The notes below the pieces were generated by a model that ran no database searches, had not been told where the DNA came from, and saw only the letters and a list, made by a program, of their open reading frames with translations. DNA of 39,176 nucleotides. It comes from Anaerolineae bacterium (GTDB lineage Bacteria; Chloroflexota; Anaerolineae; DUEN01). Each line of letters begins with the position of its first letter. Positions within the stretch are counted from its first letter, which is position 1. Positions 1 through 39,176 of the stretch are shown piece after piece. The DNA lies in assembly GCA_034432955.1 (NCBI GenBank), contig DAOUBB010000023.1, forward strand, positions 1 to 39,176, given 5' to 3'. The translations under genes were made by a program, and so were the position numbers.

Positions 1-101
1 GCCTCCGCAGGCTAAATCCAGTCGCCGTAGGGCGACTTCGCCGACGTTGCCCGCAGTTTCTAACGGCTGGGCCTCCAGCAACACCCAAGGGGGAGACCAC
101 C
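1..101 (+). repeat. Copy 1 of a ~101-bp direct repeat, truncated at its 5' end by the window edge. It contains hairpins GTCGCC-GTAG-GGCGAC, GCCCG..TGGGC and CCTCC..GGGGG, and sits 27 nt upstream of the cupredoxin-like gene.
   Basis: Matches 22936-23036 at 99/101 positions, read directly from the sequence. The differences are at position 23 (C vs T) and position 42 (C vs T). Confidence 0.9.
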
Positions 102-127
102 AAAATCCGAACGTGGAGGTTTAACTC

Positions 128-505
128 ATGACCCTAGACAAAGTTCTCGTCACCCTTGGCGGGCTGGCTGCCATTGGGTTCATCGTCTGGTTCTTCTGGC
201 TGGGCGAAAGGAAGGGCGTGCGGGCCACCCTGACCAGCAGCGGCTATCAAGAGGCGATGGTGCTGGTTAAGGGCGGCTACACACCGGACGTGATCCTCGT
301 CGAGCGCGGCAGGCCGGTGCGCCTGAACTTCGTCCGCGCGGAGTCCGCCTCGTGTTCGGAGATGGTGCTCTTCCCCGATTTCAGGAAGAGCGCCCAACTG
401 CCGGAAGGGGAGACCGTCCCCGTCGAGCTCATGCCCGACAGGGCCGGCGAGTTCGAGTTCCAGTGCCAGATGGGAATGCTGCGAGGAAAGCTGATCGTGG
501 AATGA
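128..505 (+). CDS. Cupredoxin-like small membrane-anchored copper-binding protein (PF13473-like).
   Basis: 125 aa with an N-terminal TM helix. It has a beta-rich C-terminal domain with SCSEM and FQCQMGM Cys/Met motifs. A GGAGG RBS lies 8 nt upstream of the ATG. Confidence 0.6.
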   Translation: MTLDKVLVTLGGLAAIGFIVWFFWLGERKGVRATLTSSGYQEAMVLVKGGYTPDVILVERGRPVRLNFVRAESASCSEMVLFPDFRKSAQLPEGETVPVELMPDRAGEFEFQCQMGMLRGKLIVE

Positions 506-599
506 GCCGGCCAGGCGGTTGAGTGTGGTGTTACTCCAGCCGATGACTTGCCCGTCGCGTGCCCCGGCAACAGGCTGGGCCTGTCTACCGCCCCAATCA

Positions 600-623
600 G
601 GTGACCGGCCAGTGCCGGTCACC
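600..623. terminator. Perfect 10-bp inverted repeat GGTGACCGGC-CAGT-GCCGGTCACC between convergent genes. It is a candidate bidirectional intrinsic terminator; only a weak T-tract (TCCTTTA) follows on the + strand.
   Basis: Hairpin read directly from the sequence. It sits immediately 3' of the stop at 628-630 and 95 nt after the stop at 505. Confidence 0.5.
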
Positions 624-627
624 TCCT

Positions 628-1710
628 TTAGCGCCGGTAGCGCACCTCCACCGGCACGTAGTCCGTGTCATACCCGAAGTATCGCGGGCCCACCAGGGCC
701 AGGCCGGCCGGCGTGCGCCACTTCTCGTGGCACGGGATGCCCAGGATCACGACTCGAAAACCGTAGCGCAGGCTTTCCGTCGTGATGGGCTGGCCGGTCT
801 CGGCGTCCAGGACGGCGATCAGGTCGGGCACGGTGACGACGATCCGGCCGTCCACCGCCGCCACCAGATGCTCGTTCTGAAAATGGAGCTGCATGCGCTG
901 GCCAGCATATCCGTCCATCCCCTCGAAGGTGGCCTCCCCGCGCGCGAAGCCGGTCTCCGTCCGCCGCTGCACATCCGTGATCTTGCCGCGGAAAATCTCA
1001 AAACCGCCGGTGACCTCCTGCACAGCCGCGATCACGTCGCGGTTGGTGTGACGTGCCTCCCGGATGGTACGCCCGATGCGCTCCGCCAGCGTGATGGTGC
1101 CCGGCACGCTGCACTCCTTGAGCTGGCGACCGGTCGCCGCGTAGCAGGCGATGAGAGCGGTGCACCCCATGTCAATCGTGATGCTGCGGGCCAGCCTCTC
1201 TGTCCAGTGATTGTCAATGGTGTTCAGGATCGCGCTGTTCCCCTTCTCGTCCGCCATGGCAAACGGCGTGGCCGAGATGCCGTACAGCGTATGGGTCACC
1301 ATGGGAATCTCAGGAAAGGCGCGGCCCATGCCGTCGCAGTCCACCATCGGCAACCCCAGCCGGGCAGCCACCGTGATCGGGATGGTCGAGTTGAGCCCTC
1401 CCGCCTCGATGGACATGGTGGCGTGGATCTTCCTGCCGAGGTAGTCCTCCAGGGCCCGAAATGCCTTGATCGCCTCATCCCCCTGCGGCAGCTTCTCCAC
1501 CATGACGGTGGGAGCCCCCATCATGGCAGCGGGCACGATCAGATCGTCGTCGCCGATCTCATCCAGGGAAAGCAGGGTCACCGGGCCATACTTCTCGATG
1601 GCATGGATCGCCATGAGCTTGCCGATGTAGGGATCGCCCCCGCCGCCGGTGCCCAGCACGGCGGCTCCCAGGGCCAGGTCTTCCACGTTCTGAACGTCCA
1701 ACTTTCTCAT
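628..1710 (-). CDS. DUF917 (PF06032) family protein, paralog A.
   Basis: GTGGGGDPYIGKL N-terminal motif and strong co-linearity with the neighbouring paralog. Start chosen at MRKLD (ATG at 1710), preceded by AGGAGGAGG; the longer ORF upstream is read-through. Confidence 0.8.
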   Translation of the reverse strand: MRKLDVQNVEDLALGAAVLGTGGGGDPYIGKLMAIHAIEKYGPVTLLSLDEIGDDDLIVPAAMMGAPTVMVEKLPQGDEAIKAFRALEDYLGRKIHATMSIEAGGLNSTIPITVAARLGLPMVDCDGMGRAFPEIPMVTHTLYGISATPFAMADEKGNSAILNTIDNHWTERLARSITIDMGCTALIACYAATGRQLKECSVPGTITLAERIGRTIREARHTNRDVIAAVQEVTGGFEIFRGKITDVQRRTETGFARGEATFEGMDGYAGQRMQLHFQNEHLVAAVDGRIVVTVPDLIAVLDAETGQPITTESLRYGFRVVILGIPCHEKWRTPAGLALVGPRYFGYDTDYVPVEVRYRR

Positions 1711-1748
1711 AAAACGCCTCCTCCTGGGAAGGACAGCCCTCCGAGGTC

Positions 1749-2966
1749 TCAGATAATGCCTCCTCCCTTCCGCTTGGGCAAGGGATGATATTCCACCTGG
1801 TAACCGAACGCCTGGGGGCCGACCACCGCCAGCGCCTCCGGGGTGCGCAGCTTGTCCGAGCATGGGATGCTCAACACCGTCACGCGAAAGCCATAGCGCA
1901 GAAGCTCCGTGGTGATCGGCTCGCCACTGTCGTCATCCACGATGCAGATCAGGTCGGGGACGGTAGCCCGGACCTCACTGGATTGGGATGCCCCCTGTGC
2001 TGGGGTGCAGAGGTGCAGGGGTGATTCTCCCCCGCTCCTCTGCTCCCTTGCTCCTCCGCTCCCCTGCTCCCCTGCTCCCTGGCTCCCCTGCCGCACCCAG
2101 GCGATCAGGTTCTCGTTCTGAAACTCGATGAGCATCTCCTGGCCAGCGTACGAATCCATCCCGGCGATGGTGGCCGTGCCGCGGGCGAAGCCCCCCGTAG
2201 TGCGCCGGGCCACGTCGGTGAGCTTGCCGCGGAAGATCACCTGGCCGTCGCTCAGCTCCAGGATGCCCTGAATGGGATCCTGCCCCTGCCGCCGCGCGGC
2301 CCGCACTCGATCGCCGATCGCTTTGGCCAGGGAGAGGGTGTGCCACACGGCGGTGCGCTTCACCTGGGCGCCCGTCATCGGGGCCATGGCAAAGGTGGCC
2401 GTGCACCCCATCGCAATCGTGACCGAACGCGCCAGGCGTTCGAGCGTGCGGGCGTCCTGCGCCCGATCGAACAGGACCACGTTGCCCTTCTCATCGCACA
2501 GCACGGCCGGCGTGGGATCCACGCCGTAGATGAAGAACGAGGTCATGGGGATCTCGGGGAAGGCGCGCCCCATCCCGTCGGCGTCCACGACGGGCAGGCC
2601 GACCTGCGCGGCCGCGATCAGCGGGGCCACCGAGTTCCCTCCGCCGATCTCCACCGAGATCAGGGCGTCGGCTCGCCGGCCCAGAAACGCCTCGAGAGCT
2701 CGCAACGCGCGCACCTCCTCATCGCCCCGTTCGAGCTTCTCTACGCCCACCGTCGGGGCGCCAATGCCGCCTACGGTGATCACCAGCGCGTCGTCCGGCA
2801 GATCCTCAGGCGGGATGATGGAAACGCGGCGCCCCTCTTCCAGCAGGCAACGCGTGCGGAGCTTGCCCAGGTACGGATTGCCACCCCCTCCGGTGCCCAG
2901 GATCCCCGCCCCGATCGCAATGGACTCCAGGTCTTCAATGCTTAACATCCATGTCGGGCTTCTCAT
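1749..2966 (-). CDS. DUF917 family protein, paralog B, carrying a ~43-aa low-complexity insertion. Start may be 2966 or 2948.
   Basis: GTGGGGNPYLGKL motif; aligns along its length with paralog A. The insertion lies between FQNENLIAWV and TVPDL. GGAGG sits 4 nt before the ATG at 2966. Confidence 0.75.
   Translation of the reverse strand: MRSPTWMLSIEDLESIAIGAGILGTGGGGNPYLGKLRTRCLLEEGRRVSIIPPEDLPDDALVITVGGIGAPTVGVEKLERGDEEVRALRALEAFLGRRADALISVEIGGGNSVAPLIAAAQVGLPVVDADGMGRAFPEIPMTSFFIYGVDPTPAVLCDEKGNVVLFDRAQDARTLERLARSVTIAMGCTATFAMAPMTGAQVKRTAVWHTLSLAKAIGDRVRAARRQGQDPIQGILELSDGQVIFRGKLTDVARRTTGGFARGTATIAGMDSYAGQEMLIEFQNENLIAWVRQGSQGAGEQGSGGAREQRSGGESPLHLCTPAQGASQSSEVRATVPDLICIVDDDSGEPITTELLRYGFRVTVLSIPCSDKLRTPEALAVVGPQAFGYQVEYHPLPKRKGGGII
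2040..2100. repeat. Microsatellite-like tandem TGCTCCC / GCTCCCC(T) tract, about 6 units, inside DUF917-B. On the minus strand it encodes an (A)(G/R)EQ(G/R)SGG x2 repeat.
   Basis: Seen directly: ctgctcccttgctcctccgctcccctgctcccctgctccctggctcccc. The corresponding loop is absent from paralog A. Confidence 0.7.
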
Positions 2967-3057
2967 CCCCCCTCCACAGAGGAAGGCAAGTGCAGGAGCT
3001 GCAATAGGGTTTTCTGGAGGGGAAACCCCTCCAGGCCTCCTCCCTGCCCATTCCAGG

Positions 3058-4599
3058 TTATTCCAGTTGGAGATCGCCTACTGCCTTGACCCGGATGCGG
3101 GTGGCGTTGCTGGGCAGATAGGTGAGCGGTACCTCTTCGACGTCCACGATCTGGATGGTCTCTTTGGCCGCGCCGGCCGCCAGCGCCTTGGCAATCGCTT
3201 CTTCTTTGGCCTGGTGGAGCGCCTCTTCTCGCGACATGGTTGCCAGGGAGAAAATGCGATCGGTCTCCGCGCCGACCTGGGCGATGGCTGCGCCGATGGC
3301 GTTGGCCACCGCATAGTGCTCAGGTCGGATGATCTCGGAGGCGCCGGCTACCGGGCGTGAGACCAGGATGGTCCCCCCACCCACCAGGATCACCGGGATC
3401 GGCTCGGCGCTCGTCTTCATACGATCCACAGCGGCGTCCACCATTCGCTGCATCAGATCCAACGCCTCGCGCACGAAGCTGCCATCCAGGGAGCGCACCG
3501 CGCTGCGGTCGCCGATGTCCGCCAGTCCGCCCGCCACGGCGATGTCGGTGGCCGTCAGCACATCGCCACCGAAAACCCAGGCCTTCGTGGTCAACTCGTA
3601 GCCCACGCTTTGCGGGCCGATCTTGAGGGGATCGCGCGTCACCAGGCTGCCGCCGCCCAGGCCGAAGGAGTAGACGTCGGGCATGCGGAAGTTGGTGCGC
3701 ACGCCGCCGATCTCCACCGCCACCGAGGCCTCACGCGGGAAGCCGTGGATGAGCATCCCGACGTCGGAGGTCGTGCCGCCCAGGTCCACGACCATGGCCT
3801 CCTTCACCCCGGAGAGGAAGGCCGCGCCGCGCATGCTGTTGGTGGGCCCAGAGGCGAAGGTGAAGACGGGGTACTTCTCGGCGAACTCGGCGCTCATCAG
3901 GGTGCCGTCGTTCTGGCTCAGGTAGAACGGCGCCTGGATGCTCATCTCGGCCAGGGCCTGCCGGAAGGACGCGACGATGCGCCGGGCCAGGTCCCTCAGG
4001 CAGGCGTTCATGATCGCCGCGTTCTCCCGCTCTAGCAGCCCGATGCGGCCGATCTCATGGGAACGAGTGATGCTGGCATCGGGGATCTCGTCTTGCAGGA
4101 TCTCGGCGGCCCAGTTCTCGTCCTCTGGGTTCACCGGGGAGAAGACGCTGGAGACGGCGATCGCCCGGATACCCTTGTCTTTGATCTCTCGGGCCACCTG
4201 GCGCAGCTCTCGCTCATCCGGTTGGGAGATGCGCCGGCCGTCGAACTCGTGGCCGCCATGGACCAGATACCAGTGGTTGCCGATCGCCTCGCGCAGGTCA
4301 GGCGGCCAGTCCACCATGGGAGGCAGCCCAGCGGTGGCCGGCAGTCCCAGCCGCACCGCGGCCGTAGGCACCAAATGTTTGCGCTCGACCACGGCGTTGG
4401 TGAAATGAGTCGTCCCGATCATCACGGCGGTGATCGCTGCCGGGTCCACGCGCGTCCTGGCGAGCAGGTTTCTGAGAGCCGTCGTGATGCCCGTGCTGAC
4501 GTCCGGGGTGGTAGGCGTCTTCACCGCATCCACCACCGTCATGCCCTTCATGAGCACCGCGTCGGTATTGGTGCCGCCTACGTCTATGCCGATTCTCAT
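3058..4599 (-). CDS. Hydantoinase/oxoprolinase-family protein (HyuA-like ATPase; Hydant_A_N plus Hydantoinase_A folds).
   Basis: N-terminal MRIGIDVGGTNTDAV sugar-kinase/actin-fold motif, and a second glycine-rich DLGGTTSD motif. 513 aa. GGAGG RBS 5 nt upstream. Confidence 0.8.
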   Translation of the reverse strand: MRIGIDVGGTNTDAVLMKGMTVVDAVKTPTTPDVSTGITTALRNLLARTRVDPAAITAVMIGTTHFTNAVVERKHLVPTAAVRLGLPATAGLPPMVDWPPDLREAIGNHWYLVHGGHEFDGRRISQPDERELRQVAREIKDKGIRAIAVSSVFSPVNPEDENWAAEILQDEIPDASITRSHEIGRIGLLERENAAIMNACLRDLARRIVASFRQALAEMSIQAPFYLSQNDGTLMSAEFAEKYPVFTFASGPTNSMRGAAFLSGVKEAMVVDLGGTTSDVGMLIHGFPREASVAVEIGGVRTNFRMPDVYSFGLGGGSLVTRDPLKIGPQSVGYELTTKAWVFGGDVLTATDIAVAGGLADIGDRSAVRSLDGSFVREALDLMQRMVDAAVDRMKTSAEPIPVILVGGGTILVSRPVAGASEIIRPEHYAVANAIGAAIAQVGAETDRIFSLATMSREEALHQAKEEAIAKALAAGAAKETIQIVDVEEVPLTYLPSNATRIRVKAVGDLQLE

Positions 4600-4650
4600 C
4601 CCAGCCTCCTTGGTTTCAGCGATCAGCGATGAGCAGCCAGCGGCCAGCGA

Positions 4651-5649
4651 TCAGCGATTCGCTGAGGGTTGGCCGCTGACCGCTACCAGGTGACAGGCCA
4701 CGAGGTGGCCCTGGCCGATGTCCAGGAGAAGAGGCACGCGCTCCATGCAGGCGCGGACCTTCGGGGCCGGGCAGCGCGGCGCGAAGGGACAGCCTTGTAT
4801 CCGGCCGGCCAACGTGGAAATCTCCCCCTGCAAGACGATCTGCTCCCTCTGATGGTCCGGGTCAGGCTCCGGCATGGCCGACAGCAGGGCCTGCGTGTAC
4901 GGGTGCTGAGGGGCGTCGAAGATCTGATCCACGGTCCCCAGCTCCACGATGCGCCCCAGGTACATCAGGGCCACCCGGTCGCACATGTAGCGGATCACGC
5001 CCAGGTCATGCGAGATCACCAGATAGGTCAGGTTCAGGCGCTGTTGCAGATCCAACAACAGGTTGAGGATCTGCGCCTGAACGGAGACATCGAGGGCGGA
5101 GGTGGGCTCGTCCAGGATGATGAGCCTGGGCTGCAAGGCCAGCGCGCGGGCGATGCCGATGCGCTGGCGCTGGCCGCCGCTGAACTCGTGGGGATAGCGA
5201 TGCAGGTGGTCCTCGGTCAGACCGACCAGCCGCGCCAGCTCCCGCACGCGTGCTTCCAGCTCGGCCCCTCGCGCCAGGCGGTGGATGATGATCGGCTCGG
5301 CGATGATCTGCTTTACCTTCATGCGGGGGTTCAACGACGAGAAGGGGTCCTGGAAGACGATCTGCATGTGCGCGCGATAGCCGCGCATCTCCCGCTCGGA
5401 CAGCCTGAGCACATCCCGTCCCTCGAAGAGGACCTGGCCTGACGTGGGCTCGATGAGGCGGAGGATCAACTTGCCCAGGGTGGTCTTGCCCGATCCGGAT
5501 TCACCCACCAGCCCGAACGACTCTCCCGCGTAGATCTCCAGGTCCACGCCGTCTACGGCGCGAATGTCGTCTACATGGCGACGGAAGAGGCCGCCGCGCA
5601 CGGGGAAGTATTTGGTGAGCTGACGGACCTGCAAGAGAGGACCGCTCAT
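4651..5649 (-). CDS. oppF: Oligopeptide/dipeptide ABC transporter ATP-binding protein (OppF/DppF-like).
   Basis: Walker A GESGSGKTT, signature LSGGQRQR and Walker B ILDEPTSALD, plus the C-terminal oligopeptide-ABC extension. Start chosen at MSGPLLQV; this overlaps oppD by ~36 nt, and the alternative start is 5712. Confidence 0.8.
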   Translation of the reverse strand: MSGPLLQVRQLTKYFPVRGGLFRRHVDDIRAVDGVDLEIYAGESFGLVGESGSGKTTLGKLILRLIEPTSGQVLFEGRDVLRLSEREMRGYRAHMQIVFQDPFSSLNPRMKVKQIIAEPIIIHRLARGAELEARVRELARLVGLTEDHLHRYPHEFSGGQRQRIGIARALALQPRLIILDEPTSALDVSVQAQILNLLLDLQQRLNLTYLVISHDLGVIRYMCDRVALMYLGRIVELGTVDQIFDAPQHPYTQALLSAMPEPDPDHQREQIVLQGEISTLAGRIQGCPFAPRCPAPKVRACMERVPLLLDIGQGHLVACHLVAVSGQPSANR

Positions 5650-5683
5650 CGGCTGGAGCTCTCCATGCAACGCATCGTGTCTC

Positions 5684-6718
5684 TCACGTGTCGTATAGAT
5701 GGCACGCCACATGATGATCGTGCCCGATGGGCCGCATGGCGGGAGGCGGCTCCAGGGCGCATCGGGGCATGGCGTGAGGGCAGCGGGGATGGAAGCGACA
5801 TCCGGCCGGCGGATTCACCAAGCTGGGGATGGAGCCGGCGATCCCCTGCAATTCCCCTTTCCCCTTGCTGCGCGTCGGCACGGCCTGCAACAAGCCACGG
5901 GTGTACGGGTGACGCGGCTCTTTGAAGATGCTGCGCACCGGCCCCTGCTCCACTACCCGGCCGGCGTACATCACCGCCGCCTTGTTGCAAACCCTAGCGA
6001 CGACACCCAGGTTATGGGTGATCAGCAGCACCGTCAGGTCCAGCTCGCGCACCAGGTCCTGGATCAGCCGCAAGATCTGGGCCTGGATGGAGACGTCGAG
6101 CGCGGTCGTGGGCTCGTCAGCGATGAGCAGCTCGGGCCGGCCCACGATCGCCATCGCGATCAACACCCGCTGCTTCATCCCGCCGCTGAACTCGTGGGGA
6201 TAGCTGGAGATACGCTGCTCGGGATCAGGGATGCCCACCATGCGCAACGCCTCAATGGCCATGCGACGCGCCTCCCGCCGGCGTTGGCGGCTCGACGGGA
6301 GCCATTTGGCGAACGGGGCCATCGCCATCGTGGCGGGGGCCTCCGCTTTGCTGAGGATAGCGTCCACCATTTGCTCTTCGATGGTGAAGACCGGGTTCAG
6401 GTTGGTGGTCGGGTCCTGGAAGATCATGGCCATCCGGGTGGCCCGCAGCCTGCGCAACTCCCCGTTGCCCATGTCCAGCACGTTCCTGCCGTCGAACAGC
6501 ACCTCCCCTCGGGCGATCTCGCCCGGCGGGCAGGGGATCAGGTGGGGGATGCTCAGCGCCGTCATCGTCTTGCCGCACCCCGTCTCGCCCACCAGCCCCA
6601 GCACATCGCCGCGGCGCAGCTCGAGGTTCACGCCGGCCAGCGCCCGCACCACGCCGTCAAAGGTGTGAAAGTTGACATGCAGGTCTCGAATCGTCACCAG
6701 TACGTCGTTGGCCACCAT
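5684..6718 (-). CDS. oppD: Oligopeptide/dipeptide ABC transporter ATP-binding protein (OppD/DppD-like).
   Basis: GETGCGKT Walker A, FSGGMKQR signature, IADEPTTALD Walker B and a C-terminal Cys-rich tail. Confidence 0.85.
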   Translation of the reverse strand: MVANDVLVTIRDLHVNFHTFDGVVRALAGVNLELRRGDVLGLVGETGCGKTMTALSIPHLIPCPPGEIARGEVLFDGRNVLDMGNGELRRLRATRMAMIFQDPTTNLNPVFTIEEQMVDAILSKAEAPATMAMAPFAKWLPSSRQRRREARRMAIEALRMVGIPDPEQRISSYPHEFSGGMKQRVLIAMAIVGRPELLIADEPTTALDVSIQAQILRLIQDLVRELDLTVLLITHNLGVVARVCNKAAVMYAGRVVEQGPVRSIFKEPRHPYTRGLLQAVPTRSKGKGELQGIAGSIPSLVNPPAGCRFHPRCPHAMPRCALEPPPAMRPIGHDHHVACHLYDT

Positions 6719-6796
6719 CGCCCCATACGAACGAAAGACGGATGCCCAAACACGCTGCCGCCGTCGTCCTTGGTCCGTCGTCCCTTGTCCTGCGCC

Positions 6797-7720
6797 TCAG
6801 CGCCTCGAGCGCGGGTCCACGACATCGCGCAGCCCGTCGCCCAGCAAGTTGAAGCCGAACACGGTCAGGAACATGGCCAGCCCGGGGAAGGTGGAGTACC
6901 ACCAGTAGTGGGGCAGATAGCCGCGCCCTTTCGAGATCATGGCTCCCCACTCGGGCACCGGGGGCTGGGCTCCCACGCCGATGAATCCCAGGGCGGCCAG
7001 GCTCAGGATGGCGAAGCCGATATCCATCGAGGCCTTGACGATGATGGCTGGGATGATGTTGGGCAGGATGTGGCGGAAGATGATGCGCAGGTGGCTGGCT
7101 CCCATCGCCTGGGCGGCCTGCACGTAGTCATCTTCCCGCGCGGACATCACCTGGGCCTGGACCAGCCGCGCGTAGCCCGGCCACCAGGTAATGGACAGGG
7201 CCAGCATCGCGTTGGTCACCCCCGGCCCCAGCGCGGCGGTGATGCTGAGGGCCAGGAAGATGCCAGGGAACGTCAGCATGATGTCCGCCAGGCGCATGAT
7301 GAGCTCGCTGACCCATCCCCCCAGATAGCCGGCCAGCCCGCCCAGGGTCACCCCGATGCTGATGGCGACCACCAGGATGATGACCCCCACCTGAAATGAG
7401 ATGCGGGTGCCTATCACGGTGCGGGTGAAGATGTCGCGTCCGACCTCGTCGGTGCCGAAGGGGTGGCGGAGGCTGGGAGGCTGGAACCGCTCCTCGATGT
7501 GCAACGTCCCCGTGGCGTCCTCCGGGTAAGGCACCCACCAGGGGCCGGTCAGCGCGACCAGGAAGAGGAACAGGACGATCCCCAGCCCGACCATCGAGAG
7601 CGTGCTCTGCCGGAAGCGATAGAGCGCGCGCCGCCCGTCCTCGATCAGGCTCTCATTTTCGTGGCGCCAACGCTGCCACCATCTTCTCAGGTCAACCCGG
7701 AAAGCGATCGCCTCGTTCAT
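6797..7720 (-). CDS. oppC: Peptide ABC transporter permease (OppC/DppC-like).
   Basis: Multi-TM protein with the binding-protein-dependent permease EAA-like region and the typical OppC N-terminus. Confidence 0.85.
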   Translation of the reverse strand: MNEAIAFRVDLRRWWQRWRHENESLIEDGRRALYRFRQSTLSMVGLGIVLFLFLVALTGPWWVPYPEDATGTLHIEERFQPPSLRHPFGTDEVGRDIFTRTVIGTRISFQVGVIILVVAISIGVTLGGLAGYLGGWVSELIMRLADIMLTFPGIFLALSITAALGPGVTNAMLALSITWWPGYARLVQAQVMSAREDDYVQAAQAMGASHLRIIFRHILPNIIPAIIVKASMDIGFAILSLAALGFIGVGAQPPVPEWGAMISKGRGYLPHYWWYSTFPGLAMFLTVFGFNLLGDGLRDVVDPRSRR

Positions 7721-7724
7721 TGAT

Positions 7725-7766
7725 CGTGATCCGTAATCCGTAACCCGTGATCCGTTATCCGTAGCG
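7725..7766. repeat. Imperfect 21-bp tandem duplication (tCGTGATCCGTaATCCGTAac / cCGTGATCCGTtATCCGTAgc) with four ATCCGT cores. It spans the oppB stop and the oppB-oppC spacer.
   Basis: Seen directly. Unit 2 encodes the OppB C-terminus (..IRYG*). Unit 1 is a non-coding copy in the 34-nt spacer before the oppC ATG. Confidence 0.7.
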
Positions 7767-8777
7767 GATGCGCGGGTCCAGCACGCCGTACATCAGGTCG
7801 GTGGCCAGATTCACCAGCGTGAAGAGCAGCCCCACAAACAGGGTGATCCCCATGATCGGCTGGAAGTCCAGGCTGAGGGCCGAGTTCATCGAATACAACC
7901 CCAGCCCTGGCCAGTTGAAGACCGTCTCCACCATGACGGAGCCGCCCAGCAGAAACCCGAACAGGAAGCCCAACATGGACACCGTGGCGATCAAGCCGTT
8001 TTTGAGCACATACTTGAACAGGATGATGCGCTCGGGGATCCCGTTCGCCCGCGCCATCCGCACGAAGTCCTTCTGCAGGACCTCCAGGATGTCGGCTCGC
8101 AGCAGGCGCATGATCAAGGCCAGGGCGATGAGCGACTGGGTCAGCGCCGGCAGGAAGATGTACTTCAGGGCAACAGCGAAACTCTTCAGATCGCCGAGCA
8201 GCAGCGTGTCGAGCAGCAGCAGCCGGGTGATCTCTTTGGGATAGGGAAGCCGTGGGTCGAACCGGCCACTGATGGGCAGCACGCGCAGCCACTGGCCCAG
8301 GATCAACTGGAGCATGATCGCCAACCAGAAGAGGGGCATGCTGATGCCAGAGAGGGCAACGACCCGGCTCACCTGATCCGGCCAGCGATCGCGATAGACC
8401 GCGGCCAGGATAGCGGCCGGGATGCCGATCACCACGGCAAAGGCCATCGAGACCAGCACCAATTCCAGCGTAGCGGGGAAGTAGTTAATGAGGTCGTCCC
8501 GCACCAGGTGGTGGTTGAGCATGGAGCGGCCCAGGTTGCCCTGAAAGAGCCCCTTCATGTAGTTCAGGTACTGGATGACCAGGGGCTTGTCCAGCCCGAA
8601 CTCTTCGGTGAGCCGCTGGATCTCCTCCGGTTTCGCCTGGGGGCCTGCCGCCAGCTTCACCGGATCCCCCGGCACCACGTGAGAGACCACAAAAGTGACG
8701 ACGGAAAGCCCGAAGAGAACAGGGATGATCAAAAGCAACCGCCGAATGACATAATAACGAAGTTGCATGCCTTGCAT
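7755..8777 (-). CDS. oppB: Peptide ABC transporter permease (OppB/DppB-like). Start uncertain among 8777, 8768 and 8807.
   Basis: The N-terminal YVIRRLLLIIPVLFGLSVVTFV motif is diagnostic of OppB/DppB, and the protein is multi-TM. Confidence 0.85.
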   Translation of the reverse strand: MQGMQLRYYVIRRLLLIIPVLFGLSVVTFVVSHVVPGDPVKLAAGPQAKPEEIQRLTEEFGLDKPLVIQYLNYMKGLFQGNLGRSMLNHHLVRDDLINYFPATLELVLVSMAFAVVIGIPAAILAAVYRDRWPDQVSRVVALSGISMPLFWLAIMLQLILGQWLRVLPISGRFDPRLPYPKEITRLLLLDTLLLGDLKSFAVALKYIFLPALTQSLIALALIMRLLRADILEVLQKDFVRMARANGIPERIILFKYVLKNGLIATVSMLGFLFGFLLGGSVMVETVFNWPGLGLYSMNSALSLDFQPIMGITLFVGLLFTLVNLATDLMYGVLDPRIRYG

Positions 8778-8789
8778 TCCTGACACGGG

Positions 8790-9096
8790 TCCTTGGGGGT
8801 TTGACAAGCGGCTTCGTCGCCTGCCACCCCCCCAAAACCCTCAAGGGCGAATATCCCTTTCGCCACGCCTAGCAGGGGAGGTCTGGAGGGGGCGAACTCC
8901 CCTCCGGAAAGACTTTTTGAAGCCTGTTCACCTGCCCGGTGGGGACCTGAAGGGGTCTTTTGAGGCCCCAACCAGGCAGGCAAGAGGCTTAAAAAGGCCA
9001 TTCTGTGGAGGGGATCTCCTCTCTACACCACCCCCGCAGGGGCACCCGTCCGTCCCTGAAGCCCAATTCGGGGGAGGGGCTGAGGGCAGGGGCAAA
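8790..9096 (-). promoter_or_regulatory. ~300-bp hairpin-rich intercistronic region between the binding-protein gene and oppB. Likely mRNA-stabilising or attenuating stem-loops.
   Basis: Inverted repeats read from the sequence, for example GGAGGGG-gcgaact-CCCCTCC and GGGGTC-ttttga-GGCCCC. No credible ORF is present. Confidence 0.5.
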
Positions 9097-10827
9097 TCAG
9101 TCTTCAATCCAGAGCCGCCAGAAGTCCACACTGATGTCGCCGAAGTACTTGAAGCCTTTCACTCGCTTATTGTAGGCCACCAGGTTCGGCAACACATAGA
9201 TGGGGATGCCGGGGATGTCCTCCATGATCATGCGCTGCAGCTCTTTCAGGATGCGCGCCCGCTCCTCTTCATCCACAGTGCGGCGCACCTGTTCGATCAA
9301 GCTATCCACCTCAGGGTTCTTATAGAAGTCGCACGACTGGAAGCTGCCGCCGGTGGGCCGATCCCAGGTGGGGGAATACCACTGCTCGCGGAACCACACG
9401 TCGGGCAGCGGCCCACTGTCCACGAAGATCATGGAGATGTCGGGGCCCGTCTCCGGCTTCCCACAGGCAGCCACCATATCCGGCCACACTTTAGGGATCA
9501 TGTTGAGCTTGATGTTGAACTTGGACAACTGGTCCAGCAAGATGAGGCCGGCCTGCTCCTCGAAGGTCAACCCCGTGACATAGACGAAATTGAGCTCGAT
9601 GCCGCCATCTTTGTACGGGGTCTGGTTCAGGGCCTCGCGGGCCTTCTCCAGATCGTACCGGTACACCGGCTGCACGTTGGGGTCGTGATAGGCGATGCCG
9701 TCCGGGATGGGGCCGACCAGGAGCTTGCCCAGCCCCCCCAGCGACTGAATGTAGCCCTCGTAGTCGAAGGCATACGCCAGGAACCGCCGGAAGTTGACGT
9801 CGGCCGTGGGACCTTTCTGGTTGTTCAGCTTGAAATAGCCGGCCAGCGTGCCGTAGTTGACCTCGCAGACGTACCCCGGCGTGTTGTTGATGAGCTCCAC
9901 GTCTTCGGTGCCGATGGTGTCGGCGAAGTCCACTTCGCCGGCCAGAAGGGCGATCCGCCGCTGCGGCGTATCCCGGATAATCCGCCAGGTGAACCCGGCC
10001 AACCGCCCCCGGCCTGGCCAGCCCTGCCAGTAGTCCGGCACAGCCTCGAGCGAGTAATGGTCCCCGATCTGCCATTCTTTGATGACGAACGGCCCAGAGC
10101 CGGCCTCATGCTCGATCAACCATTTCTCGCCCTCATCCCCGCCTACTTCATGATCCTTGACCACCTTGGGGTTCATGATCCACTGCTCCTGATACGCGAG
10201 CAGGCGGGGGAAATCGCCATACGGCTCGTTCAAAACCATCCGGACCGTGTAGTCATCCACCACTTCAATGTTCTTTTCCTCCAGCAGGCCTAGCAGGAGG
10301 TTCGAGCGCTGTCGTTGAAAGCGCAGGGTGCGGCCGTAGGAGTACTTCACCGCCTCAGCGGTCACAGGGGTTCCGTCGTGAAAGACCGCCTTGTTCGTCA
10401 GATGGAAGACCCACTCGCGGGCGTCATCGGATCCCTCCCAGCGCTCGCACAGGCAGGGCTCGATCGGCCGCGGGAACCCACCCTCAAAGCGGAAGAGGCG
10501 GTCGTAGAGCTGCCTCCCCACCGCGCCGATGGAGTAGTCCGTGCGGTCCGAGGGGTCCAGGGTAGGGACGTCCTGGCCGCCGCTGTAGATCAACCACTGG
10601 GGTTCGATGGCCGCTGGGGCCTCTGGCTTAGGCGTGGCAGTCGCGGCTTCCGGCGTGGCCGGCGCAGCGGGTGTGGCTGGGGCAGGGGCGGGAGCGCAGG
10701 CGGAAGCGATCGCCTGGAGTCCGACCAGCCCCGCCACGGCTGCTACGCCTTGCAGAAACTCGCGGCGGCTGATACTCCCCTGACGATACTGCTCCCAAAG
10801 TGTGTCAAGACTGCGGGATGCCATAGT
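9097..10827 (-). CDS. ABC transporter substrate-binding protein, family 5 (peptide/nickel), with a Tat signal.
   Basis: SRREFLQGVAAVAG twin-arginine motif, an Ala/Pro-rich linker and an SBP_bac_5-like body (~570 aa). GAGGAGGAG RBS before ATG at 10827 (MASRS..). Confidence 0.85.
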   Translation of the reverse strand, partial: TMASRSLDTLWEQYRQGSISRREFLQGVAAVAGLVGLQAIASACAPAPAPATPAAPATPEAATATPKPEAPAAIEPQWLIYSGGQDVPTLDPSDRTDYSIGAVGRQLYDRLFRFEGGFPRPIEPCLCERWEGSDDAREWVFHLTNKAVFHDGTPVTAEAVKYSYGRTLRFQRQRSNLLLGLLEEKNIEVVDDYTVRMVLNEPYGDFPRLLAYQEQWIMNPKVVKDHEVGGDEGEKWLIEHEAGSGPFVIKEWQIGDHYSLEAVPDYWQGWPGRGRLAGFTWRIIRDTPQRRIALLAGEVDFADTIGTEDVELINNTPGYVCEVNYGTLAGYFKLNNQKGPTADVNFRRFLAYAFDYEGYIQSLGGLGKLLVGPIPDGIAYHDPNVQPVYRYDLEKAREALNQTPYKDGGIELNFVYVTGLTFEEQAGLILLDQLSKFNIKLNMIPKVWPDMVAACGKPETGPDISMIFVDSGPLPDVWFREQWYSPTWDRPTGGSFQSCDFYKNPEVDSLIEQVRRTVDEEERARILKELQRMIMEDIPGIPIYVLPNLVAYNKRVKGFKYFGDISVDFWRLWIED

Positions 10828-11115
10828 TCTCCTCCTCGATGGTTTGAAAGGGCGGTAAACAGAGGGGGTGAAACCGTTGAACGAAAGCATGGCATGGAAA
10901 CAAAAAAGGTGCTTAGCTCGGACCGCCCATGTCCGAAATCCGCTCTCACAGGGTAGACACCCCGCTCAGGGTCACGATCATAGAGCACGTCCTGAGGCGG
11001 ATGAAGCACCTTTGCTACTACAAATTGTAGCAGGAAACAGCCCCTTGTCAAGAGCCGTCCGTGACACGGCACTCGCCCGTTGACTGGATGAGCGCCGCCC
11101 GTTGAGCAACCGGAA

Positions 11116-11144
11116 TTGACATCTCTCCCCGTTTCGTGTACCCT
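11116..11144 (+). promoter_or_regulatory. Sigma70-like promoter TTGACA-17-TACCCT for the GH-A hydrolase gene.
   Basis: Exact TTGACA at 11116-11121 with a 17-nt spacer and TACCCT at 11139-11144. This places the predicted transcription start downstream of the GTG at 11136, which argues against the longer ORF-track start. Confidence 0.5.
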
Positions 11145-11207
11145 GATGTTGCCTCAGGTCCAGGGCGAAAGAGGTTTTGCGTCTGTCAGTATGGAAAGGA
11201 ACCTAGA

Positions 11208-12509
11208 TTGAGCGAACAGAAATCTACCAGGGCGTTGACTCGCGGGCGAATGATCCTCAGCCTGACGTTCAGCGCTGTGTTGCTGGTGACCACCAGCCTG
11301 TGGATTAGCCGCGCCCTCGTGGAGGATCCAGGCGCCGGCAAGATCCCGGTGAATGGACAGAGCCCTGGCGCCCGACGGCCTTACACGCCGACGCGCTCCG
11401 CCACAGCCCTCGCGGCCAACCAGGGCCATACGGCGTTCCTGCCGGCGATTCTCAGCAACCCGCCGTCGGCCAGTGGCCTGTCCCTCACCTCGACACCCAC
11501 ATCGCCTCCGCGGCGAACGCCGCGGCCCACCCGTAAGCCCACCCCCACACCGGAGCCGCTCAACCTACGGACGGACCTCCCGGCGCTAAGCCTGCGCGAT
11601 TGGCCGCGCCCGGCCGGCGACAACGGCCGTTGTATGCACTTTCTGCCCGTGGCCTATTACGAAGGGGTGGACCTGGACCTCCAGATCGGCCGCCTGAAAG
11701 AGCTGGGGGTGAAATGGGCGCTGGTGATCTACGGCGATGAGATCCAGCTTGAGCGGCTGGCCCCGCGCTTTCGCGACGCCGGCATCATGGTGGTCTGGCG
11801 CAAAGGGCTGCGCGCCAACGAGCGTTACTTCGGCTGGGGACGCGACGTCGAGCTGTTACAGCGCCTGGGCCTGCCCCCCTACATGCAGCTTTACAACGAG
11901 CCATCCCTCTCGGCGGAATGGGGCAAAGGGGAGCCCGATTTCGATGACTTCCGCGAGAACATCCTGCAGGCTGCGCGTGACGTCTACAACGCTGGCGGAT
12001 ATGTCGGCCTGCAATTCGTGTCGGATGAGTGGCTGCGGCTGACCCTGCGGGCGATCAAAGAGCGCAGAGGCGAGGCCATCTTCGGGCGCATGTTCTTCAT
12101 CCCGCATCCCTACGGGCTAAACCACCCTCCAAACTACACGGAAGATCCCAATGGGGTGTTGGGCTTTCGGCACTTCGCCCAGATCCTGCAGGAGGAGATC
12201 GGCTTCGTCCCGCCGATGATCGCCGGCGAGGGCGGGTGGAAATTCAACGCCTCAGACGATCACCGGTTCCCGCGAATTGACGACGCCCTCCATCGCGATT
12301 ACCATATAGAGGTGTTTAACTGGTTCCGCACCGGCAAGCTCTCGGATGGCACGGACCTGCCCGACTATCTGTTCGCCTTTTGCCCGTGGCTGCTCTCCGC
12401 CAAGCTGGACGACAGCGCCTGGTACGATTCCTTTGCCGGCCCGCGCACAGCCACCATCGAGGCAGTCAAGGCCATCCCGCCGTTTGTGCGGCGCTTCTCC
12501 TGGGATTAG
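11208..12509 (+). CDS. Membrane-anchored clan GH-A (GH5-like) glycoside hydrolase with a Pro/Thr-rich linker. Start is TTG 11208 or ATG 11250.
   Basis: N-terminal signal-anchor (ILSLTFSAVLLVTTSLWI), a PT-rich linker (TSTPTSPPRRTPRPTRKPTPTPEP), and a catalytic domain with an NEP acid/base motif (LYNEPS) and a later GEGGW candidate nucleophile. Confidence 0.6.
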   Translation: MSEQKSTRALTRGRMILSLTFSAVLLVTTSLWISRALVEDPGAGKIPVNGQSPGARRPYTPTRSATALAANQGHTAFLPAILSNPPSASGLSLTSTPTSPPRRTPRPTRKPTPTPEPLNLRTDLPALSLRDWPRPAGDNGRCMHFLPVAYYEGVDLDLQIGRLKELGVKWALVIYGDEIQLERLAPRFRDAGIMVVWRKGLRANERYFGWGRDVELLQRLGLPPYMQLYNEPSLSAEWGKGEPDFDDFRENILQAARDVYNAGGYVGLQFVSDEWLRLTLRAIKERRGEAIFGRMFFIPHPYGLNHPPNYTEDPNGVLGFRHFAQILQEEIGFVPPMIAGEGGWKFNASDDHRFPRIDDALHRDYHIEVFNWFRTGKLSDGTDLPDYLFAFCPWLLSAKLDDSAWYDSFAGPRTATIEAVKAIPPFVRRFSWD

Positions 12510-12564
12510 TGCCACCGGCCCTGCGGGGCTGAATCCCTGAACCACGAGGAGAAAGGGCATTCTC

Positions 12565-13500
12565 ATGAGCAAAATCCTGGTTACCGGCGGCGCCGGATTC
12601 ATCGGCTCTCACGTCGTCGACGCGCTCATCAGCGCCGGACACGAGGTCATCGTCGTAGACAACCTGACCACGGGGAAGCGGGAAAACGTGAACCCCCAGG
12701 CGAAGTTTTATCAGGTGGACATCCGACATCAGGAAGCGGTGGAAGAGGTGTTCGCCGTCGAGCGGCCGGAGGTGATCTCCCATCAAGCAGCGCTGGCGAA
12801 CGTGCGCCATTCGATGGAACAGCCTGTCACCTACGCCGAGGTGAACGTCCTGGGTTCCATCATCCTGCTGGAGATGGCGCGCCAGTACGGATGCCGGCGC
12901 TTCATCTACGCCTCGACAGGGGGCGCCGTCTACGGCGAACCGGAGTTTCTGCCCGTCACAGAGGACCACCCGATCAATCCGCTCGACCCATACGGCGCCA
13001 GCAAGCACGCCGTCGAGCACTACCTGTTCCTGTATCGGCACAACTACGGCCTGTCCTACGCCAGCCTTCGCTATCCCAACGTTTACGGGCCGCGCCAGGA
13101 TCCGTTGGGCGAGGCGGGCGTGGTGGCCATCTTTACCGGCCTTATGCTCCAGGGCAAGCAGCCGACGATCAACGGCAGTGGGGAACAGCAGCGCGACTTC
13201 GTGTATGTGGGCGACATCGCCCGCGCCAACCTGCTGGCCCTGGAACGGGGCGAGGGGATCTACAACATCGGCTCGGGCATTCCCACTGATGTTAACACCA
13301 TTTTTGCCGAATTGAAGGCCGCCACCGGTTACCCCGGCGAGGCTCACTACGGCCCACCCAAGCTCGGCGAGGTGTTTCGGATCTACCTGGATGCCAGCAA
13401 AGCACAAAGAGAACTGGGCTGGGAGCCGACGGTCAGCCTGAGAGAAGGGCTGGCGCGCACGGTCGAGTTCTTTCGCCAACAGACTGTGCTGAAGAGCTGA
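12565..13500 (+). CDS. galE: NAD-dependent epimerase/dehydratase (UDP-glucose 4-epimerase GalE family).
   Basis: TGGAGFIGSH Rossmann motif and YxxxK in YGASKHAVE. 311 aa. AGGAGAAAGGG RBS. Confidence 0.8.
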   Translation: MSKILVTGGAGFIGSHVVDALISAGHEVIVVDNLTTGKRENVNPQAKFYQVDIRHQEAVEEVFAVERPEVISHQAALANVRHSMEQPVTYAEVNVLGSIILLEMARQYGCRRFIYASTGGAVYGEPEFLPVTEDHPINPLDPYGASKHAVEHYLFLYRHNYGLSYASLRYPNVYGPRQDPLGEAGVVAIFTGLMLQGKQPTINGSGEQQRDFVYVGDIARANLLALERGEGIYNIGSGIPTDVNTIFAELKAATGYPGEAHYGPPKLGEVFRIYLDASKAQRELGWEPTVSLREGLARTVEFFRQQTVLKS

Positions 13501-13528
13501 CCGCTCGTACCAGTTGGAATGAATAGCG

Positions 13529-14470
13529 GTGCGGATCGCGCTCAACGGTTGGTTTTGGGGACAGACGGGCACCGGCAGCGGCCAGGTGCTGCACGGGCTG
13601 GTTCGGTGGTTGCCTCGCGTCTCCGCGGATGACAGCCGTTGGCTGATCCTGCCCGGACACGCGCCGGCCGTGACGACCGCGCCAGGCTGGCAGGTGGCGC
13701 GCCTGGCCACCCCGCTGGATCGCCTGCACGCCGACCTGGCTAAGGTGTGGTTTGAGCAGATCGCCTTTCCCCTGGCCTGTCATCGCCTGCGCGTGGACGT
13801 GGCCCACGTCCCTTACTGGGGCTCACCGTGGTGGCGGCCGTGCCGCATCGTCGTCACGGTGCATGACCTCATCCCGTTGCTCCAGCCCGAATACCGCGGT
13901 GGCCCTCTACAGCGGCTCTACACAGCCCTGGTGGTCCACACTGCTCGCCGCGCTCACCTTATCCTGGCCGATTCCGAAGCCTCACGCCAGGACATCATCC
14001 GCCATCTGCACGTGCCGCCCAAGCGGGTGCGTACCGTCTACCTGGCGGCAGACGAACGCTACGCCCGCCCGCTCACCGCCGACGACCTTCGGCGAGTACA
14101 AGAACGTTACGCTCTCCCTGAGCGCTTCATCCTCCACTTCGCCGGCTTCGACGTGCGCAAGAACGTCCGGCGCGTGCTGGAAGCCTACGCCCGATTAGTG
14201 CAGCAGGGTCGGCATCGCGGTGTGCCGCTGGTGATCGCCGGCCGCCTGCCCGCTCACGACACCCCATTCACCCCCGACCCGCGCCGCATCGCCCGCGAGC
14301 TGGGCGTTGAGGCGTGGGTTCACTGCCCCGGCTGGATCGCTGAAGAGGACAAGCCGGCCCTGTACGCGCTGGCCGAGGTGTTCGTGTTCGTCCCCACTTA
14401 CGAAGGGTTCGGCCTCCCCGCTCTAGAAGCGATGACCACCAGCCTTACACGGCCGATGGCCACTGAATAG
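13529..14470 (+). pseudogene. GT4 (GT-B fold) glycosyltransferase, C-terminally truncated. The ORF stops ~15 aa after the EGFGLPALEAM motif.
   Basis: GT4 N- and mid-domain features are present, but the usual ~80-100 residues after EX7E are missing. The stop is followed immediately by an AT-rich segment. Confidence 0.5.
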
Positions 14471-14486
14471 AATCTGACAAAATACC

Positions 14487-14515
14487 TTCCCAAATCAACT
14501 TAAATGTGGTATAGT
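14487..14515 (+). promoter_or_regulatory. Extended -10 promoter (TTCCCA-17-TGgTATAGT) for the SPFH gene, inside an unusually AT-rich island (14466-14530).
   Basis: TGnTATAGT at 14507-14515 and TTCCCA at 14487-14492, read from the sequence. Confidence 0.5.
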
Positions 14516-14569
14516 TGACGCGAAAGACCTCGCCAAGGTCGCGGGATGGTGCCAGTTCTGGCTTGGGGC

Positions 14570-14591
14570 GGTGAGATGCTTTCATCTCACC
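14570..14591 (+). promoter_or_regulatory. 5'-UTR stem-loop GGTGAGATG-cttt-CATCTCACC abutting the AGGAGG Shine-Dalgarno (14592-14597) of the SPFH gene.
   Basis: Perfect 9-bp inverted repeat seen in the sequence. The ATG is at 14604. Confidence 0.5.
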
Positions 14592-14603
14592 AGGAGGCAT
14601 AGG

Positions 14604-16130
14604 ATGAACGCCTGGTTATCTCCGGCCCCTCTTGGGCGCCCCGTCCCTCGATGGTTATTGGGGGCGCTCCTGCTGGCATTAGCTGTGGGGAGCGTGGCGG
14701 TCCTGAGGATCGGGCCGCCGCGATGGGTGGTCTTTCTGCTGGTGGCCATCATCGGGTCTGTGCTGATCGCGCCCTCGCATCGGCTTATCCTCCTGATCCC
14801 GTTGATCTTCCTCACAGGCGGTGGGTTGGTCTTTGATCTGATCCCCCTGCTCTGGCCTGTGGATGAGCCTATGCGCGTCGAGCTGGCCCAGCGCGCCGGC
14901 AGCGTGGCGGTACTCTGGCTTCTCAGCACCTTGGGGATCGCCGGGATCGTGGCGGTAGCCCTCGCCGCGCTAGCGCTCCTCAGCAGCGAGCTGATCCTCA
15001 CCATGCATCCCGTTGGCGAGCTCGGCCGGGGCGCGGTCATGTTCCACCTCCTGGCGATGGCCCTGGGCATTTCAGGGGGATGTCTCGTGGTGGAGAACGG
15101 CGAGGTCAAGCAGAAGAAGGATGGTGCCCTGCGCCTCCTGGGTGGCCCCGGGCTTCTGGTCATACGGCCATGCCATGCAGCCGTCCTGGAGCGCGGTGGC
15201 CGCATCACTGGCATCATGGGACCGCACGTCCACCAGCTCAGGCCCTTTGAGCGAGTGCGGGGGGTGATCCGGCTCGAGCCCAGGCTGCTGATGGTAGACC
15301 TCCGCAGCGTGCTCACGGCGGATGGCCTCGCGGTGCCGCGGGTACTGGCCAAGGTCGGTTATCGCTTTCCTCCCGCCGGCGATCAGGGCGAAGGAGATGG
15401 GCGATTCACAGGCACCCTTCGCGATGACCTCTATCCGACGCGGCGCGAGGATTTGAGGAAAATGTTGGAGATCGAGCCAGATCCAGCGAAATGGGACAAA
15501 GCCGTCGAGACGATCGCCGTCATGGCCATTCGCGCGGTCATCGGCCGTCACACCCTCGAGGAGCTCTTCCCTCTGGATCGGGAGCCTGTTTCGGCCATCG
15601 GGGAGGAAGTCAGCGGTCCCTACGACCTCCTGTCATCGGAGGCACAACAAGAGTGCCTCACGCGAACAGCGAACTGGGGCATTGAAATCACCATGCTTCG
15701 GCTGGACTCGATGGACCTGCCAGAGGAGCTCCGCAGTCGGGCTCTGGCGCCATGGGTGGCCGAACGGGAGAAAGTGCTGAGCCTGGCGCAAGGGGAAGCA
15801 GACGCCAAGCGAGAGCGCGCTTTTGAGGCAATTCGTCTACAGGCAAGAAGAAAAGCGGTAAGGGAGTTTATGGACCGACTCTCTGAGCTTTATGAAGGCA
15901 GCAAGATCCCGCCCGAAGCCACCCACCGCCTCGCCAGCCTGATTGTGAACCTGGTCACGTGCTTCGCCGAAGACACGGCCCAAGGCATGCGGCTTATCAG
16001 CGCCCTTGAAAAAGCGGTAGAAGGCTCTCAAGTTCTCATCTCGGTCGGGCTGCCCCCGCCCGTATTCCCGGCATCGCCAGGGAGACCGGAGAGAGAGGTC
16101 ACGGAACCTGGCGTGGAATCCCATCAATGA
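14604..16130 (+). CDS. Multi-TM membrane protein with a C-terminal SPFH/band-7 (stomatin/HflKC/flotillin-like) domain.
   Basis: About four N-terminal hydrophobic helices, then SPFH-like segments (GIMGPHVHQLRPFERV..., AIRAVIGRHTLEELF, WGIEITMLRLDSMDLPEEL) and a coiled-coil tail. AGGAGG RBS. Confidence 0.65.
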   Translation: MNAWLSPAPLGRPVPRWLLGALLLALAVGSVAVLRIGPPRWVVFLLVAIIGSVLIAPSHRLILLIPLIFLTGGGLVFDLIPLLWPVDEPMRVELAQRAGSVAVLWLLSTLGIAGIVAVALAALALLSSELILTMHPVGELGRGAVMFHLLAMALGISGGCLVVENGEVKQKKDGALRLLGGPGLLVIRPCHAAVLERGGRITGIMGPHVHQLRPFERVRGVIRLEPRLLMVDLRSVLTADGLAVPRVLAKVGYRFPPAGDQGEGDGRFTGTLRDDLYPTRREDLRKMLEIEPDPAKWDKAVETIAVMAIRAVIGRHTLEELFPLDREPVSAIGEEVSGPYDLLSSEAQQECLTRTANWGIEITMLRLDSMDLPEELRSRALAPWVAEREKVLSLAQGEADAKRERAFEAIRLQARRKAVREFMDRLSELYEGSKIPPEATHRLASLIVNLVTCFAEDTAQGMRLISALEKAVEGSQVLISVGLPPPVFPASPGRPEREVTEPGVESHQ

Positions 16131-16353
16131 CGTGAGTCGGCCGCCTGCGCCTGGATGCGGAAGGCTCGTACTCCAGGCCGAACGCGGCGGCCACGGAGCG
16201 TATCGCGGCCTCAAAGCCGCGGCGATACAAACGCATCTCCAGAGAGTCTATTTCGCCGGCAACGTCCAGGTTCGCCATATCCACAGCCTTCAGGGTTTGC
16301 AGGATCTCGTCTTTGAACCAGATGTCAAGGCCTGAGTTGTCGCGATACGCCAT
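16099..16353 (-). CDS. Hypothetical small protein (84 aa), convergent with and overlapping the 3' end of the SPFH gene by 32 nt.
   Basis: GGAGGT RBS 5 nt before the ATG, and strong GC3 codon bias consistent with real coding. No recognisable family. Confidence 0.4.
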   Translation of the reverse strand: MAYRDNSGLDIWFKDEILQTLKAVDMANLDVAGEIDSLEMRLYRRGFEAAIRSVAAAFGLEYEPSASRRRRPTHVIDGIPRQVP

Positions 16354-16587
16354 ACCTACCTCCGTCATCGGGATGGGGATGTCGCCATTGTACCCCAGGA
16401 AGCTGGTTTGTCAAGGCTCTTCCGTTCGGCAGCGAGACCGGGACTTGTGAAGCCGCTACGAGCCCATGTGGGCTCAGGGTGCCCTCGGGGGAGCAGGAGT
16501 ACTGTCACGCAGGGCTGCTTTCCAGACCGCAAGTAGAACGCATGTTCTAAACATCGCCCATTCTACCACTGGAGAATCGGTTTGTCA

Positions 16588-17451
16588 ATGGCTAATAAGG
16601 ACTATGTAGCCCTCGAATCCACCGTCATCTCCCACGGCCTACCGTGGCCACAGAACCTGGAGGTGGCGCGCCGACTCGAACGGACGGTGCGCGAGGCCGG
16701 CGCCGAGCCGAGAACCATCGGCATTATCGCCGGCCAGGTGCGCATCGGCCTGACCGACGCGGAGCTGGAACGCCTGGCGCGTGCCCGCGAGGTGCGTAAG
16801 GTCAGCCGCCGCGATCTGCCGCTGGTTGCCGCGCGGAAACAGGACGGGGCAACCACCGTCGCCGCCACCATGTACCTGGCGGCCCGCGCCGGCATTCCAG
16901 TGTTCGCCACCGGGGGCATCGGCGGCGTTCACCGCGGCCAGCCCTTCGACGTGTCCGCGGACCTGGAGGAGCTGGCACAGACGCCGGTGTGCGTCGTGTG
17001 CGCCGGCGCCAAGGCTATCCTCGATCTGCCTCTGACGCTGGAGGCCCTGGAAACGCGGGGCGTGCCGGTGATCGGCTTTCAGACGGACGAGTTTCCGGCT
17101 TTTTACTCGCGCTCATCCGGGCTGCCAGTGGATCAGCGGGTGGACACGCCGGGCGAGGTCGCCGCCATCTTTCGTGCGCAGCGCGAGCTCGGCCTGCCGG
17201 GCGGGATGCTCGTCGCCGTGCCGGTGCCGACGGAAGCTGAATTGCCCAGGGAGCGCGTGGAGCCGGCCATCGAGCAGGCGCTGGGCGAGGCAGAAGTCCG
17301 TGGTGTGCGCGGCAAGGCTCTGACGCCGTTCCTGCTGGCGCGCGTGGCCGCGCTGACGGGGGGGGACGCGCTGCGCGCCAACATGGCCTTACTGGAGAAC
17401 AACGCCAGGGTTGCCGCGCAGATCGCGGTGGCTCTGGGACAATCGTGGTGA
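16588..17451 (+). CDS. psuG: Pseudouridine-5'-phosphate glycosidase (IndA/PsuG family).
   Basis: The whole protein aligns to PsuG hallmarks (ESTVISHGLPWPQN, GGIGGVHRG, CAGAKAILD). No adjacent pseudouridine kinase. Confidence 0.85.
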   Translation: MANKDYVALESTVISHGLPWPQNLEVARRLERTVREAGAEPRTIGIIAGQVRIGLTDAELERLARAREVRKVSRRDLPLVAARKQDGATTVAATMYLAARAGIPVFATGGIGGVHRGQPFDVSADLEELAQTPVCVVCAGAKAILDLPLTLEALETRGVPVIGFQTDEFPAFYSRSSGLPVDQRVDTPGEVAAIFRAQRELGLPGGMLVAVPVPTEAELPRERVEPAIEQALGEAEVRGVRGKALTPFLLARVAALTGGDALRANMALLENNARVAAQIAVALGQSW

Positions 17452-17513
17452 AGCCAGGCGCCGGATTCCAGCCGGCGCCTGGCGTGTTGCTCTTGTTGTC
17501 TCGGCGACTCGGG

Positions 17514-20015
<2,502 letters not shown>

Positions 20016-20035
20016 CTTTCAAACCTCATTCGCTC

Positions 20036-20437
20036 CTAAGCCTGGGCCTCATCGCCCCAAGTCAGAAATTTCGTGGGGGTGATCTTCAGCAGCAGCGTGT
20101 ACGTCGGATCCGTGCGAATATCCCAGTCGTACTTGCGCAAAAAGAGATCAGCTACCTGCTCGCGCTCGTCGCCCATAGCCGGGCTCGCGATGCCCTCGAT
20201 GATCACCACGTTTCGGCCGTCCTCCAGAGACACGGCCACCTGGGGGTTCTTCGCCAGGTTGCGCGCCTTGCGGCTGGCAGAGCTGATGCAGATAAAGATA
20301 TACCCTGCGTCCCACACGAACCACACCGGCGACAGGTGCGGTGCCCCGTTGGGCCGCACGCTGGCAACCCAAATGATCTCCGCCTCTTGCAGCCGGCGGC
20401 TGACGCGCTCTGTTGGCTGTGTTCCTCCTTGACTCAT
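20036..20437 (-). CDS. Pyridoxamine 5'-phosphate oxidase-like FMN/F420-binding split-barrel protein.
   Basis: 133 aa with a PNPOx-like fold pattern (WVASVRPNGAPHLSPVWFVWD...). Stop is 20 nt upstream of the clpC start on the same strand. Confidence 0.6.
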   Translation of the reverse strand: MSQGGTQPTERVSRRLQEAEIIWVASVRPNGAPHLSPVWFVWDAGYIFICISSASRKARNLAKNPQVAVSLEDGRNVVIIEGIASPAMGDEREQVADLFLRKYDWDIRTDPTYTLLLKITPTKFLTWGDEAQA

Positions 20438-20554
20438 ACCCCTCCGTTTGTTAAAACTAGCACAGATGCCATCTGGGCCTCGTGGGCACCCCTACAATCT
20501 AACACAACGCTAACAGATCACGCCCTTGCCATCCCTATGCCTACCCCCACGGTG

Positions 20555-21634
20555 TCAGTCCAGGACGAGGTTCCCAAAGGTCGTCGGCACCCCTGGACGA
20601 AAGTTGGGAGATCCGGTCAGCATGGTGTCCTGCCCGGCAGACCCCGGTTGATCATTGTCCAGCAGTTGGACGGAAAACCCGAACGCGCTCCCGACCGTCG
20701 GCTGGCGATGGAGCACCGACCAGGGGATCGCCGCCTCCAGCGAGTATCCGTCGCTGCGCTGGCGCGCGGCGACGATGATCGCCTGGTCCCAATCCGCGCG
20801 CCGCTGTGGCCTCCACACGACCGCCTCCGGTGGCAGTGCGGCGAAATCGCCGGGGGAAAGGCCGATCTGGTAATCGTCCTCGTTGGCTACTGCTGTGTCA
20901 AAGTCCTCGGCCAGGGCGGCGTCTAGCCAGACGATCAGGCCATCTCCCCACTCCATGCGGTCGCCCCGTTGCGTCTGGACGTGGACATCGTCCAACACGC
21001 GCGCCGCCAGGTACAGATAACGCTCATCCCATTGGGCATACACGGTGCCGGCGAGATCGGCCATCCCTCCATAGGCCTCCGCTCCACTCAGGATATAGCT
21101 CATATCCTGCCCGGCTATGCCGTCCCACTCGCCCAGTTCGCCGTCGAGGCGCAGCGGTATCGTCAGATGGCGCGCGTACAAGTCCGCCCCGTTGCCCTCG
21201 CGATAGGGGCCGGCGTAGGGTGCCGGCGTAGGGGTCGTCGTGTCTGTGGGAGTGGGGCTGGGTGTCGAGGTCATGGTGGGCGATGGCGTGTCCGTCGGAG
21301 TGCTGGTCGGCACAGCAGTGTCGGTGGGCGTTGCCGTAGGGCTTTCCGGCGTCGGCGTAGGCAGCACGGCGACCACGATCAGGGTAGGAGTTGGCGAGTC
21401 CGTCGGCACGGGTGACGGCCGTCTGGCAGCCGGGGTGAAGGCGAGCCGGGTGAGCGCCCGCGTGGGTGAAAGGCCGCTCTGTCGCGTCAGAGGCCCGGAG
21501 GGAGCCTGCACGGAGGGGACGCGCCGCTGCAAAATGCCTAGCGTTGAGCTCGCGATCAGCCCCGCAACGACGCATAACGCCAGCGCCAGCACAAAGCCGA
21601 ACAGCAAAGGGATTCGGCTGCCGTCACCGCCCAT
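20555..21634 (-). CDS. Membrane-anchored protein with a PT-rich linker and a C-terminal CBM9-like/DOMON-like carbohydrate-binding domain.
   Basis: N-terminal TM segment, a ~90-aa Pro/Thr/Ser linker, and CBM9-like motifs (DGELGEWDG, WDERYLYLAARVLDD, YSLEAAIPW, FGFSVQLLDND). Starts 26 nt downstream of the eRF1-like gene. Confidence 0.6.
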   Translation of the reverse strand: MGGDGSRIPLLFGFVLALALCVVAGLIASSTLGILQRRVPSVQAPSGPLTRQSGLSPTRALTRLAFTPAARRPSPVPTDSPTPTLIVVAVLPTPTPESPTATPTDTAVPTSTPTDTPSPTMTSTPSPTPTDTTTPTPAPYAGPYREGNGADLYARHLTIPLRLDGELGEWDGIAGQDMSYILSGAEAYGGMADLAGTVYAQWDERYLYLAARVLDDVHVQTQRGDRMEWGDGLIVWLDAALAEDFDTAVANEDDYQIGLSPGDFAALPPEAVVWRPQRRADWDQAIIVAARQRSDGYSLEAAIPWSVLHRQPTVGSAFGFSVQLLDNDQPGSAGQDTMLTGSPNFRPGVPTTFGNLVLD

Positions 21635-21660
21635 CCGCTCGTTGTCTCCTTGGGCCCTCC

Positions 21661-22740
21661 TCAGTAGCGCAGGAGGGCCCCGATGTGCCCTGCTCGCTGC
21701 AAGGCTTCACTCCCGCCCACGATCGTGACATCCAGCCCCTGCTGGATCGCGTGATGGATCAGATGGTCCACGGCATCGGGCAGGTAGGCCATATCACCAC
21801 CACAGAAGGAGCATCGCTCGACTGGCTCGACGGTCATATAGCCGCACCCCCGGCAGAGATAGGCCGGAGCACGGTACCCCTGTTCGACGACAAGGCGGCG
21901 CAACCGGCCTTCATGAAGCGCCCCGAGCGTGTCGGCCAATCCGATCACCGCAGCCCTTCCCTTGGCCGCAGTGGTGATCATATCGTTCACCAGCGCGGAT
22001 TCGCTCTGAGCTAAATAGGTCTGCACCACCTCCAGCGCCCGCTCGTTCACCTCAGCCGGCGAAGCGTCTTTATCCACGCTGATGCGGCCGATCACCCGTT
22101 CACGCAGCGCTGACGGGAGCAGCTCTTCAAACAGGGCCACATTGGTCTCCGTTCCGCCCAGGATCAGGCGATCGCATTTGTGTTGCCGGCAGAAGGCCTC
22201 GGTCAGCTCGGCTGCCTCGCGCAGGTTGCGCTGAGCCGTCACGTCCTCGTGCCGCTGGTAACGCTGTGCCGCCCAACCGCCGGCCCGATGGCGCTTCACA
22301 TCCTCGCCCGAGATCTCGGTGGCCTCTTGCAATGCCCCCATGTAGAAGACGAAAAGACGGGCTCCCCCACGGTTGACGAGCGCGACCGCGTATCGCTCCA
22401 TGATGTCGGTCAACGGCTTGACGTAGGGCCGATCGCCCACAAAAGCCAGATCCTCGCGGGGGAGCAGGAGAGGGAACGCTCGCCAGAAGCCCGCGGCCTC
22501 ACAACTGAAGCAGGCTACGGCCCTTCCCTGCCAGTTATATTCCAGGTCAATATAGCGTTCCACTCGTGCCAGATCCCGCGAATCCGCCTGAGCGGATACG
22601 CTTTCCAGCAGCCGGCGCAAAGCCAGCTTGTACTTCTCGCGCGTTCGTCGGTGCGGATCTACATTCAGATAGAGACTTAAGACGGAAGCCCCATCTACCC
22701 GAAAGTTGACCAATTCCTGAATCGCCCGTTCGTCAATCAT
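21661..22740 (-). CDS. Full-length eRF1/aRF1/Pelota-superfamily protein (bacterial eRF1-like, baeRF-type) with the catalytic loop reading GGW instead of GGQ, and a C-terminal CxxC...CxxC zinc ribbon.
   Basis: KRHRAGGWAAQRYQRH aligns to eRF1 KKHGRGGQSALRFARL. The C-terminal ...AGHIGALLRY aligns to eRF1 ...FGGIGGILRY. Start at MIDER (ATG 22740) with a GAGGAGG RBS; the longer ORF to 23058 is read-through across the intergenic repeat. Confidence 0.65.
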   Translation of the reverse strand: MIDERAIQELVNFRVDGASVLSLYLNVDPHRRTREKYKLALRRLLESVSAQADSRDLARVERYIDLEYNWQGRAVACFSCEAAGFWRAFPLLLPREDLAFVGDRPYVKPLTDIMERYAVALVNRGGARLFVFYMGALQEATEISGEDVKRHRAGGWAAQRYQRHEDVTAQRNLREAAELTEAFCRQHKCDRLILGGTETNVALFEELLPSALRERVIGRISVDKDASPAEVNERALEVVQTYLAQSESALVNDMITTAAKGRAAVIGLADTLGALHEGRLRRLVVEQGYRAPAYLCRGCGYMTVEPVERCSFCGGDMAYLPDAVDHLIHHAIQQGLDVTIVGGSEALQRAGHIGALLRY

Positions 22741-22935
22741 GCTACCTCCTCGTTCAAACGGCGCCGAAATGAGTGCCAGGATGCGGGGACCCGGCGCTTG
22801 AGGCTTACAGTTCGGCAGTGTAGGCGGCAGACACACGACCAGGGCAACAGGATCAAAATCGGCTGATGGGCAGTGCGGCCAGGCTCCGCTACCGTTACCT
22901 GGCGACTGGAAGTCACGGCAACGCCTGCCAAGCCT

Positions 22936-23036
22936 GCCTCCGCAGGCTAAATCCAGTTGCCGTAGGGCGACTTCGCTGACGTTGCCCGCAGTTTCTAACG
23001 GCTGGGCCTCCAGCAACACCCAAGGGGGAGACCACC
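22936..23036 (+). repeat. Copy 2 of the ~101-bp direct repeat, intergenic between rluA (stop 23089) and the eRF1-like gene (start 22740). It is antisense to both genes.
   Basis: 99/101 identical to 1-101. A GCCTGC-ctcc-GCAGGC hairpin at 22932-22947 overlaps its 5' end. Confidence 0.9.
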
Positions 23037-23088
23037 GATCCATGAGACACCCTGCCAATAGGCGTATACGACGCCCGATCCAAGCTTG

Positions 23089-23754
23089 CTACCCTCTGCG
23101 CGCGGCCTCCACGACGACCTGAAAGGATTCGGGAACGGGCGCCTCAACGGTTACCCTCCTGCCGGGTGGAAGCGTAAACTCGATCCGTTGGGCGTGCAAC
23201 ATCAAACGCGGATGCTGACGCTGAAGCGCCCGGTTGCCATAGCGCAGATCACCTACGATAGGATGCCCAATGCTGTAAAAGTGTGCCCGAATCTGGTGTC
23301 GCCGTCCGGTCCGCGGGTGTACCTCCACAAGCGTGTGCCCAGCGAACCGTTCGAGCACGCGGAATTCGGTGATGCTGGGCTTGCCTCGCTGAAAATCCAC
23401 ACCGATGCGCCCCGATCCAAACTCACGCAGGGGCCTGTCAATGACCCCGGCGCTGTCCGTGATGACGCCGTGCGTGAGCGCCACGTATGTCTTCTGGACG
23501 CTTCGGTTGCTGAACTGCTCGGACAGAAGGCGATGGGCCATTGCGTTTCTGGCAAACAGGATTACACCGCTGGCCTCTTTGTCAAGGCGATGGACCACAT
23601 AGAGCTTTTCCGGGAACATGGACGAGAGCAGCGAAAGCAGACAATCCTGCGCTCCCGGCTCTGGGATCGAGGGAAGGCCTTCTGGTTTGTGAACCACAAT
23701 CACATGTTCATCCGCAAAGAGGACCGAGATCACCGACCGCTTCCCTGCTCCCAT
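23089..23754 (-). CDS. rluA: RluA-family pseudouridine synthase.
   Basis: Catalytic HRLD motif (VVHRLDKEASG) and RluA core blocks. Its start overlaps the lhr stop. Confidence 0.8.
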   Translation of the reverse strand: MGAGKRSVISVLFADEHVIVVHKPEGLPSIPEPGAQDCLLSLLSSMFPEKLYVVHRLDKEASGVILFARNAMAHRLLSEQFSNRSVQKTYVALTHGVITDSAGVIDRPLREFGSGRIGVDFQRGKPSITEFRVLERFAGHTLVEVHPRTGRRHQIRAHFYSIGHPIVGDLRYGNRALQRQHPRLMLHAQRIEFTLPPGRRVTVEAPVPESFQVVVEAARRG

Positions 23755-26700
23755 TATACCACATCACGGGTCATGGATCCTGGCGTCATGGTCTTCCCCT
23801 CCCACGTCATCCCTGGCGGGTCGCGATAGAAGCCGAGCGATTCGAGGAGCGCCTGCCCACGGCTTCCCAGCACCGGCTCGCCGTTCCACCGTTCCACATG
23901 CACGCGCCGGGCGATCGTCCCGATCTCGCCGCGCGCCGCCAGGTGTGCCAGCAATGCCTCCAGACAGCGCCGGATGACGCGCTCCGTCAGCGCCATGTCC
24001 GCCCGCAGCGAGCGCCCTTCGCCCTGGGAGAGCAGAACCGGCTGGCCCCGCCATAGCACCACATGCGTGGATGGCAGCCGGGCGAACGCCCCCACGCCCG
24101 ACCGCAGCTCTGCCGCGTCCTCGCCCTCCGGCACGTCCAGCCGCGCCGACCCGAAGAGGTTGGCCGGGTCGCACGCGCTCATCACGACAGGGACCGCCGC
24201 TTCGTCGCCGGCGGATCGCAGTTGCTCCACGGCCTCGGGCAGCGCGAACTGCGCACCGGACAGCCCGGCCACGAAGTAGCCGCGCCGCACCTCACCGCGC
24301 ATTTCCATCAATTGCCAGCGCGCGTATAGCGCTTCCCATCTCCAGCTCGTGCCTTCAGTCTGCACCAGATCGCGCGTGACCACGCCCCAACGCAGCAACA
24401 ACTGCCGTGCCTGCCGTTCCGCCCGCTCCTCCGCCGAGATAGGCTTCCCCATCACCCGGATCCGGTGCACCGGCGACCAACGCCCGGCCCACCTCGGTGG
24501 GGGAGGCTTCGGCTCATAGCCCAGCCGGCGGGCAACCCGGCGCCTGGCATCCCGGTAGACGACGGGGCTGGGGCGAGAGAGCACCGGACGGCGTTGCGCG
24601 CGCCAGGCCGCCAGCTCAGCCTCCAGCGCGCTCAACGGCCGGCGCGGGGCGCTCTCCTCCGGCTCGCGCGCCAGGATAGTCCGCAGCGCCTCCATGCTGT
24701 CATTGGTGACCAGGCCGGCCATCGTCAGGGCGAGCAGCGCCTCCTCGACCTGAGCACCCGTCAGCCCCAGGGATTCCTCCAGATCGGCTGTGAAACAGGC
24801 CCCCTCCGCTCGCAGGAAAGCCAGAACCCGGCGAGCGAGCTCATCCAAGCCGGCCGGATCGCCCTCTGACTCCGGCAGGAAGGCGCTTCCCTCGCCGCGG
24901 AAGAGAAAGCGCACGCGCGCCCGTCTGGGATCGGCTTCACCCGTGACGACCCAGATCAGCTCGCCGCTCTGGCACAGCGCGTCCAGCTCGCCCGGGTCAT
25001 ACCGGGTCAGCCGTAGCGGCAACACATCTAGCTCCCAAGCCATGCCCATGATCGGCAAGGCTCGCAGTTGCTGCAGGACGCGCGCCAGCCCCTCGGGGCC
25101 GAAAAGCCGATGGCTTGGGTGCAGGTGTTGCCAGCGGGTCAGGAAGTCGGCGAAGGCGTACAGGGAGACCGGCTGAACCTCCCGGCGTAAGAGGGTGAGG
25201 GTGCGGCGGTGGATACCAACCAGGTTGTCCGCATCGAGGAACTGGATTTCGGATGGCCGACCGCTGGCCAGCTCGCCGACCCGCTGACTCGCCGACTCGC
25301 CGAGGGTAGCCGGAGCAGCAAAATGCCCCTGCACGATCTCTTTGCGGGCGAGCATGTCGGCCAGCGTCGCGTCCAGCCAGGCGGAGGGAAAAGCGTAACG
25401 GGCCAGGATGGCTTCTCGGGTGAGCGGGCCGCTGTGGCGCAAGAAATCGCTCAGGATGCGCCGACGGGCTTGCTCGGCGGGCCAGCGCTCCGTCAGCAGG
25501 GCTTCGGGCGCCGGTGCCGGTGGCATCTCCGGCAGGCCGAAAGCGTCCCGGTAGCGCGGGTACGCCTCGCTGGCGATCCAGCGCCGGGCTCGCCCGGCGC
25601 CGGCAGGGATGTCAACCTCCATCACACGGCCCTGGGCAGCCAGATCTTCCAGCCACTGCTCCCATCCTGGCCGCGACCGCTCCGCGATCTCCGCTTCGCT
25701 CAGATCTCCCATCTCCAGTAGCAATAAGGCCAGCTCATCGGCCGAGCGCGCCCGGAACGCCGGGTCGGTGCGTTGGGCGCGAGCGGTCACCTCGGCGATG
25801 GCCTCCGGCCGCAGCAGCCGCGCCAACTCGGGGTTGCCCATCAGATCGGCCAGCAGCTCACGGCTGACCGCTAACCGCTGCAGCTCTCGCTCGGCCTTGG
25901 GCGCGTCCCACTCGTACAGGTAGATGTTCATGAAGTCGAAGAGCAGGCTGGCCGCCACGGGCGAAGGGACGGCCGTCTCGGCGGTGATCAGCCGGATGCG
26001 CCCGGCCTGGATCTCGCCCAGCACCTCCTCCAGCCCGGCCAGATCCATGACGTCGCTCAGGCAGTCACGATACGTCTCGGCGACGATGGGGAAGTCGTGA
26101 AACTGGCGCACCGCGGCGAGCAAGTCTCTGGCCTTCAGCCGTTGCAGCCAGAACGGCGTGCGTTTCCCGCCCGATGTGGGGAGGAGCAAAGCCCGCGCCG
26201 CGTTCTGACGGAACTGCGCGCCGAACACGGCCGACTCGGGCAGCTCTCGCAGGATGCGCTCGCGGGCCTCAACGGGCGTCATCTCCCGGATCACGTCCAG
26301 CGGCGGCGGCTGATCGGCGCCGGGAAAGCGAAGGAGGATGCCGTCGTCGCTGACCTGCACCTCGACCTCTATGCCGGTTCGCTCCCGCAGCGCCGACGCC
26401 AGCGCCAGGCCCCACGGCCCATGCACCCGCCCACCGAATGGCGAATGGATGACGATGCGCGGCTCGCCGATGGCGTCCTCGAACGACTCGACGATGATCG
26501 TGCAGTCCGACGAGATGGCGCCCATCACGTCGAGCTGATGCCGCACATACGCGATCAGGTTGCGGGCCGAGTTGCGATCGAGGGCACATTCCCGTTCAAG
26601 CCAGGCGGCCACATCGGCATAGGCATCCAGCCAGTCACCGTCCTCAGCCCAGCCATCTGCCGTCGTCGGTCGTCGGTCGCCCGTGGTCAGCGGCTCGGAC

Positions 26701-28706
26701 GATGGACGAGGGACGAGGGACGACGCCGTAGCGATCCGCTCGCTGAGCTCGCGGCGGAACGCTCCCACCGCTCGCCCCAGGGCATAGGGCCGCCAGGGGA
26801 AATCGCCGCGCCAGAACGGCATGCGCGGCACCTCGCCCGCGGCATCGGCTACAATCACGCGGTCGTCGGTGATCTCCAGCACGCGCCAGGTGTGTGAGCC
26901 GAGCAGGAACACGTCCCCTGGGCGCGTCTCGAACACGAACTCCTCGTCCAGCTCGCCCAGCCGGGTGCGCCCATCGGGCAGATAGACGCCGTAGGTGCCG
27001 CGATCGGGGATCGTGCCGCCGTTGCGCAGGGCGAGCTGTCGGCTGCCGGGCAGCGCGCTCACCGTGTTGTGCACGCGATCCCAGGCCAGCCGCGGCCGCA
27101 GCTCGCGGTGTACGGTGGACGGATATCGCCCGGCGAGCATGTCCAGCGTCGCCTGGAACGCCTGCCACGAGAGGTCCCGGTACGGGTATGCCTGCCGCAC
27201 CAGCGCGTACAGGTCGTCCACCCGCCACGTCTCTACGGCCACCATCGCCACGATCTGCTGGGCCAGCACGTCGAGCGGGTTGCGGGGCGTGTAGACGGGC
27301 TCCACGTCGCCGCGCAACATGCCCCGGGCGACGGCGGCGGCCTCCATCAGGTCTTCGCGGTGAAGCGGGATGATGCGCCCAACAGACGTTTGCCCGACCA
27401 GGTGGCCGGATCGGCCCACGCGTTGCAGGCCCTGAGACACGCTCTTGGGGCTGCCCAGTTGCACCACCAGATCAACGGAGCCGATGTCAATGCCCAACTC
27501 CAGCGAGGAGGTGCCCACCAGCGCCGGCAGCTCGCCGCGCTTGAGCTGCTCTTCCATCTGCCGGCGGGCCTCGCGAGACATGGAGCCATGGTGGGCGCGG
27601 ATGGGGCCGCTGGCGCCCACGGTGAAGATGCCGCGGCCGGGGGCGATCTCGCCACCTTTGGGATTGGGCAGGAGCATGGCGCTGGTGCCGGGAGGCACGC
27701 GGCCCTCGGCTTCGGCCGCCAGTTGCTCATTAAGGCGATCGGCAGTGCGCTCCGCCTGGCGGCGGCTGTTGCAGAAGATGAGCGTGGTGCGGTGCTGGCG
27801 AATGAGCTGAACCAGATGGGGGATGACGGACGGCCAGATTGAGTCGCCAGGGAGCCGGCTGAAATCCTCCACCACGGTTTGCACCTGCAGATCGAGCCCC
27901 TTTTGGTGGATGGCGTTCACGATGGTGACCGGGCGAGGCATTGGTGAGCCGTCGGACCTTACCCCATCCCCCATCCCCCTCCGTGCAGGGGGCGAGGTGA
28001 GGGTCTGCCCCCCCAGAAAGGCCGCCGCCTCCTCCAGCGGGCGGATCGTGGCGGAGAGGCCGATCCGCTGCACTGGAGCCCCAGCCAGCCGCTCCAGTCG
28101 CTCGAGGGAGAGGGCCAGATGCGCGCCGCGCTTGCTGCCCACCAGCGTGTGGATCTCGTCCACGATCACCGTGCGCACGTCGCGGAACATCGCCCTCGCC
28201 ATCGGGCTGGTGAGGAGCAGATAGAGCGACTCGGGGGTAGTGATCAGGATGTGAGGCGGGCGACGCACCATAGCGGCGCGAGCCGAAGAGGGTGTGTCGC
28301 CGGTGCGCACCGCTACGTTCAATGGAGGGAGTGGCTCGCCCAGCTCATGGGCGGCGTGGCGAATGCCGGCCAGCGGCACGCGCAGGTTACGCTCGATATC
28401 GTTGTTCAGGGCTTTGAGCGGGGAAACATAGACCAGGCGTAACGCGCTCTGCCGCCTCTCTCCTTGTTGCCTTGTTGCCTCGTTGCCCCGTTTCCCCGCC
28501 GCCTTGCTGACTTCCCGAAAGATCGAGTCAATGCCCCACAGGAAGGCGGCCAACGTCTTGCCAGAGCCGGTGGGGGAGAGGATCAGGGTGTGCTCTCCAC
28601 GCTGGATCGGCGGCCAGCCGGCTATCTGCGGCGGCGTCGGCTTGCCGAAGGTGGAGATAAACCATTGTCGCGTAGCTGGCAGAAACAGCTCAAGCGGGTC
28701 CTCCAT
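23754..28706 (-). CDS. lhr: Lhr-type large DExH-box helicase (Lhr-core plus long C-terminal domain). Start chosen at MEDPLEL (28706, GGAGAGG RBS); the ORF-track start is 28739.
   Basis: SPTGSGKT Walker A, DEIH box (VDEIHTLVGSKRG) and an Lhr-like N-terminus (WFISTFGKPTPPQIAGWPPI). ~1650 aa. Confidence 0.8.
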   Translation of the reverse strand: MEDPLELFLPATRQWFISTFGKPTPPQIAGWPPIQRGEHTLILSPTGSGKTLAAFLWGIDSIFREVSKAAGKRGNEATRQQGERRQSALRLVYVSPLKALNNDIERNLRVPLAGIRHAAHELGEPLPPLNVAVRTGDTPSSARAAMVRRPPHILITTPESLYLLLTSPMARAMFRDVRTVIVDEIHTLVGSKRGAHLALSLERLERLAGAPVQRIGLSATIRPLEEAAAFLGGQTLTSPPARRGMGDGVRSDGSPMPRPVTIVNAIHQKGLDLQVQTVVEDFSRLPGDSIWPSVIPHLVQLIRQHRTTLIFCNSRRQAERTADRLNEQLAAEAEGRVPPGTSAMLLPNPKGGEIAPGRGIFTVGASGPIRAHHGSMSREARRQMEEQLKRGELPALVGTSSLELGIDIGSVDLVVQLGSPKSVSQGLQRVGRSGHLVGQTSVGRIIPLHREDLMEAAAVARGMLRGDVEPVYTPRNPLDVLAQQIVAMVAVETWRVDDLYALVRQAYPYRDLSWQAFQATLDMLAGRYPSTVHRELRPRLAWDRVHNTVSALPGSRQLALRNGGTIPDRGTYGVYLPDGRTRLGELDEEFVFETRPGDVFLLGSHTWRVLEITDDRVIVADAAGEVPRMPFWRGDFPWRPYALGRAVGAFRRELSERIATASSLVPRPSSEPLTTGDRRPTTADGWAEDGDWLDAYADVAAWLERECALDRNSARNLIAYVRHQLDVMGAISSDCTIIVESFEDAIGEPRIVIHSPFGGRVHGPWGLALASALRERTGIEVEVQVSDDGILLRFPGADQPPPLDVIREMTPVEARERILRELPESAVFGAQFRQNAARALLLPTSGGKRTPFWLQRLKARDLLAAVRQFHDFPIVAETYRDCLSDVMDLAGLEEVLGEIQAGRIRLITAETAVPSPVAASLLFDFMNIYLYEWDAPKAERELQRLAVSRELLADLMGNPELARLLRPEAIAEVTARAQRTDPAFRARSADELALLLLEMGDLSEAEIAERSRPGWEQWLEDLAAQGRVMEVDIPAGAGRARRWIASEAYPRYRDAFGLPEMPPAPAPEALLTERWPAEQARRRILSDFLRHSGPLTREAILARYAFPSAWLDATLADMLARKEIVQGHFAAPATLGESASQRVGELASGRPSEIQFLDADNLVGIHRRTLTLLRREVQPVSLYAFADFLTRWQHLHPSHRLFGPEGLARVLQQLRALPIMGMAWELDVLPLRLTRYDPGELDALCQSGELIWVVTGEADPRRARVRFLFRGEGSAFLPESEGDPAGLDELARRVLAFLRAEGACFTADLEESLGLTGAQVEEALLALTMAGLVTNDSMEALRTILAREPEESAPRRPLSALEAELAAWRAQRRPVLSRPSPVVYRDARRRVARRLGYEPKPPPPRWAGRWSPVHRIRVMGKPISAEERAERQARQLLLRWGVVTRDLVQTEGTSWRWEALYARWQLMEMRGEVRRGYFVAGLSGAQFALPEAVEQLRSAGDEAAVPVVMSACDPANLFGSARLDVPEGEDAAELRSGVGAFARLPSTHVVLWRGQPVLLSQGEGRSLRADMALTERVIRRCLEALLAHLAARGEIGTIARRVHVERWNGEPVLGSRGQALLESLGFYRDPPGMTWEGKTMTPGSMTRDVV

Positions 28707-28834
28707 GGTTGCCTCTCCGCCCTCTACCGGTAAGGGCATACGGATACACCGGACAGGGATCTGACGCGTGAGAGATCATAGCACAAATGTGCTGACTCGA
28801 CAAGTGCGGCAGGCCGGGATTCACAGCACCGCCT

Positions 28835-28863
28835 TTGGCGCAAGCCCATCCCCATGCTATAAT
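28835..28863 (+). promoter_or_regulatory. Sigma70 promoter TTGGCG-17-TATAAT upstream of moaC.
   Basis: Consensus -10 TATAAT at 28858-28863 and TTGGCG at 28835-28840. This leaves a ~60-nt leader to the ATG at 28929. Confidence 0.55.
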
Positions 28864-28928
28864 CCCGGTGCTCAGCCCAAGGGACATACACGAAGAGCGG
28901 ACAATCTTCGAGAGGAAGAATTCCACCG

Positions 28929-29414
28929 ATGACCCAGCTTACCCATTTGGACGAGCAGGGACGGGCTCGCATGGTGGACGTGGGAGCCAAACCCGATACG
29001 GAGCGCGAAGCGATCGCACGCGGCGAGGTGCGTATGCGTCCTGAAACGCTGCGTCTGATTCGTGAGGGCGATCTCCCCAAGGGCGATGTCCTGGGGACGG
29101 CGCGGGTCGCCGGCATCATGGCAGCCAAGCGCACCTCCGAGCTTATCCCTCTCTGCCACCCGCTCCTGCTCACGTACATCGGCGTGGATTTCACGTTGGA
29201 CGAAGAGATCGGCCGGGTGGTGATCACCGCGACCGTGCGCTGCCGCGGCCAGACCGGCGTCGAAATGGAGGCGCTCACGGCCGTCAGCATCGCCGCGCTC
29301 ACGATATATGACATGGCCAAGGCGGTGGAACGGGGCATGGTCATCGGCGAGATCCGGCTGGTGGAGAAACGTGGCGGCCAAAGTGGAGAGTGGAGATCGG
29401 AGCATGAAGATTGA
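28929..29414 (+). CDS. moaC: Cyclic pyranopterin monophosphate synthase MoaC.
   Basis: MoaC hallmark blocks ([36 protein letters not shown]). 161 aa. Confidence 0.9.
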
Positions 29415-30138
29415 GACCGGCGAGATCCAGGTCACCGTCAGGCTGTTCGCTTCGCTACGGGAGGCGATTGGACAAGGCAGCCTGACGTGGAAGCTGAAGC
29501 CCAACGCCACGCTGGCCGATCTGATCCACACGCTCGATCAGGCATATCCGGGCGCCGAGATCGCCCGGCGTTCGCTCTACATGGCCATCAACCAACGGTA
29601 TGCTCCGGCAGATACCCCCCTTCACGATGGTGATGAGGTGGCGATCTTTCCGCCCGTGAGTGGCGGATCTGAAGTGGCCGCTGCGGACGTGTACGAGTTG
29701 ACGTGGGATCCCCTCTCGGTCGACGCGCTGGTCCGGCGCGTGGGGTTGCCGGCGTGCGGAGCCGTCGCCACCTTCGTGGGCATCGTGCGCGACCACACCG
29801 GTGATCGCCAGGTGGACCATTTGGAGTACGAGGCCTATCCAGGGATGGCCGAGGCGATCATGGCTCAGATCGGAGCCGAGATCCGGGAACGCTGGCCTTC
29901 CATCCGGGCAATCGGGATTCAGCACCGGCTGGGACGACTGGAAATCGGAGAAGCCTCGGTGGTGATCGCCGTGTCGGCCAGCCACCGTCCAGAGGTGTTC
30001 GACGCCTGCCGCTACGCGATCGAACGGCTGAAGGCGATCGTGCCGATCTGGAAGAAAGAAGTCTGGGCCGACGGTGAGGAGTGGATCGAGGGTCCACGCG
30101 GGGTAGACGAGGGACGGGGGACGAAGGCCGAGGGATAA
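29404..30138 (+). CDS. Fused molybdopterin synthase MoaD-MoaE (MoaX-like). It overlaps the moaC stop by 11 nt.
   Basis: The N-terminal ~90 aa form a ThiS/MoaD fold ending in the internal FPPVSGG diglycine. A MoaE-like domain follows (VGIVRDH..., EYEAY). ATG at 29404. Confidence 0.75.
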
Positions 30139-30176
30139 AGCTCGCCTGTCCACCTTCCTTCCCCTTTCGTCAGCCA

Positions 30177-30764
30177 TCAGCCCTCGCGCGGGACCTCGTG
30201 GCAACGGCGACAGCGGGCCTCATAGACCTCGCTGGCCCCCACCAGGATCACCGGGTCGTCGTAACGGGCCGGGCGGCCGTCGATCAGGCGCTGTGTGCGT
30301 GAGGCTTCCGCGCCGCAGCGCACACAGATGGCATGTAGCTTGTCCACGCGCTCGGCCTGAGCCATCAGCAGCGGCACCGGGCCAAAAGGCTCGCCGCGGA
30401 AGTCCATATCCAGGCCGGCGCAGATCACCCGCAACCCCCGATTCGCCAGCTCATGGCACACATCGGCGATTTCCCAGTCAAAGAACTGCACTTCGTCCAC
30501 GGCGACGACCGTGGTGTCCGGTTCCAGCCGCTCCAGGATCTCGCGTGCGCTGCGAACGACGATCGCGTTGTCGCGGGCCATTCCGTTATGAGATGCGATG
30601 CGCGTCAGGCCATAGCGGTCGTCAATGCTCGGCTTGAAAAGCTGCACCTTCTGCCGGGCGATCTCGGCCCGCCGCACGCGTCGCAGGAGTTCCTCGGTCT
30701 TACCGCTGAACATGCTGCCGCAGATCAGCTCGATCCAGCCCGTTTCCGGATGCGTATACGGCAC
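30177..30764 (-). CDS. tdk: Thymidine kinase.
   Basis: P-loop [17 protein letters not shown], and a C-terminal zinc ribbon (CVRCG...CRRCH). GTG start at 30764 preceded by GGGGAGGAG. Confidence 0.8.
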
Positions 30765-30794
30765 GTGATCTCCTCCCCACGTCAGGCAAAAAGA

Positions 30795-30819
30795 GAGGGC
30801 AGACCCAACCTCTGCCCTC
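30795..30819 (-). terminator. Intrinsic terminator downstream of rpmE. On the minus strand it reads GAGGGCAG-aggttgggt-CTGCCCTC followed by UCUUUUUG.
   Basis: 8-bp stem and T-tract read from the sequence. The tdk Shine-Dalgarno follows immediately, so termination may be partial. Confidence 0.6.
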
Positions 30820-30877
30820 CCGCCATTCGCCTTCTCAATGCAGCTCTCCGGGGCAACTCCCACCCCCTGAAGGTGGT

Positions 30878-31231
30878 CTACTCCGCTTTGGAGCGAGCTG
30901 ATTCAGCGGCTCGACGCGCGATCTCAGCGGCCTTTTCAGGGCTCTCTCCGCGGCGACGCGCCCGGCGCTCAGCTTCCGCCGCGGCCGCCTGGACCTCGGC
31001 CTGGGCGCGCTGGGTGGCCACCAGCGTATCGCGGGCCTCCAGGCGCCGCATGAAACGCTCGACCTGGCCGGCCGTATCCACGATGCGCTGTTCGCCGGTG
31101 AAGAACGGGTGGCACTGGGAACAGACGTCTGTACGAATCTCGGGCACCGTGGCCCCTACCGTCCAGCTATTGCCACACGCGCAGGTCACGCGCGCGTTGG
31201 GATACCACTGAGGATGAATTTTCTCGCGCAT
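30878..31231 (-). CDS. rpmE: 50S ribosomal protein L31 (Zn-ribbon type A) with a ~45-aa Ala/Arg/Glu-rich C-terminal extension.
   Basis: IHP..Y, CxCG ... [10 protein letters not shown] core and a VERFMRR motif; 117 aa against the usual ~70 aa. Confidence 0.8.
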
Positions 31232-31285
31232 ATCACAGAACCTCCGCTTCGGCGGATCCGACAGCTTTGAGAACCGTCAGATCTC

Positions 31286-31549
31286 CTACGCAACGCGCTC
31301 CGGGTAGACGCTGACGCGTTTCTGATCGCGCGTGTGCGGCTCGAACTTCACGTATCCGTCAATCATCGCGAACAGGGTGTAATCGCTTCCCAAGCCCACG
31401 TTTTTCCCAGGCTTGATCTTCGTCCCGCGCTGCCGCACCAAGACGCTGCCCGCCGTCACCCACTGTCCATCGAAGCGCTTCACGCCCAGGCGCTGAGAGC
31501 GGCTGTCACGACCGTTGCGGCTGGAACCGCCACCTTTCTTGTGTGCCAT
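31286..31549 (-). CDS. rpmA: 50S ribosomal protein L27.
   Basis: N-terminus [16 protein letters not shown] is diagnostic. Confidence 0.9.
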
Positions 31550-31577
31550 TCTTGCCCCTCCGTCCGTCTAACCGCGT

Positions 31578-31889
31578 TCACGCCTCGATGGCTTCGATCC
31601 GCAGAAGCGTGTACGGTTGACGGTGTCCTTTCTTGCGCCGATACCGCTGCTTTGGCTTGTAGCGGAACACGATCACTTTGCGATATTTGCGCTGGCCCAG
31701 CACGTGAGCCCGAATCGTGGCGCCCTCGACGACTGGCTGACCGACTCGGATGTTTTCGCCGTCGGCCACCAGCAGCACACGATCGAAGGTGATCGTCTCG
31801 CCGACGGGGACGTTCAGCTTTTCCACCTGAATCGTTTCCCCAGGGCTCACACGATATTGCCTGCCGCCCGTCTCGAAAATCGCATACAT
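31578..31889 (-). CDS. rplU: 50S ribosomal protein L21.
   Basis: [15 protein letters not shown]-terminus. GGAGGT RBS before ATG at 31889; the longer ORF to 32093 is read-through. Confidence 0.9.
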
Positions 31890-32210
31890 GAACGCTGAAC
31901 CTCCCGTACCGCGTCCGGCGGGCCGGAACTTTGTGCTGGCGGTACCTGCTGAGAATGATGGATGACGCGGCGAGCAGGCGGCCACCGGGCCAGCCTGCCC
32001 ACGGAGCGACATTATACCCCTGCCCTTACCCTCTGTCAAACTGGAACGCGTGGCGCGTTGCCAGTTGGACGCAAGCCGCCACTCGTGATACACTGGGCTT
32101 ATCCTGCTCTCAGCCTTCTACCGGCCCAAACGCTGGGTGCTCGCACATGACGGTCCCTCGGTCACCAGGGGTGGAAAGTCGGCCGAGCGCCCGAAAGGAG
32201 CGATCACGCC

Positions 32211-33083
32211 ATGCATGTGTTTCGCTTTGCCACATCCGCCGGCTCCCACCTCGGCCTGATCATCCAGGACCAGGCGTACGATTTAACCGCCGTGGACCCT
32301 GGCCGCTTCGGTTCGCTCGCGAGTTTCCTCGCCTGGTCCGCCGGGATGATTTCGCTGGCAGAGGCGTTGACGGCCGCGGTGGCCCACCATCGCCCTTTGC
32401 CGGACGATCCACGTCGCCTATCGTGGCTCAAGCCCGTGGACGAACAGGAAGTGTGGGCAGCCGGCGTCACCTATCTGCGCAGTCGAGCTGCCCGCGAGCG
32501 GGAATCCCTGAGCAGCGACCTGTACAGCCGGGTGTATGAAGCTGCTCGTCCCGAGCTTTTCTTCAAGGCCACGCCCGGCCGCACGGTGGGTCCCGGGGAG
32601 CCAGTGCGCGTGCGGGCCGACTCGAGCTGGACGGTGCCAGAGCCAGAGCTGGCGCTGGTCCTCAACCCGCGCCTGGAGATCGTCGGCTTCACCGCGGGCA
32701 ACGATATGAGTGCCCGCGACATCGAGGGGGAAAACGCGCTCTACCTGCCCCAGGCCAAGGTCTACCGCCAATGCTGTGCGCTGGGGCCGGCCATCCGGCT
32801 GGCGGGGACGGGGATCGACCCCACGGCCCTGGCCATCCGCCTGCAGATCGAACGGGCAGGGGAAACAGTCTTCGAGGGCGCCACCCGAACCGATCAGATG
32901 GTGCGCTCTCTGGCGGACCTGGTCAGCTATTTGGGGCGCGAGAACGAGTTTCCGCAGGGAGTGGTGCTCCTCACCGGGACCGGGATCGTCCCGCCTGACG
33001 AGTTCACGCTGAGGGATGGGGATGTCGTCATCGTCGAGATCGAGGGGATCGGCGTGCTGCGCAATCCGGTGGTGAAGGCATAG
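32211..33083 (+). CDS. Fumarylacetoacetate hydrolase (FAH) family protein (2-keto-4-pentenoate hydratase/decarboxylase-like).
   Basis: FAH-fold blocks (GFTAGNDMSARD, PELALVL) and a C-terminal DGDVVIVEIEGIGVLRNPV. AAAGGAG RBS. Confidence 0.75.
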   Translation: MHVFRFATSAGSHLGLIIQDQAYDLTAVDPGRFGSLASFLAWSAGMISLAEALTAAVAHHRPLPDDPRRLSWLKPVDEQEVWAAGVTYLRSRAARERESLSSDLYSRVYEAARPELFFKATPGRTVGPGEPVRVRADSSWTVPEPELALVLNPRLEIVGFTAGNDMSARDIEGENALYLPQAKVYRQCCALGPAIRLAGTGIDPTALAIRLQIERAGETVFEGATRTDQMVRSLADLVSYLGRENEFPQGVVLLTGTGIVPPDEFTLRDGDVVIVEIEGIGVLRNPVVKA

Positions 33084-33155
33084 CGAGCATATCCCATGCT
33101 GGGTGTCGCGCGCCATGGAAGGCTACGGGCTGCGCAAGGCGCCATGCGATATGCA

Positions 33156-33854
33156 TCAATTGTTGCTGGGCGGTAGGCTCTCCGGTGCCTGTGTGACGGG
33201 CTCGGCGAAATGCAGGGCGATGCGCTCCATTCGGCTGGGGCGATGACCTAGGCCCAACGCGTCCAGGACTTCGTCGGGACGGCCGGTAGCACCAGGCTCG
33301 GCCCGCAAGCGCATCCGCAGCACTGGCCAGCCGTCCCTGTCCCTGCCCTCCAGCCATAGCGACTCGATTAGCGGGCGCAGGTCGTAAGGGCGGGTTGACC
33401 GCTCCGGACGGTGACGCCGGTCGCGCGGCAGCTTCTCTGCTGCCAGGATATGCCTCACGCGCTGCTCCAACTCTTCCCGGGGGAGGTCGGCCGCGTCCAC
33501 GGCCACGCGCCAGTCGGCAGAGCGCAAAAGGGATTGCAGGGAAGGCAGGTGTAAATCCACCTCCTGCACGTCCAGCAACTCCATACCGGGCGGCAGCTCG
33601 GCGCGTATCAGGGTGGCCGCCTCCCGCGGCGGCACCGCCTTCTCCATCCACAGATCGGCCACCTCGGCGCGACCAAAGCAGCCGGTCGGCAACGCGGCGG
33701 CGAACTGGATGCGCAATTGCGGGTTATACCCGCGCGTATAGGCGACCGGCAGTCCGGTCCGGCGCAGCACGCGTTCCCACAACCGGACGACATCCAGGTG
33801 CGAGATCCAACGCAGCGACTCGCCGTGGGCAAACGTCAGGCGCAACCGTTGCAC
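33156..33854 (-). CDS. DUF2344 / TIGR03936 'radical SAM-linked' protein, orphan.
   Basis: N-terminus MQRLRLTFAHGESLRWISHLDVVRLWERVLRRTGLPVAYTRGYNPQ matches the family signature. GTG start. Confidence 0.7.
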   Translation of the reverse strand: MQRLRLTFAHGESLRWISHLDVVRLWERVLRRTGLPVAYTRGYNPQLRIQFAAALPTGCFGRAEVADLWMEKAVPPREAATLIRAELPPGMELLDVQEVDLHLPSLQSLLRSADWRVAVDAADLPREELEQRVRHILAAEKLPRDRRHRPERSTRPYDLRPLIESLWLEGRDRDGWPVLRMRLRAEPGATGRPDEVLDALGLGHRPSRMERIALHFAEPVTQAPESLPPSNN

Positions 33855-33893
33855 AGCTATGAGAATCGCCTCCGTTAAACTGCGAGCATGTCT

Positions 33894-34751
33894 TTACTTG
33901 ATAGCCCCAGCAACTAAGCCACGAACAATGGCCCTTTGCGAGAACAGGACCAAAATCACAACGGGGATCGTCATGGTTACCCCCACGGTCATAATGAGCT
34001 CCCAGGGCTTTCCCCATGGCGAATACCCGGCAAAGATCTCAGTGATGGCCACGCTGAGAGTTTTCGAGGAGGGAGACGTTGTAAAGGATAACGGATACAG
34101 CAAGTTATTCCAGGAGTTAATAAAATTGATCAGCCCCATCGTCACCAGGCCCGGCGCAGTCACCGGAAGGAGGATATGCCAAAGGACTCGAAGCAGGGAT
34201 GCCCCGTCAATAATGGCCGCTTCTTCGATCTCATAAGGTACTTGTTTGATGAACGAGACCAAGACCCATACCGTAAAGGGAGTCAAAGCGCTGCTTAACA
34301 CCAACGTGATGCCGGCGATCGTGTCCAAAAGGTGCAAGTTCTTCAGCACCCGATACAGCGGTACGATGGTGCCCACATCGGGCAACGCCATGGATAGGAC
34401 CAGGGACCACATCAGTATGCCGCTATGTGGGAACGGAATGCGGGCGAAAGCATAAGCGGCTAGATAACTGACAATCAGGGTGGCCAAAGTGGTGGCCGTC
34501 GCAAATAGGAGCGAATTACGGACATATTCAAGGAAAGGAACCTCCTCCACCAACATCTGAAAGTTTCGCAGGGTGGGCTTGGGGAAATAAACCAGTGGGA
34601 CTTTGATCAAGTCGGCCGCAGGTGCCAGAGATGACCTCACCATCCAGTAGATCGGTAAGAGGACGATCCAGGTGAACAGGACAAAACTTAGGTAGATAGC
34701 GACAGAGCCCCACCTAAAACCCCAAGACCTTGCTAATAGTGATTTTAGCAT
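33894..34751 (-). CDS. Carbohydrate ABC transporter permease (MalG/UgpE-like).
   Basis: 6-TM permease with an EAA loop (EEAAIIDGAS). Confidence 0.85.
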   Translation of the reverse strand: MLKSLLARSWGFRWGSVAIYLSFVLFTWIVLLPIYWMVRSSLAPAADLIKVPLVYFPKPTLRNFQMLVEEVPFLEYVRNSLLFATATTLATLIVSYLAAYAFARIPFPHSGILMWSLVLSMALPDVGTIVPLYRVLKNLHLLDTIAGITLVLSSALTPFTVWVLVSFIKQVPYEIEEAAIIDGASLLRVLWHILLPVTAPGLVTMGLINFINSWNNLLYPLSFTTSPSSKTLSVAITEIFAGYSPWGKPWELIMTVGVTMTIPVVILVLFSQRAIVRGLVAGAIK

Positions 34752-34766
34752 CGTTGCTCTCCACGG

Positions 34767-35732
34767 TCAGTAAGCTACCTCAGCTTTCCGGAACAGCCAC
34801 AGCCCAAGGACCCCGATGACGGCTACCAGGATGAGCAACACCACGCTGATCGCAGAGGCGAAGCCGAATTTGAAGAACATAATGCCTTCTCGAAAAATCT
34901 GTAAAGCCAAAACGGAAGTCGCCACCCCCGGCCCCCCTTGGGTCAAGCCGTAGACCAGGTCAAAGCTCCCCAGGGACCACACCACTCGGAATAAGCCCAT
35001 CGTGATCGCGAGCGGCATGACCAGTGGAAGGGTGATCCGCCAGAACCGCTGCCAGGCATTAGCCCCATCAACCCTGGCCGCGTCGTAGAGTTCCAGCGGT
35101 ATGCCCTGCAAGCCGGCCAGAAAGACGAAAGCCATAAACCCGGCATCCTTCCAAACATGAACCCATATCACCACCACCCTAGCCAAGATAGGAGAGATAA
35201 AGACCGCTATTCGGGCTCCACTGATCAAGTTGATCCAATACGAGATCAACCCAAATTGATCCTCCAACAGCCAACGAAAGGCGTATCCGGCCACTATGGT
35301 CGGAATAGCCCATGGGATGAGGTTGATGGTGCGCGCAAAGCCTGTCCCACGAAAAGCGGTGTTCAGCAGCAACGCCACTAGCATGCCCAAGACCAGATCG
35401 AGGGCGGTCGAACTCACCACCAGCATGACCGTAAAGGCCAGAGCTCCTCGAACCCCGTAATCGTTGGTCATCGTCAGGTAGTTTTGCAAGCCGACGAATT
35501 CATTCGTGTTCTTGATGAGATCGAGGTTGGTGAAGCCCAGATAAATGGTTTGCAGGATAGGATAAGCAGCGGTGGCAAAGCGGAGCAGAAAGGCTGGGGA
35601 CACCAGCAGAATGAAGAGCACGTACCGTCGTTGGGCGGGTTTTGATAAGGCGAATCTCGATCTGGCAATCATACGATTAAGCGCCCCCAAGGGCATCATG
35701 AACAGATGCCTCCGGACCGTTGACATTTTCAC
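34767..35732 (-). CDS. Carbohydrate ABC transporter permease (MalF/UgpA-like). GTG start with GGAGG 7 nt upstream; an alternative ATG is at 35672.
   Basis: Multi-TM permease with an EAA-type loop (DAARVDGANAWQ). Confidence 0.8.
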   Translation of the reverse strand: MKMSTVRRHLFMMPLGALNRMIARSRFALSKPAQRRYVLFILLVSPAFLLRFATAAYPILQTIYLGFTNLDLIKNTNEFVGLQNYLTMTNDYGVRGALAFTVMLVVSSTALDLVLGMLVALLLNTAFRGTGFARTINLIPWAIPTIVAGYAFRWLLEDQFGLISYWINLISGARIAVFISPILARVVVIWVHVWKDAGFMAFVFLAGLQGIPLELYDAARVDGANAWQRFWRITLPLVMPLAITMGLFRVVWSLGSFDLVYGLTQGGPGVATSVLALQIFREGIMFFKFGFASAISVVLLILVAVIGVLGLWLFRKAEVAY

Positions 35733-35810
35733 GAGCCAGCCTCCAACAGAGTTTGCCTGGACAGGCCTGGCCCATCCAGGCAGAGAAGCCGGCCAGCTCA
35801 GCGGCGACTA

Positions 35811-35936
35811 AGGTCGGCCTTCGCCGACCTCAGAACCGCCGCAGGGCGGTTTCGCCAGGCGTAGCAGGCGGTTTGAACCGCCGGGCGGCTTCCCCTGGGG
35901 GGAGAGCCACTCCCCGCCCCCTATGAGGGGGCGGGG
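35811..35936 (-). promoter_or_regulatory. Cluster of four to five consecutive GC-rich stem-loops in the 244-nt spacer between the sugar binding-protein gene and the first permease.
   Basis: AGGTCGGC-cttc-GCCGACCT; GAACCGCC-gcag-GGCGGTTT; GGCGGT-ttga-ACCGCC; CCCCGCCCCC-tatga-GGGGGCGGGG; an alternative GGGGAG-agcca-CTCCCC. Confidence 0.6.
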
Positions 35937-35976
35937 CGGGAGATAGGAGCCATCGCAGCAAGTACTTACCAGAGCA

Positions 35977-37302
35977 CTAGGAGAGTTGCGTCAGCCGATC
36001 TTTCGCTTGTTTCAGCGACTCGTCGAGGCTGATCTGGTTGGTAAGATAAGCCGCGGCGGTGTCCTCGAGGATGGTGAGCGCTTCGACAAACCTGGGATGG
36101 AAGGGCCGCACGCCAACGACACCGGCGTCCATGTACATCCTCATCTGCTTGACCAGCCAGTTGTCCTGGGGAGCCGCCGCCAAAACGGATTTGCGCGCGC
36201 TCAAGAACCAGAAGCTGGTCTTCATCGCCTCGATCGCCACCTCCTTAGAGACGAGGAATTTCAGGAGCTCTTTGGCCTCCTCCAGGTTGGGCGACGTCTT
36301 GACGATGCCGAAGCCCCAGGCCGCGGCGTAAGTAGATCCGGACTTGCCTCCTGGGCCCACAGGTGGCAATGCCACCGCCACCTTGTCCTCGCTGAACCAG
36401 GCTTTGTTGTCCTCGCTGCGGGCCACATCGCCGAAGAACGGCCATTGCCGCATGAAGGCCACCTTGTCGGCGATGTAGTCGGCGTTCTGCTGGTTGTAGT
36501 CCTTTTGTAGCGAAGCCGGGTTTAGGACCTTGCTGACATACATGAGGTCATAGATGTACTCGAGAGCCATCCTGTACTCGGGGCCCACATCAAACGGGTT
36601 GCCACCAGCCTGCAGGGTGATCCAGGCGAGATAGACGTTCAAGAAGGCACCCTTGATCAGGCCATCCTCCGAAGCCCAGACGCCCTTGCTCTCATCGGTG
36701 AAAACCTGGCCTAGGGGCTTGACCTCATCCCAGGTCTTGGGGACCTCGATACCCTTCTGATCGAACCAATCTTTCCGATACCACCAGTAGGGCATCTCCC
36801 AGTTGTGGATGACCCGGAACGTCTCGCCCTTATAGGTGCTCCACGTCTTGCTGTAATCGAGCATTTCCGGTGGGAAATCATCCCAGAAGTCGGGGGGCAG
36901 CAGGTCATCCAGGCTGAGCATGTAGCCGGCCTGGGAGAAAGAGGTCGTCAGCTCATCTTCAAAGTCGATCACATCATAAGGGCTGGTACCGGCCTGAACA
37001 GCGCTGGCCAGACGGGTGAGCTCCGTTTCCTTGGTGTCCGTCCGGAGCACCACCTCAACCTCGATCCCTGTCTTCGCGGTGAATTCCGTCTTCGCCAGAA
37101 GCTCCTTCGTGCCCTTCTCAGCCCAGCCGCCGACGGCTATTCTCACCTGTCGAGGCTTAGCCTCTGCAGGGGCTGGAGTCGGTGAGGCCGCGGGCGCCGG
37201 CGCTGGTACGGGGACCGGGGCGCAAGCAGCCAACACGCTGCCAGCAGCGGCAGCTCCTGCCCATCCCAGAAATTCGCGTCGGGTGAGTTTTCTCTTAGAC
37301 AT
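35977..37302 (-). CDS. Extracellular solute-binding protein family 1 (sugar ABC binding protein), a Tat-lipoprotein.
   Basis: TRREFLGWAGAAAAGSVLAAC lipobox with Tat motif, an AP-rich linker and an SBP_bac_1-like body. Confidence 0.8.
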   Translation of the reverse strand: MSKRKLTRREFLGWAGAAAAGSVLAACAPVPVPAPAPAASPTPAPAEAKPRQVRIAVGGWAEKGTKELLAKTEFTAKTGIEVEVVLRTDTKETELTRLASAVQAGTSPYDVIDFEDELTTSFSQAGYMLSLDDLLPPDFWDDFPPEMLDYSKTWSTYKGETFRVIHNWEMPYWWYRKDWFDQKGIEVPKTWDEVKPLGQVFTDESKGVWASEDGLIKGAFLNVYLAWITLQAGGNPFDVGPEYRMALEYIYDLMYVSKVLNPASLQKDYNQQNADYIADKVAFMRQWPFFGDVARSEDNKAWFSEDKVAVALPPVGPGGKSGSTYAAAWGFGIVKTSPNLEEAKELLKFLVSKEVAIEAMKTSFWFLSARKSVLAAAPQDNWLVKQMRMYMDAGVVGVRPFHPRFVEALTILEDTAAAYLTNQISLDESLKQAKDRLTQLS

Positions 37303-37423
37303 CTTGCCCTCCTTAAATGAAGGTCGCTAAAAGCCGTTGATCATCGGCACTACCGTCCGTGTATGCCTCAAAGCGCAACTTCCCCTCCTTTCTAGCCTGC
37401 CGCCAGGAGCCCACACACCGCCC

Positions 37424-39176
37424 CTAGCGCTTGTCTCGCACCGGGAAATAGACGGTGTATCGCTCATCGCGCACCTCATACAGAGGGATGAACCGTAAGC
37501 CGCGCTCCTGATGAATCGTCCGGTAGCGATGCAGCCAGTAGTCCCATTCCCGCTCATTGTCCGGCGCCAGGATCGTCTCTGGGGTGTGGATGTCCCCGTA
37601 CAACGTCCTCTCCTCATCACAGAGCCCGGCTAACACGACGGGGCCATCCATGAAAGCCACCATGTCGGGCCAATCGGGCAGCGGGCAAACGGTTAACCGC
37701 TTGGGCAGTTCTACGTCGATCGTGTCCTGGCCCCCTACCCGCCGGAGGCTGACGAAGCTGGAAGGCGTGGCTTGAACGCGTTCGGGTGTGCCGTTCACCG
37801 CCACCACCGGCTCACCGCTGAGCCACCAGGGCAGCCGGATCTTCAGCACAAACTCGACAGGCCGTTCAGCGGCGATGGTCAGGCGGAAGGCTAAGCAGCG
37901 CGGTCGTCGCGTCTCTGTGGTGCGCGAGTCCAGGATCTGTGTGATCTTCACCCGAGTCCCCAAGCGTTCCCAGGCCACCTCAGTGGGGATGTACTGACAG
38001 ACCACCAGTCCGTCCTCGTCTTCGAAGTAGACGCTGCTGGTGTAGAACGAGGCATGGGCCTGTACCAGAGTGCCATGGCAACACCAGAAGTCCTCAGTGG
38101 GCGTGCCCCATCGCTTGACTCCGCCCGCTTGCAAGGGGAGGAAATAGGTGACCATCCCCGTCTCCGGATGCTGTTGGGCCAGGATCCCGTTGTACAGGTT
38201 GCGTTCCCAATAGTCAGCATAGGAGACGTCGCCTGTCCAACGCAGCAAGTACTCCGCCAGCCGCATCATGTTGTAGACGACGCAATGCTCCTGGTTCTTG
38301 TCCCCCAGGCGAGCGGAAAGCTCTCCGGGAGGGGTCCACACCTCGCCACACGTCTGGCCGCCCGTGCAGTAGAACCCGCGTTCGGTGACGGCCTGGCGCC
38401 AATAGGCCTCCACAATCTCTCGCCAGCGCTTTTCACCAGTGACTTCCCAGGCCCGCGCGGCTCCTTGCACCTCTGGGATGGTGGTGTTGGCATGCCGGTT
38501 GGTTAGGACATCTTCGCCTGCCAATAGCCGATTAAAGAAGTGAGGGCGATCGTACCGGCGCATCAGCTCGAGGTGCGCTTCCTTCCGGGTGACGCTGTAG
38601 AGGTTAGCCCACACCTCCAACATCCCGCCCGTCTCCACATCGAGGATGTCGTCCATCTGTTGACGGGTGAACTGGCCGGTCCAGCGGTGGAACCAGTTGG
38701 CCCACTTGATCAATATGCTGAGGGCTTGCTCGTTGCCCGTCAGCGCGAACATATCATAGAGGCCCATCAAGGTCTTGTGGACGGTGTAATGAGGAGCCCA
38801 TACTCGCTTTCCTCGAACGATCCAGTCCAGATACTTCTCCGGGATAGGTCCTGCCCATTCGCCTCCGTTCTCCTGCTGACAGCGGCCGAGCTCTGCCACG
38901 ATGCGGTCCGCTTTGGCTTTGACCTCGGCATCACCGGTGACCGCATAGATATGGGCCGCGGCCGATAGCCAATGGCCCAGAAAATGTCCCCGAAGCTGGC
39001 AGGTCGGCGATTCCCAACCCCAGTGGATGTCCTCCGGGCGTTGGCGTAGCTCCCAAAGCCCTGCCTCCAGGTAGTAACTGGACTCTGGCGAAAATGTAAC
39101 TTGAGCACGGGACGTCTCCTGAGTAGAATAGGCGAAAAGCCATTCTACCGGTTCCAACAGGAGGTCATCCCATGCT
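37424..39176 (-). CDS. Glycoside hydrolase family 127 (DUF1680; beta-L-arabinofuranosidase HypBA1-like). The 5' end is probably truncated by the window edge.
   Basis: E-x-C (QEHCVV) and CC (FWCCHG) motifs matching the HypBA1 Zn/catalytic Glu-Cys-Cys-Cys constellation. The reading frame stays open to the window edge beyond the TTG at 39157. Confidence 0.65.
   Translation of the reverse strand, partial: AWDDLLLEPVEWLFAYSTQETSRAQVTFSPESSYYLEAGLWELRQRPEDIHWGWESPTCQLRGHFLGHWLSAAAHIYAVTGDAEVKAKADRIVAELGRCQQENGGEWAGPIPEKYLDWIVRGKRVWAPHYTVHKTLMGLYDMFALTGNEQALSILIKWANWFHRWTGQFTRQQMDDILDVETGGMLEVWANLYSVTRKEAHLELMRRYDRPHFFNRLLAGEDVLTNRHANTTIPEVQGAARAWEVTGEKRWREIVEAYWRQAVTERGFYCTGGQTCGEVWTPPGELSARLGDKNQEHCVVYNMMRLAEYLLRWTGDVSYADYWERNLYNGILAQQHPETGMVTYFLPLQAGGVKRWGTPTEDFWCCHGTLVQAHASFYTSSVYFEDEDGLVVCQYIPTEVAWERLGTRVKITQILDSRTTETRRPRCLAFRLTIAAERPVEFVLKIRLPWWLSGEPVVAVNGTPERVQATPSSFVSLRRVGGQDTIDVELPKRLTVCPLPDWPDMVAFMDGPVVLAGLCDEERTLYGDIHTPETILAPDNEREWDYWLHRYRTIHQERGLRFIPLYEVRDERYTVYFPVRDKR

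Follow-up and report, generated by a model that had tools for sequence, protein, structure and literature searches.

A short HyuA-like ATPase and DUF917 proteins form a widespread enzyme pair with a probable role in the ATP-dependent opening of small cyclic amides

Eight intact, co-directional open reading frames (ORFs) occupy the minus strand of Chloroflexota DNA between positions 628 and 10824 of the window, by which we mean the whole stretch of 39,176 nucleotides analysed here. They form an operon whose products are a family-5 binding protein (a TAT lipoprotein), a pair of permeases, a pair of ATPases, a short hydantoinase-A-like ATPase (HyuAs) and two DUF917 paralogs, an arrangement far beyond chance. 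HyuAs and DUF917 constitute a widespread enzyme pair, probably one that spends ATP on opening the rings of small cyclic amides. In our best reading, to which we give somewhat better than even chances as a whole, 628-10824 is one catabolic operon, by which a small peptide-like cyclic amide would be imported, activated by HyuAs with ATP and hydrolysed by DUF917; on this reading HyuAs and DUF917 are one functional unit. The initial annotation had already described eight co-directional minus-strand genes, and Pfam agrees with its assignments (binding protein, oppB, oppC, oppD, oppF, a hydantoinase-family gene and two DUF917 genes). The features of the region are as follows.

128-505, plus strand: cupredoxin gene, convergent to the operon
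600-623, minus strand: perfect 10-bp GC-rich hairpin, GGTGACCGGC-ACTG-GCCGGTCACC, read directly from the sequence
628-1710, minus strand: DUF917-A, 360 aa, slowly evolving paralog (Pfam S-Me-THD_N 8e-62, S-Me-THD_C 3e-77)
1749-2966, minus strand: DUF917-B, 405 aa, faster-evolving paralog (Pfam S-Me-THD_N 8.6e-61, S-Me-THD_C 1.3e-67)
1980-2096, minus strand: low-complexity insertion of ~38 aa in the C-terminal domain of DUF917-B (comparison with paralog and relatives)
3058-4599, minus strand: HyuAs, short hydantoinase-A/oxoprolinase-type ASKHA ATPase, 513 aa (Pfam Hydant_A_N, Hydantoinase_A)
4651-5649, minus strand: ABC ATPase of OppF/DppF type, 332 aa (Pfam ABC_tran + oligo_HPY)
5684-6718, minus strand: ABC ATPase of OppD/DppD type, 344 aa (Pfam ABC_tran + oligo_HPY)
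6797-7720, minus strand: ABC permease of OppC/DppC type, 307 aa (Pfam OppC_N + BPD_transp_1)
7755-8768, minus strand: ABC permease of OppB/DppB type, 337 aa (Pfam BPD_transp_1_N + BPD_transp_1; public gene call)
8882-8908, no strand assigned: GC-rich hairpin, 11-bp palindrome, within the binding protein-oppB gap
9097-10824, minus strand: family-5 (Dpp/Opp/Nik-type) binding protein, 575 aa (Pfam SBP_bac_5 5.7e-68)
11024-11051, minus strand: candidate operon promoter, TTGACA-16 nt-TACAAT with TG extension

Some coordinates of the initial annotation had to be corrected. DUF917-A starts at ATG 1710, preceded by AGGAGGAGG, and not at 1863; the 411-aa ORF opened by the latter position runs into DUF917-B, and no profile matches its 58 N-terminal residues. 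The binding protein starts at ATG 10824, with the Shine-Dalgarno sequence AGGAGGAG. Both oppB (7755-8768) and oppF (4651-5649) were delimited anew by public gene calls and the onset of profile matches. Intergenic gaps are mostly 34-91 nt, and HyuAs, DUF917-B and DUF917-A follow one another in this order in the 3′ part of the operon. Binding protein and oppB are separated by 328 nt harbouring the hairpin at 8882-8908, which may favour higher expression of the binding protein; the terminator-like call of the terminator scan at this site is itself on the plus strand. The site at 11024-11051 lies ~200 nt upstream of the binding-protein start and matches 11 of 12 consensus positions, and three sites of this type occur in 11.4 kb compared with 1.6 expected; as the operon promoter it is suggestive only. 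Downstream, the hairpin at 600-623 is located 4 nt past the DUF917-A stop codon, separates the operon from the convergent cupredoxin gene and likely marks the operon end. It is missing from the terminator-scan list because it has no U-tract.

HyuAs matches the Pfam profiles Hydant_A_N (1.1e-43, 149 bits, cut-off 25) and Hydantoinase_A (2e-29, 103 bits, cut-off 23), the latter only over profile positions 1-171 of 291. Its residues 2-361 align with N-methylhydantoinase (7hk5) and the caprolactamase alpha subunit (6yra), which identifies the middle gene as a hydantoinase-A homologue, as first proposed, and not as an unrelated protein of sugar-kinase fold. In the alignment D6 and D272 of HyuAs correspond to D11 and D295 of CapA, whose D11A and D295A mutants are inactive (PMC8453981). 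Across 23 homologues neither aspartate varies, nor do the GGT and GGG motifs, and the ATP site is intact. With 513 aa and a missing C-terminal region, HyuAs is no canonical full-length alpha subunit (~650-730 aa), nor is it a CapA or ApcC equivalog (107 bits versus 1000 and 76 versus 1500, respectively); its predicted structure is poor (pLDDT 64). Clusters of HyuAs homologues at ~75% identity number in the hundreds. The initial annotation had raised the possibility that a HyuB partner is missing, and indeed neither the eight operon proteins nor 20 other window ORFs that were scanned give a Pfam match to Hydantoinase_B (HyuB, PF02538).

Besides the hydantoinase-A domains, the profile searches recommended at the outset recovered S-Me-THD_N (PF06032, formerly DUF917) and S-Me-THD_C (PF20906) in both paralogs, with 208 and 259 bits for DUF917-A and 205 and 227 bits for DUF917-B at a cut-off of 27 bits. 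The two proteins are 46% identical and have the two-domain fold of CV_3147 (PDB 2o3i), which is unrelated to anything else solved, HyuB included. Both retain the family-invariant GGGG loop, E102, D124/D126, G129-R130-A131, R175, N279-E280 and P295, and from these residues both look catalytically competent; the GGGG, E, DxD, GRA and NE residues are common to HyuAs-coupled and stand-alone members of the family. Across the same loci, orthologues of DUF917-B are 47-57% identical compared with 63-78% for DUF917-A, and it is the DUF917-A orthologue that directly adjoins HyuAs in most genomes. The family had been called poorly characterised. It is no longer wholly uncharacterised, as Pfam and NCBIfam now name it after (S-methyl)thiohydantoin desulfurases, but for the window proteins thiohydantoin or S-methyl thiohydantoin desulfurase identity was rejected because DUF917-A (103 and 117 bits) and DUF917-B (81 and 83 bits) score far below the cut-offs of 440 and 450 of the models NF058529 and NF058532.

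The large disordered insertion initially noted in one paralog does correspond to ~38 extra low-complexity residues in DUF917-B, but is a hypervariable loop. Most of its coding sequence is an imperfect 8/24-nt tandem repeat (2027-2091) and, when placed on the DUF917-A model, the loop would sit in a beta-hairpin loop. Close relatives (83-93% identical) carry ~30, 30, ~10 and 0 extra residues at this site, and the insertion sequence recurs in an independent assembly (L002) and, ungapped, in a 95%-identical MAG (L003).

The pairing of HyuAs with DUF917 was followed in 80 loci, each from a different GTDB species and anchored on the DUF917-A ortholog. A HyuAs ortholog (at least 50% identity) accompanies the anchor in 76 of them, and in the other four the contig ends within 1.6 kb of it. 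The gap from the HyuAs stop codon to the next DUF917 start is at most 32 nt in 57/74 cases, and a single HyuAs is accompanied by one to six DUF917 paralogs in related genomes. Plasmid records number 140 for DUF917 and 127 for HyuAs, with genera largely in common, and wherever both tables give coordinates the genes are adjacent (12/12 records). The module is present in Haloferax volcanii pHV3, Geobacillus, Listeria, Lactiplantibacillus plantarum, Mesorhizobium, Rhizobium, Arsenophonus and Ketogulonicigenium, and in Clostridioides difficile the hydantoinase and DUF917 genes are regulated together with the permease gene (PMC12915319). Moreover, 57 of the best 150 HyuAs cluster representatives are at least 830 aa long (about 1000 aa), and all nine long representatives tested are HyuAs-DUF917 fusions with all four Pfam domains. 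Names were found for eight of ten representatives looked up; all eight are eukaryotic and of the long form, which Pfam confirmed for six, and the named sources include starfish, abalone, amoebae and a fungus. Nothing in the initial annotation argued as strongly for a single HyuAs-DUF917 enzyme as these fusions do. In this clade the pairing is near-obligate and usually comes with a transporter, so that DUF917 homologs without hydantoinase or transporter partners are not the typical case (partners in 76/80 and 48/56 loci, respectively). The proposed co-occurrence of DUF917 with hydantoinase-like genes does not hold throughout the family: more distant DUF917 clades (≤33% identity) do occur without a HyuA-like gene, which indicates that DUF917 needs no activating partner inherently.

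The importer genes form a complete PepT-family (Dpp/Opp) set of a family-5 binding protein, OppB- and OppC-type permeases and two oligo_HPY ATPases. From its twin-arginine motif SRREFL and lipobox IASAC, the binding protein is predicted to be TAT-exported and lipid-anchored. With SBP_bac_5, OppC_N, BPD_transp_1_N and oligo_HPY, the five-component set has all the diagnostic domains of the Dpp, Opp, Gsi and Nik importers, but every component stays below the cut-offs of the substrate-specific NCBIfam models, and assignment to a DppA, OppA, GsiB, NikA or CntA equivalog was rejected. The binding protein scores best with GsiB (129 bits versus 594), and with DppA it reaches 65 versus 1005; its nearest solved relatives are the generic cluster-C proteins 5u4o, HbpA, YliB/GsiB, AapF and AgaA. 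The ATPase at 5684-6718 matches OppD best, below cut-off, and that at 4651-5649 obtains 374 bits with the dipeptide ATPase subfamily (cut-off 408). Opp-type transporter genes were found in 48/56 loci with at least 9 kb of upstream sequence. They lie beside HyuAs and DUF917 in Chloroflexota and Deinococcota, and likewise in haloarchaea and rhizobia, whereas in Firmicutes loci an NCS1 'cytosine permease' replaces the ABC system. As the transporter class thus varies among taxa (Dpp-type ABC, another ABC type, NCS1) and the binding proteins of different phyla are only ~30% identical, there is probably no single substrate for the module.

Hints at the substrate come from accessory genes. A cyclodipeptide-oxidase-like (CDO) pair (PF00881 and PF19585), an Asp/Glu racemase, AroM and an aminopeptidase are in part added in 13 of the 80 species loci, and such genes also occur at the duplicate or extra loci L083-L086 and at Rhizobium and Salinigranum loci. 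A tblastn search with both CDO proteins of L083 and L086 matched 17 loci, including 13 of the 80, and did not find the CDOA (PF00881) and CDOB (PF19585) pair in the window. The CDO, racemase and peptidase genes, which point to diketopiperazines, are absent from the window's own cluster, as is AroM, and the window has no carbamoylase. According to a study of CDO, DUF917, hydantoin-racemase-like and AroM genes and a dipeptide ABC transporter are enriched around CDO genes, including those of Chloroflexota (bioRxiv 2023.09.25.559410). Together with the NCS1 permeases, the accessory genes hint at a cyclic-peptide or hydantoin-like substrate; we would rank 2,5-diketopiperazines before 5-substituted hydantoin-like rings, and these before other lactams. 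Across the 80 loci, HyuAs and DUF917 are joined by no further conserved enzyme family, suggesting that the product feeds general metabolism.

On the basis of these data, we propose that the TAT-exported, lipid-anchored binding protein and its Dpp/Opp-type importer take up a small peptide-like nitrogen compound. HyuAs, DUF917-A and DUF917-B would then act as a two-component enzyme related to, yet distinct from, the hydantoinase/oxoprolinase/caprolactamase class, with HyuAs supplying the ATP-binding ASKHA module and the DUF917 proteins taking the place of HyuB in the classical enzymes. Stable lactams are thermodynamically unfavourable to hydrolyse, and CapAB couples the reaction to ATP (PMC8453981). 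By our model, HyuAs and ATP would activate the cyclic-amide carbonyl as a phospho-lactim, whose activated C=N-X centre may be hydrolysed by a DUF917 subunit, so that the ring opens. Formally, this step would equal hydrolysis of an S-methyl-isothiourea centre, a chemistry read from the name of S-methyl thiohydantoin desulfurase. The product, possibly a linear dipeptide or an N-acyl or N-carbamoyl amino acid, would be finished by housekeeping enzymes. DUF917-A may represent the conserved core partner of HyuAs, and DUF917-B a faster-evolving second catalytic or specificity subunit. Biochemical data for any HyuAs-DUF917 pair were not found in the literature searched.

Alternatively, DUF917 proteins might be self-sufficient hydrolases and HyuAs an ATP-dependent accessory instead of a co-catalyst, either a reactivase or chaperone like the ASKHA proteins GlmL/MutL or EutA, or a kinase acting on substrate or product in a separate step. 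The existence of stand-alone DUF917 clades and the weak matches of HyuAs to MutL/GlmL and BcrAD/BadFG activator profiles are compatible with this role, and one HyuAs for up to six DUF917 paralogs would suit a shared factor. The MutL, GlmL and BadFG matches are, however, far below cut-off, whereas those to Hydant_A_N and Hydantoinase_A are strong; furthermore, the 1:1 covalent fusions of many eukaryotic lineages fit co-catalytic subunits better than a repair factor, and the near-obligate pairing in this clade also speaks against an accessory. We therefore regard this explanation as unlikely, although it is the most serious competitor.

It is less probable still that HyuAs-DUF917 is an ATP-dependent carboxylase, a ligase/cyclase or an amide-forming enzyme. 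The HyuA superfamily does include acetone and acetophenone carboxylases, HyuAs matches acetophenone carboxylase gamma and alpha as well as acetone carboxylase beta, and caprolactamase requires bicarbonate (PMC8453981). Yet the closest solved relatives, N-methylhydantoinase and caprolactamase, are hydrolases and not carboxylases, the named DUF917 enzymes are desulfurases, taken as hydrolytic from their Pfam and NCBIfam names, and the genes lie mostly downstream of an importer with a high-affinity binding protein or of an NCS1 permease, a catabolic context of nitrogen-rich small molecules. Very improbable, finally, is an ordinary dipeptide, glutathione, nickel or opine transporter functionally unlinked to its three neighbour genes. 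While the binding protein stays under all equivalog cut-offs with generic best matches (GsiB, NikA, HbpA) and the transporter type differs among taxa, Opp-type genes recur in the 48/56 loci, the window genes share one strand with mostly short gaps, and loci missing the ABC system carry another importer in the same operon.

The favoured reading, an imported cyclic amide opened by HyuAs and DUF917, resembles several known systems in part. HyuAs is homologous to HyuA of CapAB, N-methylhydantoinase and 5-oxoprolinase (OplAB/OPLAH) over the ASKHA core, including both ATP-site aspartates, and the proposed ATP activation of a stable cyclic amide followed by hydrolysis on a second subunit would parallel the HyuA/HyuB lactam hydrolases. 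In contrast to these enzymes, HyuAs has 513 aa compared with ~690 and lacks the C-terminal region, no HyuB was found among the window ORFs scanned, and the partner is DUF917.

Thiohydantoin and S-methyl thiohydantoin desulfurases act in bacterial ergothioneine catabolism and, to our knowledge, the named thiohydantoin desulfurases work without ATP. They share the two-domain family and fold with the window proteins; their name may be read as describing hydrolysis of a five-membered ureide ring at an activated C=N-X carbon, formally what a phospho-lactim hydrolase would do. Unlike them, members of the window DUF917 clade invariably come with a HyuA-like ATPase, either as a paired gene or within one fused protein.

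Classical hyu clusters combine an NCS1 permease (Mhp1-type), hydantoin racemase, hydantoinase and N-carbamoylase, and the agropinic-acid (aga) operon of Ti plasmids joins a family-5 binding-protein importer to HyuA/HyuB-like lactamases. The window differs from the hyu clusters in having neither carbamoylase nor racemase, and from both systems in that the proposed hydrolytic component is DUF917 and not a dihydropyrimidinase-type hydantoinase or HyuB. NCS1 permeases nevertheless recur in Firmicutes versions of the HyuAs-DUF917 module, the solved relatives of the window binding protein include AgaA, and in each case a dedicated importer would be followed by a cyclic-amide-opening enzyme, as proposed here. 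The window operon lacks the CDO, racemase and AroM genes of non-CDPS CDO clusters (bioRxiv 10.1101/2023.09.25.559410). Their description in 'Cyclodipeptide oxidase is an enzyme filament' calls DUF917 a putative hydantoinase without data and, in the section on these clusters, does not discuss a HyuA-like partner. Like these clusters, 13 of the 80 loci carry PF00881 and PF19585 beside HyuAs and DUF917.

The eight co-directional minus-strand ORFs that the initial annotation placed at 628-10890 are present and all intact (ORF listing and Pfam), and profile searches bear out their proposed identities as an importer set, a hydantoinase-A-like protein and two DUF917 proteins. By Pfam, the importer comprises a family-5 solute-binding protein, OppB- and OppC-type permeases and two ATPases with oligo_HPY C-terminal domains. 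The hydantoinase-A-like ATPase (HyuAs) carries Hydant_A_N and positions 1-171 of the 291-position Hydantoinase_A profile, and each paralog, DUF917-A and DUF917-B, contains both domains of the former DUF917 (S-Me-THD_N and S-Me-THD_C). We place the start of DUF917-A at ATG 1710, which is preceded by AGGAGGAGG; the 411-aa ORF beginning at 1863 overlaps DUF917-B, its first 58 residues are without any match, and the shorter start with a Shine-Dalgarno site was preferred. Likewise, the 597-aa binding-protein ORF was replaced by a shorter one with a Shine-Dalgarno site, starting at ATG 10824 and preceded by AGGAGGAG, whose N-terminus (MASRSLDTLWEQYRQGSISRREFLQGVAAVAGLVGLQAIASAC...) combines a twin-arginine signal with a lipobox. 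The starts of oppB and oppF were set by public gene calls and the onset of profile matches.

Intergenic gaps are mostly 34-91 nt, except for one of 328 nt that follows the binding-protein gene and contains a GC-rich hairpin. A perfect 10-bp hairpin lies 3′ of the last operon stop codon, before a convergent cupredoxin gene. Upstream of the operon we note:

11051-11024, minus strand: sigma-70-like promoter match, TTGACA-16-TACAAT with a TG extension; strong motif match
10903-11013, minus strand: possible long-range stem AAAGGUGCUU...AAGCACCUUU, then UUUUGUUU, within the leader of about 190 nt that separates the promoter-like site from the binding-protein start; attenuator-like in appearance
11136-12509, plus strand: 457-aa ORF (419 aa in the public call), divergent from the operon promoter region

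The folding energy of the leader is no better than that of shuffled sequence (z = 0.5), and Rfam returned no match in the window; a riboswitch or leader RNA was rejected on these two results. The 457-aa ORF has no Pfam match and is not kept beside the module in other loci. The G+C content of the window is about 64%; HyuAs is encoded identically in a contig of the metagenome-assembled genome (MAG) GCA_964426405.1 and in the Logan assembly of SRR11582147, and the nearest relatives of the window proteins are annotated as Anaerolineae or Chloroflexota.

Elsewhere in the window, the following were observed:

21661-23058 and 23754-28739, minus strand: baeRF_family10 (release-factor-like) gene directly downstream of a 1661-aa Lhr-type helicase
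29308-30138, plus strand: one ORF with ThiS/MoaD-like and MoaE domains, resembling a fused molybdopterin synthase
33894-37302 and 37424-39157, minus strand: sugar-type ABC importer (SBP_bac_1 and two permeases) adjoining a GH127 beta-L-arabinofuranosidase; across the sugar-permease genes (composition at 34001-36000), G+C drops to 0.53-0.58 with an AT skew of +0.20 to +0.25

By homology, HyuAs is a true hydantoinase-A homologue. Its residues 2-361 align with N-methylhydantoinase (7hk5, E 4e-28), with the caprolactamase alpha subunit CapA (6yra) and with acetophenone and acetone carboxylase subunits. HyuAs D6 and D272 align with CapA D11 and D295, and in CapA activity is lost when either aspartate is changed to alanine (D11A, D295A; PMC8453981). 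Together with two DxGGT motifs and a GGG motif of the ASKHA fold, both aspartates are invariant across 23 HyuAs homologues. Compared with canonical alpha subunits, HyuAs lacks about 180 residues, and it scores below the cut-off of every NCBIfam equivalog; its structure model is poor (pLDDT 64). The proposed check on whether HyuB, the classical partner subunit, is missing shows that it is, as a profile search revealed no Hydantoinase_B match in the eight operon proteins or in 20 further window ORFs. In several of the compared loci (L015, L033, L040, L041, L048, L051; L094 1914-5610), full-length canonical HyuA genes (~680 aa, 25-31% identical to HyuAs) lie a few kb from HyuAs/DUF917 genes; in Ketogulonicigenium, an annotated HyuB follows the canonical HyuA.

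The two DUF917 paralogs share 46% identity. NCBIfam sets 440-450 bits as the cut-offs of its thiohydantoin desulfurase and S-methyl thiohydantoin desulfurase equivalogs, and the paralogs reach 81-117 bits; we therefore regard them as family members and exclude their being desulfurases. In an alignment of HyuAs-linked and stand-alone members from bacteria and archaea, the GGGG loop, E102, G104-G105, G129-R130-A131-P133, R175, N279-E280 and P295 are invariant, and D124, D126 and D296 nearly so. Both window paralogs keep every one of these residues, so that neither resembles a dead copy. A site that depends on Mg/Mn or handles phosphate would be in keeping with this acidic cluster and its two arginines, no His or Cys being conserved. 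Among proteins of unusual architecture, P0246 (705 aa) is an apparent DUF917-DUF917 tandem fusion; as a single instance with an N-terminally incomplete first copy, it was taken as weak evidence for a hetero-dimer. P0010 (544 aa) holds one and a half DUF917 copies.

One paralog had been credited with a large disordered insertion. DUF917-B does contain an extra 38 low-complexity residues (QGSQGAGEQGSGGAREQRSGGESPLHLCTPAQGASQ...), but we read them as a fast-evolving loop. Homology to the DUF917-A model places them in a beta-hairpin loop of the C-terminal domain, and an imperfect 8/24-nt tandem repeat at 2027-2091 codes for much of the segment. Relatives 83-93% identical to DUF917-B have about 30, 30, 10 and 0 extra residues; since the length differs among such close relatives, the loop is a product of repeat slippage and is unlikely to be of mechanistic importance. 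The insertion is genuine and did not arise during assembly, as it recurs unchanged in an independent assembly and the alignment with a MAG of 95% identity runs through it gap-free. In the NCBI MAG contig CAYRQQ010000027.1, a 100-N scaffold gap (L001 12529-12627, corresponding to about 1702-2072 of the window) covers exactly the tandem repeat and the 3′ part of DUF917-B, because of which DUF917-B is unannotated there and a 201-aa antisense ORF is called instead.

To place the operon in a wider context, we scanned one genome per GTDB species with DUF917-A, obtaining 80 loci, mainly from Chloroflexota with some from Deinococcota, Pseudomonadota and Actinomycetota, and searched these by tblastn with the eight window proteins. 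The neighbourhood statistics agree with the initial annotation: a HyuAs orthologue (at least 50% identity) occurs in 76 of the 80 loci, and the remaining four are truncated no more than 1.6 kb from the anchor. In 57 of 74 cases, at most 32 nt separate the stop codon of HyuAs from the start of the DUF917 gene that follows; spacings of 1-2 nt and overlaps are frequent. Opp-type transporter genes are found in 48 of the 56 loci having at least 9 kb of upstream sequence. DUF917 genes number one to six per locus (7, 22, 16, 23, 11 and 1 loci, respectively). Clustering of the DUF917 proteins distinguishes two layouts, one in Phototrophicaceae and Aggregatilineales (binding protein-B-C-D-F-DUF917c-HyuAs-DUF917a in 1-4 copies-DUF917b), and the window's own type, HyuAs-(DUF917 g/h/j)-DUF917d. 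In the same loci, orthologues of DUF917-A and HyuAs are 63-82% identical compared with 47-57% for DUF917-B, which thus diverges about twice as fast; this suggests that DUF917-A and HyuAs form the core and that DUF917-B is an accessory or specificity subunit.

All-against-all clustering of all ORFs in the 80 loci yielded no further family in more than 28 of them. The other recurrent families are sulfatase, FG-GAP, FAD oxidoreductase, PIN, RhuM, methylase-HNH and pentapeptide proteins. The sulfatase, FG-GAP protein and FAD oxidoreductase lie downstream and occur in at most 28 loci, each with the Phototrophicaceae-type layout; as substrate clues, the extra genes of this type were set aside as insertions or local synteny. 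In Phototrophicaceae-type clusters, selfish or unrelated genes repeatedly separate HyuAs from the DUF917 gene upstream of it, and one DUF917 copy from another, encoding N6/N4 methylase-HNH, RhuM, PIN toxin, pentapeptide-repeat, SH3 and PMP-repeat proteins (L047 4424-8444; L031 7213-8226; L024 14183-14587; and similar loci).

Cultured organisms were sampled independently through annotated plasmids. Of these records, 140 match DUF917-A and 127 match HyuAs, with genera largely shared, and the two genes abut in 12 of 12 records having coordinates in both match tables. Gene contents in this sample, and around stand-alone DUF917 members, are:

Haloferax volcanii pHV3: binding protein, two permeases, two ATPases, DUF917, HyuA, DUF917, DUF917, Lrp regulator
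Mesorhizobium pMLa: Dpp-type ABC importer, HyuA, DUF917
Rhizobium: nitroreductase, Asp/Glu racemase, another ABC type, HyuA, two DUF917, LuxR
Geobacillus: sigma-54 regulator, two DUF917-HyuA pairs, 'cytosine permease'
Listeria monocytogenes and Lactiplantibacillus plantarum: PucR regulator, cytosine permease, DUF917, HyuA
Arsenophonus and Ketogulonicigenium: arrangements similar to the other plasmid loci
Sulfitobacter (stand-alone DUF917): ABC system and cupin
Salinigranum plasmid (stand-alone DUF917): Dpp-type ABC importer, DUF917, DUF1177, AroM, aminopeptidase, racemase, AstE-like deacylase

According to published tables, genes for the permease, DUF917 and hydantoinase follow one another and are regulated together in Clostridioides difficile (PMC12915319), and they are jointly present in Lactobacillus rhamnosus. 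DUF917 proteins lacking a HyuA-like neighbour, from Sulfitobacter, Salinigranum and Parabacteroides, are distant (at most 33% identity). DUF917, DUF1177 and AroM make up a second recurrent sub-module with no HyuA-like gene of its own (L083 13400-17869; L096 5875-9508), accompanied by CN_hydrolase or by aminopeptidase, racemase and AstE-like deacylase; its sources are a bacterial MAG and the Salinigranum plasmid, there behind the Dpp-type importer.

The strongest evidence for a genuine HyuAs-DUF917 pairing comes from single-chain fusions. A phmmer search with HyuAs against 1.84 billion cluster representatives (50% identity) gave 1268 matches at E 1e-30 or better, which include more distant members of the hydantoinase-A superfamily. 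Among the best 150, 57 representatives are at least 830 aa long with the HyuAs match in their N-terminal half, and each of the nine long representatives scanned combines Hydant_A_N, Hydantoinase_A, S-Me-THD_N and S-Me-THD_C in a single polypeptide. Eight of ten representatives looked up carried names, every one of them eukaryotic (Acanthaster planci, Haliotis, Anaeramoeba, Pelomyxa, Willaertia, Lentinula, Ancoracysta and an MMETSP protist); all are long forms, and six belong to the nine confirmed by Pfam. The best reading of two genes that lie side by side in prokaryotes and form one chain in eukaryotes is a single enzyme. Two very long proteins also contain the HyuAs module, P0475 (2715 aa) and P0418 (1451 aa), the latter from Pelomyxa with about 535 extra N-terminal residues.

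How such an enzyme may work is suggested by known systems. In caprolactamase, HyuA binds ATP and an activated (phospho- or carboxy-) lactim has been proposed, which would pass through a tunnel to HyuB for hydrolysis; the thermodynamics of lactam hydrolysis are unfavourable, hence the requirement for ATP (PMC8453981). The named DUF917 enzymes are, in Pfam and NCBIfam, thiohydantoin and S-methyl thiohydantoin desulfurases. As we read these names, they would hydrolyse the activated C=N-X carbon of a five-membered cyclic ureide, X being SH or SCH3; with phosphate as X, this would be exactly the intermediate expected of a HyuA-type kinase. On this analogy, the importer would bring the substrate in, HyuAs would activate it with ATP, and DUF917 would hydrolyse the activated intermediate and open the ring, the product entering general metabolism. 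We propose this scheme because the ATP module is kept, HyuB is missing, DUF917 is an obligate or fused partner and the desulfurase chemistry is analogous. We lean towards HyuAs and DUF917 being one ATP-using, cyclic-amide-opening enzyme fed by the importer, the chemistry of which we infer. The searchable literature yielded no experimental characterisation or reaction for any HyuA-like/DUF917 pair.

As to the ring that is opened, a peptide-like one, 2,5-diketopiperazine, is a tentative candidate here. In its favour are the Dpp-type importer, the lack of a carbamoylase or any further dedicated enzyme among the window genes, and the locus clustering, in which no other enzyme family recurs; the specific carbamoylase search of the 80 species loci consisted of a single CN_hydrolase tblastn query, which matched one of them (L013). 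Related clusters recurrently contain racemases, AroM, an aminopeptidase and the cyclodipeptide oxidase (CDO) gene pair; the association of DUF917, racemase and AroM with CDO genes was already reported in bioRxiv 10.1101/2023.09.25.559410. CDO-like pairs (nitroreductase PF00881 and DUF6092 PF19585) are embedded among HyuAs/DUF917 genes in 13 of the 80 GTDB loci, as well as at L083 13400-14338 and L086 6208-7052, and the window has no such pair. A hydantoin- or nucleobase-like ring would fit the Firmicutes versions, which use NCS1 'cytosine permeases' and PucR regulators, as well as the CN_hydrolase in one lineage, the M20 hydrolase in Ketogulonicigenium and the thiohydantoin substrates of the named DUF917 enzymes. 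The binding proteins do not decide between these rings: their solved relatives are generic, and module binding proteins of different phyla are only ~30% identical, from which the family as a whole probably handles several substrates.

That HyuAs-DUF917 represents a new class of ATP-dependent cyclic-amide hydrolase, with a unique-fold protein replacing HyuB and 2,5-diketopiperazines (cyclic dipeptides) as physiological substrates in ABC-importer-linked bacterial and archaeal clusters including the window, is a conjecture we hold to be rather improbable as a whole. Diketopiperazines form spontaneously from peptides, act in signalling and resist ordinary peptidases; in a 2013 study, peptidases failed to cleave them and bacterial cleavage was observed without an assigned enzyme (PMC3852281). 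If the conjecture were true, HyuAs-DUF917 would be that enzyme, the several DUF917 paralogs would confer specificity for side chain or stereochemistry on a shared ATPase, and the single-chain version would have the same role in fungi, protists and marine invertebrates.

The window copy is an ordinary, minimal representative, importer and enzyme alone, and its value is that of a clean example. The interest lies in the module, with its very wide spread, eukaryotic fusion, unique-fold partner and possible role in diketopiperazine turnover: the pair occurs in bacteria and archaea, and as a fused chain in fungi, amoebae, starfish and abalone. Should the mechanism hold, the ATP-dependent amidohydrolases would gain a second, structurally unrelated hydrolytic partner, and there would be a candidate enzyme for degrading diketopiperazines and comparably stable rings. 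A direct test is possible, since genetically tractable organisms carry the module, namely Haloferax volcanii (on pHV3), Listeria monocytogenes, Lactiplantibacillus plantarum and Clostridioides difficile.

Judged by its gene sequences, the operon is a member of a widespread HyuAs-DUF917 module. It resembles the HyuA/HyuB ATP-dependent amidohydrolases in its working as we read it, but differs from them in HyuB and in subunit length; its paralogs belong to the DUF917 family, yet fall outside the desulfurase equivalogs.

What the first reader, a model, noticed from the sequence alone, without database searches (positions are those of the whole stretch)
21661..22740. Bacterial full-length eRF1/aRF1 homolog with GGQ replaced by GGW and a C-terminal zinc ribbon
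The central block KRHRAGGWAAQRYQRH aligns residue-for-residue with the eRF1 peptidyl-tRNA hydrolysis loop KKHGRGGQSALRFARL. The C-terminus AGHIGALLRY matches the eRF1/Pelota domain-3 ending FGGIGGILRY. Together these support a three-domain eRF1-like protein in a bacterium, of the baeRF type described by Burroughs and Aravind.

The universally conserved Gln, which positions the hydrolytic water and is the HemK/PrmC methylation site, is a Trp here. That suggests a hydrolysis-deficient, Pelota/Dom34-like ribosome-binding or rescue role rather than canonical termination. The N-domain is short and lacks NIKS/YxCxxxF stop-codon recognition motifs. A CxxC...CxxC insert sits in domain 3.

Genomic context: it lies in a co-directional run with lhr-rluA upstream and a PNPOx-like gene and clpC downstream, and 26 nt upstream of a membrane-anchored CBM9-like protein.
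Basis: partly seen in the sequence, partly recalled or inferred. Interest (0 to 1): 0.68.

Follow-up and report, generated by a model that had tools for sequence, protein, structure and literature searches.

The report
Balon-type aRF1-like factor with GGW
This gene in an uncultured Chloroflexota bacterium encodes a full-length relative of the archaeal/eukaryotic release factor, in the same protein family as the known ribosome hibernation factor Balon; its catalytic Gln is replaced by a conserved Trp and it usually sits in heat-shock operons, so it is a real but largely already-catalogued kind of protein.

Summary
Window 21661-22740 (-) encodes a 359-aa three-domain aeRF1-like protein. The block KRHRAGGWAAQRYQRH aligns without gaps on the aRF1/eRF1 GGQ loop, the protein ends in LRY, and it carries an invariant CxxC...CxxC zinc ribbon.

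GGW is not an error. GG is invariant and W is present in 68% of the 120 nearest homologs. No homolog has Q at that position, apart from one distant representative.

The protein belongs to Pfam baeRF_family10. The cryo-EM-validated mycobacterial Balon (Msmeg1130) scores in the same family, and it is also the best sequence and structure match in the PDB.

The best explanation is a Balon-type A-site-binding ribosome hibernation or parking factor. This one keeps the ancestral GG loop geometry and the zinc ribbon.

The lhr-rluA neighbourhood is specific to this window (0 of 80 related species). The conserved neighbourhood across Chloroflexota is dnaJ / htrA / hspR - this gene - clpC-type AAA+, which is a heat-shock and proteostasis cluster.

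W in place of Q does not by itself prove loss of hydrolysis. An active release or rescue role therefore remains a minority rival. NCBI already names a protein at least 90% identical 'Vms1/Ankzf1 family peptidyl-tRNA hydrolase', and that name is not supported here.

Verdict: new member of a known kind, with moderate-to-low interest.

The parts
21661..22740 (-). Gene for the 359-aa baeRF family 10 (Balon-type, aeRF1-like) protein; the stop codon is at 21661-21663
   Evidence: Searches give the ORF, the ATG and the RBS. Pfam PF18854 scores 129.3 bits, E=1.7e-37. Homologs of the same length start at the same Met.
22745..22750 (-). Shine-Dalgarno-like AGGAGG, 4 nt upstream of the ATG
   Evidence: Read directly from the sequence.
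22429..22740 (-). N-terminal domain (residues 1-104). It is alpha/beta, about 25 residues shorter than the eRF1 N domain, and lacks NIKS and YxCxxxF. Conserved motifs are SLYLNVDP and EY-WQG
   Evidence: AF2 secondary structure. Conservation. Motif counts are 0 of 267. eRF1 'YLCDNKF' aligns to FVGDRPY at residues 100-106.
22027..22428 (-). Middle domain (residues 105-238), with an RNase-H-like fold; it is the equivalent of eRF1 domain 2
   Evidence: Pfam baeRF_family10 hit over residues 105-238. Aligns to aRF1/eRF1 domain 2.
22249..22296 (-). Equivalent of the GGQ minidomain, KRHRAGGWAAQRYQRH (residues 149-164). GGW is at 22273-22281
   Evidence: Searches give the translation. Gapless alignment to the GGQ loop. 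Conservation in 120 homologs: G154/G155 100%, W156 68%, K149 96%, R150 95%, R160 90%, R163 93%.
21664..21993 (-). C-terminal domain (residues 250-359), Pelota/eRF1-domain-3-like, ending in the invariant LRY
   Evidence: Aligns to the aRF1 4af1 C domain through to the terminal LRY. L357, R358 and Y359 are invariant.
21802..21855 (-). Four-cysteine zinc ribbon (C296, C299, C310, C313) inserted in the C domain
   Evidence: One search gives the translation. All four Cys are invariant in 120 homologs and present in 89% of 151 diverse representatives. They align on the aRF1 zinc ribbon and on the Cys-less segment of Msmeg1130 Balon.
17514..20015 (-). ClpC/ClpB-type Hsp100 AAA+ ATPase. This is the only neighbour in the window whose linkage to the gene is conserved across the family
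   Evidence: Pfam Clp_N/AAA/AAA_lid_9/AAA_2/ClpB_D2-small. NCBIfam ClpB scores 1139.6, below the cut-off of 1232.1, and matches in two stretches. An ortholog lies downstream on the same strand in 44 of 80 species loci.

Best explanation
The gene encodes a Balon-type member of the bacterial aeRF1 clade (Pfam baeRF family 10). It is a tRNA-shaped three-domain protein.

Inferred mechanism:
- It enters the ribosomal A site under stress and holds ribosomes in an inactive, protected state rather than terminating translation.
- The N domain has no stop-codon-reading motifs, so binding should be independent of the codon.
- The middle domain keeps the complete aRF1 'GGQ minidomain' (K-R-H-x-x-G-G, then R-[YF]-x-R on the following helix), but with Trp in place of the catalytic Gln. 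I infer that the loop still reaches the peptidyl-transferase centre. There the indole ring would stack on an rRNA or tRNA base, or fill the hydrophobic A-site cleft, instead of positioning water.
- The C domain keeps the ancestral zinc ribbon where Msmeg1130 Balon has a cysteine-free segment of similar length. I take this segment to be Balon's EF-Tu-binding hairpin, so an EF-Tu contact is plausible.
- Expression is probably tied to heat or proteotoxic stress, because in most relatives the gene sits between dnaJ/htrA/hspR and a clpC-type gene.

Shown here: family membership, fold, motif conservation and gene neighbourhood. Inferred: ribosome binding, the role of Trp, the EF-Tu contact and heat induction.
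For: Family and fold:
- Pfam baeRF_family10 scores 129 bits.
- The experimentally validated Balon Msmeg1130 scores 124.6 bits in the same Pfam family.
- Msmeg1130 is the best PDB hit by profile (E=3.4e-23, full length) and by structure (8v9l_z E=5e-25, TM 0.69). P. urativorans Balon and Rv2629 Balon follow at about 1e-19.
- NCBIfam gives full-length sub-threshold hits to all three 'ribosome hibernation factor' families.
- The AF2 model is confident: pLDDT 90, pTM 0.81.

Motifs:
- There is no Q at the GGQ position in any of the 120 nearest homologs.
- Q158/Q159 are not conserved in this clade.
- Loop length varies: 27 of 120 carry an 8-residue Gly/Arg-rich insert, and lengths range from 21 to 51 in diverse representatives. 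Burroughs and Aravind associate such variation with non-catalytic families (PMC6514570).
- The rRNA-binding Arg residues after the loop are conserved (R160 90%, R163 93%).
- NIKS and YxCxxxF are absent.

Context:
- About 70 of 80 species loci carry at least one of DnaJ (39), HtrA (32) or HspR-like MerR (15) upstream, or a ClpC-type ATPase downstream (44), all on the same strand.
- The MerR protein tested (from L005) passes the NCBIfam HspR cut-off (118.8 against 105).
- The Balon paper reports that Balon genes typically lie in stress operons that include DnaK/DnaJ/Hsp20 (PMC10901736).
- A fourth Balon homolog has since been seen on hibernating Synechocystis ribosomes (bioRxiv 10.64898/2026.07.03.736309).
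Against: - No experiment exists for this GGW/zinc-ribbon subgroup.
- The protein misses the NCBIfam equivalog cut-offs for all three Balon families by a wide margin: 86 against 480, 66 against 320, and 54.5 against 330.
- Unlike the validated Balons, it retains the invariant GG and the whole aRF1-like loop context. That could mean the loop enters the PTC as in a true release factor.
- None of the roughly ten Pfam-annotated loci shows the HPF/RaiA neighbour that is frequent for other Balons.
- No HAIR or CIRCE operator was found in the window, and no HAIR in the 80 loci. Heat-shock regulation is therefore inferred only from gene neighbours.
- In the window itself the dnaJ/htrA/hspR genes are absent.
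- Balon's HP motif, lasso loop and bL27 trap could not be mapped.
Confidence: 0.55

Rival explanations
1. Catalytically active alternative release or rescue factor. The GG loop enters the PTC of stalled ribosomes, or of obstructed 50S subunits. It then releases the nascent chain, either by peptidyl-tRNA hydrolysis through backbone-amide catalysis or by Vms1-like cleavage of the tRNA 3' end. The released product is handed to the co-encoded ClpC-type unfoldase, DnaJ and HtrA. This would be a bacterial counterpart of Vms1-Cdc48.
For: - GG is invariant and the flanking aRF1 loop residues are conserved.
- In bacterial RFs catalysis is attributed to the Gln backbone amide, not the side chain (PMC6742477).
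- Burroughs and Aravind singled out family 10 as possibly active.
- 35% of diverse family representatives carry GGWSQ, which matches the GGxSQ motif of acVLRF1.
- The Pfam acVLRF1 model is also hit above its cut-off (46.4 bits).
- NCBI names a protein at least 90% identical 'Vms1/Ankzf1 family peptidyl-tRNA hydrolase'.
- The conserved neighbours are protein quality-control genes, including an AAA+ unfoldase.
- Two loci also carry RtcA and an MBL-fold gene.
Against: - The query has GGWAAQ, not GGxSQ.
- In the 120 nearest homologs position 158 is Q in only 5 and position 159 is Q in only 26. No candidate catalytic Gln is therefore under selection in this clade.
- Loop length is not constrained.
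- The structural match to Vms1 is marginal (6r84_R E=1.6e-3, 142 columns), against 5e-25 for Balon.
- The protein keeps the Pelota-like C domain, which the archaeal VLRF1 family lacks, and the N domain, which acVLRF1 lacks.
- The closest validated relative, in the same Pfam family, is non-catalytic (PMC10901736).
Confidence: 0.2
2. Pelota/Dom34-like non-catalytic rescue factor. It binds the empty A site of stalled ribosomes and promotes subunit splitting and recycling together with a GTPase or ATPase partner, rather than long-term hibernation.
For: - It has the same superfamily fold. Pelota structures are hit at E=1e-9 to 1e-7 and by profile at 1.8e-3.
- The catalytic Gln and the stop-codon motifs are absent.
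- The stress-operon context is compatible with rescue of heat-stalled ribosomes.
Against: - Matches to aRF1, eRF1 and Balon are 10 to 15 orders of magnitude better than matches to Pelota.
- The N domain is predicted alpha/beta like aRF1 and Balon, not the Sm-like beta-barrel of Dom34 (PMC6514570).
- No ABCE1-like or Hbs1-like partner is encoded nearby.
Confidence: 0.15
3. A decaying or non-functional relic of a transferred aRF1 gene, or a sequencing or assembly artefact at the GGQ codon.
For: None was found beyond the unusual W and a possible assembly breakpoint about 300 nt upstream.
Against: - The reading frame is intact and has an RBS.
- There are hundreds of full-length homologs with 22 invariant columns.
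- W is conserved, and TGG is two substitutions from a Gln codon.
- An independent assembly is 100% identical across the gene.
Confidence: 0.02

Closest known systems
Balon, the ribosome hibernation factor: Msmeg1130 and Rv2629 of mycobacteria, and AOC03_06830 of Psychrobacter urativorans (Helena-Bueno et al. 2024, PMC10901736)
   Same: - Three-domain aeRF1-like fold, and the best PDB match by both sequence profile and structure.
- Msmeg1130 falls in the same Pfam family, baeRF_family10.
- No NIKS and no catalytic Gln.
- The insertion in the C domain is at the same site.
- Stress-operon context.
   Different: - Only about 20% identity, and it fails all three NCBIfam Balon equivalog cut-offs.
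- It keeps an invariant GG plus a conserved Trp and the aRF1-like flanks, where Msmeg1130 has a degenerate loop.
- It keeps an intact 4-Cys zinc ribbon where Balon has a Cys-less hairpin.
- Its neighbours are dnaJ/htrA/hspR/clpC rather than raiA/hpf.
Archaeal aRF1 and eukaryotic eRF1 (class-1 release factor; 4af1, 1dt9)
   Same: - The domain order is the same.
- The GGQ minidomain aligns residue for residue: K-K/R-H-x-x-G-G-[Q/W]-S/A-A-x-R-F/Y-x-R.
- The zinc ribbon is as in archaeal aRF1, and the terminal LRY is shared.
   Different: - Gln is replaced by Trp.
- NIKS and YxCxxxF are absent.
- The N domain is about 25 residues shorter.
- TIGR03676 scores 44.8 against a cut-off of 234.7.
- The host is a bacterium, which would be expected to terminate with RF1/RF2 (established knowledge; not checked in this genome).
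Vms1/ANKZF1 and the bacterial acVLRF1 family (this is the NCBI name given to this protein's near-identical relative)
   Same: - Same aeRF1 superfamily middle domain; the Pfam acVLRF1 model is hit at 46 bits.
- More distant family-10 members carry GGWSQ, which fits the GGxSQ motif.
- The adjacency to an AAA+ ATPase is reminiscent of Vms1-Cdc48.
   Different: - This protein has GGWAAQ, and the Gln is not conserved in its clade.
- It retains both flanking domains.
- The Foldseek match to Vms1 is marginal.
- The NCBIfam acVLRF1 model scores 29.6 against a cut-off of 125.
Pelota/Dom34
   Same: A non-catalytic aeRF1-superfamily A-site factor. The middle and C domains are alignable.
   Different: Pelota has a different N domain (a Sm-like barrel). 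The sequence and structure scores are much weaker, and no Hbs1- or ABCE1-type partner is present.

Membership tests
aeRF1 superfamily (three-domain release-factor-like proteins) | N domain, RNase-H-fold middle domain and Pelota-like C domain, in that order | tested here: met
   The AF2 model has pLDDT 90. Full-length Foldseek alignments to Balon, aRF1 and eRF1 range from E=5e-25 to 1e-13.
   TIGR03676 aRF1_eRF1 gives E=7e-12 over residues 108-359. The family profile against aRF1 4af1 gives E=1.4e-16 over positions 103-362. The family member P0215 hits Pfam eRF1_2 (31.3 bits) above its cut-off and eRF1_3 (21.5 bits) below its 25.8 cut-off. The query itself shows no Pfam eRF1_1/2/3 hit at E<=10.
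Classical aRF1/eRF1 (translation termination factor) | GGQ motif with the catalytic Gln | tested here: not met
   The motif is GGW. W or another non-Q residue occupies this position in all 120 nearest homologs.
Classical aRF1/eRF1 (translation termination factor) | NIKS and YxCxxxF stop-codon recognition motifs | tested here: not met
   Both are found in 0 of 267 family sequences. The YxCxxxF position reads FVGDRPY.
Classical aRF1/eRF1 (translation termination factor) | NCBIfam TIGR03676 equivalog cut-off | tested here: not met
   44.8 bits against a cut-off of 234.7.
Pfam PF18854 baeRF_family10 (Burroughs and Aravind 2019) | Score above the Pfam gathering threshold, and the best-scoring family among the baeRF models | tested here: met
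   129.3 bits against 27.1. The next best is family 2 at 53.6 bits.
Balon ribosome hibernation factors | Bacterial full-length (>=300 aa) aeRF1 homolog, the operational definition used in PMC10901736 | tested here: met
   359 aa with three domains. Msmeg1130 is the best PDB hit and belongs to the same Pfam family.
Balon ribosome hibernation factors | NCBIfam equivalog cut-offs (MSMEG_1130, Rv2629 and AOC03_06830 families) | tested here: not met
   86.1 against 480, 65.9 against 320, and 54.5 against 330. It is a separate subfamily.
Balon ribosome hibernation factors | Absence of the NIKS and GGQ motifs | tested here: met
   Unlike Msmeg1130, however, the GG pair and the aRF1-like flanks are retained.
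Balon ribosome hibernation factors | Beta-hairpin insertion in the C domain that contacts EF-Tu | tested here: inconclusive
   An insertion of the same length sits at the same site, but here it is an intact 4-Cys zinc ribbon. EF-Tu binding was not tested.
Balon ribosome hibernation factors | HP motif (decoding centre), lasso loop around A2602, and bL27 trap | not testable with these tools
   The paper text gives no residue numbers. The query has P29-H30 in a conserved DPxRR loop, but the equivalence is unknown.
Balon ribosome hibernation factors | Binds the ribosomal A site and inhibits translation under stress | not testable with these tools
   Requires biochemistry or cryo-EM.
Balon ribosome hibernation factors | Located in stress-response operons | tested here: met
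   Across 80 species loci: DnaJ 39, HtrA 32, HspR-like 15, ClpC-type 44. The L005 HspR-like protein scores above the HspR cut-off. In the window only the Clp gene remains.
Vms1/ANKZF1 - VLRF1 clade (including acVLRF1) | GxuQ or GGxSQ catalytic motif with a conserved Gln | tested here: not met
   The query has GGWAAQ. In the 120 nearest homologs Q is at position 158 in 5 and at position 159 in 26. GGWSQ occurs only in more distant members.
Vms1/ANKZF1 - VLRF1 clade (including acVLRF1) | NCBIfam acVLRF1 cut-off, and the characteristic architecture (acVLRF1 lacks the N stop-codon domain) | tested here: not met
   29.6 bits against a cut-off of 125. Both flanking domains are present. The Foldseek hit to Vms1 is E=1.6e-3.
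Pelota/Dom34 | Sm-like beta-barrel N domain with loop A | tested here: not met
   The N domain is predicted alpha/beta with 3 helices and 4 strands. Pelota hits are much weaker than aRF1 and Balon hits.

The most novel reading that the evidence does not exclude
The GGW factor and the co-encoded ClpC-type AAA+ unfoldase, together with DnaJ and HtrA and under HspR control, form a heat-shock-induced bacterial ribosome-associated quality-control module analogous to eukaryotic Vms1-Cdc48. In this reading the aRF1-like factor inserts its GG-Trp loop into the PTC of heat-stalled ribosomes. It then releases or exposes the nascent chain, by backbone-amide hydrolysis or by tRNA 3'-end cleavage, for extraction and degradation.
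Probability: 0.1. Interest if true: 0.8.

Novelty: new member of a known kind. Interest (0 to 1): 0.35.

Why it matters
If the Balon-type reading is right, this subgroup is an intermediate form between archaeal aRF1 and the validated Balons. It keeps the GG loop, its basic flanks and the zinc ribbon, and has changed only the catalytic Gln, to Trp.

That makes it a clean natural test of two questions: what the Gln side chain contributes, and how a release factor was converted into a ribosome-parking factor.

The conserved linkage to dnaJ/htrA/hspR/clpC in Chloroflexota ties ribosome silencing to the heat-shock proteostasis response. It also gives a testable regulatory prediction.

Practically, the current database name 'Vms1/Ankzf1 family peptidyl-tRNA hydrolase' asserts an activity that the sequence evidence does not support.

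Tried and rejected
1. phmmer of the single protein against PDB sequences found nothing. Only the family profile found Balon, aRF1 and eRF1.
2. Rfam over the whole window gave no hits at gathering thresholds. The permissive scan of the 5' region gave one sub-threshold CRISPR-DR28 hit at 22926-22949, judged to be chance. The 312-nt leader folds no better than shuffles (z=-0.09). An RNA thermometer or riboswitch was therefore rejected.
3. A search for the HspR operator (HAIR) and for CIRCE in the window found none. HAIR with up to 2 mismatches had 0 hits in the 80 loci, against 2 in the reversed control. A de novo search for shared inverted repeats upstream of dnaJ found nothing shared. Only a TTGACAAGG -35-like word and coding k-mers recurred.
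4. PADLOC gave no defence-system model for the protein, so an anti-phage reading has no support.
5. A functional link to lhr-rluA was rejected. The pair is found in 0 of 80 related loci, relatives at least 90% identical have LysM-Band_7 upstream, and nucleotide homology to relatives stops at the start codon.
6. The sigma-70 promoter scan found no promoter upstream of the gene in the window.
7. Supplementary files of the two key papers were not held or had no relevant text.
8. A literature search for 'GGW motif' with eRF1 returned no papers. A search for VLRF1 in bacteria found no experimental work.
Full report
**1. What is in the sequence**

The minus strand carries an ORF that ends at 21661. 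The mechanical ORF begins at a TTG at 23058 (465 aa). The ATG at 22740 is preceded by AGGAGG at 22745-22750 and gives a 359-aa product. All close homologs are 358-372 aa and start at this Met.

The quoted peptides are present:
- KRHRAGGWAAQRYQRH at 22249-22296
- GGW at 22273-22281
- CRGCGYMTVEPVERCSFC at 21802-21855
- the C-terminus AGHIGALLRY

The neighbours are also as described. All of the following lie on the minus strand:
- Lhr (1661 aa)
- an RluA-family pseudouridine synthase
- a 348-nt gap
- this gene
- 26 nt further on, a membrane-anchored CBM9-like protein
- a PNPOx/F420-type protein
- an 833-aa Clp/Hsp100 ATPase

**2. Homology and fold**

Sequence searches place the protein in the bacterial aeRF1 clade.
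- Pfam assigns baeRF_family10 (129.3 bits, E=1.7e-37, residues 105-238). Families 2 and 3 and acVLRF1 give weaker hits.
- NCBIfam gives full-length but sub-threshold hits to the three 'ribosome hibernation factor' families (MSMEG_1130, Rv2629, AOC03_06830). It also hits aRF1_eRF1 (E=7e-12, residues 108-359).

A 70-sequence family profile (A1) was searched against PDB sequences. It finds:
- Balon Msmeg1130 first (E=3.4e-23, full length)
- then Halobacterium aRF1 4af1 (1.4e-16)
- eRF1 (about 5e-14)
- Balon Rv2629 (2.6e-11)
- Pelota, only marginally (1.8e-3)

The printed alignments place GGW exactly on GGQ without gaps. They also align K149/R150/H151 and R160/Y161/R163 on the eRF1 K-K-H and R-F-x-R positions. 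The four Cys fall on the aRF1 zinc ribbon, and LRY falls on LRY.

The AlphaFold2 model is confident (pLDDT 90, pTM 0.81). Its best Foldseek matches are:
- ribosome-bound Msmeg1130 Balon (E=5e-25, TM 0.69)
- aRF1 (3e-20)
- P. urativorans Balon (about 2e-19)
- Rv2629 (9e-19)
- eRF1 (about 1e-18 and weaker)
- Pelota at 1e-9
- Vms1 at only 1.6e-3

I rebuilt the Msmeg1130 sequence from the alignment and scanned it against Pfam. It is itself a baeRF_family10 member (124.6 bits). The query therefore shares its Pfam family with a cryo-EM-validated hibernation factor.

**3. Is GGW real and conserved?**

Yes. Trp is TGG, two substitutions away from either Gln codon. An independent assembly is 100% identical across the gene.

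In the 120 nearest homologs (47-100% identity, all Chloroflexota MAGs):
- G154 and G155 are invariant.
- W156 occurs in 82. Most of the rest belong to a subgroup with an 8-residue Gly/Arg-rich insertion, or have R, S or P.
- None has Q at this position.

In 138 full-length representatives of 50%-identity clusters, reaching down to about 27% identity:
- W156 is 62%, G154 82%, G155 86% and R163 86%.
- 72 combine GG, an aromatic residue and an intact zinc ribbon.
- Only one (P0166) has a genuine GGQ in the loop.

The four Cys are invariant in the near set and present in 89% of the 151 diverse representatives checked by motif. NIKS and YxCxxxF are absent from all 267 sequences. The eRF1 YLCDNKF segment aligns to FVGDRPY.

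**4. Which glutamine?**

Burroughs and Aravind (PMC6514570) wrote that family 10 keeps 'a well-conserved glutamine' and might be active. In the diverse representatives the commonest motif is GGWSQ (Q158 35%). This matches the GGxSQ motif they describe for acVLRF1.

In the query's own clade that Gln is not maintained. Among the 120 nearest homologs position 158 is A in 82 and Q in 5, and position 159 is A in 57 and Q in 26. The query reads GGWAAQ.

Loop length also varies, with K149-N172 segment lengths of 24, 30 and 32 residues in the near set and 21 to 51 in the diverse set. The same authors associate that pattern with non-catalytic families.

This argues against a conserved catalytic Gln in this clade. 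There is a caveat. In bacterial RFs the Gln backbone amide is credited with catalysis (PMC6742477). From my own knowledge of Shaw and Green 2007, most side-chain substitutions reduce release activity rather than abolish it. Trp alone therefore does not prove inactivity.

**5. Genomic context**

*The lhr-rluA link is not conserved.*
- In relatives at 88% and 72% identity, and in relatives at least 90% identical, the downstream genes are collinear with the window: CBM9-like, PNPOx, Clp, convergent psuG, a Band_7-like gene and a GT4 glycosyltransferase. The upstream genes are LysM and Band_7.
- Nucleotide homology to these relatives stops at the start codon.
- A second assembly of the same population is identical to window 20661-23036 and then diverges. 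At that point it carries TTGACG-N17-TACAAT. This matches a promoter-like element conserved about 200-290 nt upstream of the gene in relatives.
- The window therefore has a rearrangement, or a chimeric join, at 23036/23037.

*The conserved neighbourhood is a proteostasis cluster.* I examined 80 loci from different GTDB species. 488 candidate stretches in that collection encode a relative. On the same strand:
- a ClpC/ClpB-type ATPase lies downstream in 44
- DnaJ lies upstream in 39
- an HtrA-type protease lies upstream in 32
- a MerR-type regulator lies upstream in 15

About 70 of the 80 loci have at least one of these. Lhr and RluA appear in none.

The MerR-type protein tested (from L005) passes the NCBIfam HspR cut-off (118.8 against 105). 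The conserved unit is therefore dnaJ-(htrA)-(hspR)-gene-clp, a heat-shock and proteostasis cluster. In the window only the clp linkage survives, with two genes inserted between.

I found no HAIR or CIRCE operator. None of the Pfam-annotated loci has an HPF/RaiA neighbour.

**6. Mechanism**

The Balon paper (PMC10901736) reports the following:
- Full-length bacterial aeRF1 homologs from Psychrobacter and mycobacteria occupy the A site of vacant or translating ribosomes, together with EF-Tu.
- They lack NIKS and GGQ.
- They keep the PTC inert.
- Their genes usually lie in stress operons that include DnaK, DnaJ and Hsp20.

A Synechocystis homolog has since been seen on hibernating ribosomes.

By family, fold and context, the most likely function here is the same: a stress-linked A-site-binding silencing and protection factor (confidence about 0.55).

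The difference is that the aRF1-type loop is fully preserved apart from Q to W, and the ancestral zinc ribbon is intact. In Msmeg1130 Balon the same site is a cysteine-free segment. I take that segment to be Balon's EF-Tu-binding hairpin, which PMC6514570 would regard as a degenerate zinc ribbon.

I infer that the GG loop still docks at the PTC, and that the indole stacks on a base or fills the A-site cleft. This inference rests on established PTC structure and has not been tested.

The rivals are:
- an active release or Vms1-like factor feeding ClpC, DnaJ and HtrA (about 0.2)
- a Pelota-like splitting factor (about 0.15)
- an artefact or relic (about 0.02)

**7. Comparison with the known, and novelty**

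The family was catalogued in 2019 and its function was established for relatives in 2024. By the Balon paper's operational definition (any bacterial aeRF1 homolog of at least 300 aa), this protein is a 'Balon homologue'.

It fails the narrower NCBIfam equivalogs. It also fails every defining feature of classical aRF1/eRF1, of VLRF1 and of Pelota.

NCBI already annotates a protein at least 90% identical as 'Vms1/Ankzf1 family peptidyl-tRNA hydrolase'. The motif and structure data do not support that name.

I could not find two points in the searchable literature:
- the conservation of Trp at the Gln position
- the dnaJ/htrA/hspR/clpC linkage in Chloroflexota

These are refinements rather than a new kind of system.

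Verdict: new member of a known kind. Interest is 0.35.

Noticed in passing
window 23036/23037 (between rluA, which ends at 23089, and the gene start at 22740): A second assembly (L091, GCA_964426405.1 contig CAYRQQ010000027.1) is 100% identical to window 20661-23036 and then diverges. Its extra 116 nt carry TTGACG-N17-TACAAT, where the window has the 3' end of rluA. Relatives at least 90% identical have LysM-Band_7 upstream. This is either a real rearrangement that removed the gene's promoter or a chimeric assembly join.
   Followed up: partly
L001, L003, L011, L012, L014 (alignment A2), about 200-290 nt upstream of the homologous genes: A conserved promoter-like TTGACA...TAAAAT element implies a long 5' leader in relatives. 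The corresponding 312-nt leader in the window (22725-23036) is poorly conserved and folds no better than shuffles (z=-0.09).
   Followed up: partly
P0166 (467 aa, metagenomic); also the N-terminally extended proteins P0140, P0145, P0181, P0185 and P0206: P0166 fuses an N-terminal zf-HC2 (anti-sigma-factor zinc finger) to a baeRF family 10 body. It is the only representative with a true GGQ in the loop. Several other representatives have N-terminal extensions of 90-110 residues of unknown nature.
   Followed up: partly
27 of the 120 nearest homologs (for example P0092, P0054, P0056): This subgroup replaces GGW with an 8-residue longer Gly/Arg-rich loop (KHGRGSAAGRRGGVTGRTGR). In three of the 80 species loci (L038, L051, L052) and in L009, the locus of one subgroup member (P0056), a second, more divergent Clp ATPase follows the gene.
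   Followed up: no
L005 9627-12355; L078 upstream region: RtcA (RNA 3'-phosphate cyclase) and an MBL-fold (RNase Z/ELAC-like?) gene lie next to the baeRF10-clp cluster in 2 of 80 loci. This is reminiscent of tRNA 3'-end repair after Vms1 cleavage, but it is too rare to weigh.
   Followed up: no
window 23754-28739 (-): The 1661-aa Lhr helicase hits the PADLOC DpdJ model strongly (742 bits). This is most likely plain Lhr homology. No other dpd genes were looked for.
   Followed up: no
window 16582-17451 (+), and 16 of 80 related loci: psuG (pseudouridine-5'-phosphate glycosidase, Pfam Indigoidine_A) is conserved convergent to the clp gene, so the clp-psuG junction is ancestral synteny.
   Followed up: partly
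window 20555-21634 (-): The CBM9-like protein has an N-terminal membrane anchor and a long Pro/Thr-rich linker. It and the PNPOx-like gene sit between the factor and clp only in the closest relatives (>=72% identity).
   Followed up: partly
P0289 (at least 90% identical to the window protein; MCS7221449.1, MDW8099911.1): The public annotation 'Vms1/Ankzf1 family peptidyl-tRNA hydrolase' asserts an enzymatic activity. That is at odds with the absence of a conserved Gln, and with Balon being the closest characterised relative.
   Followed up: yes
window 22926-22949 (+): A single sub-threshold Rfam CRISPR-DR28 match (27.1 bits against a gathering score of 35) with no repeat array. Judged to be a chance hit.
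   Followed up: yes

Follow-up and report, generated by a model that had tools for sequence, protein, structure and literature searches.

The window analyzed here, a stretch of 39,176 nucleotides that constitutes a whole contig, carries two copies of a 144-nt repeat that occupies five or more unlinked sites between genes of this Anaerolineae genome. The repeat is probably a low-copy, lineage-restricted, non-coding and non-autonomous dispersed element, organized as a REP/REPIN- or BIME-like mosaic and MITE-like in size. A MITE- or REP-like mobile repeat had been one alternative in the initial annotation of this DNA, and it fits the multiple unlinked intergenic copies, the sharp ends, the unrelated flanks and the absence of the repeat from relatives.

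A repeat search of the window aligned positions 1-101 with 22936-23036 in the same orientation at 98% identity, and the two mismatches in 101 positions that the initial annotation had counted could both be located. Each is a C/T difference; the one at 22/22957 changes GTCGCC to GTTGCC within AGTCGCC-gtag-GGCGACT and, as had been described, turns a C-G pair of this hairpin into U-G, while the one at 37/22972 lies in a loop. The limits of 22936-23036 given for the repeat were too narrow, as the full unit measures 144 nt (22893-23036), reaches 43 nt further 5' than 22936 and runs from CGTTACCTGG to GAGACCACC. These ends are sharp in an alignment of all copies, with similarity ceasing exactly at CGTTACC... 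and ...GACCACC and the flanks beyond being unrelated. The GCCTGC-ctcc-GCAGGC hairpin, previously listed as an extra feature at the 5' end of the second copy, accordingly belongs to the element. This second copy (copy B, forward strand) is a complete unit, and the first (copy A, 1-101, forward strand) contains only element positions 44-144 because the window is a whole contig that begins within it; the suspicion that copy A was longer was borne out by a complete 144-nt version in another assembly, GCA_964426405.1. Copy A ends 26 nt before the ATG at 128 of a cupredoxin-domain gene (128-505, forward strand), in keeping with its reported position just upstream of that gene. The unit has a GC content of 64%, similar to that of the host, and contains no T-runs. 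Three frames are open across it, none with an ATG, and its contexts differ from copy to copy; a coding sequence was therefore rejected, in agreement with the earlier view of the element as non-coding. The template and variable repeats of a diversity-generating retroelement were likewise rejected, as the copies differ by C/T changes, not by adenine-specific ones, and both lie outside coding regions.

GCA_964426405.1 is a second assembly of the same genome, contributing loci L001, L002, L005, L006 and L039 to this analysis; L001 is 100% identical to the window over aligned stretches of 8.7 kb and 1.7 kb, and L002 shows a single mismatch over 11.4 kb. At least four full copies (A, B, C and E) are present in it, each at a locus unlinked to the others, together with a degenerate copy D. 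The complete copy A (L001:9831-9974) is in the sense orientation; the stop codon of a copper P-type ATPase gene lies 11 nt ahead of it, and the cupredoxin gene follows after 26 nt. Copy B corresponds to the second copy of the window and lies antisense upstream of an eRF1-like gene, copy C (L006:10719-10862) is between an RluA-like gene and a glycolate-oxidase-like gene, and copy E (L039:4564-4707) is between two MTTB-family methyltransferase genes. Copy D (L005:2277-2371), reached through the one match returned by a protein search with the three open frames of the element, lacks 24 nt through a deletion and is decayed at its 3' end; next to it lies an inverted piece from the 3' end of the element. 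Two further copies occur in the Anaerolineae MAG H63_643 (L003:7119-7262, in the sense orientation, and L004:5084-5227). The initial count of two copies thus gives way to five or more for this genome, plus the two of H63_643, a close relative, a census that suits the mobile-repeat alternative. The six sites are all flanked by co-directional genes, with the element sense at two (A and H63_643 L003) and antisense at four. Copies A, C and E are identical at 144 of 144 positions, copy B has three private substitutions relative to the consensus common to them (element positions 37, 66 and 85), and each H63_643 copy has two. This star-like pattern is as expected from recent spread from one source; the three identical copies could alternatively come from gene conversion.

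Beyond these genomes, matches to the full unit were scarce. The core 20-mer of the element, scanned against one genome per species, was found only in H63_643, and exact 20-mer matches in the species-representative MAG numbered only two. An exact core 21-mer had no match in JGI metagenomes, where an end-anchored gapped pattern returned two matches with unrelated interiors that were dismissed as chance. Viral contigs contained none of three 20-mers, phage genomes gave no BLAST match to the element, and searches of viral, JGI-metagenome and plasmid sequences revealed no longer parent element with the same ends. BLAST and Smith-Waterman comparisons over the examined loci identified no more diverged copies save a weak, intergenic cluster of GC-rich tetraloop hairpins at 35775-35912 of the window (forward strand), which is colinear with the 144-nt unit and aligns to it locally with a score of 57, against 49-51 for the next-best unrelated windows; we treat this cluster as a candidate diverged relative and leave it out of the family. 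Another small family of repeats was also observed, a perfect GC hairpin of 10-11 bp (CTCCCCGCCCCYtatgaGGGGGCGGGG) with about 50 nt of common context, which is 79-91% identical across three unrelated intergenic regions of the same genome (window 35907-35940, L001:3521-3572 and L025:9989-10041).

Comparison of orthologous sites revealed two positions at which the element is present in one genome and missing from another. At the eRF1-like locus it is absent from 13 of 13 related contigs, and relatives whose eRF1-like protein is at least 90% identical lack the element and retain the promoter that flanks copy B. Downstream of a gene encoding a 685-aa protein, H63_643 carries the element (L003), and relatives at 82-88% protein identity have a spacer of 15-25 nt. 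The window genome shares the flanks of H63_643 at this site (identical at 32/32 positions on the left and 76/79 on the right), and an unrelated 56-nt filler (L025:5619-5674) takes the place of the H63_643 element (L003:7119-7262). Filler and element could reflect an insertion accompanied by a deletion, a swap, or two independent insertions; as the polymorphic site holds this filler and not an uninterrupted target, we infer insertion there rather than see it. At the MTTB site, the element is present in both genomes (L039 and L004) between identical flanks. Genes of the two genomes are 92.7-93.6% identical around the polymorphic site and about 98.5% identical around the shared MTTB site.

Several features of the surrounding DNA were also recorded. 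The 56-nt filler carries a small hairpin of its own (CGGCTT-gtaca-AAGCCG). Copies A and E sit between short arrays of heptamer repeats, located at L001:9790-9830 and 9975-9984, L004:5228-5290 and 5035-5083, and L039:4504-4563 and 4708-4764. These comprise six GATTTCR repeats on one side and AAAATCC on the opposite one, and five CRCGAAG plus four CTTCGYG repeats that form 46-nt inverted arms; at copy A, the final nine codons of the copper ATPase gene come from the heptamer array. A similar heptamer-arm palindrome occurs without the element at L025:9452-9560.

The 5' part of the unit is a two-hairpin module of 57 nt (22898-22954, element positions 6-62, forward strand as for all hairpins below). 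Its first hairpin, H0 (22902-22916, GCGACT-gga-AGTCAC, 15 nt), contains a mismatch that reads C.A on the plus strand and G.T on the minus strand, and its second, H1 (22931-22948, AGCCTGC-ctcc-GCAGGCT, 18 nt), has 7 bp. Immediately downstream lies H2 (22955-22972, AGTTGCC-gtag-GGCGACT, 18 nt; positions 20-37 of the window in copy A), the 5' arm of which can alternatively pair with 22901-22910 in a long-range stem of 10 bp (element positions 9-18 with 60-69). The hairpins reported earlier as GCCTGC-ctcc-GCAGGC and GTCGCC-gtag-GGCGAC were thus both found. A 3' hairpin region (22984-23014) can adopt either GCCCGC.GTT-tct-AAC.GC.GGGC (element positions 92-115) or GCTGG-gcct-CCAGC (109-122), and the available copies fit both alternatives.

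Folding analysis distinguished the full unit from the piece originally described. The 101-nt piece folds no better than shuffled sequence (z from -0.3 to -0.8), nor does it on either strand when short flanks are included (z from -0.3 to +0.2); the full 144 nt reach z of -1.8 to -2.7 against shuffles on the plus strand and -0.8 on the minus strand, with two mutually exclusive structures fitting equally well. Neither structure shows a double compensatory change among the six 144-nt copies, in which the stem substitutions are exclusively one-sided changes from G-C to G-U (columns 55, 66 and 118), and shuffle controls equal the observed covariation values. The wobble-preserving substitution that the initial annotation read as a sign of selected RNA structure therefore carries no statistical weight. 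A preference for the plus strand, as might be drawn from the three G-U pairs, was likewise discarded, being cancelled by the invariant C.A (plus) or G.T (minus) position in H0. Neither a sigma-70-like promoter nor an intrinsic-terminator-like site is present in or beside copies A, B and C, and the window contains no tRNA or tmRNA and no Rfam match at gathering score. A permissive Rfam scan of the element gave a sub-threshold match of H1 to CRISPR-DR28 (27 bits against a cutoff of 35), set aside as coincidental similarity to a GC hairpin of 7 bp, and beyond it only miRNA noise.

The 57-nt module has relatives in another phylum. In a BLAST search of plasmids, element positions 5-59 matched unannotated intergenic DNA of Nostoc flagelliforme (83% identity over 54 nt, E 5e-6) and of N. 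edaphicum, and the Nostoc sequence used as a query identified an intergenic element of 130-170 nt in 11 cyanobacterial plasmids from eight genera, with module identities between Anaerolineae and cyanobacteria of 78-83%. The cyanobacterial element consists of two inverted copies of a 57-nt unit in the order H0 (GCGACT-nnn-AGTCGC), a CTACAC-type linker, H1 (7 bp) and TAAA. H0 and H1 covary across 13 units of both phyla, with double compensatory changes at five pairs, of which H1 contributes four of its seven, and H0 covaries with GCGATT/AATCGC in cyanobacterial units. The covariation score of 0.300 was reached by none of 500 shuffles (0.154 +/- 0.021), and controls with slid partners did not exceed 0.095. 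The H0 and H1 hairpins are thus conserved features. As both are palindromic, the covariation applies to DNA as well as to RNA, and since H0 has C.A on the plus strand and G.T on the minus strand, neither strand is clearly favored.

Beyond the module, the elements of the two phyla share an intergenic location, and no transposase was found beside the cyanobacterial plasmid elements examined (from Nostoc, Dolichospermum, Anabaena and others). They differ in architecture, in that the cyanobacterial elements, with two inverted modules and T-runs, resemble bidirectional terminators, H1 plus the T-run scoring as terminator-like on both strands, whereas the Anaerolineae element has one clear module and unrelated 3' hairpins. 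On the minus strand, cyanobacterial units have GTAG two bases from H0; the Anaerolineae unit has GTTG there, and its only GTAG is the loop of H2. A literature search by exact cyanobacterial module sequence returned no matches; these elements may be among described MITEs such as Nezha or Muzha. In Anabaena cylindrica pANACY.04 (L033:1540-1585), the H1 loop holds an extra insert of about 26 nt (CTATTCCTTCGGAACGCTACGCGAAC), a small sequence nested in a hairpin loop.

Classical REPs occur in tens to thousands of copies per genome. BIMEs are intergenic mosaics of palindromic units with fixed linkers that are passively transcribed, affect mRNA stability and serve as recombination substrates. The 144-nt unit is analogous to enterobacterial BIMEs in being an intergenic mosaic of several palindromic units; it has no sequence relation to them, and it is copied as an invariant block, in contrast to BIMEs, where unit number varies by site. 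REPs have been described as short tagged palindromes with G-T pairs located between unidirectional genes, including in Chloroflexi and Cyanobacteria (PMC3733652), and REP/REPIN sequences as GTAG-tagged palindromic repeats (PMC3733652, PMC3116915), the members of the GTAG-tagged superfamily being marked by an unpaired GTAG, or a mildly degenerate version of this tetranucleotide, on one side of the palindrome (PMC3733652). The likeness of our unit to these is considerable: it contains GC-rich, imperfect hairpins of the short kind seen in REPs (15 nt for H0 and 18 nt each for H1 and H2, beside the roughly 20-40 nt of REP units), with tetraloops and with G-T pairs in the stems, all six sites are extragenic between co-directional genes, matching the unidirectional or convergent setting of REPs, there are neither terminal inverted repeats nor a target duplication, inverted unit pairs can form a long stem (element positions 9-18 with 60-69), and in the cyanobacterial versions of the module, GTAG stands two bases away from H0. 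The differences are that the mobile unit is here a fixed 144-nt mosaic and not a palindrome of 20-40 nt or a simple doublet, that the tag beside H0 is GTTG, and that only a handful of copies is seen; given this tag and the low copy number, we describe the repeat as REP/REPIN-like without assigning it to the GTAG-REP superfamily. The defining companion of such REPs is a RAYT (Y1 transposase) gene with the repeats on both sides; none was found in the examined loci or beside the cyanobacterial relatives. A candidate GTAG-tagged REP was observed in H63_643 (L004:1805-1831), a perfect 12-bp palindrome (GTAGGGCAAGCC-tca-GGCTTGCCCTAC) that starts with GTAG and ends with CTAC.

The unit also shares with classical MITEs such as Correia, ERIC and Nezha (PMC3184786) a length of about 100-200 nt, non-coding sequence and stable predicted folds, and it differs from them in lacking terminal inverted repeats and flanking direct repeats at the sites examined. 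Of the filled and empty sites by which MITEs are recognized in related genomes, what is seen here is absence at two orthologous positions in more distant relatives, with the 56-nt filler in place of an empty site between the two close genomes. Its 5' end (CGTTACCTGG) is unrelated to the reverse complement of its 3' end (GGTGGTCTCC), and the flanks of five copies contain no direct repeat indicative of a target-site duplication. The similar subterminal hairpins characteristic of IS200/IS605 elements are not apparent, as H1 on the left is unrelated to GCTGG-gcct-CCAGC on the right. As to the fixed left target of 4-5 nt of such elements, TTAC occurs at element positions 3-6, but the 56-nt filler is not preceded by TTAC.

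The genomic context of copy B is the one point at which the assemblies disagree. Copy B is antisense to the eRF1-like gene (21661-22740, reverse strand; bacterial baeRF family 10, Vms1/ANKZF1-like) and lies between that gene and its promoter, and the disagreement begins at 23036/23037. The window continues past copy B with the 3' flank of the RluA-like gene. GCA_964426405.1 instead places 116 nt containing TTGACG-17-TACAAT after a copy B that has the same three substitutions, and there it is copy C, with the consensus sequence, that comes after the RluA-like gene. Relatives within the 90%-identity cluster of the eRF1-like protein have a homologous promoter-like sequence upstream of the gene and no element, and because they keep this same promoter, the arrangement in GCA_964426405.1 is the syntenic one. 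The last 59 nt are identical in all copies, and the join in the window is either chimeric or a real recombinant between copies B and C. The initial description of the second copy as intergenic and antisense to both of its neighbors accordingly holds for the eRF1-like gene, with the RluA-like flank placed in dispute by GCA_964426405.1. Only 15 nt separate copy B from the predicted -10 box upstream of it, that of the eRF1-like gene, and the reverse complement of copy B would thus belong to the leader of that gene.

Other observations concern the same neighborhood. The promoter-like TTGACG-17-TACAAT has an extended -10 TG (L002:73-101), with homologous sites in relatives (L008 and L011), and in this genome it is separated from the eRF1-like gene by the repeat and about 85 nt of additional sequence. 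On the reverse strand of the window (17514-22740), the eRF1-like gene is followed by genes for a CBM9-domain protein, a PNPOx-like protein and a ClpB/ClpC-type ATPase, and every relative examined shares the order from eRF1-like to ClpB/ClpC, possibly a sign of a conserved neighborhood for ribosome rescue or proteostasis. The assemblies also differ at window 1702-2072 (371 nt) versus L001:11575-11674 (100 nt), where two tandem S-Me-THD paralogues with about 70% identity meet; an assembly collapse or a recombinant is the probable cause.

These findings bear on two readings that concern the second copy and its surroundings. A mis-assembly that created this copy or its context would account for the conflict at 23036/23037, where the rival version matches the synteny of relatives, yet three independent assemblies as well as Logan unitigs contain the repeat, each time between unique flanks, and the substitutions specific to copy B appear in both assemblies of this genome. 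Only the join is thereby in doubt and the repeat itself is sound, making an artefact very improbable. The unitigs (run SRR11582147) end 28-30 nt into the element, reflecting the behavior of a k=31 graph at sequence common to several flanks. The second reading takes the two copies as attL/attR-like direct repeats that bound an integrated or excisable segment, as suggested by their shared orientation 22.9 kb apart in the window. Against this stand at least three further copies on other contigs, giving five or more copies on four contigs, and the lack of an integrase or recombinase among the listed called genes of the segment, where those seen encode transport, hydantoinase, sugar-nucleotide/glycosyltransferase and Clp-type chaperone functions; moreover, the gene order from eRF1-like to Clp ATPase is syntenic with repeat-free relatives, and the right junction of the second copy is itself disputed. 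We consider such a segment almost certainly wrong. The broader proposal of the initial annotation, flanking repeats of a recombination-prone segment, thus retains weak support in that the assemblies join different flanks, and is contradicted by the extra copies where an att-type segment is meant.

Two further readings assign the hairpins a function. The lead interpretation of the initial annotation, a family of structured RNA genes or cis-regulatory RNA elements with a transcribed plus strand and hairpins under selection, is encouraged by the stronger folding of the full unit on that strand (z of -1.8 to -2.7 versus -0.8), by predicted-stem substitutions that are all G-C to G-U there, by covariation of H0 and H1 across phyla and by the sense position of copy A between the copper ATPase and cupredoxin genes. 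It is, however, opposed by the promoter, terminator and Rfam results, by the mixed orientation of the element, which is antisense to surrounding genes in four of six copies, by related genomes that lack it at orthologous sites or have other sequence at one of them, and by the decay of copy D. The 144-nt copies, moreover, lack double compensatory changes and covary no more than shuffles, and the cross-phylum signal comes from palindromes that would covary equally as DNA, with the invariant C.A/G.T position of H0 giving no consistent strand preference. Taken together, these results make an RNA family highly unlikely, although the plus-strand folding (z to -2.7) and the change from C to U opposite G in all three stem substitutions would also suit an RNA role. 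The other reading, a domesticated hairpin cassette kept by selection as a host terminator, insulator or mRNA-stabilizing element, draws on the terminator-like H1 and T-run of the cyanobacterial units on both strands, on sites between co-directional genes near 3' ends, and on the three identical copies. The Anaerolineae version, in contrast, has no T-run and is terminator-like on neither strand, copy B sits just downstream of a promoter in a 5' leader, an odd location for a terminator, and relatives lack the element at the same sites. A domesticated cassette is therefore unlikely.

How a mobile, non-autonomous REP/REPIN- or BIME-like repeat would spread can be outlined from its structure. The repeat would move as DNA through an enzyme encoded elsewhere, for which a single-strand-specific tyrosine (Y1) transposase of the IS200/IS605/RAYT kind is the most likely candidate. 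Y1 transposases recognize hairpins and leave neither terminal inverted repeats nor target duplications, and it is because both are missing here that a hairpin-recognizing single-strand transposase is proposed. No mobilizing enzyme is encoded in the approximately 150 kb examined. The repeat would tend to insert between genes, in some cases within the loop of an existing palindrome, and would then be transcribed passively within host mRNAs in either orientation, where its hairpins could serve as 3'-end stabilizers or weak attenuators, by analogy with REPs and BIMEs. Identical copies would provide homology that may permit real rearrangements. A more ambitious and quite unlikely proposal is that the 57-nt module is the recognition unit of a widespread mobilization system that moves small hairpin cassettes, acting as portable terminators or insulators, into fixed intergenic slots; such slots could often be the loops of existing palindromes, and the system could also replace one cassette by another, which could be what is seen as element versus 56-nt filler.

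For the organism itself, the practical consequence is that the repeat breaks, and probably mis-joins, short-read assemblies, such that gene neighborhoods across it, including the apparent linkage of the RluA-like and eRF1-like genes in the window, should not be relied on without long reads. The finding opens no new mechanism and touches no long-standing question. If our reading is right, it adds a small repeat family to a phylum in which such elements have barely been described, and the sequence and covarying hairpins of the module tie this family to cyanobacterial elements, hinting at a mobilization machinery shared across phyla.
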